Assembly (NCBI RefSeq): GCF_036365525.1
Contig: NC_090375.1
Span: forward strand, 130,920,002-130,984,001
Direction of reading: 5' to 3'
DNA from: Heterodontus francisci
Taxonomy: Eukaryota
DNA length: 64,000 nt
In this document: in pieces, positions 1-64,000 of the stretch
Layout: each line of letters begins with the position of its first letter
Position numbering within the stretch: the stretch's first letter is position 1
Program-made: the position numbers and the translations under genes
Notes under the pieces: generated by a model
The model's input: the letters and a program-made list of their open reading frames with translations, nothing else
Told to the model about the DNA's origin: nothing
Databases searched by the model: none

Positions 1-127
1 TGCTCATGAGCTTGAATACCTCTATCAACTCTCATGTCAGCTTTCTCTTCAAGGACAACAGTCCCAATTTCTCCAATCTATGTTTATAACTGAAGTTCCT
101 CATCCCCGGAACCAATCTCGTGAATCC
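1..127 (-). mobile_element. CR1-type LINE, 3' (non-inverted) part, runs off the window
   Basis: Reverse complement reads ..FTRLVPGMRNFSY..LEKLGLLSL.., the CR1 ORF2 C-terminal region. Confidence 0.7.
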
Positions 128-1367
128 CAAAGGTTTTTTATAGGCATATGAATAGTAAAAGAGTGGTAAAAGGAGGAGTGGGGCCGATTAGGGACCAACA
201 AGGGAATTTGCACATGGAGGCAGAGGGCATAGCTGAGGTATTAAATGAAAACTTTGCATGTCTTTAGCAAGGAGAAGATGCAAACCAGGCAATGGTGAAA
301 GGAGGTAATTCGGACACGAGAAGGGTTTAAAATTGATAAGGAGGAGTGTCTGTACTTAAAGTGAATAAAGCACCAGGACCAGATGAGAAGCATCCAAAAA
401 TAATTGGGGAAGTGAGAGTGGAAATTGCGGAGGCACTGGCCATAATTTTTCAGTTTTCCTCAGACTCGGGGGTAGTGCCAGAGGACTGGAGAATTGCAAA
501 TGTTCAAAAAAGGGTGTAAAGATAAGCCCAGCAACTACAGGCCAGGTCAGTTTAACTTTGGTGGAGGGGAAACTTCTAGAAAGATTAATTCGTGACAAAA
601 TTAATAGTCACATGGACAAATGCAGGTTAATTAAAGAAAGCCAGCATGGATTTCTTAAGGGAAAGTCATATTTAACTAACTTGCCAGAGTTTTTTGAAGA
701 GATAACAGAGAGGGTTAATGAGAGTAATGCATGGACTTTCAAAAGACGTTTGATACAGTGCCAGACAACAGACTTGTGAGCAAAGTTATAGTCATGGAAT
801 AAATGGGACAGTAGCAACATGGATACGGAATTGGCTGAGTGTAATGGTTAATGAAAGTTTTTCGGGCTGGAGGAAGGTTTGTAGTGGAATTCTCTAGGGG
901 TCAGTGTTTTTGCTTTTCCTAATATACATTAATGACCTAGACGTGGTGTACAGGGCACAATTTCAAAGTTTATGGATAATACAAAACTTGGAAGCATTGC
1001 GAACTGTGAGGAAGAGGACAAAAGAACATAGACAAGTTGGTGGAATGGGCAGACATGTGGCAAATGAAGTTCAATGCAGAGAAGTGTGAAATAATACATT
1101 TTGGTAGCAAGAGCATGGAGAGACAATATAAAATAAAGGGTACCATTCTAAACAGGGTGCAGGAGCAGAGTGACCTGGGTATATATGTGCATAAGTCATT
1201 GAAGGTGGCGGGACAGATTGAGAGAGCAGTAAATAAAGCATCCAGTATCCTGGGCTTTAGTAATAGAGGCATAGAGTCCAAGAGCAAGCAATTATGTAGA
1301 ACTTGTATAAGACACTAGTTCGACCTCGCCTGGAATATTGCCTCCAGTTCCAGGCACCGCACTTTAG
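123..1367 (+). mobile_element. CR1-type LINE ORF2 (RT) fragment, degenerate; inverted 5' part of the same copy
   Basis: ORFs 558-779 (ESQHGFLKGKSYLTNLPEFFEEIT) and 1037-1318 (WQMKFNAEKCEIIHFG..DLGIYVHKSLK) are CR1 RT motifs. Frameshifts present. Confidence 0.9.
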
Positions 1368-1859
1368 CAGCTGAAAAACAGCTTTCATAAACTTGGACAC
1401 AAAATGGATATTTACACATTTTAAGGAATCTTACAGTTTTACACATTTAAGGCAAGAACATTTCTTAAATTTTTGGGGGAAAAGCTTTAAATAGAAAGCA
1501 AAACCTTTTACCAATACAGAGAACTTGGAACATCAACTTTATGTTAGCTGCCTGTGCTTTGTGCTGACAGCCAACATTTTGTGGAACTACCCAGAAAAAA
1601 CAGAACAGATTCGGTGCCGCTTCCCCTAAGCCTGGCTACAAAATGATTCTAGCTGTTGCATTGGTTGGCATCTTTCCATCTACGAAAGATGATGGACATG
1701 CAGCAAACAATCCATTTAGGTGGGGTGCCTTGGTGCTACAAGTACTGCACATGAAGCCGCCAAGTGACGCTTTGAGTTGTTCATTTTGATGTTGGTGCTT
1801 GTTGCCAAGCTGCTGTAGCAACTGGCTGTCATGGTAGTGCACACCGATCCACAGGATGT

Positions 1860-2300
1860 GTTGCCATTTCCCTCTTTCGCCAGCTAGTGACTCTCAGATG
1901 TGATAGTCAACATTTCGGGCCTTCAGGTCACGCTTGCAAGCATCCTTGAAGCAGAGCTTTGGGTGCCCCACTGTTCTTCTGGCACAGGCCACCTCACCAT
2001 ACAGAAGGTCCTTGGATATGCGACTGTCTTCCATCCTGCAGATGTGTCCGATCAACCAAAGCTGCCTCTGTTTGATTAGTGCCAACACACCTGGGAGCTC
2101 TGCCTTTGAGAGGACTGCTGCATTTGTGATTTTGTCCTGCCAGGATATACCCATAATGCGCCACAGACAGTGAAGAAGGAAATTATTGAGCTTCTTTTCC
2201 TGGTAGTTGTAAGTTGCCCATGTTTCACAGCCAAACAGCAAGGTGTTGAGAACACAGGCCTTATAAAGCTGTTGCATATGGTTATGGCAATTCTCTCCAT
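1860..2300 (-). mobile_element. RTE-clade LINE 3' fragment
   Basis: ORF 1894-2319 contains LYKACVLNTLLFGCETW..RIMGISWQDKITNAAVL..GHICRMED..LLYGE, typical of the RTE C-terminus. Confidence 0.85.
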
Positions 2301-2671
2301 AACAGGAGTTCTCACACACTTGTCAGCTGGAATCGTTTCTCAGCAGGACTCAGGAGTAGCACTGAGGGAAGAGGGAAGGGAGGGGGGAAATGGCTGTCAA
2401 AGGAGGAAATTTGACTGTAATGAATGAGGGGTAGAAGGTGGGTGGGGGGGAATAGATGGCAATGAAAGCAGGGAAGGAGATATATTGGAATATCTAGCAT
2501 TAAGCTGTGAAGAAAAATGACTTTTAGAGATGAATTACTGGCCTTTGCATAAAATATTGTGATGAGATTTTTGCATGGGCCTTTTAATTTTCACCAGCGT
2601 TTAATATTTCTGGTACAATGACAATTGATGCTATGGTATCCTGATGACTTTTGACAAGTTTAATAGAAATG

Positions 2672-3063
2672 TCAGCTGTGGCTCAGCTGGTAGCATACTT
2701 GCCTCTCAGTCAGAAGGCTGTGGATTCAAATTCTGAGACTTGACAACAAAAATCTAGGCTTTAGTGCAGTACTGAGGGATGAGATGTTAAATCAAAGCCC
2801 TGCCTGGTCCCTCAGGTGCACATCAAAGATCCCATTTCAAAGGTGAGCAGGGGAGATATCTCCAGTGCCCTAGCTAATTTATCCCTCAATCAACATCACT
2901 GAAATAGATTGTCTAGTCGTTATTATATTGTTGTTTGTGGGAATTGGCTGTGTTTCCTACATTACGACAGTGGCTAAAATTCAAGTGTACTTCCTTGGCT
3001 GTAAAGTGCTTTGGGACATCCTGAGGTCATGAAAGATGCTAGATAAATGAAAGACTTTCTTTC
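2672..3063 (+). mobile_element. tRNA-derived Deu-domain SINE (SacSINE1/AmnSINE-like)
   Basis: A-box tggctcagctgg, B-box-like ggattcaaat, Deu-like core tcaggtgcacatcaaagatccc..atttatccctcaatcaacatcac, and L2-like tail tgtaaagtgctttgggacatcctgagg..ctttctttc. Family name from recall of the consensus. Confidence 0.65.
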
Positions 3064-4082
3064 GTAAGTAGATAACTTTGCAAGAATAACAAAAGCCACT
3101 TAATATCAGGGAAGAAAGATGCACAAGACCAGGATTAGGACCCAAAACAATAAATTCCTGATGATTGAGATGGGTAATTGGGTGAGGGAAGTCACAATGA
3201 GTCTTGTGAACTCAGATCTGAGGTTGATTTCTCTTATCCTTAGCACAGTTTTTGTTAGAAAATATACTTTTAACTTTATTTTATTTGTACCTCGAAACCA
3301 ATTTCCTGTCAATTATAAATACAGCTTCCTGGTAGACTCAGGCTCAACACAACCAATAAGTATAGAACAACAAATCAGAGTTCTGAAAGATGTCACAAAT
3401 ACAATAAAGTACAAATTAGAGGAAGAGATGCTTAAACTGCACATGGTCCTGTCAACTTTTGAGAGCTTGAATGCCTTTCTTTTATCTATCTGTTCTCATT
3501 TCTGACTACTTTTTCTATCTCACTGACTTTATGTATTTTTGTCCCAGTTGAATGAAAGATTTTTGAACTCAGATTTTCTTTAATCTAATTTTTCTGTATC
3601 TTGATGTTTCTCACTCTCTTCCTCACTGTCTCTTAAATTAGTCTCTCAATCTGAATTATTAAGATTTATAGAACAACAGTGAACAACAGGTCTGTCCCAC
3701 ACAACTGTGATGCCTTGTGCATCACAATATGTAAATTCCCCTTCCCACTTGAAATCCAGGTAATATTCTGGGAGAGGTGAAAAACCAGAAACAAATCCAG
3801 ACCAATTAGGGGGGGGGGGAAATCTGGAAAATTCCTCTCCTTATGTGATCAAGACTAATGCACGAGACCACACGAGATACTTCTCTTCCTCGACTTCTTT
3901 GCCTCCATCTCTGGGGATGGGCTGTCCACTAATATTCATTACAAGCCCACTAACTCCCACAACTACCTTGACTTCACTTCCTCACATCCTGCCTCCTGTG
4001 GGGACTCCATTCCATTCTCTCAGTTTCTCCTTTCCGATGCATCTGTCCTGATAATACAACTTTCCATAACAGCACTTCTGAT

Positions 4083-4425
4083 TTTAATTTATTTAAGAGA
4101 TACAACACTGAAACAGACCCTTCGGCCCACCGAGTCTGTGCCGACCAACAACCACCAATTTATACTAATCCTACATTAGCCCCATATTCTTTATCACATC
4201 CCCACCATTCTCCTACCACCTACCTACACTAGGGGCAATTTATAATGGCCAAATTACCTATCAACCTGCAAGTCTTTGGCTGTGGGAGGAAACAGAAGCA
4301 CCCGGCGGAAACCCACACAGACACAGGGAGAACTTACTAACTCCACACAGGCAGTACCCAGAACTGAACCCGGGTTGCTGGAGCTGTGAGGCTGCGGTGC
4401 TAACCACTGCGCCACTGTGCCGCCC
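4083..4425 (-). mobile_element. HE1-like V-SINE inserted in the Penelope copy
   Basis: Reverse complement starts gggcggcacagtggcgcagtggttagcacc (A box), followed by B box, V-domain and the gggccgaaggg tail. PLE sequence resumes on both sides. Confidence 0.9.
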
Positions 4426-5463
4426 TGTGTCTTCCTTTTTCCTCAACTGAGGATTTCCCCCCCACCCTCCACCACCATTGTGGTTGACAGGGCCTTCGAC
4501 CATGCCCAACCCATTTCTCGCACTTCTGCCCTCACCCCTTCCCCTCCCTCCCAGAACCACCTAGTCCTCATTTTCCACGCCACCAGCCTCCACATCCAAA
4601 GAATCATCCACCACCGTTTCGACCACCTCCAGCGTGATGCCACCTCCAAACACATCTTCCCCTCCCCTGTCAGCATTCTGAAGGGACCATTCCCTCTGCG
4701 ACACCCTGGTCCACTCTTCCATCACTCCCGACACCTTGTCCCCTTCCCATTGCACCTTTCCATGCAATCGCAGGAGGTGTAATACCTGCCCTTTTGCCTC
4801 CTCTCTCCTCACCATCCAAGGTCCCAAACACTCCTTCCAGATGAAGCAGCAATTTACTTGTACTTCTTTCAATTTAGTATACCGTATTCGCTGCTCACAA
4901 TGTGGTCGCCTCTACATAGGGGAGACCAAACGTAGATTGGGTGACTGCCTTGCAGAACATCTTCATTCAATCTGCCAGCATAACCCCGAGCTTCCAGTTG
5001 CTTGCCATTTTAATTCACCACCCTGCCCTCACACCCACATTTCTGTCTGGCCTGCTGCAGTGTTCCAATGAAGCTCAACGCAAGCTCGAGGAACAACACC
5101 TCATCTTCCGGTTAGCACTCTACAGCCTTCTGGACTCAACATTGAGTTCAACGATTTCAGAGCATGACTGCCACTTTTATTTATTTATATATATTTTTTT
5201 AACCATGTGCCGGTCTTAAACATGTTTTTCATGCTTTTGCTTTTGGACAGAGCTGTTCATTATTCTGCTATTCACACTCTCTCTGGACTAGTGCTCTGTC
5301 TTTTACTACAACTATTAGCACTCCCTTTGCCTTTTATTCCATGACATTGTTGTCATTTAATCTCTCCTGCCCTCCACCCGATCATACACTTTCCCTTTTT
5401 GTTCTTCTTTCCCCCCTTCCCCCTTTCACTTGCTCAAAGCCTATTACATTTCTAACCTTTGCC

Positions 5464-5500
5464 AGTTCTGATGAAAGGTCACAGACCTGAAACGTTAACC
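5464..5500 (+). ncRNA. Minimal type I hammerhead ribozyme motif (PLE-associated)
   Basis: AGTT-CTGATGA-A-AGGTC/ACA/GACCT-GAAAC-GTT-AAC: canonical core, 5-bp stem II, palindromic AACGTT stem III. Confidence 0.8.
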
Positions 5501-6814
5501 CTGTTTCTCTTTTCACAGATGTTACAAGACCTGCTGAGTATTTCCAGAACTTCCTGCTTCTTTTTCTGATTTCCAGCATCTGCAGTATTTTGCTTTTATA
5601 TTAGCCTGTTTTATAAGTCCATAAGACTTGACAAAATTTGACAAGCCTCAAAGAAGATATCAGCTTGGAAGCAGTTTTTTCCAATGAGGATGTGTAATAG
5701 ATTCCCAGTTAAAGTACTTACTATAATACCTTAAAAAAAGCTGGATGAAAATCTGGATAAGATTGGGGATAAGTATTATTCAGATCCACTTAAATAGAGT
5801 AATTAAGGATGTAAGGAACATGGTGGATCCAAAGCTTTAATCATAAATGTGTGATACCACAAAGCCATCAAGTCAAGGATTCATAATATTGGCTGTAAGA
5901 TGAGTAAGATATTCTCAAATGTTTATTGGTTCTCTTTGGGAAACAGAAACTAAAACTTTGCCAAACCTTTCCTCAGGAGATAAATGACTTCTGTGAAGTC
6001 CTTAATTTGGTTGAATGTATTTAGTTTGTAGAAAGAACGGACCTGGTGATCTGAATGGCTTTTTCACGTTCTATGCTTCTTATGTGTTCACCTCTTGTCA
6101 TGAAGGAGTGTCTTTCTTGATTCCTGTTTTTCCTCAACCATATCATGAGACTTCACCAATTTTATCAACATCAGGGATATGTTAGAACCAGTAAAATGGG
6201 CATTTGATCACAAGTACCTTTTAAGTGTGATGGTGTGTTTATTTTTAAGTAACATATATACATCAAGATAGGTCAGATTTTTAAATCAGAATTGAGTGTT
6301 TGTCGCTCAAAATGGGTAACACTTGAAAAGACTGACTTCAATAATATTTCCACCAACTGACAGCTGCACTGCAAGACTTCTTAAGCATTTGACATGCCCA
6401 TATCACAACAGAAAATCTGTTCAGTTCAGCATGCCAGTTCAATCTGTCTCATAGTTCCTGCCAGTGGTTCAGCCTTTTCAGTCAACCTGGAACCCTGATA
6501 CAATAGTTGTCAAGTAAGTGTAGCAATCCTGATATTTCCGATGCTCTTGCCAGAGGGTCAAAAATACATTTATTGTGAAATATCACTCCCCTGCCTACTG
6601 TGGAAAGATCATATTCAGTTTGTGTTGTACAAAAATGCATTAGCACAGTTTCGTTTTGTAGTGAGTCCAGGTGCTGGCAACATGCAGAGTACTATTAATT
6701 CTAATATGGCAAATTGCCATGGTAACTTCGCAGTGTAATAATCTATAAAGGTAGCATGTTCGAATAAAAATCTTACAGTTGTATTTGATTTCTTGATCCA
6801 AATGTCCAAAAACA

Positions 6815-7160
6815 CCAGTGGCTCAGTGGATAAATGTTATGTATGATGCGGTCCTGTGTCATAAACTCTAGGAAAGACACACAGTTGATCTCTTGTCTTG
6901 ACTCAGTTGGTTAGCCGATCATAGCTGGGATGGAGGTTTGAAGAATGCACTACAATTGGTCTCAATGTACTTGGGAACAGAAAGGGAAAATATGGCCGGA
7001 GCTCCTAGTTGCTATCCAGTTTGGAAATGTGATTGTGTGGACAATAAATTAAGTCAAAATTGGCTCTACAGTCAACTCGGCTATTCATACTTACTGTTCA
7101 CACTCGTTGACAAAGGATCTATATTAGACCAAATGCCAGAGAACCACTGGTTACTATAGA
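6815..7160 (+). mobile_element. Ancient degenerate tRNA-derived SINE (LmeSINE1-like)
   Basis: A-box tggctcagtgga, and blocks gttagccgatcatagctggg..gcactacaattggtctca..gctatccagt resembling a recalled LmeSINE1-type consensus. Heavily diverged. Confidence 0.4.
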
Positions 7161-7500
7161 AATTTTCTCTGCTCTTATAATATGCCAACAAGTGTCATCC
7201 ACAGAAATTAACAGAAGTGCCCCCTTTTTAAACAGCACATTATAAGTAAAACACAAAGAAACTTAGCAAATTAAAGCAAAATGTTGTTCCTAGTTCCCTC
7301 CGGTGCCCACCAATCATGGAAGGCCTCAAGGGTATACCGCATGCTCCCTCTCCAAGGACATCCAGTGTGGGCATAGCTATGGAAGGGAGGCAGACAGTCG
7401 GACCAAACAACCGCTTAGAAACCTATCAGGGAAAAAGGAGAAATAATGGAAATAAAACAAAATAAAAGCATAACACTGAGCTGTGCATCTTCCAGTCAAG

Positions 7501-7514
7501 GAGAGAAATTGAAT
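7501..7514 (+). repeat. Left 14-bp TSD of the palindromic PLE (gagagaaattgaat)
   Basis: Identical to 12605-12618, immediately outside the other end. Confidence 0.92.
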
Positions 7515-7576
7515 CAAAAACAAGAAATGTTGGATTCACTCAGCAGGTCTGGCAGCATCTGTGGAAAGAGAAGCAG

Positions 7577-7613
7577 AGTTAACGTTTCGGGTCAGTGACC
7601 CTTCTTCGGAACT
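7577..7613 (-). ncRNA. Hammerhead ribozyme motif, left PLE arm
   Basis: Reverse complement of 12465-12501. Confidence 0.7.
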
Positions 7614-7993
7614 GACAAATATTAGAAAAGTCACAGATTATAAACAAGTGAGGTGGGGGTGGGGCAAGAGATAACAAAGGAGAAGGTGCAGATTGGACCA
7701 GGCCACATAGCTGACCAAAAGGTCACGGAGCAAAGGCAAACAATATGTTAATGGTGTGTTGAAAGACAAAGCATTAGTACAGATTAGGTGTGAATATACT
7801 GAATTTTGAACATCAGCAAGTGCAAACCTGAAGAAAAACAACCTGAAAAAAACAGTGGGTAAGCAAACTGAACAAACTAAGATGAAATGAAATAAATGCA
7901 AAAAAAGATTGTAAAAAATGTAAAAAGGAATGCAAAAAAAAGGAAGAAAAAATAACTAAAAATGACTAAAAATGAAAGTAAAGTGGGGGGCTG

Positions 7994-10156
7994 TCATGCT
8001 CTGAAATTATTGAACTCAATGTTCAGTCCGGCAGGCTGTAGTGTGCCTAATCGGTAGATGAGATGCTGTTCCTCGAGCTTGCGTTGATGTTCACTGGAAC
8101 ACTGCAGCAATCCCAGGACAGAGATGAGAGCATGAGAGCAGGGGGGAGTGTTGAAATGGCAAGCAACCGGAAGCTCAGGGTCCTGCTTGCGGACTGAGCG
8201 GAGATGTTCCGCAAAGCGGTCACCCAGTCTGCGCTTGGTCTCCCCAATGTAGAGGAGACCACACTGTGAGCAGCGAATACAGTATACTACATTGAAAGAA
8301 GTACAAGTAAATCGCTGCTTCACCTGAAAGGAGTGTTTGGGGCCTGGGATAGTGAGGAGAGAGGAGGTAAATGGGCAGGTATTACACCTCCTGCGATTGC
8401 AAGGGAAGGTGCCCTGGGACGGGGACGAGGTGGTGGGGGTAATGGAGGAGTGGACCAGGGTGTCGCGGAGGGAACGATCCCTTCGGAATGCTGACAGGGG
8501 AAGGGAGGGGAAGATGCGACTGGTAGTGGCATCACGCTGGAGGTGGCGAAAATGGCGGAGGATCATCCTTTGGATATGGAGGCTGGTGGGATGAAAAGTG
8601 AGGACAAGGGGAACCCTGTCACGGTTCTGGGAGGGAGGGGAAGGGGTGAGGGTAGAGGTGCGGGGAATGGGTCGGACACGGTTGAGGGCCCTGTCAACCA
8701 CAGTGGGGGGAAATCCTCGGTTGAGGAAAAAGGAGGTCATATCAGAAGCACCGTCATGGAAGGTAGCATCATCAGAGCAGATGCGTCGGAGACGGAGAAA
8801 CTGGGAGAATGGAATGGAGTCCTTACAGGAGGTAGGGTGTGAAGAAGTGTAGTCGAGGTAGCTGTGGGAGTCAGTGGGCTTGGTAGACAACCTATCCCCA
8901 GAGATGGAGACAGAGAAGTCGAGGAAGGGAAGGGAAGTGTCAGAGATGGACCATGTAAAGGTGAGAGAAGGGTGGAAATTGGAAGCAAAGTTGATAAAGT
9001 TTTCTAGTTCGGTGCGGGAGCAGGAAACGGCACCGATACAGTCATCAATGTACCGGAAAAAGAGTTGGGGGAGGGGGCCTGAGTAGGACTGGAACAAAGA
9101 ATGCTCGACATATCCCACAAAAAGACAGGCATAACTAGGACCCATGCGGGTACCCATAGCGACACCTTTTACTTGAAGGAAATGCATGGAGTTGAAGGAG
9201 AAGTTGTTCAATGTGAGAACAGGTTCAGCCAGGCGGAGGAGGGTGTTGGTGGATGGGGACTGGTTGGGCCTCTGTTCCAGGAAGAAGCGGAGAGCCCTCA
9301 AACCATCCTGGTGGGGGATGGAGGTGTAGAGCGATTGGACGTCCATAGTGAAGAGGAGGCGGTTGGGACCAGGAAACTGGAAATTGTCAAAATGACGTAG
9401 GGCGTCAGAAGAGTCACGGATGTAGGTGGGAAGAGACTGGACCAGCGGAGAAAAGATAGAGTCTAGATAGGAAGAAATAAGTTCAGTTGGGCAGGAGCAG
9501 GCTGACACAATGGGTCTGCCGGGACAGTCCCGTTTGTGGATTTTGGGAAGGAGGTCGAAGCGGGCTGTCCGGGGTTGCGGGACTATGAGGTTGGAAGCTG
9601 TAGAGGGAAGATCTCCAGAGGAGATGAGGTCAGTGACAGTCCTTTGGACGGTGGCTTGATGTTCGGTGGTGGGGTCATGGTCCAGAGGGAGGTAGGAAGA
9701 GGTGTCTGTGAGTTGGCGTTGAGCTTCTGCAAGGTAGAGGTCGGTACGCCATACAACAACAGCACCACCCTTGTCTGCAGGTTTGATGACCATGTCGGGG
9801 TTAGACCTGAGAGAACGGAGTGCCTCAAGTTCAGAGGGGGACAGGTTAGAGTGAGTGAGGGGGGCAGAGAAATTGAGACGACCAATGTCTCGCCGACAGT
9901 TTTCAATGAAGAGATCAAGAGCGGGTAAGAGGCCAGGGTGAGGGGTCCAGGTAGAGGGAGAATGCTGGAGGCGGGTGAATGGGTCTGCTGGTCGGGGGGA
10001 GGACTCCTGGTCGAAGAAGTGAGCCCGGAGGCGGAGGCGACGGAAGAAGAGCTCAACGTCATGCCGAGCGCGAAATTCATTGAGGTGGGGGCGTAAGGGG
10101 ATAAAACTGAGACCTTTGCTGAGTACAGAACGCTCAGCATCAGAGAGGGGGAGGTC
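7994..10156 (-). CDS. Penelope-like RT plus GIY-YIG ORF, left arm (5'-truncated at DLPLSDAERSVLSKGL; 4-aa in-frame deletion)
   Basis: Open frame with KPADKGG, TMDVQSLYTSIP, GVAMGTRMGPSYA, RYIDD, CNRRRCNTC linker, VVYCIRC..YIGET and terminal GLN. The listed extension to 10531 is antisense of the right arm. Confidence 0.9.
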   Translation of the reverse strand, partial: DLPLSDAERSVLSKGLSFIPLRPHLNEFRARHDVELFFRRLRLRAHFFDQESSPRPADPFTRLQHSPSTWTPHPGLLPALDLFIENCRRDIGRLNFSAPLTHSNLSPSELEALRSLRSNPDMVIKPADKGGAVVVWRTDLYLAEAQRQLTDTSSYLPLDHDPTTEHQATVQRTVTDLISSGDLPSTASNLIVPQPRTARFDLLPKIHKRDCPGRPIVSACSCPTELISSYLDSIFSPLVQSLPTYIRDSSDALRHFDNFQFPGPNRLLFTMDVQSLYTSIPHQDGLRALRFFLEQRPNQSPSTNTLLRLAEPVLTLNNFSFNSMHFLQVKGVAMGTRMGPSYACLFVGYVEHSLFQSYSGPLPQLFFRYIDDCIGAVSCSRTELENFINFASNFHPSLTFTWSISDTSLPFLDFSVSISGDRLSTKPTDSHSYLDYTSSHPTSCKDSIPFSQFLRLRRICSDDATFHDGASDMTSFFLNRGFPPTVVDRALNRVRPIPRTSTLTPSPPSQNRDRVPLVLTFHPTSLHIQRMILRHFRHLQRDATTSRIFPSLPLSAFRRDRSLRDTLVHSSITPTTSSPSQGTFPCNRRRCNTCPFTSSLLTIPGPKHSFQVKQRFTCTSFNVVYCIRCSQCGLLYIGETKRRLGDRFAEHLRSVRKQDPELPVACHFNTPPCSHALISVLGLLQCSSEHQRKLEEQHLIYRLGTLQPAGLNIEFNNFRA

Positions 10157-10273
10157 TTCATTGAAAACTGTCGGCGAGACATTGGTCGTCTCAATTTCTC
10201 TGCCCCCCTCACTCACTCTAACCTGTCCCCCTCTGAACTTGAGGCACTCCGTTCTCTCAGGTCTAACCCCGAC

Positions 10274-12085
10274 ATGGTCATCAAACCTGCAGACAAGGGT
10301 GGTGCTGTTGTTGTATGGCGTACCGACCTCTACCTTGCAGAAGCTCAACGCCAACTCACAGACACCTCTTCCTACCTCCCTCTGGACCATGACCCCACCA
10401 CCGAACATCAAGCCACCGTCCAAAGGACTGTCACTGACCTCATCTCCTCTGGAGATCTTCCCTCTACAGCTTCCAACCTCATAGTCCCGCAACCCCGGAC
10501 AGCCCGCTTCTACCTCCTTCCCAAAATCCACAAACGGGACTGTCCCGGCAGACCCATTGTGTCAGCCTGCTCCTGCCCAACTGAACTTATTTCTTCCTAT
10601 CTAGACTCTATCTTTTCTCCGCTGGTCCAGTCTCTTCCCACCTACATCCGTGACTCTTCTGACGCCCTACGTCATTTTGACAATTTCCAGTTTCCTGGTC
10701 CCAACCGCCTCCTCTTCACTATGGACGTCCAATCGCTCTACACCTCCATCCCTCACCAGGATGGTTTGAGGGCTCTCCGCTTCTTCCTGGAACAGAGGCC
10801 CAACCAGTCCCCATCCACCAACACCCTCCTCCGCCTGGCTGAACCTGTTCTCACATTGAACAACTTCTCCTTCAACTCCATGCATTTCCTTCAAGTAAAA
10901 GGTGTCGCTATGGGTACCCGCATGGGTCCTAGTTATGCCTGTCTTTTTGTGGGATATGTCGAGCATTCTTTGTTCCAGTCCTACTCAGGCCCCCTCCCCC
11001 AACTCTTTTTCCGGTACATTGATGACTGTATCGGTGCCGTTTCCTGCTCCCGCACCGAACTAGAAAACTTTATCAACTTTGCTTCCAATTTCCACCCTTC
11101 TCTCACCTTTACATGGTCCATCTCTGACACTTCCCTTCCCTTCCTCGACTTCTCTGTCTCCATCTCTGGGGATAGGTTGTCTACCAATATCCATTATAAG
11201 CCCACTGACTCCCACAGCTACCTCGACTACACTTCTTCACACCCTACCTCCTGTAAGGACTCCATTCCATTCTCCCAGTTTCTCCGTCTCCGATGCATCT
11301 GCTCTGATGATGCTACCTTCCATGACGGTGCTTCTGATATGACCTCCTTTTTCCTCAACCGAGGATTTCCCCCCACTGTGGTTGACAGGGCCCTCAACCG
11401 TGTCCGACCCATTCCCCGCACCTCTACCCTCACCCCTTCCCCTCCCTCCCAGAACCGTGACAGGGTTCCCCTTGTCCTCACTTTTCATCCCACCAGCCTC
11501 CATATCCAAAGGATGATCCTCCGCCATTTTCGCCACCTCCAGCGTGATGCCACTACCAGTCGCATCTTCCCCTCCCTTCCCCTGTCAGCATTCCGAAGGG
11601 ATCGTTCCCTCCGCGACACCCTGGTCCACTCCTCCATTACCCCCACCACCTCGTCCCCGTCCCAGGGCACCTTCCCTTGCAATCGCAGGAGGTGTAATAC
11701 CTGCCCATTTACCTCCTCTCTCCTCACTATCCCAGGCCCCAAACACTCCTTTCAGGTGAAGCAGCGATTTACTTGTACTTCTTTCAATGTAGTATACTGT
11801 ATTCGCTGCTCACAGTGTGGTCTCCTCTACATTGGGGAGACCAAGCGCAGACTGGGTGACCGCTTTGCGGAACATCTCCGCTCAGTCCGCAAGCAGGACC
11901 CTGAGCTTCCGGTTGCTTGCCATTTCAACACTCCCCCCTGCTCTCATGCTCTCATCTCTGTCCTGGGATTGCTGCAGTGTTCCAGTGAACATCAACGCAA
12001 GCTCGAGGAACAGCATCTCATCTACCGATTAGGCACACTACAGCCTGCCGGACTGAACATTGAGTTCAATAATTTCAGAGCATGA
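10274..12085 (+). CDS. Penelope-like RT plus GIY-YIG ORF, right arm (603 aa from an internal Met, N-terminus missing)
   Basis: Uninterrupted ORF with the same RT (RYIDD) and GIY-YIG motifs. Confidence 0.92.
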   Translation: MVIKPADKGGAVVVWRTDLYLAEAQRQLTDTSSYLPLDHDPTTEHQATVQRTVTDLISSGDLPSTASNLIVPQPRTARFYLLPKIHKRDCPGRPIVSACSCPTELISSYLDSIFSPLVQSLPTYIRDSSDALRHFDNFQFPGPNRLLFTMDVQSLYTSIPHQDGLRALRFFLEQRPNQSPSTNTLLRLAEPVLTLNNFSFNSMHFLQVKGVAMGTRMGPSYACLFVGYVEHSLFQSYSGPLPQLFFRYIDDCIGAVSCSRTELENFINFASNFHPSLTFTWSISDTSLPFLDFSVSISGDRLSTNIHYKPTDSHSYLDYTSSHPTSCKDSIPFSQFLRLRCICSDDATFHDGASDMTSFFLNRGFPPTVVDRALNRVRPIPRTSTLTPSPPSQNRDRVPLVLTFHPTSLHIQRMILRHFRHLQRDATTSRIFPSLPLSAFRRDRSLRDTLVHSSITPTTSSPSQGTFPCNRRRCNTCPFTSSLLTIPGPKHSFQVKQRFTCTSFNVVYCIRCSQCGLLYIGETKRRLGDRFAEHLRSVRKQDPELPVACHFNTPPCSHALISVLGLLQCSSEHQRKLEEQHLIYRLGTLQPAGLNIEFNNFRA

Positions 12086-12464
12086 CAGCCCCCCACTTTA
12101 CTTTCATTTTTAGTCATTTTTAGTTATTTTTTCTTCCTTTTTTTTGCATTCCTTTTTACATTTTTTACAATTTTTTTTGCATTTATTTCATTTCATCTTA
12201 GTTTGTTCAGTTTGCTTACCCACTGTTTTTTTCAGGTTGTTTTTCTTCAGGTTTGCACTTGCTGATGTTCAATATTCAGTATATTCACACCTAATCTGTA
12301 CTAATGCTTTGTCTTTCAACACACCATTAACATATTGTTTGCCTTTGCTCCGTGACCTTTTGGTCAGCTATGTGGCCTGGTCCAATCTGCACCTTCTCCT
12401 TTGTTATCTCTTGCCCAACCCCCACCTCACTTGTTTATAATCTGTGACTTTTCTAATATTTGTC

Positions 12465-12501
12465 AGTTCCGAAGAAGGGTCACTGACCCGAAACGTTAAC
12501 T
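12465..12501 (+). ncRNA. Hammerhead ribozyme motif, right PLE arm (CCGAAGA core variant)
   Basis: AGTT-CCGAAGA-A-GGGTC/ACT/GACCC-GAAAC-GTT-AACT; stem I is AGTT/AACT. Confidence 0.7.
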
Positions 12502-12604
12502 CTGCTTCTCTTTCCACAGATGCTGCCAGACCTGCTGAGTGAATCCAGCATTTCTTGTTTTTGTTTCAGATTTCCAGCATCCACAGTATTTTGCTTTTAT
12601 TTTA

Positions 12605-12618
12605 GAGAGAAATTGAAT
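12605..12618 (+). repeat. Right 14-bp TSD of the palindromic PLE
   Basis: gagagaaattgaat, identical to 7501-7514. Confidence 0.92.
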
Positions 12619-12873
12619 GTTGCACTTATTGCATCATGTGAAGCTAATTCTTCCCAACAGCTTAATCAAATTTCAGAATGCATGAAAATAGGCTGGTTAT
12701 TGTGAAGCAATACAAAACTGCACTTACAGAATAGCCACAATCGTGTCTTGAGGCATAATATATTGTCACCATAATGACTTTTTGGATGCACTTGAATGTT
12801 CCAGTTTCCCATCACCAGGTAAGTGACCTTACATTTAGCATAGGTTTCTGACAAAGGATTTTCCAATCCTGCC

Positions 12874-13406
12874 TGTGGGGACAGAATAATATGGGGACAT
12901 TTAAGGTGAAATAATTAATCAATCATGTACTACTAACAAACTAACCTCGGAGCTGCAGAGACAGCTTATCAGAACTGACTTCATAGCTTCAGGGCTGCAC
13001 AGACAGCTTATCAGTAGAAGTAGACTAACAAGCAAAAACTAACAGGACAGCTGCAAGCTGCTTCATCGTAGCCCATTGTATAGCAATCAGCCTAACGGTC
13101 CAAGGAGATAGGGGGGATGAGAAACTGCTCGAGGGGAAGGTGACAAGGCAGTACCCCAATCAGGCCATGACACCAAGAAACTGCAAAGTTTGTTAACCAA
13201 TTGGGAACATAAAGGGGGTGTCACTGATGTGTGTGAAGAACTATAAGAAAAGGCTTGATTTCCCTGCTCAGGCAGGAGAGGAGAGAAGAGCCCAGCAGTT
13301 GTTGCTGATTGCTTTGCTGATGATGTAACCATTTCGTACTGCAATAAAGTTTCTTAAAGATACAGTCGGACTTCATCTCTCTTTGTATAACTAATGGGAT
13401 CCAACA
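12874..13406 (+). mobile_element. Probable solo LTR
   Basis: TG..CA ends, TATA-like ctataagaa (13241), AATAAA (13343), internal repeat agacagcttatcag, flanks ctgcc/cttcc (4 of 5 match). Confidence 0.55.
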
Positions 13407-13776
13407 CTTCCCCTCTGCCACCACTGCAAAATCCAGACTTCAATAGAAATCTAGAAATAGGACATTTATTAGCACACCTGTTCATTGTATAGTTATGACC
13501 GATGTCTATAGGAACAACATCAAGTTCACCCATTAGCCCAAATTTTCAATCGTGACTTCCATTCTGGCATAAATTGTTTGATTAGTATAGCCTGACCTTT
13601 AGTGTGTTTACTTCACATTCTTTTACAGGGGTTCAGCAGTTTAAATGGGTATGGCTGTTCCTGACAACAAAGGGGAATCATTGAATCTTCGAAAATTGCA
13701 AATTGCCCGGTAGCAGATTGCCTGATTTATTGAATGGGCAATAAAGCAAATGTACCAAGAGAAGAATCAGTTACAC

Positions 13777-14722
13777 TTTTTTTTAATTTGGTCATGGGGT
13801 GTGGGCATTATTGGTGAGGCCAGCATTTATTGCCAATTCCTAATTGCCCTTGGGAAGGTGGAAGTGAGCCGCTTTCTTGAACAGCTGCAGTCTATGTGAT
13901 GAAGGTATACCAACAGCACTGTTAAGGGAGGGAGTTCCAGGATTTTGACCCAGCAATGATGAAGGAACAGTGACATATTTCCAAAACAGGATGATGTGTG
14001 ATTTGGAGGGAACCTTGCCGGTGGTAGTGTTCCCATGCACCTGCTGCCCTTGTACTTCTAGGAGGTAGAGAATGCAGGTTTGGAAGGTGCTATCAAAGAA
14101 ACCTTGTTGAATTGCATCTTGTAGATGGTACAAACTGCAGCCATGGTGCAGCAGTGGTGGAAGAAATTAACGCTCAAGGTGGTGGAGGGGGTGCCAATCA
14201 AGCGGGCTGCTTTGGCTTGGATGGTGTCAAGCTTCTTGAATGTTGTTGTATTCCATCACACTTCTGACTTCTGCCTTGTAGATGGTGGAAAGACTTTGAG
14301 GAATCAGGAGGTGAGTTATGGCTGCAGAATACCCAGCTTCCTATGTGCCCTTGTAGCCACAGTGTTTATGTGGCTCAACCATTAAGTTTCTGGTCAATGA
14401 TGACCTCCAGAATATTGATGGTGGGGGATTCAGCAATGGTAAACCTGTTGAATGTGAACGGGAGGTGGTTACACTCCATCCTGTTGGAGATGGTCAATAC
14501 CTGATACTTGTGTAGCACAAATATTACTTGCTGTTTATCTGCCCAAGCATGAATGTTATCCAGTCTTGCTGTATGCGGGCACAGACTGCTTCATATTCTG
14601 AAGAGTTGCGAATGGAACTGAACACAGTGCAATCATCAGTGAATATCCCCACTTCTGACCTTATGATGGAGTGAAGATCATTGATGAAGCAGCTGGAGAC
14701 CTTTGAACCAAAGACACTGCCC
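13777..14722 (-). mobile_element. Second-family CR1/L2-group LINE, 3' part (RT C-term and 3' UTR)
   Basis: Collinear with 62080-63030; begins at the GSV.G..SCFINDL region. Confidence 0.8.
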
Positions 14723-15116
14723 CACCTACAACACTCATGTTGGGAGAGCCAGCCTATAGACTAGTGAAGCAACAGCCTGATATTGTCGTACTCACAGGAT
14801 CATACCTATCAGCCAATATCTCCATCCCTGGGTAAGTCTTATCTCAACAGCACAAAAGACCCACCAGAGATAGGGGTAGAGTGGTAGACAGTTGAGTGGG
14901 AGTCCTGGGGCTCCTCAACATGGACTACTGACTCCATAAAGTTTCATGATTTCCAAACAAGCAAGGTCAAGGAAACCTATTGATCACCAACTACCACTTC
15001 CCTCAAAAGATGAATCAGCACTGCTCCATATTGAATGTCACTTGGAGGAAGCTCTGAGAAAAGCAAAGACCAGACTGACTCTGTGAAACCACATTGACCA
15101 AGCTGGCTGAATCCTA

Positions 15117-15240
15117 AAGGGTGTAGCTGTCAGATTACTTGAGAATATGAAACAGCAGGCGTAATTTAGAATGGGGTGAAGGATGTAGCTGTCAGAATAT
15201 TTGAGAATATGAAACAGCAGGCGTAATTTAAAATGGGGAA
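15117..15240 (+). repeat. 62-bp tandem duplication (2 copies)
   Basis: aagggtgtagctgtcag..gtaatttagaatgggg at 15117 and 15179, few mismatches. Confidence 0.9.
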
Positions 15241-15980
15241 CAAATCTTGTGAATAGGCAGAAATAAGCAGTCCAACAACCAACCAATTAGAGAAAAGTTC
15301 TGTAACGCAACTGCATCCTGTTGAGAAGAGTAAGAGAGAATGAGGCCAGTACAAGAAGACTTCCATTATCAAGCATAGTGGAGCCCACCATGTGAGTGCA
15401 AGAGACAAAGCTGGAGTGTTTTTGGCAAAAGAGCGGAGTGGGTGATCCTAGTGAGCCTCCTGCCAAGATCCTCACTATTATGGATAGCACTGTCCAACCA
15501 ATTCATTTCACCACACATGGCATTAAGAAACAGCTGAATGCACTGAACGAATCAATGGTTAAGGGCCCTAACAACATCTCAGGTGCAGTACTAAAGAACG
15601 CTGCACCAGAGCTAGCTGTTCCCCTAGCCAACTTCTAAGTCCAGCTAAGACACCAGACTCTACCCTCCCCATTGCCACTAACCATTACCCAGCCTTCGTG
15701 TTCATGATCACTGCTATACCCCACCCAATCACCACCACCCACTCTTATGAACACCATGCCTCCCATTCACTTCATTCCCATTCACCTCCCTTCACAACTT
15801 CCCCCCACCTCACTGATCAGCTACCATTGCAGCAACCTGATCTTCGAGTCCTCTTCTCCAGCAAGCTCACCAGTTCAATGATAATGAAGCCTGCTGCCCA
15901 ATATATTGTGCACTTCAAACCTTTCCAGTCAGGCACAGGAATCATTCTATTTTTGGGCACATTTTATAAACTTCAATAAA

Positions 15981-16330
15981 GGGCGGCACAGTGGTGCAGT
16001 GGTTAGCACCGCAGTCTCACAGCTCCAGTGACCCGGGTTCAATTCTGGGTACTGCCTGTGTGGAGTTTGCAAGTTCTCCCTGTGACCGCGTGGGTTTCCG
16101 CCGGGTGCTCTGGTTTCCTCCCACAGCCAAAGACTTGCAGGTTGATAGGTAAATTGGCCATTGTAAATTGCCCCTAGTGTAGGTAGGTGGTAGGAGAATG
16201 GTGGGGATGTAGTAGGGAATATGGGATTAATGTAGGATTAGTATAAATGGGTGGTTGTTGGTCGGCACAGACTCGGTGGGCCGAAGGGCCTGTTTCAGTG
16301 CTGTATCGCTAAAAATAAATAATAAAAAAA
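15981..16330 (+). mobile_element. HE1-like V-SINE
   Basis: Full head, V-domain, gggccgaagggcctgtttcagtgctgtat tail and A-rich end. Confidence 0.92.
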
Positions 16331-18301
16331 TCTAACCTGGCAAACTACTGCACTATCAGCCTCCTCCCAATCATCTGTAAAGTGATGGAAGGAGTCTTTA
16401 ATAGTGTCATCAAGCAGCGCCGATTCAGGAATGACCTGATCAGTGATGCACTGTTTGGTTTCCACCAGAGCAACTCCACTCAACCTGATCATAGCCTTTA
16501 TCCAGACATCAATGCAAAAGCTGAATCCCAAGAGGTGAGAGTCATTGCCCGCAACATCAAGGCAACACTCTTCTAAGTACAGTACCAATGAGCTCAAACA
16601 AAACTGAGTTCAATAGGGGTCAAAGGGCTTCAGTGGCTGGAGTCATACCTGACACAAAGGAAGATGGTTGTGGCTTTCAAAGGCCAGTCATCACTACCCC
16701 AGGATATCACTATGTTAAACACTTGCCTGTAGGTTTAATTTGGGTTGAAGCCTATTGAATTAGACGTGCTTATGCATGTATGATTTCTAACATTAATTGA
16801 ATCTGGATTTCATGCAGACCAACAAAGCAGCAATATTTCATAACAATAAGAGGAAATCACATTACCTTCCACTATAAGGGAAGCTTGCCAATTCAGAACA
16901 AAGTGATCATGGGCCAGAATCTGCTGTCAAATAGTGGCAAGGCTATTGCCATTATTTGTGGTGAATGGTATAGCACTTTCAGACGAGGAGCACATGGGCA
17001 GTTAAATGTGAAAATCCAAATGTTGCTGTCTGAATTACACTGCTCTGTTAGCTTTGCAAAAATATTATCTTGCCCTTAGCCTCTCTGTTTTTTAGGAACT
17101 TGATGCATTTTCCCAGAAATCACAGAATTGTTTCAGCACAGAAGGAGGTCATTCTGTCCATTGTGTCTGTGCTGGCTCTCCAAAAGAGCAATTTACCTAA
17201 TGACATCTCCCCTGCCTTCTCCCCGTAGCCCTGCATATTCTTCCTTTTCAGATAACAATCCATATTCCCTCTTGAATGCCTCGATTGAACCTGCCTCCAC
17301 CACACTCTCAGGTAATGCAGTCCAGATCCCAACCAATTGCTGCGTGAAAAAGTTCTTCCTCATGTTGCCATTGCTTTTTTTTGCAAATTTCCTCAAATCT
17401 ATGCCCTCTTGTTCTCAATCCTTCCATAAATGGGAACAGTTTTCCCCTTATATATTCTGTCCAGACCCCTCATGATTTTGAACACCTATCAAATCTCCTC
17501 ACAACCATCTCATCTCCAAGGACAACAGTCCCAACTTCTGCAATTTATCATCATAACTGAAGTTCCTATTCCTGGGATCATTCTCGTGAATCTTTTCTGC
17601 ACTCTCTCTAATGCCTTCACATCTTTCCGAACGTGTGGTGCCTAGAACTGAACACAATACTCCAGTTGAGGCCAAACCAATATTCTATACAAGTTCAACA
17701 TAACCTCCTTGCCTTGTACTCTATGCCCTTATCAATGAAGCCAAGGATACTGTATGCCTTATTAACCGCGCTCTCAACCTGTTCTGCCACCTTCAATGAT
17801 TTATGCACATATACACCCAGATCCCTCTGCTCCTGCATCCCCTTTAAAATTGTACCCTTTCTTTTATATTGACTCTTCACATTCTTCCTACCAAAATTAA
17901 TCACTTCACACTTCTCTGCATTAAATTTCATCTGCCACTTGTCCGCCCATTCCACCAACCTGTCTATATCCTTTTGAAGTTCTACACTATCCTCCTCACA
18001 GTTCACAATGTTTCCAAGTTTCATATCATCTGCAAATTTTGAAGTTGTGCCCTGTAAACCAAGGTCTGGGTCAGGAATATATATCAGGAACAGCAAGGGT
18101 TCTAATACCGACCCTTGGTACTACCTCTAGTCTGATAAACATCCATTAGCCACTACACTCTGTTTCCTGTCACTCAGCCAATTTCATATCCATGTTGCTA
18201 CTGTCCCTTTTATTCCATGAGCTGTAACATTGCTCACAAGTCTGTTGTGTGGCACTTTATCAAATGCCTTCTGGAAATCCATGTACACCACATCAACAGC
18301 A

Positions 18302-20720
18302 GTGGGAGGCATTCAAAAGCGGAAATTCTACAGGCACAGTGTAGGCATGTCCCCACAAAGATAAAGGGTAGTACGGCCAAATCTAGAGTCCCCTGATTAT
18401 CTAGAAGCTTACAGGGTAAGTTAAAGCTGAAAAAGAAAGCTTATGACGATCACAAAAAGGTTAATGCTTTAGAAAGCCTGGAGGAGTATACAAAGTGCAG
18501 GGGTGTATTAAAAAAGAAATTAGAAAAGCAAAGAGAGGACATGAAAAATTATTGGCAGGTAAAATCAAGGAAAACCTGAAGATATTTTATCAGTACATTA
18601 AGAGCAATAGGATAACTAAGGAAAGGGTAGAGCTTATCAGAGATGTACAAGGGAACTTATGTGTGGATGCAGAAGATGTGGGCAGGGTTCTTACTGAGTT
18701 TTTTGTCTCTGTCTTCACAAAGGAGAGGGATGATGCAGACCTTGTAGTAAAAGAGGAGGAGTGTGAAATATTAGATACGATATGCATAATGAGAGAGGAC
18801 GTACTATGGAGTCTGACATCCTTGAAAGTGGATAAATCACCAGGGCCGGATGGATTGCATCCAGGTTGTTAAAGGAAGCCAGGGACGAAATAGGGGATGC
18901 GCTGAGGATCATCTTCAAATCCTCACTGGATATGGACGAGGTGCTAGAGGATTGGAGGTCTGTGAACATTGTATCATTGTTTAAAAAGGGTGCGAGGGAT
19001 AGGCCAAATAATTATAGGCTGTCAATCTGACCTCAGTGGTGGGTAATTTTTTTTTACTAAAACAGGCCCTTCGGCCCCCCGAGTCTGTACTGACCATTAG
19101 CCACCCATTTATACTAATCCTACATTAATCCCATATTCCCTACCACATCCCCACCTTCTCTCAATTATCCTACCACCTACCTACACTAGGGGAAATTTAC
19201 AATGGCCAATTTACCTAGCAACCTGCAAGTCTTTGGCTGTGGGAGAAAACCAGAGCACCCGGCAGAAACCCACACAGTCACATGGAGAACTTACTAACTC
19301 CACACAGGCAGTACCCAGAACCAAACCTGGGTTGCTGGAGCTGTGAGACTGCAGTGCTAACCATTGCACCACCTGCTGTGCTGCTGTCAATTCTGAGAGG
19401 CAGGATAAACTGCCACTTAGAAAGGCATGGATTAATCAGGGATAGTCAGCATGGATTTGTTCAGGAAAGATCATGTCTTACTAACCTAATTGAGTTTCTT
19501 CAGGAAGTAACAAGGAAAATTGATGAGGGTAGTGCAGTGGATGTGGTCTACGTGGATTTTAGTAAGGCATTTGACAAGGTCCCACATGACAGACTGGTCA
19601 GTAAAATGAAAGCCCATGGATACAGGGGAATGTGGCAGGTTGGATCCAAATTTGGCTCAGTGACAGGAAACAAAGGGTTGTAGTCAATGGATGTTGTTGT
19701 GAATGGAAAGTGGTTTCCAGTGGTGTTCCACAGGGCTCAGTGCTGGGTCCCTCGCTACTTGTGGTATATATTAATGATTTGGACTTAAATGTGGGAGGCA
19801 TGATTGAGAAATTTGCTGATGACACAAAAATTGGCCGTGTAGTTAGTGAAGCGGACAGCTGTAGACTCCAGAATATCAATGGTTTGGTTGAGTGGGCAGA
19901 AAAGTGGCAAATGGAATTCAATCCAGAGAAGTGTGAGGTAATGCATTTGGGGAGGGCAAATAAAGTGAGGGAATACACAGTAAACAGGAGGATATTGAGA
20001 GGGTAGAAGAATTGAGAGCCCTTCGAGTGCCTGTCCACAGGTCCCTGAAGGTGGCAGGACAGGTAGGTAGAGTGGTGAAGAAGGCATATGGAATGCTTTC
20101 CTTTATTGTCTAAGGTATAGAATACAAAAGAAGGGATGTGATGCTGGAACTGTATAAAATGCTAGTTAGGCCACAGCTGGTGTATTGCGTACAGTTCTGG
20201 TCACCCTATTACAGGAAGGACATAATTGCTCTGGAGAGAGTACGGAGGAGATTTACAAGAATGTTGCCAGGACTTGAAAGTTGCAGCTATGAGGAAAGAT
20301 TGGATCGGCTAGGGTTGTTTTCCTTGGAACAGAGGAGGCTGAGGGGTAACTTGATTGAGGTGTAGAAAATTATAAGGGGCCTAGATAGAGTAGACAGGAA
20401 GAACCTCTATCCCGTAGCAGAGAGGTCAATTACCAGGGGGCACAGATTTAAGGTAGAAAGATTAGAGGGGACATGAGGAAAAACCTTTTCACCCAGAGGG
20501 TGTTGGGAGTGTGGTATTCACTGCCAGGAATGGTGGTGGAGGCAGAAATCCTCAACTCATTTAAAAGGTACCTGGACATGCACCTGAAGTGCAGTAACCT
20601 GCAAGGCTATGGAGCAGGTGCTGGAAGGTGGGATTAGATAGGGCGACTAGTTTTTTTGGCTGTGGCTGAAATGATGGGCTGAATTGCCTCCTTCTGTGCT
20701 GTAATTTTTCTATGGTTCTA
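18302..20720 (+). mobile_element. CR1-type LINE nested in the minus-strand CR1
   Basis: ORFs 18495-18872, 19282-19683, 19632-20006 (SGVPQGSVLGP..FADDTK) and 20138-20365; 3' end tgctgtaatttttctatggttcta. Confidence 0.92.
19047..19385 (-). mobile_element. HE1-like V-SINE nested in CR1
   Basis: Matches the reverse complement of 15981-16330; more diverged. Confidence 0.85.
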
Positions 20721-22130
20721 TTACCTTGATCAAGCTTCTCTGTTACCTCATCAAAAAACTCCAGCAAGTTAGTTAAACATGATTTGCCCTTTATAAATCT
20801 GTGCTGGCTTTCCCTAATTAACCCGCATTTGCCCAAGTAACTATTCATTTTGTCCCGAACTATTGTTTCTAGAAGCTCCCCCACCACTGAGGTTAAACTG
20901 ACTGGCCTGTAGTTGCTGGGCTTATCTTTACACCCTTTTTGAACAAGGGTGTAACATTTGCAATTCTCCAGTCCTCTGGGACCACCCCTGAATCTAAGGA
21001 AGATTGGAAAACTATGGCCAGTGTCTCCGCAATTTCCGCCCTCACTTCCCTCAATATCCTTGTATGCATCTCATCTGGTCCTGGTGCCTTACTACTTTAA
21101 GTACAGACAGCCTATCCAATGCCTCCTTATCAATTTTAAACTCTTCAAGATCTGAATTACTTCCTCTTTCACCATGATCTGTGCAGCATCTTCTTCCTTG
21201 GTAAAGGCAGATGCAAAGTATTCATTTAATACCTCAGCCATGCCCTCTGCCTCCATGCTGTTATGCTCATGTGCAGTGCAGTGATAGAAATTACAGAACT
21301 CAAGCTGAAGAGTTATAAAAATTGACTTTTCATTTAAAAAGTGGACAATGTGCTGGAAAAATGGCTGCCAAGGGTCAAAAGACCTGACCTTGTATATTCA
21401 AACTGTCTTACTGTGTGGTAAGAACAAAAAGATACCTTCTAAGCTAAGAGGTATCAATTACATGCATCCTGAACCCATCAAGAGACATTTTTGATTGAAT
21501 GGGTTCTTCTGAAACAAAGAAGGTGTGAAGTAGCCACATTATGGGCCATTGTCGGTCACTACAGGGAGGAAGATTTATGTTTCCCAACAGAGGCAAGATG
21601 TGAGACTATTTTGACCTTAAAAGTAGCTCTCTGGAGAGAGAGAGAAGGAAACCCAGGAAAAACATCATGAAAGCTTGTCGAGCTGAAATCTAGGAGCAAA
21701 TCCAGCTAGCCAGAAATAAGGTGCCATGCCGTGAGTTCTATAATGCAACTTGGGCATGAGAAAACTGAAAGTGATCCCCAGACTCCAGACTGAAATTTCA
21801 ACTAACAGAGCAATCTACAAACAACACAGGCCTGCAACTTGAAAGAGAAATTGATCTCTGGGAAGATTTAACAGATTACTATGAACCCCGAAAACCTACT
21901 TTACTTCAAAGCCCTTACCTCTTTTCCTCTATATCTATCTCTTCTTGTGTGTGCATGCGAGTGAATGCGTGTGAGGGTATAGATGCGACTATTTTGGGAG
22001 TGAATATTTTCTCAGTAAATAGTTAATCTTCTGTTTTAAACCTGCAAGAAAACCTGTCGCTGTCTGTTTATTTGACAAATAAAACACAAAGGGAATTAAA
22101 ACCCTAGTAACAAAAACACTTGCTGCATTC

Positions 22131-22541
22131 GTTTTTTTATTCTTTCATGGGATGTGGGCATCACTGGCAAAGCCAGCATTTGTTGCCCATCCCTGATTGC
22201 CCTTGACAACTGAGTGTCTTGTTAGGCCATTTCAGTTAAGAGTCAACCATGTTGCTGTGGGTCTGGAGTCACATGTAGGCCAGATCAGGTAAGGACAGCA
22301 GATTTCCTTCCCTAAAGGACATTAGTGAACCAGATGGGTTTTTATGATAATCGATGATAGTTTCATGGCACCATTACTGAGACTAGCTTTCAATTCCAGA
22401 TTTTTTAGATTAATTAATTGAATTTATTAATTGAATTTAAATTCCACCAGCTGCCATGGTGGGATTTGAACCCATGTCCCCAGGGCATTAGCTAGGGCCT
22501 CTCGATTATTAGTTCAGTGACATTTCCACTACGCTTTCCCC
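22131..22541 (-). mobile_element. tRNA-derived SINE with a tail shared with the second-family LINE
   Basis: Minus-strand B box gggttcaaatcc. 3' end (plus strand ttcatgggatgtgggcatcactggc..tgcccatccc..ttgcccttga) matches the LINE ends at 13790, 25025 and 62090. Confidence 0.8.
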
Positions 22542-22584
22542 TGGTCAATTGGGAGTTGAACTGTGGGGACCACCTACACGCCTT

Positions 22585-24446
22585 TTTTAGAATTAGAATT
22601 AGAATTAGAACATTACAGCGCAGTACAGGCCCTTCGGCCCTCGATGTGAAACCATCTGACCTACACTATTCCATTTTCATCCATATGTCTATCCAATGAC
22701 CACTTAAATGCCCTTAAAATTGGCGAGTCTACTTCTGTTGCAGGCAGGGCGTTCCACGCCCCTACTACTCTCTGAGTAAAGAAACTACCTCTAACATCTG
22801 TCCTATATCTATCACCCCTCAACTTAAAGCTATGTCCCCTCGTGTTTGCCATCACCATCCGAGGAAAAAGACTCTCACTATCCACCCTATCTAACCCTTT
22901 GATTATCTTATATGTCTCTATTAAGTCACCTCTCCTCCTCCTTCTCTCCAATGAAAACAACCTCAAGTCCCTCAGCCTTTCCTCGTAAGACCTTCCCTCC
23001 ATACCAGGCAACATCCTAGTAAATCTCCTCTGCACCCTTTCCAAAGCTTCCACATCCTTCCTATAATGTGGTGACCAGAACTGCACGCAATACTCCAGGT
23101 GCGGTCTCACCAGAGTTTTGTACAGCTGCAGCATGACCTCGTGGCTCCGAAACTCGATCCCCCTACTAATAAAAGCTAACACACCATATGCCTTCTTAAA
23201 AGCCCTATTAACCTGGGTAGCAACTTTCAGGGATTTATGTACCTGGACACCAAGATCTCTCTGTTCATCTACACTACCAAGAATCTTCCCAATAGCCCAG
23301 TACTCTGCATTCCTGTTACTCCTTCCAAAGTGAATCACCTCACACTTTTCCACATTAAACTCCATTTGCCATCTCTCAGCCCAGCTCTGCAGCCTATCTA
23401 TGTCCCTCTGTACCCTACAACATCCTTCGGCACTATCCACAACTCCACCGACCTTCGTGTCATCCGCAAATTTACTAACCCACCCTTCTACACCCTCTTC
23501 CAGGTCATTTATAAAAATGACAAACAGCAGTGGCCCCAAAACAGATCCTTGCGGTACACCACTAGTAACTAAACTCCAGGATGAACATTTGCCATCAACC
23601 ACCACCCTCTGTCTTCTTTCAGCTAGCCAATTTCTGATCCAAAGCTCTAAATCACCTTCAACCCCATACTTCCGTATTTTCTGCAATAGCCTACTGTGGG
23701 GAACCTTATCAAACGCCTTACTGAAATCCATATACACCACATCCACTGCTTTACCCACATCCACCTGTTTGGTCACCTTCTCGAAAAACTCAATAAGGTT
23801 TGTGAGGCACGACCTACCCTTCACAAAACCGTGCTGACTATCGCTAATGAACTTATTCTTTTCAAGATGATTATAAATCCTGTCTCTTATAACCTTTTCC
23901 AACATTTTACCCACAACCGAAGTAAGGCTCACAGGTCTATAATTACCAGGGCTGTCTCTACTCCCCTTCTTGAACAAGGGGACAACATTTGCTATCCTCC
24001 AGTCTTCCGGCACTATTCCTGTCGACAATGACGACATAAAGATCAAGGACAAAGGCTCTGCAATCTCCTCCCTGGCTTCCCAGAGAATCCTAGGATAAAT
24101 CCCATCTGGCCCAGGGGACTTATCTATTTTCACACTTTCCTAAATTGCTAACACCTCCTCCTTGTGAACCTCAATCCCATCTAGCCTAGTAGTCTGAATC
24201 TCAGTATTCTCCTCGACAACATTTTCTTTCTCTACTGTAAATACTGACGAAAAATATTCATTTAACGCTTCCCCTATCTCCTCTGATTCCACACACAACT
24301 TCCCACTACTGTCCTTGATTGGCCCTAATCTAACTCTAGTCATTCTTTTATTCCTGATATACCTATAGAAAGCCTTAGGGTTTTCCCTGATTCTATCCGC
24401 CAATGACTTCTCGTGTCCTCTCCTTGCTCTTCTTAGCTCTCCCTTA
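22585..24446 (-). mobile_element. Young 5'-truncated CR1/HER1-like LINE with (ttctaa)n tail
   Basis: Nearly intact ORF2 3' part; ends gggccgaagggcctgtactgcgctgtaatg(ttctaa)n. Confidence 0.93.
22661..24133 (-). CDS. CR1 ORF2 reverse-transcriptase domain (490-aa open frame; frameshifted from 24140-24403)
   Basis: KSPGPDG, NYRPVSLTS, QHGFVKGRSC, DFSKAFDKV, GVPQGSVLGP, FADDTK. Confidence 0.9.
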   Translation of the reverse strand: MKIDKSPGPDGIYPRILWEAREEIAEPLSLIFMSSLSTGIVPEDWRIANVVPLFKKGSRDSPGNYRPVSLTSVVGKMLEKVIRDRIYNHLEKNKFISDSQHGFVKGRSCLTNLIEFFEKVTKQVDVGKAVDVVYMDFSKAFDKVPHSRLLQKIRKYGVEGDLELWIRNWLAERRQRVVVDGKCSSWSLVTSGVPQGSVLGPLLFVIFINDLEEGVEGWVSKFADDTKVGGVVDSAEGCCRVQRDIDRLQSWAERWQMEFNVEKCEVIHFGRSNRNAEYWAIGKILGSVDEQRDLGVQVHKSLKVATQVNRAFKKAYGVLAFISRGIEFRSHEVMLQLYKTLVRPHLEYCVQFWSPHYRKDVEALERVQRRFTRMLPGMEGRSYEERLRDLRLFSLERRRRRGDLIETYKIIKGLDRVDSESLFPRMVMANTRGHSFKLRGDRYRTDVRGSFFTQRVVGAWNALPATEVDSPILRAFKWSLDRHMDENGIV

Positions 24447-25008
24447 CCTCACCACATAGCTGTAACAATGTGTAAATCCCTTTTTTGGTCCCTAATCAGC
24501 CCCAGTCCTCCTTTTACCCCTTTTTACAATTTATATGCCTACAAACGACTTTTGGAATCCCTTTTATATTAGCTGTCAGTCTCTTTTCAGATTCTCTCTT
24601 TGCTTCTGTTATTTGCTTTTTCACTTCCCCTTTGAATGTTCTATATTCAGCCTGGTTCTCGTTTGTATTATCTACCTGACATCTGTCAGAAGAAGACTTT
24701 TTCTTCTTCATCTTAATCTCTATTTTGTCATCCAGGGAGCTCTGGATTTGTTTGCTCTACCTTTCCCCTTCATGGGAATATATCTTGAGGGTGCCTAAAC
24801 TATCTCCTCTTTAAAGGCAGTCCAATGTACAGTTACTTTTTTGCCTGCCAACCTTTGATTCCAATTTATCCGAGTCATATCCATTCTTACCCCATTGAAG
24901 TTGGCTTTCCCCCAGTTTTATTATTCTTACTCTGGATTGTTCCTTGTCCTTTTGCATAACCAACATAATATGATACAATGATCACTGTCCCCTAATTGTT
25001 CCACGACA

Positions 25009-25645
25009 TTTTTTTTTTTTCCGTTTCATGGGATGTGGGCGCCGCTGGCTAGGCCAGCATTTGCTGCTTATCCCTAATTGCCCTTGAGAAGGTGATGGTG
25101 AGCTGCCTTCTTGAACATAGTCCATTTGGTGCGGGTACACCCATAGTACTGTTCGGGAGGGAATTCCAGGATTTTATCCAGCGACAGTGAAGAAATGATG
25201 ACATATTTCCAAGTCGGGATGGTATGTTGCTTGGAGGGGAACTTGCAGACTCGCGTCTGCTGCCCTTGTCCTTCTAGGTGGAAGAGGTCGTGTGTTTGGA
25301 AGATGCTGTCAAAGGAGTCTTGGTGAGTTGCTGCAGTGCATTCTATAGATGGTACACACTGCTGCCACTGTGCATCAAAGGTGAATGTATAAGGTGGCGG
25401 ATGAGACGCTGATCAAGTGGGCTGTTTTGTCCTGGATGGTGTTGAGCTTCTTGAGTCTTGTTGGAGCTGCACCCATCCAGGCAAGTGGAGAGTATTCCAT
25501 CACACTCCTGCCATGTGCCTTGTAGATGGTGGACAGGCTTTAGGGAGTCAGGAGGTGGGTTACTTGCAGCAGAATTCACTGCTTTTGTAGCAACAGTATT
25601 TATTCAGTACAGTTTCTGGTCAATGGTAACCCTCAGGGTGTTGAT
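25009..25645 (-). mobile_element. Second-family LINE 3' fragment
   Basis: Collinear with 62080-62750. Confidence 0.85.
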
Positions 25646-25779
25646 ATGATGTTGACTCTTGATTCACTTGTGAATAGAAAAGTAAGTCTTGTCATTACCA
25701 GTGTAAATAGTCTTTCACCTACATGATAAGTGTTAGTTATTGATAGTCAACCTCTCGGTCACCAAAAATTGACTATTAC

Positions 25780-26560
25780 CAGTGTGGAATCTTATTCCTT
25801 CAGGTTTTGAATTTTTTGGACAATGGTAAAAGCCCCGATATTAACTCAGAGAAGCAGCAGTGGAGTCAGATATTGCATGGGAAAAATCAAAGTAAGTTCA
25901 GTGCATCTGTCTGTGTCATTTTAATGCAGCCATCGCATTTTCACTTTACTTTCAGATTTGGTATCGATTGCACAACAGCAGGCATGGTGTTGTACCAGCA
26001 TGTTGCAATCTGAATTTCAGTATTTAAAGGGCCGATCCACAGATAGACTTTGGAGGAGTTGCTAGTATTGGCATCGAGACAGCAACTTCACAATGGACTC
26101 AGGACGCTCAAGGTCTGTGACCCATTTTATGTACTGCAGAGAGGAGCCAGAGACAGGTACATTTTCCCAGGAATGGTGGAAGAAACCTCTAGCTGCCACA
26201 AAGAGGATGTGACTGGAGGTGGTTCAGAAGGTCAGCAACAACAGCATAGTACTACACTCCTAGATTCAGTACAGAAAGCACTTTAATGATCTAACCAGGT
26301 CAGGAAAGGTGAGCACAGTTGCACATTCACCTCCAATGAGCAAGAGCAGATGATGGTGGGGGGACAGTTGTGAACAGTCTGCACCACAGGGTGCAGCCCT
26401 CTCCAAGTTCTGCTCAGCTGGACACAGCTGCTATACCCCAGGGGATGTTGATATAAAAGGTAATCATTGAGGAGCACCAGAGAAAGTGCTGTGTACTGAC
26501 AGGCCTTCCAAGCACACAGACTACAACTGCAGAGGGAATAGAGGCTCAAGCATGTGTCAC
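25780..26560 (+). mobile_element. Degenerate PIF/Harbinger remnant with Myb/SANT-like exon
   Basis: ~26210-26310 reads LEVVQKVSNNSIVLHS*IQYRKHFNDLTRSGK followed by a gtgag donor, as in Harbinger DNA-binding ORFs. Boundaries uncertain. Confidence 0.5.
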
Positions 26561-27517
26561 AGGGCATTGCATTAATGTTTTCTTGCATGGATAGAGAGGC
26601 CAGCTCCATAGACAATGTAGGAGCAGTAGGGAAAGAAAGAGAAAAACTTCATTGTTACATAAGGTTATGCATGTGGGTTGGTGAAAAAAGTGATACATTA
26701 TTAAGTTTCTGTTCTTTAGTAGAATCACATGTTCATTCAGATCTCAGATACCCTGTTTCCCTTGCTACCCTATTAGCAGCTCACACTTTCAGCAACTTTG
26801 TGGGCAAATTTGTTTTGATCTGAAAGTTGCAGGGCAAATCTAACTAATGGCAGATGCCATTAGATGCCCTGTTACAGCAAATTCTGACCAATTTATCTGC
26901 ACAGGGAGCTACACGAACCAAGGGTTTTTCTGTGGAGGATTCACTGTAGCCCTGCTCCTAGGTGCAGACTCTCTCCCTTATTGCTGCTACATGACAGTCT
27001 GCATGTTTTACTGGCTGCCGCTCCCCTATATTTTCCAGACTCTACATGAAATATGCTATATTTGTCTGAGTAGACAATGTTCTTTTGATGAAGATTCTGT
27101 TGTTCTTGCATCCAGCCCCAGCAAATGCTAGCTACCTCATCACCCAATACATTCTTTCCAAACTGAAAACTATTCAACCTTGAGAATATGCTGCTGATTC
27201 CCAGGTATTCAGGCTGTTCTAATTTTCCCAACTTTAGGACAAATTATTGTCGGTACTACGTCAACAAACGTAACCATATCACTTCAGTTCCTTGCATGAA
27301 TCCTACAGTTGAACCCTTTCCAGTCTAATCCATCACAATCATCCAGCTACTATCCAACAACTGCAGGACCTCCTCAGGTAATTGTACTCAGCCCAATCAT
27401 ATTGAGCTGCTTTATCAATAAACGTCCTTCCATCACAAGATCAGGAATGGAGCTATTCATTGACAATTCTACGATGTTCAGCTGCATTCACAACTCCTAC
27501 CATAATAAACCGAAATG

Positions 27518-28107
27518 AGTTCTGATGAAAGGTCATCAACCTGAAACGTTGGGCTGAATTTAGTGGTGGCAGCGCGGTCCCGCTGATGGGCCTGAAATTG
27601 CAGGGGTGACCTTGCTTCGGTGGTCAGCAGCAGCCAATTAAGCTATTAAGGATGGCCATCCACCTCCCCCCCCCCAAAGAGCTACTGGCCAATCAGAGGG
27701 CAGCCATTACTGCTGGGGGGACACTTCCATGGGTCAAAGGGTGCCCAAAAAGGAGTGGCCCTCCCGAGGATCCCACTGGGAGGCTGCCAGGGTCTACCTG
27801 GCAGACTGCCTACACAGGGGAGATCCCTCCCCACCACTGATAAAATGCCAGTGGAGGTGGGAAGAGGCCTTTAATTGGCCACTTAAGCGGCTCAATTGGC
27901 CTCTGGGCAGGCAGGCCATCCATCACCTTCCCCACCACTGGCAGTTCCCTCCCCCACCAATTCCCAGCCCATTCCCAGAGGGCTGGTAAAATTCAGCCTG
28001 TTAACGCCATTTCTCTCTCCACAGATGCTGCCAGATCTGCTGAAAATTTTCAGCATTTTCTGATTTTATTTCAAATTTCCAGCATCTGCGGTATTTTGCT
28101 TTTATGT
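27518..28107 (+). mobile_element. Short PLE 3' end (hammerhead plus tail) split by a MITE
   Basis: agttctgatgaaaggtcatcaacctgaaacgtt | MITE | gttaacgcc..cagatgctgccag..gtattttgcttttat. Confidence 0.85.
27551..27999. mobile_element. PIF/Harbinger-type MITE
   Basis: TIRs gggctgaattt / aaattcagcct; 3-bp TSD gtt (27548-27550, 28000-28002). Confidence 0.8.
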
Positions 28108-28119
28108 ATTATGTTTTAT

Positions 28120-28800
28120 TCTTACTGTTAGCTATACCCCCCAATTTGATATCAACTGCAAATTTTAATATTGAGTTACTCATTCCTAAACGCGAATTAT
28201 TAATGTAAATTGTGAAAACAGCGGTTCCAGCACTAATCTTTGTGGAACATCACTTTGTATCTTCCTCCAATCTGAATATGTACCCTTTGCCTTTATTCTC
28301 TTTTTTCTATTTTTTGCTAATTTGCTATACATTCAGCTACTATTTCCCTGACTCCACATGCCCTAATCTTTGTCCTGAGCCGACCATCAGGTACTTTATC
28401 AAAGGCCTTTTGAAAATATAAGTATATAACATCGACTGCATTACCCTTGCCTATTCTTTCCATCATCTCTTCACTTAGCCTTTTTGAAGCCATGCTGACT
28501 GTTATATTTTCTATCTCTTAAATGCTTTTGTATCATTTCTTTTAGTATAGATTCCAATATCTTTCCTACCACTTACATTAAGCAGACTGGTTATTAGTTC
28601 CCATACTTTGTTCTATCTCTATTTTGTATCCAGGAACAACATTGGATGACCACCAGTACTTTGGCACTACTCCCTCTTCTATGGAACATTTGTATGTATA
28701 AACTAGTGCTTCTGCTATCTCCTCCCTAGTCTCCTTAAGTATGGGTGAGTGCATACATCTGGACATGGGGTCTTATCCTCTTTTAGTTTTGCTAATTTGT
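28120..28800 (-). mobile_element. Old CR1 RT remnant
   Basis: ORF 28578-28766 (ILKETREEIAEALVY..EGVVPKYW..NVVP) plus degenerate downstream RT motifs. Confidence 0.6.
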
Positions 28801-28859
28801 CAACTATTTTCTTCCTTTCTATCCAACTCTCATCAATATTTTTAAGATCATCCTCTAGT

Positions 28860-29698
28860 GAACATACATATGAACATACAAACATTCGAACTAGGAGCAG
28901 GAGTAGGCTATTCGGTCCCCCAAGACTGCTCCACCATTCTATAAGATCATAGCTGATCTGTTTGTGGACAGAGCTCCATTTTCCTGCCTACCCCTGATAC
29001 CCTTTGACTCCTTTGTTTGTCAAGAATCTGTCTACCTCTGCCTTAAAAACATTCAATGACCCTGCCTCCACTGCTCTCTGGGGAAGAGAGTTCCACAGAT
29101 TCATGACCTTCTGAGAGAAAAAATTTCTCCTCATCTCTGTCTTAAATGGGAGACCCCTTATTTTTAAACTGTGCCCCCTAGTTTTAGTCTCTCCCACAAG
29201 TGGAAACATCATTTCAATATCCACCCTGTCAAGTCCCCTCAGGATCTTACATGTTTCAATAAGATCACCTCTCATCCTTCTAAACTCCAATGAATACAGA
29301 CCCAACCTGTCCAACCTTTCCTCATAAGATAACCCTCTCATCCCAGGAGTCAGTTGAATGAACCTTCTCTGAACTGCTTCCAAAGCAATTTTATCCTTTC
29401 TTAAGTAAGGAGATCAAAACTGTACACAATACTCTAGATGTGCTCTCACCAATGCTGTACAACTGCAGCAAAACCTCTATACTTTTATATTCCATTCCCT
29501 TTGCAATAAACGACAATATTGCATTTGCCTTCTTGATCACTTGCTGTACCTGCATACTAATCTTTAGTGTATCGTGTACTCGGACACCCAGATCCCTCTG
29601 TACCACAGAGTTCTGCAATCTCTCTCTATTTAAATATTATGTTGCTTTTCTATTTTTCTGGCCAAAGTGAAGAAGTTCACACTTTCCCACATTATACT
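28860..29698 (-). mobile_element. CR1-type LINE 3' fragment
   Basis: ORFs 28988-29383 and 29391-29618 (LGLYSLEFRRMRGDLIE); tail with (tatgttc)-like repeats. Confidence 0.9.
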
Positions 29699-30149
29699 GA
29701 AGTATCTATCTTGTAACCTACTTAAAAATTGAGGTGAAGTAGTTAACAATATTACTGCCAATTCTCAGTGATTAGCTATGAGTTTATCTTGCACATCGTT
29801 TGTTGGCCCTATTCTGACATGTTCAAGTCAGGACTATGTTGAAATATTTGTCATTTACCTTAATCTCACTGATTTTCTACCCAACAAACTTTCGGAATGT
29901 ATCAATATTTACAGGCAATCCTCATCACAGAAAGAAAGAACTTTCATTTATATACTTTTACTTTCCATACATAATTTGATTTTGTGTGATCTATTTGAGT
30001 CTAACCATAAACTTTGGTTCACCATTGCCTCCAAGCCTTCTTCAAATTGGCCATCAGGATGTTGAACTGGCTAATCAACAAAGCTTGAAATTAATAATGT
30101 AGCAGAAAACATTTTAGAATTATTTCTGTGAATTATTTGGGTCATGATA

Positions 30150-30331
30150 CTGATGGGCCAGCAGCTCTGCAAGGCCGGGACTTCCAGTGATGTGGTTCTA
30201 AATCCTACAGAGGGCCTGCCGCTGATAGGCACTAAATCCGTCAGGCCTTCCATACAAGAGGCAACGTGGGGATCTCAGCGTCAGTTTCCTCCAACTTCGA
30301 GACCCCCACCACCAGCATAAAGTTCCACCCC
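30150..30331 (-). mobile_element. Harbinger-type MITE terminal fragment
   Basis: Reverse complement aligns with 37384-37580; TIR-like gggtggaacttatg. Confidence 0.55.
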
Positions 30332-32863
30332 TTGTTTTTTATGAGATACAATTCAAACATGCCAAAACGTTGTAAACTTAGATCTGAATTTATAGGAACT
30401 CTCAATAAAGAATAAGCAATTGGCAGTTCTATGTACCACAACCCATTTTAGTGGCAGCTAACAGTATGATCCAAACAAAAGAAATGAATAAAAACTATTA
30501 CCAAAAGCTCAAAGGTAGTAAGATCTAAAATATGTGGCTGTTGTAAGGTGAAATTTGCCAATCGAGTGGCTACATTTAATCTACGGAACATTATATATTG
30601 GATAATGAGGGACATGCTACTCTATACTTGCATCAGAAAATGGCTGCCCGCTGCTGCAGTTTCCAGATCATGAGCTAGACTGCTAAAATGTTTCTCAATT
30701 CTGATTGGCAAAGATTTTATGTCAGATTTCAATATTTAAGCAACAGTATCAAATTCGAAGGTACTGTGGTTCATTGGGGTTGAGGTTTAGTTCAAGCCAC
30801 AAAATGAAATTTTATAAATTTATTCCCAAAGGTACTCCTACCAATTTTTCCAAACCTATTAATTTCTAAATTACTCATTAAGACATCAATAATACACTTC
30901 AAGACATCTAGACCTCACTTCCCGGTCTATAAGCAGAGAAAATATTGCACCTTTGTCAACAGTTAATGGTTGATAATGACTTGCTAGTGTCAAAGTCCTT
31001 CTGATAGTTACAGTATCATCCAATCGATATTTTAATATTCCTTGAATGATGCTGCAGAATATGATCCTGGTTCAAGGCTGATTCCTAGTTCAAACTCTCC
31101 CTATGATATTGCTAAACCAACATGCTTCCTTTTCTCTACTCCTACATAATGCTCTAGAGCTATTTTCACCCTCACTTCAACGGTAATCCGGTGGAATGAA
31201 AAATGACCAGGTTCTACAATAGACAGGCAATCAGCTTCATCAGATTACTGCCCAGGTTGTGAAGGTGAAAATTACTCCCAATGGATGGGCTTATTTCATG
31301 CTTGTCCTTAACCAGTGAGTATCATATCATTCTCTGTCATTAACATGTGCTAAATATAACTTCTGTGAATAGGAACCAGGCAAATGCTATATTAAGAGAT
31401 CATTAACTTTTTAAAAAAGCAAGTCAAATTCCCAGTTATTACTGAAAGAATTACACCACACGATTTCACATTTTAAACAAAAACTTTACTGTACAAGAGT
31501 TAAACAAAGCAAAACACTACTAACTTAACACTACAATTTGGAAACACTTATATTTTAAACTTAAAATCTTAACAGAACATGAGGATGTATACTTTAAACT
31601 CTAAATCTCAATAGAACATTCCTGTTTGACTGTTACTTTCACCCCAAGAATTCCCCTATATGTTACAGCATCTTGGTGGTTTGTTCACTTCTCCTGGGTC
31701 CAATCCAAAGTGTACCACAGCTTTTACAAATTCACTTCGATTTCCTTAATTTCTCAGCTATCTTCTGAGGTATCGGATCTCCTGGGGATTCTCCCTCTAG
31801 CTTCGGCTATGCAAAACCTCCAGTTCTCCTTCAACACCTCATGAATCTGGATTTCCCAGATTGAGACAGACCTGCCTCAATACAGAAACACCCCTGGTTA
31901 CTGATGGCCTCTTTGCGCCTGAACCCAGCTGTTTTCAAAGTCAACAGCTTTCTCTGTGACCAACAGCCTGTCTGAAACCAACAGCTTTCCAAAAGCCAAC
32001 TGACTGTCTGTGTCAACAGGCACCCAAAAAAGACACCTGACACAAAAGCCAAATCCCTTGCACTATGGTAACATGGGATGTCCCAGTTGGCAAGTTAAAG
32101 TAATTATTTCCAACTCTAAATCTTCTTTTTGTTCTAGGAAATCATATGAATAATTCAAACCCCTGATCGAGGCAGCTGCAGACATACCTTCTCCATCAAG
32201 AAGTTCAGAGAGTTTCCCATTGTTTAGCATCATCAGACTTCCCTTTATGATCATACTAAATAAACATAAGCCAACCTCTGATTTGTAACCACCCCGAAGT
32301 CTGTTGGCCAGCTTCTCAAACCAGGTGTTTTCATTTGTCTTGCATTAAAAAATGTGATTCCCAAATTAAAAGTTACATCTAGAAAATTAATACAAACCAT
32401 GAACCAGGTGATCATAATATAATAACATTTTCTCTTTTACAATTACCAATCTGTGTAACATCAATTACCAGTTAATATCAAATATTTTTCACTTGACTTT
32501 ATTTGGAGAAATGTTTGAATTGATATGAACTTGAAAAATATACTATCCTTCTGCTTCACCATCTACACTGTGTAACAGTTTAACCCAACGTCAGTGGGAT
32601 GAGACAGAGACTGCCCACAGTAAACTGGGCAAATCTGTTAATGGGTAAAATGACAGAAGATCAGTGGGAGGTGTTCAAAAATAATTTAATGTGATACCAA
32701 ATGTGATACCAAACCAGTTTATACCCCTAAGAGGCAAGAATTCTACTTGCCAAAAAAAGCTATGTACAACTAAAGAGGTAAAGGACAACATAAAACACAA
32801 GAATGCAAAAAATAGCACAAATCCTGGTAAATGGGGGAGATACAAAGAATGGCAAAGGGTGAC

Positions 32864-33640
32864 TGTCATGCAGACCCACACCTGCCAAGAATGAGGCATA
32901 CTAATTTTGTCATATGGACATTGATTTTAAACTGTTGCTGGAGTGAAGAAAGGACTTGTTAGAAAAAGTCACCAGACACTTAGCTGGAAAAACATTTGCA
33001 TACTAACAGACAATGCTTGTGGACACAAAGGACTATTCCCTGCTCCAATTAACCCAAATGAATTTTGATCACCAGACATTGAAGGCAAGGAAGCACATTC
33101 CAGGCCCTGCTAAGATGATACAATCCACAGAGCCAGGACTGGTTAAACCAACTGGTCACATGACTAACTGGCTGGCCCAGGTTTTTTGAACTAGCCACAG
33201 GACTGTTTGAATTGAGAAGGCACTTTGAAACTGAAGCTGAAACAAGCAAGTCTCTCGCCTGACTGTCTCTCTCTCTCTCTCTCTCTCGCTTTCTCCCAAG
33301 CCACCAAACCCATGGAAGACACATAAATCTCAAGACAGAAAAGACTCTGACCTCGAAATAAGTTGTGTTTATCACGTTTGCATGCTAGCGTGGTCACATC
33401 GCAAATTCGTAGTCGGTAACTGGATTAGAGTTTAAGATTAATAAACTTCTACCTTTCTTGTTTAAAATCTAAGAAAACCTGTCTGAATTAATGTTTTTGC
33501 CTTACAATTGAAAAGCGGTGAACAATGATTCATTAAGGGGGAGTTAAAACACATTGTTTTTTTAAAAAGTAAACGCTGTTACAGTTAAACCAGGCAAAGG
33601 CTGAGAGGGCACCCTTAGACCTTCTCACCTGGTCGAAACA
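32864..33640 (+). mobile_element. Solo LTR (777 bp)
   Basis: TG..CA, perfect 5-bp TSD gtgac (32859-32863, 33641-33645), AATAAA at ~33440. Confidence 0.85.
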
Positions 33641-34564
33641 GTGACAAAACAGATTCTGAGAACTACAGACAGGGAGTATCTAAAGAAACTTTCAAGGTAC
33701 ATCAAAATCAACACATAAAACTTTTATAATTATATTAGGAAAAAGAGAGTAGTTAAGAGCAATGTGGGCCTCTTAAAACTGATAAAGGTGATATAAATAA
33801 AAATAAGGAAATGTTAAATATTATTTTGCATCAGTATTTAAAGTAAAGGAAGGTGTCAGTATGTCAGACATCCAAAGGAAACTAATATTGAATCAGGCTT
33901 GGGAAGTAGGTGAGAATATTGCAGATGCACTAACTATGATCTTCTGGTGGTCTCTTGATTCAGGAACTGTTCCTTTAGATTGGAAAATAGCTCATGTCAC
34001 TCTGCTATTTAAGAAAGGTGAGAGAGGGAAACCAGGGAATTATAGTGCAGATAGCCTAACGTTTGTTGTTGGGAAATTACTAATGTCTATAACTAAGAAT
34101 GGAGTGACTGAACCCCTTGAAAATTTTCAGCTGATCAGAGAGAACCAACATGGATTTGTATAGGGTAGGTTATGCATGATGAACCTGATTCTATTTTTTG
34201 AAGAGGTGACTAAAGTAGTGGATAATGAAATATCGATGGATATGACTTATATGGACTTCTAGAAAGCATTCAATAAAGTCCCTCATAAGAGAGCATGAGC
34301 TAAAGTTGAAACTCATGTAATCGTAGGACAATTATTGACCTGGTTAGGAGATTGGCTGAGCAGCGGGAAACAGAGAGTAAGAGTAATAACCAGGTACTCT
34401 GATTGGCAGGTTGTGACTCGTGACATCTTACAGGAATCTGTGCTGGGGCCTCGATTATTCACTCCATTCATTAGACGACTTAGATGATTAGATAGAGAGC
34501 CACATATCCAAGTTTGCTGATGACATAAAATAGGTGGCATTGTAAGCAGCATAGATGGCAGCAT

Positions 34565-35102
34565 TCTTTTCTTCTTCTTCTTTTGGGCCTCCTTATCTCG
34601 AGAGACAATGGATACGCGCCTGGAGGTGGTCAGTGGTTTGTGAAGCAGCGCCTGGAGTGGCTATAAAGGCCAATTCTGGAGTGACAGGCTCTTCCACAGG
34701 TGCTGCAGAGAAATTTGTTTGTTGGGGCTGTTGCACAGTTGGCTCTCCCCTTGCGCCTCTGTCTTTTTTCCTGCCAACTACTAAGTCTCTTCGACTCGCC
34801 ACAATTTAGCCCTGTCTTTATGGCTGCCCGCCAGCTCTGGCGAATGCTGGCAACTGACTCCCACGACTTGTGATCAATGTCACACGATTTCATGTCGCGT
34901 TTGCAGACGTCTTTATAACGGAGACATGGACGGCCGGTGGGTCTGATACCAGTGGCGAGCTCGCTGTACAATGTGTCTTTGGGGATCCTGCCATCTTCCA
35001 TGCGGCTCACATGGCCAAGCCATCTCAAGCGCCGCTGACTCAGTAGTGTGTATAAGCTGGGGGTGTTGGCCGCTTCAAGGACTTCTGTGTTGGAGATATA
35101 GT
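34565..35102 (-). mobile_element. Young RTE-clade LINE 3' fragment
   Basis: ORF RRLRWLGHVSRMEDGRIPKDTLYSEL..CSTCGRAC..GLYSH; (gaa)n tail; 11-bp TSD gatggcagcat (34554-34564, 35103-35113). Confidence 0.92.
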
Positions 35103-35706
35103 GATGGCAGCATATTAATAGATTAAGTGAATGAGCAAAACTGTGGCAAATTGACTTCAATATAGACAAGTGTGACATCATCCACTTTGGACCTAAAATG
35201 GATAGATCAGAGTACTTTCAAAATGGTAAAAATCTAGAAGCAGCCGGATCCAAAGAGGCTTAGGGGTCCATGTACATAGATCATTAAAATGTCATGGATA
35301 AGTATAAAAAGTAATCATGAAGGCAAGTGGAATGTTGGGCTTTATATCTACAGGCATAGAATACAAGGGGTTAGAAGTCATGCTACAGCTGCACAAAGCC
35401 CTGGTTAGACCACAACTGGGCATTACACTTTAGGAAGGATATATTGGCCTTTGTGGGAGTGCAGCATAAATTTACTAGAATGATACCTGGATTCTAAGGT
35501 TTATTTTATGAGGAGAGATTACACAAACTACGGTTGTATTCCCAGGAATTTAGAAGATTAAGGGATGATTTGATTAAAGTTTTCAAGATATTAAGGGGAA
35601 CTGATCGGGTAGTTAGAAACTATCTCTGCTGGATGGGAAATCTAGGATTCTGGGACATAACCTAAAAATTAGAGCCAGGCCTTTCAGGAGTGAAGTTAGA
35701 ACATAA

Positions 35707-35955
35707 TCTTCTTCTTCTTCTTTGGCCTCCTTGTCTCGCGAGACAATGGATAAGCGCCTGGAGGTGGTCAGTGGTTTGTGAAGCAGCACCTGGAGTGGCT
35801 ATAAAGGCCAATTCTAGAGTGACAGACTCTTCCACAGGTGCTGCAGATAAAATTGGTTGTCGGGGCTGTTACACAGTTGGCTCTCTCCTTGCGCTTCTGT
35901 CTTTTCCTGCCAACTGCTAAGTCTCTTCGACTCGCCACGCTTTAGCCCCGCCTTA
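35707..35955 (-). mobile_element. RTE 3' fragment inserted in a CR1 tail
   Basis: Close copy of 34570-34815. Confidence 0.88.
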
Positions 35956-36939
35956 AATGTAAGAAATAGGAGCAGGAGTAGGCCATATGGCCCCTGTAAC
36001 CTGTTCTGCCATTCAATATGATCATGGCTGATCTTCTGCCTTAACTCCACTCTCCCGCCTGCTCCCCATATCCCTTGATTCACTGAGAGATCAAAAATCT
36101 GTCTTACTCAGCCTTGAATATATTCAGCGATGGAGCATCCACAACCTCTGGGGTGGACAATTCCAAAGGTTTAAACCCACTGAGTGAAGAAGTTTCTCCA
36201 CATCTCATTCATAAATGATCGATCTCATATTCTGACACTGTGACCCCATGTTCTAGATTTCCCCAGTCAGAGGAAACAACCTCTCAGTGTCAACCCTGTC
36301 AAGCCCCTTCAAAATCTTGTATGTTTCAATGAGATCACCTCTCATTCTTTTAAACTCCAAAGAGTTTATGTCTAATTTACTCAATCTCTCATCATAGAAA
36401 ACTCTCTCATCCGAGGAACCAATCCAGTGAGCCTTTGCTGTACTGCCTCCAGGGCAAGTATATCCTTTCTTTGATATGTATCCAAAAGTGTGCACAGTAA
36501 TCCAGGTGTGGGCTCACCAAAATCCTATACAGCAGTAGCAAAACTTCTTTGTTCTTGTACTCCAGTCCCCTTGCAATAAAAGCCAACATGCCATTTATCT
36601 TCTGAATTGCTTGCTGTACCTGCTTGCTAACTTTCTGTGTGCCTCATATGAGTATTCCCAGGTCTCTCTGAACATCAACATTTAAAAGTTTCATGCCTTT
36701 CAAAAAATATTCTGCTTTTCTATTCTTATTACCAAAGTCAGTAACCTCATTATACTCCATCTGCCACCTTGTTGCCCACAGACTTAACCTGTCTCTATCT
36801 CTTTCCAGTCTCTTTGTGTCCTCCTCACAGCTTACATTCCCACCTAGCTTTGTATCGTCAGCAAACTTGGATACATTACTCTCGGTCTCTTCATCTAAGT
36901 CATTAATATAGATTGTAAATGGTTGAGGCCCCATCACTG
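35956..36939 (-). mobile_element. CR1-type LINE 3' fragment nested in the plus-strand CR1
   Basis: ORFs 36644-37015 (YINDLD..FADDTKLGG), 36407-36589 and 36253-36495. Confidence 0.88.
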
Positions 36940-37383
36940 AGGAAACACATCTACATGCAAAGAGTGGTAGAAGTTTGGAACTCTCTTCGGCAAATGGCTG
37001 TTGATGCTGGGTCAATTGTTAATTTTCCATCTGAGATTGATAGGTTTCTGTTAACCAAAGGTATTAAGGGATATTGGGCAAAGGCTGTTCTATGGAGTTA
37101 GATCTAGCATGATCATGTTGAATGGCAGAGCAGCTCAAAGGGGCTAAATGGCCTACTCATGCTCCTATGTTCCTCTGTAATTCCATAGAAAATCAGTGAT
37201 TTCAAACACCTATACTCAGGGCCATTAGTTTATGAAGAATAAGTAAATCAACTTCCATTTTGTTACACGAGATTCCTAAAGTTTTACAAGTATTTTTAGA
37301 GGTCATATTCATAATTCCATTGATTTTTCAATGAAAATTGAAAATCAGTGGCTTTGCCTATGACACAATTTCACACCCCCTAA

Positions 37384-38560
37384 GGAGGAATTTTACCCTG
37401 GCGGTGAGGGTCTCGACATCGGGAGAAAACAATGCTGAGATTCCAGTGTCACCTCTTTTCCAGAAGGCCCGCCAAACTTAGTGCCAATCAGGCACTTAAG
37501 TGGACAGTAGCAGGCCTTCCATAGGATCTAGGACCCCGTCGCTGGAAGTCCCGCCCTTGGACAGCTGCCGGCCAATCAGAGGCTTGTGGCTGCTGCTGGA
37601 GGTGACCGTCTTGGAGGCCAAGGAGCATTGCTGGAGCTCGGCCTCAGGTATGTCAGGATGGGAGGGGACTCGCAGTGTGGGGTCATGGGGGGGGAGGAGA
37701 GAGGTCGGCAGCAAGCCCCTCCCAGTGCAGGAAGAGAGTCAATGACCTCCTGCATTCTGCCAAGGTGAGTGCTCCATACCAGTCGGTCTCCTTGAGGATT
37801 GCATGTGACTACGTGGGAGGTTGCGTGACATGGGGAGGGTACCAGAGCAGTGGCATTGCCTGAGTCCCTAGGGTTCTGTCTCTTCCTGACAGATACATGG
37901 ATGTCTCTCGGCCACAGACCACTTTTCTTCATAGCTCACGTGCCTTAACTCCCTTGACAGCGAGTGTCAGCATGAGAGGCATCAGATTCCCCAGTGGAGG
38001 TTGAGGGGCTGAAACGAACTGAACTCTGTTGATCTCTGTGCCATTATTTACAGTCTCCATCCTTGTTCATGCAGGACAAGAGCGGCACAGTGGCGCAGTG
38101 GTTAGCACCGCAGCCTCACAGCTCCAAGGACCCGGGTTTGATTCTGGGTACTGCCCGTGCGGAGTTTGCAAGTTCTCCCTGTGTCTGTGTGGGTTTTCGC
38201 CGGGTGCTCCGGTTTCCACCCACATCCAAAGACTTGCAGGTGATAGGTAAATTGGCCGTTGTAAATTGCCCCTAGTGTAGGGAGGTGATAGGGAATATGG
38301 GATTACTGTAGGGTTAGTATAAATGGGTGGTTGTTGGTCGGCACAGACTCGGTGGGCCGAAGGGCCTGTTTCAGCGCTGTATCTCTAAATAAATAAGAGG
38401 ACTCATAATAGGAGGGAGATATCCTGAACAAGTGGAGGAATCCCAAATGCATGTCCACTTACCTCCGCTGAGCAAGAGGCCCTGGAGTTTGCGGGTGTCC
38501 AGGGCGGCCGCTCAATAACCGATGGGGAGATTGGAGTCCCTGCACAAGGGAGTGAGGATT
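37384..38560 (+). mobile_element. Harbinger-type non-autonomous element containing a SINE
   Basis: TIR-like ggaggaattttac; similar to 30150-30331. Right end not resolved. Confidence 0.45.
38080..38396 (+). mobile_element. HE1-like V-SINE
   Basis: Full head, V-domain and tail. Confidence 0.92.
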
Positions 38561-40244
38561 GTCTCCCATTGGCAAATGCATCAATGTTGGAGATCCACAT
38601 AACGCTTGCTCGGCATCAGGAAAACAGCACAACCTAACCCACATGTGTTTGTGTTCTCCTATGCAGGTAGCCATTCACAGGGATCTCCTATCAAATTTGA
38701 GACTTCCTTTGCCTATTTTGCTCAGTACAATGCCATGTGATGTGGTTAGCTTCAAAGCTGCTGGAGGCAACTCCAGAAAACAATTTTTAAAAATGTTGAA
38801 ATGGGAGAGAAATGTGGTCGTCTTGCACATTCCACTACCATATTTAATTTCACATGGCAGTCTGCGTTCAGTGTTTGGCTTAGTACTGCCACACAGATGA
38901 AGTTGCTATGACAACAATAAAGACTTTTCAAGTGTATTTTCATAATCACACTGACTTGCTACCCATGAGACAGTGCAACCCTTTTAAATAGGTTCTATTG
39001 AAACATAAAATGGGATGAATTGTTAGAAATTAGTAGAAAATGATTTATTTTGAAATTGTATGATAAGCAGATTATAATATACTGTACACCTAGATTTGAA
39101 GAATTATGGTTACTATACAAACAAGGCATACAAATGATGTCATAAACTGCAAGGGCAAAGCTCTTGTGGTTTCAAAATAGCCTCTAAATCCACACTGATG
39201 TAAATCGAGACTTCTCGCTGCAGTTATGACAATAGAATGACTGGCGATTCCTTTTTCTTTAGCACCACCTGTCTCAGGTCATGTGCAAACTGCCCACATA
39301 AAAACAGAGCACTAAAAAAAACTCAGGTGCTTTTTCAGTGCACTGTGGCCTGAAACTTCAATTGGTCGGGTAATCATGCAAATATAATTTATTTGAACAA
39401 CTAGGCCTCAAAATTCCTTGGTCATGATCCTAGTAGTTATGTTGGTTTGCACTTTCTAATGCCCTCAGTGTTGACTTCACTGAGGTATATGGAGTCAATG
39501 GGATGGCACCTTATTAGCAAGGGGCAAGAAGGTGCAAATGCTACTTCAGTTCTAATGTGCTCATGACTGTGGTTAGCCCTGGTGGTAACCCACCCTTAGG
39601 GGCATTGCCCAGGACCACCTCTGTCCCAGACCTTATTCTCCTTGGTAAGAAGACTGACTTGTGAAAACAATTAGTTAAATATAAATTCCTCTTCCTTATG
39701 AGTTCAAGGCACTTGCCAAGCCTGGAATTCATTGGTGTGCTCCACATTTACCCTTATTTAGGCCAAAGCATTCACCTTACTAGGTGTACTATCTTCCAGA
39801 GAAAGATTGGAACCCATTTTCCTGAACATTCTGCTTGTCTCTCACTGGAGTTACGGTGGGACAGCAGTGGAACCCAAGAGGAAGTTTGAGCTGCTCATTG
39901 GCTTTGTTGAAAAACAGATCCTGTGTTTTCTGAGAGTTTTGGCTGCTGTGAGGGGACCATATTGTACAGGCCCCTTGTGGGATTCTCCAGTACATGTGTT
40001 AACTGGAGAAGAAGCATGAGCTGGAAGCACTGCAGAATGCCCTCGCAGTCAGAGAACACCAGATTAGGAGAGTTTCTACTTGGAGAGACCAAGGAGGTAC
40101 ATTGTCACCAAAAGACTTTCTTGAACCTCAGTAAGGGGCAGTGCCTGTGGGGGCTCCATTTCCATAGGAAAGTGGCTATGGAGTTAAGCCATCTGCTGGG
40201 ACAAAATCTGCAACCTTGTTCTTTGCTCCAGTGAAGATCACATT

Positions 40245-40603
40245 GGACTGAATTTTACAGACCCCCCCCCCCCCCGATGTCAGGGATCGTGGCGGGGTGG
40301 GGTGGGGGGGCTAGAAAATGCCTCCAGGAGAGGTCCGCCACGCATCCCGACTCCGGGAGGGCCCAGCCCAATATTACTGGCTGTGGCGAGACCTCATGGA
40401 GTCCCCCCGCCACTCGGCAACAGGGCCTCCATTAACATATTTAAATAAATTTAAATTAATGAATTAATTACATTTACATTCCCGCCGTCTATCCTGGCGC
40501 GATCTTCATGCCGCTGGCTAGCACTCTCGAGCCTTTGTATGGGCAGGCTGCCGTTGTTTTCACCTGCCACCGATTTCGGCAGCGGGAGTATAAATTTCAG
40601 CCC
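40245..40603. mobile_element. PIF/Harbinger-type MITE
   Basis: TIRs ggactgaatttta / taaatttcagccc; flanks att/aat. Confidence 0.7.
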
Positions 40604-41029
40604 AATTTTGCCATTGGAGGTTTCCAAGGGAATCACAGGCAATATAGCTTATATCAGCTAGGCTGTTGTTCATTAGTGCATCCAGAGTTTACTGCTGCAT
40701 TGTTTGTCAAGGTTAACCAATATAGAGCTTTTCCTATGAATGCCAGAGTGTTGCAGGTCCATGCCATTAGCTTTACAAACTTGCAGACATCCCCTCGAGA
40801 AAGGACCCAGACAAACATGCACCAAAGAGAAGATCCATTCCAACTTGATAGCAGCCATAAAGTTATGCAAGTTAATGTCAGGTTCGCTGACAGCTCACAC
40901 ATTCTGTTTCTACTCAGGAAACCTATCATGCCAGCATTGGTTGAAGAAGGCCAAGAATGTGGAACTGACTGTTCAGAAACCTTGGTTACCCACTGTTGGC
41001 ATAGCTGATGACAGCTTTGAGGGCTGGAT

Positions 41030-42450
41030 AAACCCACACCATTGATGAGGAAGCACTGTCACTTGATCTGACACTCACAGCCACCATAGCATGTGCATAG
41101 CTTAGAGATTAGTATATAGTTGGGATCTGCACGTGATGAGCCACCAGGTGTCAGTGGGCTGCAGCCAGGCCAGGGAGGAAAGAGTGGCTTGTGTGTCAGC
41201 TGACCAGAAGGGCGAGGTTGCACGTGCATTCTGCTGTAGGGGACTCACATGAGCACGTCGATGGGATGACATACAGGAGAACGCTGATGACGATGCACAA
41301 CAAGATGCTTGGTGCATTGGCAGGCCTGCCACTGAGCTTCCTGTTATTACCAAAGAGCATGGAGGAGATCAACTGCAATATGGCAGAGGGCATCCTGTGG
41401 AGTTTGGAATCCATCCTGTTCATAGTGAAAGTGGTGACCAAATCCATGAATGCACTAGCAGACCAGACTATGATGGAGTGTCTGGTGGCCGTTGTCTCAG
41501 CTTCCACTGCAACACAGGCAGATGCCATCCAATGTCTCAGTGCTGCAATGGAAGCTCAGAATGAAATCCATGCTTGATGCCTTGCAAGCCCAGCTTACTG
41601 CTACATAGGCTCAGACTGATGGCATGATTGCTGCCTACCTCAGTGCTCAAGAGGGTATGTAGACTCTGGCGGCAGTCGAGCAATCTAGTGGAATGGTGGA
41701 AGGGGGTCATCAGCCACGTGTCGAGGCCCTTGTCCCTTGACAACCAGTCTCTGGTCCTTTTAGGAGGCCCAAAGATGGCGTGAAGGACCGACTAATGCAG
41801 GATGAAAACATCATGGCTGCTGTCAGGATAGCGGGCATTCATTGAAATGAAGGTCTTGGCAACGTCACATACCAATAACTCTTTAATCAAATGGAAGCCT
41901 TTATGGTTCCTGTACCTCTCTCCATTGAGAATGGAGGCTCGAAGAGCCACATGGGTCCATGGCACCATGCACCATCAGGATTCCTGCTATCCTGACAATG
42001 CTACCTGCCCTCACATCCTGCTTGTCTCTTTTGAGAGAGAACATGATGAACTCCCCTTGACTGACATACATGGCCTCCATCACCTCCTGATGCCATGATG
42101 GATGACGTACTGGAAAATGTTGGCAGGTGTAAAGGTTGATGATGACGGTGACTTTGATGGCCACCTACTGGCTGTCCTCGCCCTGGTGTGAAGCTCCAGG
42201 TTGGATTGCAGGAGGTAGTACAGCTCAGTGTCCTCTTTGTTAAACCTGAGTTACTTCAGGAACTGCTCTGGGATTAGTTGAAGGTAGGAGAACTGTTCTC
42301 TGAAAACCCTTGGTGGGTAAGGCCTTCTTTGGAGACCCTTCCTCAGCTCTTCACAGAGCTTCTACTCTCTGCAGCCTCTGCTCCATTTCCTGATCATGTT
42401 GCAGACCAAGAGGCACTGCCACCATAGCCCCCATACCAGGGTCAGGTATT
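41030..42450. pseudogene. Harbinger remnant: accessory ORF (+, ~41030-41750) convergent with transposase (-, ~41760-42450)
   Basis: Minus strand AIKVTVIINLY..QEVMEAMY..FIMFSL..RIAGILMVHGAMD resembles HARBI1-type AVKVT..GFP.VQGAIDCTH. Plus part is similar to 60680-61000. Confidence 0.65.
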
Positions 42451-42509
42451 CCTCTGTCCTCCTCCTGTAAGCATCAACTGCCAAAAATCAGCTCCAAAAC
42501 CACAGCACA

Positions 42510-42635
42510 GTAGAATCATTGAATAGTTACAGCACAGGAGTCCATTTGGCCCATCATGTCCGAGCCAACTCTCTGCTAGAGCCCTGCACATTTTTCTCTT
42601 CAGATAATCATCCAATACCTTTTTGAAAGCCACAA
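42510..42635 (-). mobile_element. Short CR1 3' tail
   Basis: tagaatcattgaatagttacagcacaggag..ccatttggccc; minus strand AFKKVLDDYL. Confidence 0.65.
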
Positions 42636-43467
42636 ACTCAGCCTGAGCAAAATTAAGTCAAAAGCACCTCACCTGCAACTTGTTGACTGGCCCTTTTAAT
42701 AGTGCTGCTACAGGACCCACCTTGCAGTTGAATGCTGGATCTTTGTGGACTGACGTGCAAATTTGTCCAATGGACCTGCGTGGTCCACATTTGGTAGCTA
42801 AGCCTCGCATTAGCCGGTAGAGCTGTGTGACCTCAGGATAGTGCTGTATCAGTTGTTTCTGGTGCACGCTGGGGATGCTCAAGATGGAGCGCTGCATGCG
42901 CTGCTCCAGAAGTGGCTGGTGACATTACAGAAAACAAATTCACAGCTCAAGACTCCAGTTAACACACTGAATGAGTCAGCATCAAGCTTTGCCGTGTTCA
43001 CTGCTACAGGGGCAGCTTGGACCTGCCTGCTTTCAGAAACCTATGCACTCAAGGCAGAAAGATGGTTGCAATGAAATCTGGAGAGATTGACCCAGCATCT
43101 ACTAATTGTTCTGATCTTCTCCTTCTCCCAGTTACTGTAACACTCTGCCCACTGATATGAAGTTAGTGGCACTGAGCAAGCTGTCCACTATTTCCATCTT
43201 GGTTTGAGCAGAGCTGTCAGTAAGCCTCTCAATTGAGGAGGCCATGGTGCAAATTTATCCTTTCAACCCCATTGACCTCAGCTTTGCTATGGCTTCTTGG
43301 TGCCATAAATGGTCTAATGCTGCCTTGATATTGAGGGTGCTTACTCAATCCTCTCCTCTGACATGCAGGACACACTTCTCACCGTGAAATGGGAGCAGCT
43401 TTCTGCACAATTCAAAAACTACAGTAAGCTGTCCTGCTTCAAATCATTTATCTCAATCATTTGAGAT

Positions 43468-43813
43468 GGGCGGCACAGTGGCGCAGTGGTTAGCACCGCA
43501 GCCTCACAGCTCCAGTGACCCGGGTTCAGTTCTGGGTACTGCCTGTGCAGAGTTTGCAAGTTCTGCCTGTGACCGCGTGGGTTTTTGTCGGGTGCTCCGG
43601 TTTCCTCCCACAGCCAAAGACTTGCAGGTTAATAGGTAAATTGGCCATGGTAAATTGCCCCTAGTGTAGGTAGGTGGTAGGAGAATGGTGGGGATGTGGT
43701 AGGGAATATGGGATTAATGTAGGATTAGTATAAATGGGTGGTTGTTGGTCGGCACAAACTCGGTGGGCTGAAGGGCCTGTTTCAGTGCTGTATCTCTAAA
43801 TAAATAAAATAAA
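43468..43813 (+). mobile_element. HE1-like V-SINE
   Basis: Near identical to 15981-16330. Confidence 0.93.
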
Positions 43814-45145
43814 TTTGGGTCCACTATCTCTTCAACTGCTGAATGACCCACTGTCCCCATTTGGTTGATGTCCTGCCTCTTCTACCTCCCTCTGCTACTG
43901 CTATCCAATGCTCAATGAATCCACCTCCACACTCCCCCCAATGGCCCTGAATTTCCACATGTGTTGCGTGCATTTGTGCCAATGTAAGACAACTTGTGCC
44001 TGTCAAAGCTCTGCAGAGCTGTTAACATCAGAATTTTGTGGATCAGCTCATTTACATATCCATTGGAGAAATCACTGATGTAAATTTTACATAAAACAGG
44101 AGCAATGTGCTGGGATGCTTGAAAATTAGAATGCAGTCTTTAAAAATACATTTATGGCTGAAGATTGTAGCAGTAGTCTAGGAAGCAGCAGATAAGTGAC
44201 AAAATGCTTTGCTCAGTAATTTGGCTGTCAGCTAGCTTGACTGGATGTCTCATGAGTATTTTTGTGCCAGATATCAAGAATGTTTACTATAGAAGCAGCT
44301 ACCAAAAATATCACTTGTAACAGATGGAGAGGATTGACAATGAATGGACACCAGCACACATTTCACTCTCTAAAAGTGCCTAACTCTTCACAATGCTCTC
44401 AGGTTAAAGGGGCATGACTCAAACCTTATAGTCTGGCTGCAGATCTCCCCTAACATCAATTACTTCAATGTGCAACCCTAGTGCCTCTTTATCTATTTTA
44501 CAAAGTAATATCATTACACCTCTTACTTTTATTTTTCCATGGCACACACACCTCAGTTTCTACTCTTCATCTAATTTACTGCGTCTTATTCCAGGGCAAA
44601 CTGGCACACAGTTCCCATGAGAGGCAAGTTACATGAAGGGAGGGTGTTCCCTACCTGAATGATTTTACGCCCTATGAGGAGAAAATCATAGAGCTCATAG
44701 ACATGTGCTGTGCTGTGGGAGATAAAGTGCTTGAGAACATTGTTCTGACAGCAGGTTAGTGATCGAACACCGCAACATTCCCGTGAAGTATCACACAGAC
44801 AAAAGCTTTCACCTTCTTCTTTGTCTCTTTATTCCCAAAGGGGTAATGCTCACCTATTCTTAGTTTGTACCCTCTTTCTCTACTGATTCACCACAGTAAC
44901 AAAGGAAGAAGATAACAATGAAAAGGAGGAGAGAGGGAGATGCAAGTACTACCTTACAGATTTCAAGGATGACAAAGCTGAGTATGAAGAAGGAGAGGAA
45001 ATTAGACTTAGATTCATCCATGAGTTTTTGCAATGATCCCTGTCCCATGTTACTTTGTCACAACATCCTCAATTTCACTTCCTTCATCACCTGTCTCCTC
45101 CCTACCATGCACCAGCTCAGATGTTTTCACCCAGGGGAATGAGAT

Positions 45146-45330
45146 AGTTTTTTTTTATTCATTCATGGGATGTGGGCATCGCTCGCCAGGCCAGCATTTA
45201 TTGCCCATCCCTAATTGCCCTTGAGAAGGTGGTAGTCAGCTGCCTTCTTGAACCACTGCAGTCCATTTGGGGTAGGTATACCCACAGTGCTGTTAGGAAG
45301 GATTTTGACCCAACGACAGTGAAGGAAATA
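45146..45330 (-). mobile_element. Second-family LINE 3' tail
   Basis: ttcattcatgggatgtgggcatcgc..gcccttgagaaggtgg, as at 62090. Confidence 0.85.
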
Positions 45331-45399
45331 GTGTTATTAGTGTCAATAGTATTATTGACGATATGGTGCCTATTGATTCACAGAGCACAAGGGAGCCAG

Positions 45400-47100
45400 C
45401 GAAGTAAGAAATAGGTGGGGGTGTGCCATCTTCCTATTGAAGGCTGAAAAGAGGACTGCCCATGGCTTCGGAGCTGGAACTCATGGGTACGCACATGAAA
45501 GAAGCATGTCTGAAGATCATCACACCAACCTGAAGACTCATAAGTCAGTCTCCGAGGACATGTGACAACAATTTTCATTTGTGGTAACATCAGAGCAGCT
45601 TTTACTTCATTACAGACATCAAGTTGAGCGTGTGGCAGCTTTATTGCACTCTGCAGCAGACCCCCACCAAAAAAACAGCAAAGGACAATCAGTGATTCCA
45701 CCTCCACCAACCACAGAGTGCTGACCTTGTTTCACTTCCATTATTAGCTTTGTAAAACCTTCAATTTATCTCATAGGCCCTTAAATTCAGAGTGCTGTGA
45801 CTTACTGCCAGAAGTGCAGCCAAGTGAGACACAGCTGCCCTATAGCCACTCTAATGACCCCACCAGAAATTGCAGGGTTGGCTCACTAGTGTGTTAATGA
45901 ACTGGACAAAGGCATGAATGCACCAACAATTGGTGAGGTGCACCTGAGAGGCCAATCAGCCAGGAGGGTTGGACTTTTGGGTGCAGGTTGCAAGAGACGA
46001 GAAAGTACAGTGGACAGAACCATAAGGAAGGAAGTGCACATATAGTAAATGGGAACTCACTAACCCCAAGGAGCCCTCTCCAATGCAGGATGAAGTTAAA
46101 TAACCTCACAAGTTCACCAAAGGTAAAGTGCTATGGTTGCAAGCTGATGTTAACATATAATTTGCATGACATCAGACATATATTTATCCTAAAAGTACAT
46201 ACAGAAACCTAAGGGTACCACCTTGAACACGAAATGAACTGTAGTGACAGTTGTACGTGGAAAACTTCAAGTAAGTGGATGTAGCATCCTCTAATCCCTG
46301 CATGGCCATTGATGTCCCAGTACTTATGTAGGAATTGTATAAGAGAAGTGATCAAAAATTCTCAGAGTTATCAAATTAAATAACAAACATTTAAGATTGC
46401 AAACAATTCCCAAGAATGACAGAATACAGAAAGAGGAACAGCAAGAGAAGAAAGTAAAGCATCCTAGGAACTGACTCATTTAATGCTGTAGGATATGGAA
46501 ACATGAGAGGAGCTGCAGCCACTATTGGTTTGTGCTGACCAAGTGCTAATGATCTAAGATCGAAAATAGTTTCTCTTTTTTGAGCTCAAACTCTGAGGAA
46601 TCCTTGCATAAACTCAACAGGCAGGAAAATGTGGACACCAGGAAAGTTGATGCATTTCTCTTTCTTCTTCTCTCTGCAGACAACAGAAGATGTTGCCGCG
46701 AGACAGAAGGAACCAATGACAGAATCCTTCAACATCTAACACTTCCAGCAGAATTTGAGTCACTCCACCATAAATGCTATCACTTGCACTCACCAGCCCA
46801 GGTAGTTTAACTCAGAGTGATACAAATAGTCCTGTTGGGGACTTGGCATAGGGTGATTCACACCTTACAAAAATGCCAGAGGATGAGGTTTGGAGAAGGA
46901 GCATAATGTACCCGAGTAGAAGCTTAGGAGATGTTAGACCTGGGCTATTGATCTAGATAATAATTTCAGTGGTAACGCCCTGCAAAGACAAAGGGTTACA
47001 GAGCATTAGAAGACACTGCAAGCAGTCTCTGAAAATGTATGGCATATGCAGGGATGATGGCAGAGTGCAATGCTCTTCCTTGGAAGTACTATCAGAGAGG
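45400..47100. pseudogene. Very degenerate Harbinger remnant
   Basis: Plus-strand RSPLQCRMKLNNL followed by gtaaa donor (Myb/SANT-like), and weak transposase-like text on the minus strand near 45560-45710. Confidence 0.35.
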
Positions 47101-47693
47101 GCTTCTCTGCAGCACAGAGCATTCAGGAATGAATGGTTCCGTAGACTTTTTGTGGTGCTGCTGCATGAGCTTAGTTTCTTGGTTTGCCTGCTGTTCCTCC
47201 TTTTCCTCCTCTAACAAATAAATTTTATAAATCATAAAGAGAGGAATTCCCATGAGAAAAAACATTTTGCAGTGTTCTGCTTCATTTTAGGGAATTTTTC
47301 TAAACAAGGAAAAGTCGTAAGGGATCCCTCCAAATGCAGATGGAAACGTGAAAAATAAAAGCGTAAATAATTTTCCACAAAGATCAATCCAAAGAATATC
47401 AATTATTCTCTTTATAACGCAACAAAACAGCAATTAGCCTTTACGACACCGGCATCGGCCTTCCTTAGCTGCAGTTCTAAGATATCCCTGTTTGTTACAG
47501 GTGTATCGTAAATCAATGGGTCAAAGGATAGAAATGATGGAATTTAGGATATATGGGCCATGAAATCTTATCGGGATTCTACTGCAGGAGATTGACAGAA
47601 ACCCCAGGCAATGATATAAATGCATTTTTTAAGTTGCTTACATCATTTCCCTGAGGTTCCGTCAGTTTGCCACCAGGGTTACAGCATAACACT

Positions 47694-49563
47694 TGTTACG
47701 ATCAAGTACAGAGGGATCAAATGGTTCCCCTCTTTTCCCTCTCCCTGTTTGGCCGCAATAAGTTTACTCCTTTTTTGAAAAGGATCTATTTGCCAATTCA
47801 ATGAGTGTTTAACTGTTTCCGCGCTGTGATCATAAAAGAACTAATCAACAGGTTTTCTTGAGTTTAACAAATAAACAGGTTAGCTTTATTATACTTAAAC
47901 TGATCTAAGTAAAATAATAAAATATGTTCTGACTTTCTCACACACACACTCGAAGTTGACACACACACAAATAGATTACAGAATGAAGGGGTGGATATAT
48001 TGATAAAAATAGAGTCCAGAGAAATGAAAGGGGTATACAGTTGGTTGAGATTGGTGACTCAGCTGGCTTCAGGTTGAATTCGAATGTCATGCGACTTTCC
48101 TTTGGTGGTCCCGATGCTTCCAATTTGAAGGTGTGGATGGCTGAATTGATGGTTCTCCTGGAGACAGTAGTGCGGGGTTGATTTCCTTCAAGGAGTCTCT
48201 GTCTGCAGCAGGGGCATCCTTGGGTGGTCACGGTGATTCCTGATAACGCAGCCGGCCACTGACGTCATCAGGCTGCGCCAAGGTGCACACTTGTGCAGAC
48301 GGGCTCCTGCTCTCTGCGTGTGCGCTGCGTCCCGACTTGCCAGGACTGGTTAGCGCATGCGCTGATAACGTCATCGCGTGACGTGTGCATCTTCGGGCAA
48401 CACGCCTGGTCACACTCTGCACATGCGCATTACGCGTACAGCAATGCAACGTTAACGTATTCATCCATGCGTCAAACTCCGCTCCCCCCCTCACTGCTCT
48501 CACCGGCTGCTCCGCTCCCCTCCTCGCTTTTCTCTCCAGCTGCTCCGCTCTTTCAGCCGCTCTGCTCCCCCACTTCCTGTTCTCTGCGACTGCTCTGCTC
48601 TTTCGGCTGCTCCGCTCCCTACCCCCCGTCCCCGGCCCGCTCGCTCACCCCCTACCCAGCCCGCTCCGCTCCCCCCCCCTTTCACTCGCCTGCTCTGCTC
48701 CCCCACCCTCCTCCGTCCCTGGTCATCTCCACCCCCCCCCTCCTTCACCAGCCCACTCCACTCTGCTCCCCCCCCCGTCTCTGGCCCGTTCGCTCGCTTT
48801 CCCCCTCCTGCTATTGTATGCTGCCATGTGTTTAGGTCAGGTTGCCTTCGTGTGATTATTTGAGCCGCGCCATCTTTAGTCCTGGCAGCTGCCTGAAGTC
48901 GCAGACTGTGATGTTTTAGTGGCACATGCTGCATGTGCGCATGTACCACTGCAGCACCACCTAGTGGTAGCATTGTCAGCAAACGCAGCCGTCAGCAAAA
49001 AGGGTTCGAAGCTTGCAAGGTGGATGGAGGGAGAGACGAAGGAAGGAGGGACCCCACTTGATCTTCTCCTGTCAGCGTCTAACTGCTTGGTCACTTACTG
49101 CAGAGAAAGCAGAAGCTTAAGCAAACGAAGGGTGGGCCTGTCACATGACCATCACCCAGTGATTCACGCATGGTTGTTACTAGTGTATTCCTCCTTGTAA
49201 CTTAATTAGTCCATGTCAAGGAATCCCCTCCTCACAGCTAGGGTTCCATTGTTCAAGTGATTATGTTTAGTGGTTCATCACCAGTTGAATACCTCAGGTG
49301 ATTGTCTTGATGCGTTGCTAATGGAAACAGGATATGTGGTTCATTCTGACTCTCCAAGTCATTGTCCTTGATGGGTCCTTGCAGACGTGATATCTCCCTC
49401 TCAATGGATTGGAATGTGGAAGGTACAGTGCTGCAAATTGGGATAGCCATCTTTAGCTGCAACCATCAAGTCCTCTTGAGTCTCTATTTTTGTAAAATTC
49501 AATTCAGGTTTCCAGATGGTGGATTAAAAATCATCTTTCTACATAAAGCACATTTTTGTGACA
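47694..49563 (-). mobile_element. Solo LTR containing a GC-rich insert
   Basis: tgttac..gtgaca ends, perfect 4-bp TSD cact (47690-47693, 49564-49567), minus-strand AATAAA at ~47885. Confidence 0.75.
48245..48991. other. CpG-rich segment bounded by a 10-bp direct repeat, unclassified
   Basis: aacgcagccg at 48245-48254 and 48982-48991; abrupt CpG enrichment; (gctcc/ctccc)-rich core. Confidence 0.5.
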
Positions 49564-51321
49564 CACTGTAGATACCCAATGAATTTCAGGCCCATAATAT
49601 CATTCTGGCCTAAACTTTGCTGGGGTTCCACTCCTGCTAGGATGAATGCACCTTAAACCATCACTTACTTGCAACAGAATTTAGGGCATAACTTAAATGA
49701 AGCAAATGGCTAGCAGATCCTCTCTCATTCCCAAATTCTGCCTTCCCCTGCACCCCTCCATAGATCCTTCAGGTTTATGCCCCACCAATCCATCAGAATT
49801 CCTGTGTCCTAGTATTTGTGTACTTATAAACTGTTCTTTTACATATCACTTCCCTAGTTTTCTCTTAGGTATAATGTTACCATTTTATTCTCAATTATTC
49901 TTCTTTGGTCCAGAGACATTTACATCTCCTTTGAGGGTTTCATACTTGCATAAATGATTTTAGCTTCGGGATTGTTCTATTTTAATTTCTGTCACACTCT
50001 GTGCTTTCCTACAGGATTTTTGTTGCAGTGCCTGTGGCTTTGTGATGTCCTTCTTTAACTCTGGTACTATATAATGTTTGTTTCTTCAAGTTTAGTTTGG
50101 TTTCCTTAATCTCAATTGTCATCAGTTTTTGTTCTCTCTTCCTGTCCTTTTCCTAGAAGTGATGAATTTGCTTCAGTCTCTTTTTTTTCCTGTCTTATAT
50201 CTTCAGGCGATATGCTCCTTACTCTGATTCAACTTTATTAACATTTTTTTCCTTCTTACAGAATTGGGGCTCTATCTTTTTCCTCTTATTCAGCTCATTC
50301 ATCTTTCAGACTGTTTCATGAATTGGTTTCCCAACCTTAGGAGCTGGATTGAGAATTCTTGGGGCCTTGAGCATCAAGAACATTTGCAGCCTTTTCTGGT
50401 TCCACACATACAAGCAACCCGAACCCCTCCCCGCCACAATCCATTAAAACACAAATGAGTAGTAAAATGCATGAAGAAATAGGTCTGTAGAATGTTTACA
50501 AACTGCATTTATAACACTTATGCCAGGATCAGCGGCTAACAGATCTTTTGGGTCATGGTGAATATCGTTTTTGAAATATCACTGTTGAGCAACCTGTTAC
50601 TTTTACATTTTTTTACTTCATAATTTCGTAATAGACCCCAATCAATAGTGGTAATGTACAGGAGACAAGCAAACTGACATAACAAAAAGGCTAATATGCT
50701 TGTCGTCTGATTCATTTCTGTGTTATTAAGATTAATTATGGAACAGAAAGCGCCGACAGACATCTCATCAACCAGACAGAAAAGACCAATTCCCACAATT
50801 ATGAATATTTTGATAATCTCTTGACTGATTGGAAGAGAATGAAGCATGAAGGGCCATTCAGTTATTTGACTTGAACAATTATAGAAACCAAGTGCAGGAA
50901 TTAATAAAGGCAAGGTGATAGTGCAAAAATTTAAAAATACATTCTACATTTTATTAACCTAGAAATACTCATCAGAATCATGTTGTTGCAATCAGCCTCA
51001 CAACCACCAATAACCCTTCAACAACTCCAAATGAAAAGGTTTTACCACTGTCTTTCTATTTTGGGTCTCAAAGTGTGACATCTTCTTCAAAAATCTCTGT
51101 GAGTGCATCTGTTAACAGTTCCTTCATATCATTCTCTGAGATCCTGCTAGACTGGGTTATGATCACTCAGCCACCTATCTCCATCCTATTCCACAACCAT
51201 TGGAATTTAGTGGATTTATGGGTTTTCCTAAAAAGAAATAGTAGTTTGGCTGCGCAGAATGTGAACTTAGTAAAATGCAGCCGATCTTAGTAAAATGTAA
51301 CACATCCAACATGCTCATTAT

Positions 51322-51449
51322 TCTGACGAAAGGCCACAGGCCTGAAATGTTAACTCTGTTTCTCTCTCCACAGATGCTGCCAGACCTGCTATTTCCAACA
51401 TTTTCTGGGGTTTTTTCAAATTTCCAGCATCTGCAGTGTTTGCTTTTGT
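51322..51449 (+). mobile_element. 128-bp PLE 3' unit (hammerhead plus tail) with 11-bp TSD
   Basis: CTGACGA-A-AGGCC/ACA/GGCCT-GAAAT-GTT-AACT then the PLE tail; flanks atgctcattat / atgctcaatat. Confidence 0.8.
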
Positions 51450-52064
51450 ATGCTCAATATCCCCTTTAACTTGTTTTCACCTTAATAATTTTGATGTAAA
51501 TTATGTGAAAGCTTCTGTGTTAATGACTTTTCCTCAGTGGCAAGAAGTTGCAATTCTTTCATTTGCCCACTAGATGTGGCTTTGCAGAAAAGAGCCTCTC
51601 GTCTGAGTTGCAGGAATTTTCTGGTAAGTCTTTGTTAACCAATCAGATTCTGCAGAACTGTCTGGAATCCTGACAAACATATGACAGTATTTGTTACTGA
51701 GGTGGGTGCTATAATATAGAAGGCTTGTGCAATTCAAAGCGCAGTAAAATGTAAGGAGGTATTTTAGACTATTCTTTTTCCAGGGTCACGTTTCCAAAAT
51801 AATGGAATTTGTACAGCATCAGCCTGATTTAGAATTTGTAGCACTACTTTTCGATGTATTTTTATGGGTCAAAGTGTGTTTCAGTTCACTATGTAGGGTG
51901 GATCAAATGTCTTTACTTTGATTGGATAACATAATTTCTTTTTTATAGCAAGGACTTTGATCTGGTTTAAATTTCATTATGTTTTAGTGTTAATGCAACA
52001 TTAGCACTATGGGTAGAGAATTACTTTTTCTGTGTCGCTGTAGTTTGACTGTGAAGGCTTCCTG

Positions 52065-53745
52065 AATCATAGAATGGTTACAGCACAGAAGGAGGCCATT
52101 CAGCCTGTTGTGTCCATGCCAGCACTCTGCAAGAGTAACTCAGCTAGTCCCACTCCCCTGCCCTTTCCCCAAAGCCCTGCAAATTGTTTCTCTTCAGGTG
52201 CTTATCTGAAACCCTTTTGAATGCCACAGTTGAATCTCTCTCCAGCACACTTTCAAGCAGTTCATTCCTGATCCTAACCATTTGCTGAGTAAAAACACTT
52301 TTCTTTGTGTCACTGTTGATTCTTTTGCCACTCACCTTAAATCGGTGTCATCTGGTTTTTGACCCTTCTGCCAATGGGAACAGTTTCTCTATCTGCTCTG
52401 TTTAGACCCCTCATCAATTAAAACACTTCAATTAAATCTCCTCTCAACCTTCTCTTCTTTAAGGACAACAACCCCAACCTTTCCAATCTATCCACATACT
52501 GAAGTTCCACATCCCTAGAACCATTCTCATAAATGTTTTCTGCATCCTCTCATATGCCTTCACATCCTTCCTAAATTGCAGTGCCCAGAATTGAACATAA
52601 AGTTCCAGTTGAGGCCGAACCAATGTTTTATAAAGGTTCAGCATAACTTCCTTGCTTTTATAGGAACATAAGACTTAGGAAGAGGAGTAGGCCATTTGGC
52701 CCTTCGAGACTGCTCCACCATTCCATAAGGCCATGGCTGATCTGATTGCGGTCTTAATTCCACTTTCCTGTCTGCCAACCATAACCCTTGACTCCCTTTT
52801 CTATCAAAAATCGATCTAACTCAGCCTTGAATAAATTCAATGACCCAACCTCCACTGCCTTCTGGGGAAGAAAATTCCACAGACTAATGACCCTTTGAAA
52901 AAAAAAAGTCTCCTCATCTCCGTCTTAAAAGGGAGATCTCTTATTCTCAAACTGTGTCCCCTAGTTCTAGTCTCGCCCACAAGAAGAATCATCCTCCATT
53001 CTACCAAGTTCCCTCAGGATCTTATATGTTTCAATAAGATCACCTCTCATTCTTCTAAACTCTAATGGGTATAGGCCCAACACGTTCAACCTTCCTTCAT
53101 ACGATAAGCCCTTCATCCCCAGAATTAGTTAAGTGAACCTTCTCTATGTATACTATGCCTCTATTTTTAAAGTACAGGATCCCATATGCTTTCTTAATCA
53201 CTTTCTCAACCTTCCCTTGCCACCTTCAATGATTTGTGCACATATACCCCCAGGCCTATCAGTTCCTGCATCCCCTTTAGAATTGTACCCTTTATTTTAT
53301 ATTATCTCTCTTCGAATCACTTCACAATTCTCAGCATTAAATTTAATTTACCACAGGTCTGCCTATTCCACCAGCCTGCCTATGTCTTCTTGAAGTCTAT
53401 CACTATCCTCCTTACAGTTCACAATGCTTCCACGTTTTGTGTCATGTGCAATTTTTTTAATTGTGTCCTGTACATCCAAGTCTAGGTCACTAATATAGAT
53501 CAAGAAAAGCAGTCCTAGTACCGGCTGCTGGGGAAACCCACTGTATACCTTCCTCCAGGCCAAAGAACAACCATTCACCACTACTCTCTATTTCCTGTCA
53601 CTAAGCCAACTTCGTATCCATGCTGACACTGTCCCTTTTATTCCATGGACTTTAACTTTGCTGGCAAGCTTATTATGTGGAACTTTATCAAATGTCTTTT
53701 GCAAGTCCATGCACACCACATCAACTTCGTTACCCTCATCAACCG
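52065..53745 (-). mobile_element. CR1-type LINE fragment with a nested CR1 3' fragment (~52660-53140)
   Basis: ORFs 52459-52644 and 53363-53581; a second CR1 tail taggaacataagacttagg at 52661. Confidence 0.85.
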
Positions 53746-55783
53746 TCTCTGTCGCACCAACAGAACAGAGCTCTTTACAAAAACTATATTACTGCCCCGT
53801 TTGGGCGTAACAAGTCCTGTGCCTTGCGTCCCAAGAACATCTGAAGAATGTCTGACTTGAGATTAAGTCAGGCCTTTTTTCAGGCAACCAGTGTGGTTTT
53901 CCTAGGACAGGCATTTGGCCTCTTGAATAGACTAATGAGGGGCCTGAAGCCTAGTTTAGGACCCCTAAGGGAAAACGGGATGCCCAGACATAAGGCCTGC
54001 TCCCACCAATGGGAGTCTCTCTTGAAAGGCTCAGTAGTCTCTTACACCTACCTTCAGCGGGGGCCTGTGAGGAGGGATCTCTCTCAGCCTTGGTCTCTCT
54101 TCCTACCCCCACCCACAAATCCCAGGCCTCAGGGAGCAGGACCTGACCAAACCGGTGCCATGGTTTCCCTGGCACTTTGTGTGAATGAACCTGGGACTCC
54201 GAGTATCTCCTCCTCATCCTCGGGGCCTCTTACCTGCTGAATGTGGTGTCCTGAATCCATAAACAGGTCCCTTCTCTCTGGCTGAAGCACAAACTTTGGG
54301 GTCACATGCTACGTCACCCATAACTCATGCATATACATCAGCACGTAGTGCAAAGTACCTCATGATCACTTCAGGCTCCAGGCTCAGCAAAGCTGTGGCA
54401 GGCCACACTTCTGGTTTCTTCAGGTGCACATACACAGTCCTGAACAAAAGAGGAATTGCTAAAAATCCCCAGTTTTCGAAGCGAGGGTTTGAATTTGACT
54501 TGAGAAATCTCACCTCTCGCAATTAATTTGTGAAAGTTAACATGGCTGAGCAATAACAGTGGCCCTGTGGCCCCAGCGGCAGTATGAAGACAACACACCA
54601 AAAGTTGCAAGCAAGGCCATGAGAAACAATATGGGTCTGGAATTCCAGGAAAGCTGTAAAGGGGAAAAATATGCAAAAAATTAAATCATAGTTCAATGTT
54701 CTTCTTACCTCCTTTACTAACCTATACCAACATGGTGAAAATAGAAAGGAGGCCCTAAGCTTTGAGATGCTCCAAAGTAATACTCAGTGGGCAGAGCCTG
54801 AAAGTGCAAGGAGTGTTTTTTTAAACTATGGACTTTCTATACTGCAGTAGTTATCAATTTTAGCAGCTGTCACAGTTATCTGCGGTTAAATGTTGCCAGT
54901 TTTAAACTGTGTTTTCCTTTAATGAAACCTGACACCTGATTTTTCAACATATTTTGAGATAGAATGTTGCAGCACACTGAGTAGTTTTAATATAGAATAA
55001 ATATTGTTCAGTCACTGTTGTTGGTGGACCAGAGTGAAATGTAAGCTTGTGCAGGTTTGCAAAATCGAGTAGCTATTGTTCTTGAAAACATCTGGCCTGG
55101 CTTTCAGGCAGCATTAGGAATCCTCATTAAAAACAGGCAAGAGCTTCATTTCAGTATTTAAATATATTGCATGAATGAGTGAATGGGAAGAAAAGTAGCA
55201 GTGACAGGGAAGTACTAACCCTGAGCTTCAGTGATGTTTCCAGGTTCACTGTGGCACACTCACTCTACATTGTCAGGCCCCCTATGTTCAGCATGACCTG
55301 TTCATATGGTTTGAGGGTCTGAAGTGAGGGGTGCCCTACAGTTCTGGTCTACTCCCCCATGTTATATATCACTTTGTCCAGCAGCAGAGAATAGTGCTAC
55401 AATATTGGAAGTTTGGAGAGCGCATAAAGAATGACAGCCTGTTTGCTCAGAACAGGAGTCGGCCATTCAGCCCCTCAAGCCTGGTCTACCATTAAGTTAG
55501 ATCATGGTTGATCTGTATCTGAACTCCATTTACCCACCTGGTGTCCCAGTTCTTGTGTAAATAAATGAATGTGCAACATGCAGGGTAGTTGTGCGATAAG
55601 CTTGTTTTGTGGGATCACCTTTTCAAATGGCCACGCAACAGCAATTCCAATGTGAAGTAGCAGAAGTAAGGTATGCCCTGCTACAGTATGGAAATGTATG
55701 TTAAGCTTGGAAAGAACTGTTTCAGAAACATAGCAATTGCTAGATAAAAAAGACCAATCTCCATCCAGTTTGCATTCTATCAT

Positions 55784-55994
55784 AAAAGCAAAATACTGCG
55801 GATGCTGGAAATCTGAAATAAAAACAAGAAATGCTGGAACCACTCAGCAGGTCTGGCAGCATCTGTGGAAAGAGAAGCAGAGTTAACGTTTCGGGTCTTC
55901 CGAAGAAGGGTCACTGACCCGAAACGTTAACTCTGCTTCTCTTTCCACAGGTGCTGCCAGACCTGCTGAGTGGTTCCAGCATTTCTTGTTTTTA
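55784..55994. mobile_element. 211-bp palindromic mini-PLE with 14-bp TSD
   Basis: Inverted arms 55817-55897 and 55916-55996 (one mismatch), extra tail on the left arm, TSD ttgcattctatcat (55770-55783, 55995-56008). Confidence 0.92.
55898..55932 (+). ncRNA. Hammerhead motif at the centre of the mini palindrome
   Basis: TT-CCGAAGA-A-GGGTC/ACT/GACCC-GAAAC-GTT-AACT; stem I 5' strand truncated. Confidence 0.6.
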
Positions 55995-56142
55995 TTGCAT
56001 TCTATCATCCTGGCTGTCACATGATACAACAATAATGTAATTGACTAATCATAGCATTAGTCTATTACAATTAGTCTCCAACAGACATGACATGACATGA
56101 GGGAAACCTGTGGTGGACAGCTTTCGGAACCATAATCCAAAG

Positions 56143-56494
56143 TAAAGGCCTGCTCGGGTCTGCAAATGGGACTCGACCCGAGCCCGACAGAACCCCATCT
56201 GACCCCGAGCCCGACCCAGCCCGAGTCCTTCCATTTTTTCACACGCCCGACCCGACCATCAGTTAACTTACCTTCCGTTTTTCACTTTGTTCCTTAACTG
56301 CACAAAATCACTTTTAAAGTCCAAAAAGTAAATTAACGTTAAGGTCACTTACCTGAGGTGGTGATAGAGCGTGGCCGATCCGGCCCGAGCCGACCCGAGC
56401 CCAAATGCCGGACCCGGAAGTTCGACCCGACCCAACCCGAACCCGACACATGTCGTCGGGTCCCTTCAGGGTCGGGTCAGGTAGCAGGCCTTTA
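56143..56494. mobile_element. hAT-like MITE
   Basis: TIRs taaaggcctgct / agcaggccttta, many (a/g)cccga subterminal repeats, 8-bp flanks atccaaag / atccacaa (6 of 8 match). Confidence 0.75.
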
Positions 56495-57114
56495 ATCCAC
56501 AATCACCTTTTCTCTCTTAGGCATGCTACACTTACTAAATGTCATGCCTCAAATAGCTCATATATTCTAACTCAAAGTTTTATTTTCTGAAAGAAATTTA
56601 TCTAATTTGCATTTGAATGAATCATTTTGTGGGGTTTATCATGCCTCTTCAGTCAGCTTGTACAAGGCTGAGAGGAAACTGTTTGTAGCCTACCTCCTTT
56701 GCCAATCTTGATAGACTGCAATGCTGGCTACCCTGACCTTGGCAGATTTCCTGAAGTTATTACCATTTTTCCTGATCTGCTCCCACATCCTCTGGATGTT
56801 TGTCACTACTGTGACTGTGGTAACCAACTCCTGCCAAGCAGCCTGGACTTCTATTTCTGCATTTCTTCTGTCAGCATTTCTCTCTGAAAATGGAGATACT
56901 CTGCCTTATTAGTTGCCAATGCGGAAAGAATATTTAATGCCAAAGTTTCATAGTCTTAGCTATCATTACAGGTAGACTATTTATATGATCCAGTTAGTTT
57001 TAAAACTGTGCAATACCTGGGCACTTAGAATGTGTTTTGACCCTTAACATTAGACTATTGATAAATTCAGGGAAATTGCGTATATCCTTAAGGCCAGTCA
57101 TATCATGGTGCAAG

Positions 57115-58440
57115 GAACAGGAACATAGGAACATAGGAAATAGGAGCAGGACTAGGCCATTCAGCCCTTCAAGCCTGCTCCACCATTCAACTAGATTATG
57201 GCTGATCTTCTACCTCAACGCCATTTTTCCGCACAATCACCAGATCCCTTGATATCTTTAATATTTAGAAATCTATCAATCTCTGTCTTGTACATACTCA
57301 ATGACTGAGCCTCCACAGCCTTCTGGTGTAGAGAATTCCACAGATTCACCATCCTCTGAGTGAAGAAATTCCCCCTCATCTCAGTCCTAAATGGCCTACC
57401 GCTTATTCCGAGAATGTGTCCCCGGTGGTTCTAGACCCCTCCAGCCGGGTGTCTTAACACTCTTAACCGGGTGTCTCGCTTTCCCTCTAAGGTCCTGACC
57501 CCATACTGAGTACCAATGGCACAAAACAAACTTTGGATACAATTTCCACTTTATGTGGAACACCTTTATTAACTCACCAAGCAATAGTATATACTGACAA
57601 CACCAGTTGCTTAGTAAACCCGTGTACAGGAGCTTTTTCCTGGATGGTCAGATCCATTGAACGATATCTTCCACATGATTTCCTGTGACTGATCAAGTCA
57701 CACTACCTGGCTGCAGCAACTTTGTGAGCTTGTGAGCTCTGGCTTTATGCCCCTTTCTGACCCTGGTCCCTTGACATGTAAGGTAATGTTTTAAATTGTG
57801 TCCTCCAATTGGGTTTCAGTGCCTTTTCAATCCCACCCTGGTGATGCAAGACCACCTGCATGTGGTCATATCCTGCTCTCAACAGGGGGAATTCTTAGGT
57901 GCATACCACCCATGGATGTGATATCTGCATCGTGATAAGGCAAGAAGGAAATCATTCACACATGTTTCAAAAGCCCATTGTCCATAAAAGTGGTTGTAGA
58001 CAGGCTGTTTGATGTTCTAACAATCCAGGCTACCACATCAGTAGCATATCCTGACTTGTCTGTTTGTGTGTGTAGGTGGAAGTCCTGGTTCAGATACGCT
58101 GTCTTTTAGTTTTAAAAAGTCCAATATGAACCCCAGCAATGATGTCTTCGGTCAGAATTCTCTTCCCTTCATCACGGTGTCCTTTAAATCCACAATTTTA
58201 CCATGCAGTGGGCTCACATGCTGGTTCACACCACAAATGCTTACATTTTACTTATGCACAGAAATACAGGAGATATTAGCAAATGCCTCACAGCATAACA
58301 AAAATGCAAAAGATTTCCAAATGCCTTACACAGGGGAAACATCTTTTCTGTATAAACCTTGTCAAGCCCTGTTAGAATTTTGTATGCTTCAATGAGATCA
58401 CCTCTCATTCTTCTAAACTTGACAGAATATAGGCCCAATA
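57115..58440 (-). mobile_element. CR1 3' fragment split by a solo LTR
   Basis: Tail (ggaacata)n at 57115; resumes at 58331 with GLYSVKFRRMRGDLIEAYKIL. Confidence 0.85.
57450..58330 (-). mobile_element. Solo LTR (881 bp)
   Basis: TG..CA, flanks cggg/cagg (4-bp TSD with a CpG-type change), minus-strand AATAAA at ~57565. Confidence 0.7.
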
Positions 58441-58559
58441 ATTTGTGCTGCTGTCTGTCTCCGGGTCCTCCTCTCTTCTGTTCTTTTAGGCACTGCTGTC
58501 TGGCTCTGTGTCCTCCTCTCTCCTACCGCATACTGAGCAAGATACATGTTTTTCTCTAG

Positions 58560-58885
58560 TTTTGCCTCAGGGAAAAACTAATTCCTCAGATTGGGACATC
58601 AGTATGAAGAGCTTACAATTTAAAATTGTGACCACGAGAGTGATGAGAGAGGTTAGGAGTCAGTTCTTTATGCAGAGAGTTGATGGCACATGGAATGCTT
58701 TGCCACAAGAATGGTTGAGCAAGACACCATTCCAGGTTTTCAGGGAAAATTGGATAAATATTTGAAGCAGATGAAAATAGGTCTATGAGGAGAGAACAGG
58801 ACAATGGATCAGTTTTGCATTGCTTTAGCAAAGAGTCGGAACAGACACGATGGGCTGAATTACCTTCTTCTATGCTGTACACGTC
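58560..58885 (+). mobile_element. Old CR1 3' fragment
   Basis: REVRSQFFMQRVDGTWNALP; tail tgggctgaattaccttcttctatgctgta. Confidence 0.7.
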
Positions 58886-59899
58886 GATGGTTCTAGGACA
58901 CAGTGTGTACACATTATCCTCAGATATAGATTGTAGAAGTCGATGTATAGAAATAGGTATTCCACTTCCCTCAAATAGCTTTAGCTCCAAAAGAGGCTAT
59001 AGATTATCACCTAGATGGAGACTAACCATGTTGGACTTCCTTACCTCCAATTAGGATGTGGATTGGTGGACTGTACATTGATCACAACAGTGACTGCAAT
59101 CTTAATCCAACCTGGTAGCTGGTCTAACTACACCTATTACCTCTGTTCTCAGTGACTTAGATTGCCTGCCGATCCAATGTATTCTCTCATGCAGATTAGT
59201 GGTCATCTATGGAAGTACTCAGTAGCAGGCATGCTAGAAGTCGACACAGAATAGCCCACTGACTTTTGGGCTAGTCAGCAGTGGATGTGGCTAAAGCATT
59301 CAGAGGGCCATCTTCAGTCAAGACCTGACCTCAATCCCAATTGATTTCCACGAAGACTCAGCAATAAACCAGCACATTTACTCCATTCACTTGGGAGTCA
59401 CTTAAAAGAAGTCACATATTAGGAGTAAAAAGGCACAAACAATATAAGGCACTAAGGAGAAATACTAGAGCAAAAAATGATAATGACACCTCCACATAGC
59501 ACAATGTAGGAGAATAAATTGATGGCACTTTTTTTGATCTATGTCCAGAGACTTCTTCCTGATGGTGCAGAATAAAGTAGTAGCAATGCAATGGATGGGT
59601 ATTGATGATAGGTAGTGCAGTAGTAGAGAGAGCTGTGTTCACACAATGGTTTAGTCACTTAATTGAGCACAGGCCAACAACAATCAAAGTGCCAGCTCTG
59701 GCATTTAGCTAAATATCTCTTCTAAGATCACCTGACTCAATAGTCTTCCTGGCTGCAGAAGTGTTTCTGGACAACATTCTTTTGTTCAATGTATCCTGCT
59801 CCGGCCTTGATTGTGGCCTTATTCCTTTCCATGGATATACATTTTTATATTGGTAAATCAGGCAGCATACACTCTACAGCATTCCTAATCTGTTGAAGC

Positions 59900-60560
59900 A
59901 TCTCAGGTGTTGGTTCAAGATGGCAGTGATATATTCCATAATTATCCTGGTTGCTCAATGGGCCTAGTTGGATCTATTGTGCTTCTGCCTGTGGTTGGTA
60001 CAATGGTGTCAATAGTTGTGGCTGAAAAAGGCAGCCTTGGCCTCGAAGGAGCCATCCTTACAGAATAGAAATAAAGGTGGCATAGATTCCAAGGCATTTG
60101 GACTGCTGACTAGCAAGCAGGCATAACCCTGTACGATCTGGTATTTGTGATTGCTCACCAGCTGAATATTGATGGACTCTCTTTTGGTCTTTGTAGCTAT
60201 GGCATTGAGTCTGAAGGTTACAGATGATGACATGGGCACCGTCACTTATGGACTTTGGGGAATCCAAAAATATGATTAGATTGGACAGCTGTGTCATGCC
60301 ACTTCTGTTGCTACTTATTAGAAGTTGCAAATACTGGCTGTGCTGGATGATGTATCTGTTACCAATTTAGGATGTTCCATAGATGCCTTCTCCAATTCAG
60401 TGGCATCAGTCACTCCCATAAGTAGATCCCAATCCCCTCACATACCAGAGTAGGATCACACTGCCAATTACTACTTATACAATGGCATAACCCAGGGATG
60501 TAACAGTAGTATCCCTTGTGATCTGAACTGGCTATCTGTGTCATTCATATGAACTCACAA
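59900..60560 (-). pseudogene. Possible Gypsy integrase C-terminal remnant
   Basis: Fragments KDQKRVH..DRTGLCLLASQQSK..KDGSFE resemble QKRLYD..GDRVLVLLP..KL..WQGPFE. Many stops and frameshifts. Confidence 0.35.
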
Positions 60561-60679
60561 GATGGAGGGGATATCATCAAGCAGTTCAGAGAGTTAAGTA
60601 AGAATATGGGTATTTTTAACTATCTTAAAATAGAGTGGAATAAAGATAATGCATGTGGACAGAGTAGGGAATACTTTTA

Positions 60680-62075
60680 ACAATGCATCCAACTTGGAGC
60701 CCATCCATTCCACTGTGGAAGTGGTGGTCAACTCCATGAGTGCACTAGCAGACCCAGCCTTGAAGAAGCATCTGGTGGCCACTGTCTCAGCTTCCACTGC
60801 ACCATAGGTGGAAGCTATCCACTGCCTGAGTGTTGCAGTAGAAGCTCAGACTGAGGTCGTGAGATATATGCTTGTTGCCATGCAGTCTCAGACCATTGCC
60901 ATCATGGCTCTGGATCCAGTGCTCAAAGGTACATGCAAGCCCTAGAGGCAATCCAGCAATTTGTCCTTCAACAGATTACTAGGATTGCTGAGGCGCTGCT
61001 CCAGGGGAATGGCAGCGGCTCTACTGTGCACAAACATGCTGTCCTCTCTTAAAATGATAGCATTCATATTCTCACTACTGCCACTCCCCCAGTGCCCTTA
61101 CTGTTGCCTCTCAGCCAGCCCAGACTGCTGCCACCCATGCTAAGGTGGTGCAGTCCGAAGCCGGGCCCTCAAGGCCCAGAGCTGCTTGAGGTCATCCTGT
61201 GAGGACATCATCAGTCTCCTCCACTGAAAGTCAGCAGCCTTCCATCAGCCATGCTGTAACCACTGGGGTAGCGTTGCATAGGATCTGGAAGACAGACAAA
61301 GGCACCCGCAAGACAGACACTAAGGGAATGCACAAGGGTAAATAGTTCATTGTGTTGTTGGATAATGATGTTATGGAAAGGATTTTGCTGGTGGTTTTTA
61401 TTGTTGGATGGTGGCCAAAGAAACACTATGATGGGGCATTTCAGATGGAAGTAATGGACGGAAATGTTGGGGTCATGCTGATGTATGGAAGTTGTATCAC
61501 TGAAGTCGGAGCCTGATAAATCACACCTCCACATGGTTAAAAGGGGTCCAGGATGCCTCTTCCTTGCCTCCTCCTGTTTCTCCTGCTCCTGAGGTGGTCT
61601 CCAGGTCCCAGGAGGTAATGGCTGCACCCTTGAAATAGCAAGGTTGTGGAGAATGCAGCACACCACTATGAACTTTGAGACCCACTCTGGGGTGTACTAC
61701 AGTGCTGCCCTGAGCAGTCAAGGCAGTGGAACCATCATTTGAGAGGCTGATTGCCTGCTTGATGATGTTCCGGTGGCTCTGTGGCTCTTGTTGAAGGACT
61801 GCTCTGATCTTGTGGTGGGATAGCGAAGGGGGATCATCAGCCACATGTACAGGGTGTAGCTCTTGTCCCTGATCAGCCAGCGCTGGTTGCTTTAGAAGGG
61901 CTGAAGTCAGTGGGTAGGTGCCAGCTGGTGCAGAACAAATGTATTGTGGCTACTGCCGGGATAGCTGGAATTCACTGAAATGGTGTCTAGGCCACACACC
62001 AACTATACATTCGTAGAATGGAAGCCTTGCGTTCCCTGTTGAATGGGAAGCCCACAAAAACACATATGTGCAGTC
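60680..62075. pseudogene. Harbinger remnant: accessory ORF end (+) convergent with transposase C-term (-)
   Basis: Minus strand GSSHNTFVL, LIRDKSY, RNIIKQAI and VVCCILHNLAI match HARBI1-type PGS.HD, LLGD.GY, R..IE..G and CC.LHN motifs. Confidence 0.7.
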
Positions 62076-62079
62076 AATC

Positions 62080-63725
62080 TTTTTTTTAATTCATTCCTGG
62101 GATGTGGGCATCACTGGCTAGGCCAGCGTTTATTGCCCATCCCGAATTGCCCTTGAGAAGATGGTGGTGAGCTGCCTTCTTGAACCGCTGCAGTCCATGT
62201 GGGGTAGGTACACCTGGAGTGCTGTTAAGAAGGGTGTTCCAGGATTTTGACCCAGCGACAGTGAAGGAACATCGATATAGTTCCAAGTCAGGATGATGTG
62301 GCTTGGAGGGGAACTTGCAGATGGTGGTGCTCCCATGCATCTGCTGCCCTTGTTCTTCTAGAAGGTACAGGCCACGTACTTGGAAGGTGCTGTTGAAGGA
62401 GCCTTGGTGCATTGCTGCAATGCATCTTGTAGATGGTACACACTGCTGCCACTGTGCATTGGTGGTGCAGGGAGTGAATGTTTGTAAATGGGGTGCCAAT
62501 CAAGTGGGCTGCTTTGTCCTGGATGGTGTCAAGCTTCTTGAGTAGTGTTGGAGCTGTACCCATCCAGGCAAGTGGAGAGTATTCCATCACACTCCTGACT
62601 TGTGCCTGGTCGATGGTGGACAGGCTTTGGGGAGTCAGGAGGTGAGTTATTCGTTGCAGGATTCCTAGCCGCTGACCTGCTCTTGTAGCCACGGTATTTA
62701 TATGGCTACTCCAGTTCAGTTTCTGGTCAGTGGTAACCCCCACGATGTTGATAGTTGGGGATTCAGCGATCGTAATGCCATTGAATGTCAAGGGAGATGG
62801 TAAGATTCTCTCTTGTTGGAGATGGTCATTGTGTGGCGTAAATGTTATTTGCCACTTATCAGCCCAAGCCTGGATATTGTCCAGGTCTTGCAGCATTTCT
62901 ACACGGACTGCTTCAGTATCTGAGGAGTAAACATTGTGCAATCATCAGCGAACATACCCTCTTCTGACCTTATGATTGAAGGAAGGTAATTGATGAAGCA
63001 GCTGAAGATGGTTGGGCCTCGGACACTACCCTGAGGAACTCCTGCAGTGATGTCCTGGAGCTGAGATAATTGACCTCCAAAAACCACAACCATCTTCCTT
63101 TGTGCTAGGTATGACTTCAACCAGCAGAGAGTTTTCCCCTTGATTCCCATTGATTCCAGTTTTGCTCGGGCTCCTTGATGCCATACTCAGTCAAATGCTG
63201 TCTTGATGTCAAGAGATGTCACTCTCAACTCACCTCTTGAGTTCTGTTCTTTTGTCCATGTTAGAACCAAGGCTTTAATGAAGTCTGGAGGTGAGAGACC
63301 CTGGCAGAACTCAATGAGCAGGTTATTGCTAAGCAAGTACCGCTTGATAGCACTGTCAACGACACCTTCCATCACTTTACTGATGATTGAGAGTAGACTG
63401 GGGTGGTAATTCGCTGGGTTGGACTTGTCCTACTTTTTGTGTACAGGATATACCTGGACAATTTTCCACATTGTCGGGTAGATGCCAGTGTTGTAGCTGT
63501 ACTGGAACAGCTTGGCAAGGGGTGCGACAAGTTCTGGAGCACAGGTCTTCAGTACAATTGCCGGAATGTTGTCAGGGCCCATAGCCTTTGCAGTATCCAG
63601 TGCCTTCAGTCGTTTCTTGATATCACTCAGAATGAATTGAATTGGCTGAAGACTGGCATCTGCAATGCTAGGGACTTCAGGAGGAGGTTGAGATGGATCA
63701 TCCACTTGGCACTTCTGGCTGAAGA
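62080..63725 (-). mobile_element. Second-family CR1/L2-group LINE, RT and 3' end
   Basis: ORFs 63430-63705 (KAMGPDNIP), 63187-63375 (LDIKTAFD), 62899-63150 (GVPQGSV..FADD) and 62288-62941 (AQVRSVMEYS). Confidence 0.92.
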
Positions 63726-63779
63726 TCTTGCCCTGCTATCCTGGGGAAGACTTGTGCCCTTTCATTCTACCCTTTCCTT

Positions 63780-64000
63780 CACAGTTAAAGATAATGAGGC
63801 TTTTAGCAAATACAAGAAGAGCAAATCAATGGAAGCATTAGTGGAGTACAGACAGTGTAGGATGCAGCTCAAGAAAGCAATTAAGAGAGCAAAGAGGGGA
63901 TATGAGAAAGCTCTGGCTGGTAAAAGTAGGGAGAATCCCAAGATATTCTATAAGTATATCAATGGGAAGAGGATAACCAGGGAAAGAGTAGGACCCATTA
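63780..64000 (+). mobile_element. CR1-type LINE fragment running off the window
   Basis: LKKAIKRAKRGYEKALAGKSRENPKIFYKYINGKRITRERVGP. Confidence 0.85.

Follow-up and report, generated by a model that had tools for sequence, protein, structure and literature searches.

A Penelope-like insertion of two head-to-head copies in one target-site duplication in Heterodontus francisci, and its family as evidence on mechanism

Introduction

How can a single target site come to hold two long copies of a retroelement that point away from each other? The question is raised by positions 7501-12618 of a 64,000-nucleotide stretch of DNA from Heterodontus francisci, the whole of which was analysed and is referred to here as the window. 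The head-to-head layout is already known for Penelope-like elements (PLEs) (PMC3846280, PMC8557442) and is routine in this genome.

Inverted PLE repeat units with a target-site duplication (TSD) are described in PMC3846280, where a tail stands on one inverted repeat and the head-to-head orientation is the most frequent. PMC8557442 (Craig et al. 2021) presents a general scheme of PLE insertion units and names the formation of inverted units as unresolved. Inverted terminal repeats of variable size are described from Drosophila virilis (PMC2377424). A lizard PLE cuts and extends both strands in vitro, and two internal starts bound its tail; the protein is predicted to be a dimer (PMC11167929). 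In the parts considered here, that paper leaves the later steps open and offers no explanation of inverted copies. Twin priming and fold-back are described for L1 (10.1101/2024.12.14.628481), and the passages of 10.64898/2026.07.22.740005 considered here contain nothing bearing on head-to-head PLE insertions.

The present analysis adds that sister arms share lineage markers, that either arm may be the longer, and that some inverted arms consist of the tail only. Counts of the tail, the template, the longer arm and the tail-only arms restrict the possible mechanisms and make predictions for the existing in vitro system.

Results

One insertion with two copies and a single TSD

The feature is real. 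It is one insertion of two 5'-truncated PLE copies, head-to-head within one TSD. The ruler, used unchanged, was a natural full-length unit at locus L031, which is 3304 bp long and has an open reading frame (ORF) of 955 aa.

7501..7514, + strand: left TSD copy, 14 bp, exact repeat
7515..10156, - strand: left copy, 5'-truncated, unit 609-3263, untailed, with a 12-bp deletion (alignment to the L031 unit)
9913..10154, - strand: 242-bp spacer, the additional 5' portion of the left (longer, untailed) copy
10155..10156, no strand: 2-nt overlap common to both copies at the head-to-head junction
10155..12604, + strand: right copy, 5'-truncated, unit 853-3304, tailed (alignment to the L031 unit)
12564..12604, + strand: 41-nt tail, right arm only
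12605..12618, + strand: right TSD copy, 14 bp, exact repeat

Coordinates and self-alignment agree with the preliminary description of two inverted copies, a 242-bp spacer and a single 14-bp TSD. Its two different 5' truncations joined at 10155-10156 correspond to the unit starts 609 and 853, and the right 3' end does lie 41 nt beyond the left. The window contains exactly two copies of the 14-mer, and the repeat is not extendable; the chance of such a repeat at most 30 nt from both insertion ends is about 4e-5. Self-blast aligns 7505-9912 with 12574-10155 over 2421 columns at 99.1% identity. The arms differ internally by six substitutions, one 1-bp gap and one 12-bp gap, in which right-arm positions 11186-11197 have no counterpart in the left copy (left deletion at 8881/8882). 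Compared to canonical PLE units, the locus has two long arms (2.4 and 2.6 kb) and lacks an upstream partial tandem. It shares with such units, for example Pen2a_Av of Adineta vaga (PMC3846280) and the scheme of PMC8557442, an inverted, 5'-truncated copy placed head-to-head in one TSD and a tail of the 30-40-bp kind at one end only. Its 14-bp TSD differs from the 8-10 bp of the rotifer examples.

The left TSD junction is found without differences on a 1965-nt read contig; the reads come from one sample, sequenced in three runs, which may also be the source of the assembly and so gives no independent support. Single-copy depth is 2-6 per run, and none of the read-contig pieces listed bridges 10154/10155. 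Among the read-contig matches listed, there is no empty-site loose end at 7514.

An endonuclease-bearing PLE with a linker

The right arm carries much of the coding region.

10157..12085, + strand: open 642-aa remnant of the 955-aa ORF (reverse transcriptase (RT) and GIY-YIG), N-terminus missing; no stop in the right arm
10292..10300, + strand: DKG motif of Penelope-like RTs
11015..11026, + strand: RT catalytic motif YIDD
11678..11704, + strand: CX4CxxC linker, CNRRRCNTC, of Neptune/Nematis type
11792..11836, + strand: GIY-YIG core with two internal cysteines of the CCHH motif; histidines downstream

The motifs VY..YIG, DKG and YIDD are all present in the window. The full-length copy at L031 has a single ORF with RT and C-terminal GIY-YIG, the organization of endonuclease-bearing PLEs, and matches RVT_1 (E 3.7e-5) as well as GIY-YIG (E 0.006), each of them under the Pfam cut-off; the RVT_1 match of the right arm is likewise under the cut-off. 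The GIY-YIG at 11792-11836 with its downstream histidines is of the CCHH type of these elements. Across the family we found tandem and inverted copies (pseudo-LTRs), an optional 30-40-bp tail and TSDs, as expected of PLEs; partial tandems occur at L031, L036, L129 and L161.

The element is an endonuclease-bearing PLE with a linker of Neptune/Nematis type. A CX2-5CxxC linker lies between RT and endonuclease, and the DKG motif and the C-terminal GIY-YIG with CCHH cysteines are likewise common to the locus and Neptune/Nematis PLEs. According to PMC8557442 the linker marks Neptune and Nematis and is missing in Penelope/Poseidon; the presence of this Zn-finger-like motif here does not fit the Penelope/Poseidon clade. 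The copy at the locus is likely dead, because the ORF start is missing from both arms.

Two fixed 3' ends in register with a U-rich motif

The 3' repeat contains, in order, a minimal hammerhead-like pattern, the ATG of the ORF and the two 3' sites.

12463..12501, + strand: minimal hammerhead-like motif (pattern match); mirror at ~7615, - strand
12520..12522, + strand: ATG that opens the ORF when the 3' repeat stands upstream of a full unit
12555..12564, + strand: U-rich motif at the inner (untailed) 3' site
12591..12600, + strand: U-rich motif at the outer (tailed) 3' site

Both 3' ends are in register with TTGYTTTTRT, whose two copies are spaced by 36 nt. This spacing agrees with the modal ends of the family, 3263/3264 and 3300/3301. 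The preliminary description had noted TCCAGCAT shortly before each end. It is indeed present at 12544 and 12573, with a single mismatch, at 7530, in the copy on the left arm. As an end signal it was rejected on register, its copies being 29 nt apart; TTGYTTTTRT fits instead. At 41 nt, the tail of the locus is near the upper limit of tail lengths in the family.

Minimal hammerhead motifs of the kind matched here are described in PMC4209133. The 5-bp helix II of the pattern is paired in 132 matches, but young copies have the core CCGAAGA. An Rfam search gave no hammerhead and one chance match, and the predicted fold of the 145-nt 3' end is not more stable than those of shuffled sequences (z -0.11). 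An initiator-like TCAGTT just precedes the motif, and 5' ends of the family pile up there. The ribozyme cut site was discarded as the source of this pile-up: 2 of 114 arm 5' ends lie at unit 3195-3201. It is not a usual end in PAc (Anolis Poseidon, PMC11167929) either. PAc and the family further share two 3' sites that lie inside the ORF start, bound the tail and follow just downstream of a hammerhead motif, hammerhead-like by pattern in the family. They differ in that PAc is a Poseidon without the linker motif and starts in an AC-rich stem loop, whereas the sites of the family are U-rich.

The layout is common in the genome

Unlike published PLE units, the family is present in thousands of copies, so counting is possible. 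The genome contains 16,267 exact matches to a 30-mer taken from immediately within the inner 3' site. Among the first 100 matches listed, neighbors within 7 kb form 19 outward pairs, four same-strand pairs and no inward pair. All 77 clusters of these 100 matches were taken as a sample; with one duplicate removed, they comprise 78 insertions. Two arms are present in 32 of the 78 (about 41%), 20 are single and tailed, and 26 are single and untailed; L112 was counted as single, its short second arm falling below the identity filter. The rarity that the preliminary description implied is supported neither by the literature nor by the sample. Scaled up from the sample, we estimate about 12,900 insertions, of which 3,900-6,800 would be two-armed.

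The 14-bp TSD recurs across the family: a TSD of at least 8 bp was found in 65/78 insertions and measures 13-15 bp in 42 of these 65, with a mode of 14, and some calls of 8-10 bp may be chance. The 3' ends were called in this sample, 14 further loci and the window. As the preliminary description had predicted, the 115 calls are bimodal, with 52 at unit 3261-3266, 54 at 3297-3304 and none at 3267-3293; one more lies at 3294 and eight below 3258. The 30-mer anchor biases against ends below 3263, not against ends between the two peaks.

Before counts, the duplicates L083, L040, L173 and L174 and the right part of L088 (an older interrupted copy) were dropped. L167 and L169, with spurious TSD calls, were left out of the target profile, and unit 2790-2960 was masked in the pair and lineage-marker analysis.

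Both arms exceed 2 kb in one of the 78 sampled insertions, and many two-armed ones are shorter than 300 bp. The locus at 7501-12618 is in the long tail of the size range and is of the same kind as the others. It is an ordinary long-armed example, and the value lies in the family as a mechanistic dataset.

Arm pairs combine one tailed and one untailed end

In 29 of the 30 pairs with both ends typed, one arm is tailed and the other untailed. No pair has two tailed arms. The sole pair with two untailed arms is L146, for which no TSD was found; two further pairs have one untyped end. If each arm chose its end independently, 29/30 mixed pairs would have a P of 1.8e-8. Single-armed insertions make up 46/78, so double priming is not obligatory.

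The arms of a pair have a common template. Lineage markers agree between sister arms at 55/67 sites and between insertions at 139/1197 (16 long-overlap pairs). The arms of the locus differ at 6/2389 sites; between the right arm and its closest other copies, compared over at least 2000 sites, the differences are 10/2031 and 15/2389. These comparisons favor derivation of the arms from one template rather than from two independent RNAs.

Private variants are common to sister arms in 26 cases and arm-specific in 64. Two private variants shared by the arms of the locus, at 10845 and 11515, have 201 and 10 exact matches in the genome. In 20 other carriers (12/199 and 8/8), neither the two variants together nor the haplotype of the locus was present. 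Shared private variants fit a lost source element, arm-from-arm copying or gene conversion equally.

Either arm may reach further 5'. In 49 hand-curated pairs the untailed arm extends more than 50 nt further in 13 and the tailed arm in nine, and the two end within 50 nt of each other in 27. Some inverted arms are tail-only or nearly so (L092, L096, L188, L191, L192). At L188, which has a 16-bp TSD, the tail arm spans unit 3264-3299 and abuts the start of the other arm at about 3263 without overlap.

The target sites were compared at both nicks. T is found two bases beyond the nick in 39/57 primed-untailed, 31/54 primed-tailed and 23/41 unprimed cases, and also at both nicks of the locus. This enrichment on all sides is as expected if one nuclease makes both nicks. 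An excess of A at the last base of the primer was set aside, since maximal TSD calling can create it.

Discussion

Probable priming at both nicks on one RNA

The reading that we prefer, and hold to be somewhat better than an even bet, is that a staggered cut left two DNA ends and that each of them primed a cDNA on one and the same element RNA, at two U-rich sites separated by 36-41 nt. The nuclease would nick both strands about 14 nt apart. Of the two 3'-OH ends, one would then start synthesis at the inner site, and its partner would use the outer one. If outer-primed synthesis halted at or before the inner site, a tail-only inversion would result; otherwise it would continue through the inner site and displace the first cDNA. 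The two cDNA 3' ends would be joined across 0-6 nt of overlap or filler, and host repair would complete the insertion by filling in. The lineage markers common to sister arms, the greater length of either arm and the tail-only arms favor this reading over two separate RNAs or simple fold-back. The cutting and extension of both strands and the two internal starts of the lizard element in vitro (PMC11167929) also speak for it, though that element is a Poseidon and the present one is not.

The double target-primed reverse transcription of the preliminary description finds support in three respects: a single event, 3' ends at two defined positions, and the use of both nicks as primers. The template of the second arm may have been RNA, as in that description, or the first cDNA; an RNA-templated and a DNA-templated second arm have identical sequence at birth.

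An inverted and a direct piece in one TSD, from one template, are marks of twin priming and are seen here. In LINE-1 twin priming, as suggested for the tail-only cases here, the second nick primes on the same RNA and leaves an inverted piece in one TSD. LINE-1 makes two cDNAs from different parts of the RNA with a variable second site, whereas in the family neither site varies and the arms overlap as a rule, which creates a palindrome. A programmed form of twin priming in PLEs seems to us evenly poised between right and wrong. In it, one ribonucleoprotein would prime from both nicks on a single RNA, always at the same two positions, and the synthesis that trails would displace the cDNA ahead of it. 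If true, one rule would cover the head-to-head palindromes, the inversions made of the tail alone and the restriction of the tail to one side.

Alternative explanations

A hybrid with fold-back is unlikely in our view, and it is the alternative that survives best. Both nicks would be used and only one long cDNA would be made on RNA. Its 3' end would fold back, and the body of the second arm, copied from DNA, would meet a short tail cDNA that had started from the second nick; were the tailed cDNA first, the second arm would end at the inner site. Perfect hairpin junctions at L097, L137 and L157 and the variants private to the locus and common to both arms are in keeping with this, as are the self-priming proposed in PMC3846280 and the fold-backs with 2-bp homology at L1 breaks (10.1101/2024.12.14.628481). 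So is the correlation of arm 5' ends in the unselected sample (rho 0.75, n=30; 0.85 for the 11 long pairs). The correlation is 0.15 in a set of 26 long pairs, some of them from loci selected because one arm is long, and in 11 of these 26 the 5' ends are more than 400 nt apart, which argues against fold-back. Many central junctions, moreover, hold filler instead of overlap, and the locus would require a 242-nt loop closed by 2 nt. Fold-back in its pure form, from a tailed first cDNA, predicts that the tailed arm is always the longer; it is contradicted by the locus and excluded wherever the untailed arm is longer. If the template RNA was sense, the longer untailed arm of the locus is not a copy of the tailed cDNA, and the tail is not a copy of the untailed cDNA.

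Two separate RNAs, one per nick (for example one per dimer subunit), with gene conversion later homogenizing the arms, are improbable. The predicted dimer and the extension of both strands in vitro (PMC11167929) are compatible with this proposal, and markers are discordant within pairs at 12/67 sites, one of them at the locus. Alone, it accounts neither for the 29/30 tailed-plus-untailed pairs nor for tail-only arms whose synthesis ends at the inner site, and most of each arm would have to convert while 64 arm-specific differences persist. A variant in which one source locus supplied both RNAs may yet hold.

A further proposal, self-priming on an antisense template and trimming of the tail from one end by the nuclease at resolution, follows hypotheses put forward for the head-to-head layout and the one-sided tail (PMC3846280, PMC8557442). 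We consider it very improbable: single-armed untailed copies with TSDs are common (26/78), and both ends of the tail correspond to RT starts on sense RNA in vitro (PMC11167929). An error of the assembly, or a pair of independent insertions into the same place, to which the unbridged central junction among the read contigs listed would lend itself, can practically be dismissed in view of the arm differences (six substitutions, the 12-bp gap and the tail), the single TSD, the left junction on a read contig and the same layout in 32/78 sampled insertions, many below 300 bp.

Surroundings of the locus and possible effects on the host

A Pfam search of 150 of the 184 stop-to-stop frames of at least 75 aa outside the element, those up to about 53 kb in the window, found only RT fragments; such a scan would miss short exons. 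Double-stranded RNA from the arms would need a transcript crossing the locus. The initiator-like sites within the arms probably point outward, and among the data sets listed as carrying the sequence there is no RNA set. With near-perfect inverted repeats in the thousands, effects on double-stranded RNA and genome stability in the host are conceivable.

The window also contains a miniature of the same layout, bounded by its own 14-bp TSD (55770-55783 and 55995-56008).

55770..56008, no strand: miniature with a tailed left arm and an untailed right arm

5' ends and the putative transcript start

Among the sampled insertions of this Penelope-like family, 50 of 114 arm 5' ends cluster at positions 3160-3180 of the unit (the full-length copy used as a ruler), which correspond to window 12463-12477. 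This cluster is likely the transcript start of the family. The hexamer TCAGTT sits at the cluster; it is initiator-like, and similar to a 3' splice site as well. An extra G is present at a few family junctions.

The core of the hammerhead-like motif (window 12469-12475) reads CCGAAGA in the young subfamily, whereas older copies, such as that at window 5462, carry CTGATGA. This difference is accompanied by compensating changes in helix II.

Central junctions

Short additional templated pieces of the element are found at the central junctions of five other genomic loci (L032:4980-5104, L044:7454-7526, L168:7519-7548, L141 and L178). Such pieces point to template switching or to repair of the ends. 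In the insertion studied here, the frame of the left arm runs open through the central junction, creating an 855-aa stop-to-stop frame (window 7994-10561, minus strand) that is a chance product.

Arrays and nested copies

At loci L045-L050 (contigs C1676, C293 and C1991), a single truncated copy, beginning at unit 1772 in L045, recurs every 4-8 kb within tandem-repeat arrays, together with which it has multiplied. At L129:1500-10000, at least three near-identical full units are arranged head-to-tail, and the last is untailed. Young copies also lie within other copies of the family at L113, L088 and L120; the nested copies at L113 form a head-to-head pair.

Further family copies, along with other RT fragments, lie elsewhere in the window:

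55770-56008, miniature family insertion in the head-to-head layout, flanked by a 14-bp TSD
3880-5604, older fragmented family copy, ~80% identical, split by a repeat at ~4083-4430
27972-28106 and 51321-51451, further old 3' ends of the family
17698-24139, other RT fragments clustered together; one frame among them, at 22664-24139, is 492 aa long (RVT_1, E 9e-37)

Follow-up and report, generated by a model that had tools for sequence, protein, structure and literature searches.

The 64,000-nt window of the Heterodontus francisci genome that we analyzed contains a 211-bp palindromic mini-insertion that is very probably a one-off, heavily truncated insertion of an endonuclease-bearing Penelope-like element (PLE; Neptune-type). 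The exact 14-mer that flanks it does not extend further on either side, and in a random control only one of 5,000 pairs of 25-nt windows 150 to 400 nt apart shared at least 12 exact letters. Its inverted arms pair over 81 bp (55817-55897 with 55916-55996) with a single mismatch (55862/55951) and an 18-nt loop, and the RNA fold reaches -161.9 kcal/mol, a value as low as which was found in none of 200 shuffles. Among the 22 pairs of short inverted repeats (≤400 nt) in the window, the mini-insertion alone is of such quality. In the alignment each edge is ambiguous by 2 nt, with TT at 55995-55996 and AT at 55782-55783 matching the element and the target-site duplication (TSD) equally well. The original prediction had described this palindrome, with its 14-bp TSD, edge ambiguity and 81-bp arms of a PLE 3' end, and all of these features were recovered.

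We mapped the arms onto the right arm of a 5.1-kb palindromic insertion of the same family in the same window, whose coordinates are given below as those of the parent (Table 1). The tail is present in the left arm only, while parent positions 12467-12484 are present in the right arm only. The tail-less arm ends, in the alignment, at one site common to the mini-insertion and the 5.1-kb element, as had been claimed. Because each arm carries four substitutions relative to the 3' end of the 5.1-kb copy (96% identity), two of them matching majority alleles in family reads, the sequence comparison supports the earlier proposal that the mini-insertion is independent of the 5.1-kb copy, and suggests that it came from the family mainstream. 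A GC-rich run of CCCGA repeats (56140-56480), with a short inverted repeat at 56424-56478, lies beside it.

Table 1. Coordinates of the mini-insertion and of related PLE copies in the window
Feature	Position	Strand	Details
Left target-site duplication	55770..55783		14 bp, exact match to 55995-56008
Mini-insertion left arm, PLE 3' end antisense, tailed	55784..55897	-	114 nt; parent 12485-12598
Mini-insertion tail	55784..55818	-	35 nt; parent 12564-12598; left arm only (alignment)
Head-to-head junction 55897/55898	55893..55906	+	No natural microhomology
Mini-insertion right arm, PLE 3' end sense, tail-less	55898..55994	+	97 nt; parent 12467-12563
Minimal type I hammerhead-like motif	55900..55932	+	Core CCGAAGA, extra A, palindromic helix III
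Right target-site duplication	55995..56008		14 bp
5.1-kb palindromic insertion, same family as the mini-insertion	7501..12618		TSD exact 14 bp, 7501-7514 / 12605-12618
PLE ORF, 5'-truncated	10157..12085	+	DKG, YIDD RT, CX4CxxC linker, GIY-YIG-type nuclease
Old single-armed tailed copy	51310..51462 (copy 51321-51447)	+	Starts at parent 12467
Old single-armed tailed copy	27519..28105	+	Starts at parent 12465-12467
Old longer tailed copy	3880..5597	+	No inverted partner found

The 5.1-kb element (7515-12604) consists of a tail-less left arm of 2,642 nt and a tailed right arm of 2,448 nt, which meet at 10156/10157 with 2 nt of microhomology. The palindrome is near-perfect: between its arms there are a few substitutions and one 1-nt gap, and the left arm has lost 12 bp in frame. 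The 642-aa frame of the parent matches the Pfam family RVT_1 (E 3e-6) and, weakly, GIY-YIG (E 0.0014; relatives reach 2e-5), with two Cys residues ahead of the YIG and the linker at aa 508. A CX2-5CxxC linker between RT and nuclease is described for Neptune, and as shared with Nematis, in the available text of PMC8557442; by this motif alone the parent would be of Neptune or Nematis type and not Penelope/Poseidon. Among the 120 listed of 3,043 homologues, the named relatives of highest identity (67 to 75%) are from sharks and rays.

As for the older copies in the window, that at 51.3 kb has a possible decayed TSD (11 of 14 letters), a search around the copy at 3.9 to 5.6 kb gave a weak 11/14 match, and a search around that at 27.5 to 28.1 kb found none. 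This last copy is split by a 449-bp element (27551-27999), single in the window, that has inverted ends of 11 bp and a duplication of 3 bp (GTT); its insertion point is the predicted hammerhead cut site of the old PLE copy. The frames at 19219-24139, 34630-35217 and 62288-62941 resemble CR1/L2- and RTE-type LINE fragments.

Both outer ends of the mini-insertion are 3' termini used across the family. We placed reads from 4 of 24 listed runs on positions 10131-12700; one of them, X21, is a capture library from another individual and has no depth on unique flank. The parent retroelement is very abundant, with 165,109 of 11,989,820 raw X21 reads (1.4%) falling on the element. These reads pass into unrelated flanks at 12562 (2,208 reads) and at 12598/12600/12601 (6,100 reads), which are the two ends of the mini-insertion, and the tail-less share of these four positions (27%) is close to the 2 of 7 ends in the window. 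Depth in X21 is about 17,600 at 12453-12538 against 7,200 in the preceding bin, a step explained in part by older subfamilies, whose alignments are confined to the conserved end.

The mini-insertion thus has what is found in an insertion of an endonuclease-bearing PLE, namely a parent with RT and GIY-YIG domains, an inverted 5'-truncated copy, a one-sided tail and a TSD, and its geometry is the published skeleton of an inverted copy with a tail on one end and a TSD. In PMC3846280 the typical PLE structure has direct pLTRs and an adjacent inverted pLTR, with a 31-bp tail on one inverted pLTR, TSDs of 8 to 10 bp, and palindromes at the inverted junction that are interpreted as self-priming. [quoted passage not shown] The head-to-head copy, tail and TSD of the mini-insertion all recur in Pen2a_Av (PMC3846280), in Fig. 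2 of PMC8557442 and in D. virilis Penelope (PMC2377424), as do a tail of 30 to 40 nt (35 nt here), an inverted arm offset at its 5' end and a junction palindrome. In contrast to these insertions, so far as the same sources describe them, the mini-insertion has no ORF or tandem part and arms of only about 100 nt each, and its 14-bp TSD is longer than the 8 to 10 bp of the rotifer examples. The original prediction read a fixed mechanism from the repeated geometry, and this is supported, but the geometry itself was already on record for PLEs in these three sources. In a literature survey that covered titles and the openings of abstracts, we found neither ORF-less palindromic stumps in sharks nor PLE double priming.

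The closest experimental guide to how such an insertion could form is PAc, an element of Anolis carolinensis in the Poseidon clade. According to the available text of PMC11167929, the PAc protein nicks and extends both strands, its RT starts at two internal sites bracketing the tail, it is predicted to be a dimer, and the template RNA is uncleaved. As in the family studied here, where the hammerhead is a candidate one, two 3' termini bracket the tail downstream of the hammerhead and the ends do not lie at the cut; the two differ in that PAc belongs to Poseidon whereas the parent here has the Neptune/Nematis-type CX4CxxC linker, and the available PAc text presents no model of inverted insertion. 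By analogy with that work we borrow both-strand nicking, two start sites and an uncleaved template, while we infer the 14-nt stagger, the use of one start site per strand, the run-off at a fixed RNA boundary and the end-joining of the cDNAs. The protein would first nick both DNA strands 14 nt apart, and both 3' ends would then prime RT, one at the tail start site and the other 35 nt further in; the tail would be one-sided because there are two RT start sites, the explanation that the PAc experiments offer (PMC11167929, available text). On an uncleaved RNA the inner cDNA would reach a fixed boundary at the 5' edge of the hammerhead, most simply the RNA 5' end if priming took place in the upstream pseudo-LTR (pLTR) of the transcript, while the tailed cDNA would halt 18 nt short. 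The cDNA 3' ends would be joined head to head, possibly via a 2-nt snap-back giving a GA/TC overlap, and fill-in would create the TSD. We consider PLE insertion together with this mechanism the likely explanation overall; the steps from priming to joining, as written here, are close to evenly balanced and lean slightly toward needing revision. In L1 twin priming the second strand likewise primes a second cDNA and the ends are joined head to head, and the two copies in an L1 inversion come from neighboring stretches of the RNA that for the most part do not overlap, whereas here the same 79 nt were copied twice.

The boundary in this scheme is suggested by the starts of the short sense copies. 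All three of them in the window begin at 12465-12467 (the mini-insertion right arm at 12467, the copy at 51321 at 12467 and that at 27519-27521 at 12465-12467), the 5' edge of helix I. With starts spread evenly over a 50- to 300-nt zone, the chance of such sharing is at most 0.01, a figure drawn from three copies, one of them with a 2-nt ambiguity. This suggests run-off at a fixed RNA boundary at the 5' edge of the hammerhead. Position 12467 is absent from the loose-end starts among those listed for X21. The stretch 12434-12467 has an Inr-like sequence at 12465 and a TATA-like sequence at -31; the Inr-like motif is weak, with 17 matches per 519 nt. The same spot also reads as a branch point followed by a CAG acceptor, in the young and the old copy alike, with other acceptor-like CAGs ending at 12519 and 12569. 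Helix I marks the end of an intron in D. virilis (PMC4209133, available text), a position that corresponds to the acceptor-like CAG here. An intron reading of 12466/12467 is weakened because the 3' UTR of the parent holds no GTRAG donor.

That both arms end within a hammerhead had been claimed as well, and this held with one qualification: by hand alignment the left arm starts in the 3' strand of stem II and the right arm 2 nt ahead of the core, while no Rfam model recovers a hammerhead. In the parent (12465-12501) the motif has a helix I of 4 bp, the core CCGAAGA, an extra A, a stem II of 5 bp and a palindromic helix III, with a predicted cut between 12497 and 12498. In the mini-insertion, stem II spans 55908-55920 and the predicted cut falls after 55928, stem I is reduced to 2 bp, and the hairpin stem encloses the motif. 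Stem II is paired in all rows of the alignment, with 2 of 5 pairs compensatory among only 4 distinct rows (shuffle control marginal, 25/500). The extra base between positions 9 and 10.1, the palindromic helix III and the short helix I are common to this motif and the minimal hammerheads of PLE pLTRs in the available text of PMC4209133; those hammerheads differ from the CCGA of the young copies here and from the truncated stem I of the mini-insertion. The core reads CTGA in three old copies, and the young copies (12470, 55901) have C at hammerhead position 4 and a basal stem II pair changed from A-T to G-C; the active subfamily may have a weakened ribozyme. Rfam gave no match in the window at the gathering score and, at E up to 10, no hammerhead around the mini-insertion or the end of the parent; the 3' end folded by itself yielded neither significant structure nor a hammerhead (z about -0.1 to -0.2). 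We rejected hammerhead cleavage as the origin of the arm ends, since the predicted cut lies 13 and 31 nt downstream of the arm starts and the template was therefore not cleaved there.

The junctions of the two palindromes share a short motif. GGTC/TTC is common to both (55893-55900 and 10153-10159), and 0.15 to 0.7% of random junctions share seven letters with that of the mini-insertion in the same way (200,000 trials; post hoc). A third GGTCTTC in the window (63544) has neither a palindrome nor PLE similarity. One arm of the contig joint 10730/11897 also starts at GACC, as do 2% of random junctions; a GACC start in one of four independent joints has P of about 0.08, and 3 of 6 junctions examined have such an arm start. 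A 5-bp micro-palindrome spans the mini-insertion junction (55896-55906), and a 2-nt snap-back on it would supply the overlap that this junction lacks. The tail-less arm extends further 5' in both palindromes, a weak pattern at n = 2. A correlation of arm lengths was not significant by itself, since, if truncation is what depth reflects, 11 to 27% of arms extend to 2.4 kb.

The steps from priming to joining have a serious rival, although on balance an unlikely one: a single priming event, after which self-priming or fold-back (perhaps using an antisense RNA) and a template jump would build the second arm, as in the interpretation put forward in PMC3846280 (available text); this is compatible with the PLE identity of the insertion. 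In its favor, the micro-palindrome at the mini-insertion junction fits self-priming (5% of random junctions have a stem as good), and a 4-bp stem is present at the 5.1-kb junction (17%). Self-priming would also account for the near-equal arm lengths in both insertions (114/97 and 2448/2642 nt) and for arms that are nearly identical. Against it, each arm includes a stretch missing from the other, so that neither arm copies the cDNA of the other, and a simple fold-back of either strand cannot yield both the tail and 12467-12484; moreover, both outer ends are the two family-wide 3' termini.

The original prediction also raised a non-autonomous hairpin family, in which the PLE protein would re-insert transcripts of the 211-bp unit in full. 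The mini-insertion is young (TSD 14/14, one arm mismatch), has the tail region on one arm, and non-autonomous PLE derivatives are known, including the Chlamys derivatives (PMC8557442) and retrozymes (PMC7229834; bioRxiv 10.64898/2026.07.22.740005), all from the available text. The non-LTR retrozymes of the latter two sources are, like the mini-insertion, short, non-coding and PLE-related with a type I hammerhead (a candidate one in the mini-insertion), but as described there they are head-to-tail tandems with a hammerhead per unit, whereas the mini-insertion is inverted with one core; lacking head-to-tail units with full hammerheads, it was rejected as a non-LTR retrozyme. The inverted orientation argues against a hairpin family, as the known non-autonomous forms in these texts are head-to-tail and not inverted. 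An 81-bp stem would in addition bury the inner start site as well as the hammerhead, and promoter-side sequence upstream of 12467 is missing from the unit.

Replication of the hairpin found no support in the reads or the window, which do not refute it either. The mini-insertion junction (12485/12467) is absent among the 15 joints listed of 600 in the four runs, the only ones that this absence covers, and there is no second mini-insertion in the 64-kb window. Four of these 15 joints are strand switches, at varied positions (10730/11897, 12305/12332, 12495/12495 and 12497/12567), and the best X21 switches among the listed joints have 45 to 56 reads at a depth near 17,600, which would place the mini-insertion junction below about 56 X21 reads, or about 0.3% of depth, if the joint list is ranked by support. 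A high-copy hairpin family is therefore unlikely, while a low-copy family may still have room, and we judge a replicating unit of either kind quite improbable. A recurring junction needs care as a test of replication because the start of one arm appears to be a fixed site, and partly recurring junctions would be expected even without replication of the mini-insertion. The predicted hammerhead cut is no more than 3 nt away from two of the three best-supported raw-read switches, 12495/12495 (45 reads) and 12497/12567 (47 reads); the latter, if head to head, would combine a tail-only arm with one that starts at the cut, a pattern resembling twin priming on a single cleaved RNA, although such counts near the cut could also come from library fold-back or capture of single loci. 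Outside this genome, pattern scans for the family 3' end found no PLE copy in public metagenome contigs, prokaryote genomes or viral contigs, a single match (L001) being 21 nt without further similarity, and a protein-based locus search of viral contigs confirmed 0 of 27 candidates.

Long near-perfect palindromes are unstable, and the mini-insertion could in principle be the remnant of a longer one whose center was deleted later, which would leave arms of similar length. We consider this very unlikely: the right arm start is shared with two single-armed copies that never had a center, the junction has no natural microhomology, and the 5.1-kb palindrome has kept its center. Self-priming with a template jump is a likelier rival than either central deletion or a replicating hairpin family. 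A MITE (DNA transposon) or a pre-miRNA, suggested by the hairpin shape and by Rfam miRNA models that match at low E-value, can be set aside almost entirely, because those matches fall far below the gathering score (best 58.5 against 90), the inverted repeats are not terminal, with 33 unpaired nt between the left TSD and the arm, and the sequence is that of a retroelement 3' end.

The mini-insertion as such is unremarkable: it is a truncated copy of a retroelement that is very abundant, and annotators could mistake it for a MITE or a pre-miRNA. What is new here are the near-identical starts (within 3 nt), the arm-specific sequence and the GGTC/TTC at both junctions. We propose, as a speculative reading that is possible but rather less than probable, that the mini-insertion is the smallest trace that one PLE integration complex leaves: a dimer would prime both nicked strands on one RNA, the leading RT at the inner start and the trailing RT at the tail, the leading cDNA would run off in a strong-stop-like manner where the RNA has a fixed end, at the 5' edge of the hammerhead, and the ends would join preferentially at a GGTC 3' end with a 2- to 3-nt overlap. 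If so, priming in the upstream pLTR of the transcript would account alike for inverted pLTRs, for the solo copies of 130 nt and for a tail on one side, and we would expect mixed tailed and tail-less pairs, a tail-less arm that reaches further 5', starts piled up at 12465-12467 and arm starts enriched in GACC. Stumps like this one expose all four ends within 240 bp and so provide a clean record of PLE integration, and the exact edges of the mini-insertion hint at how the inverted pattern of PLEs is made.
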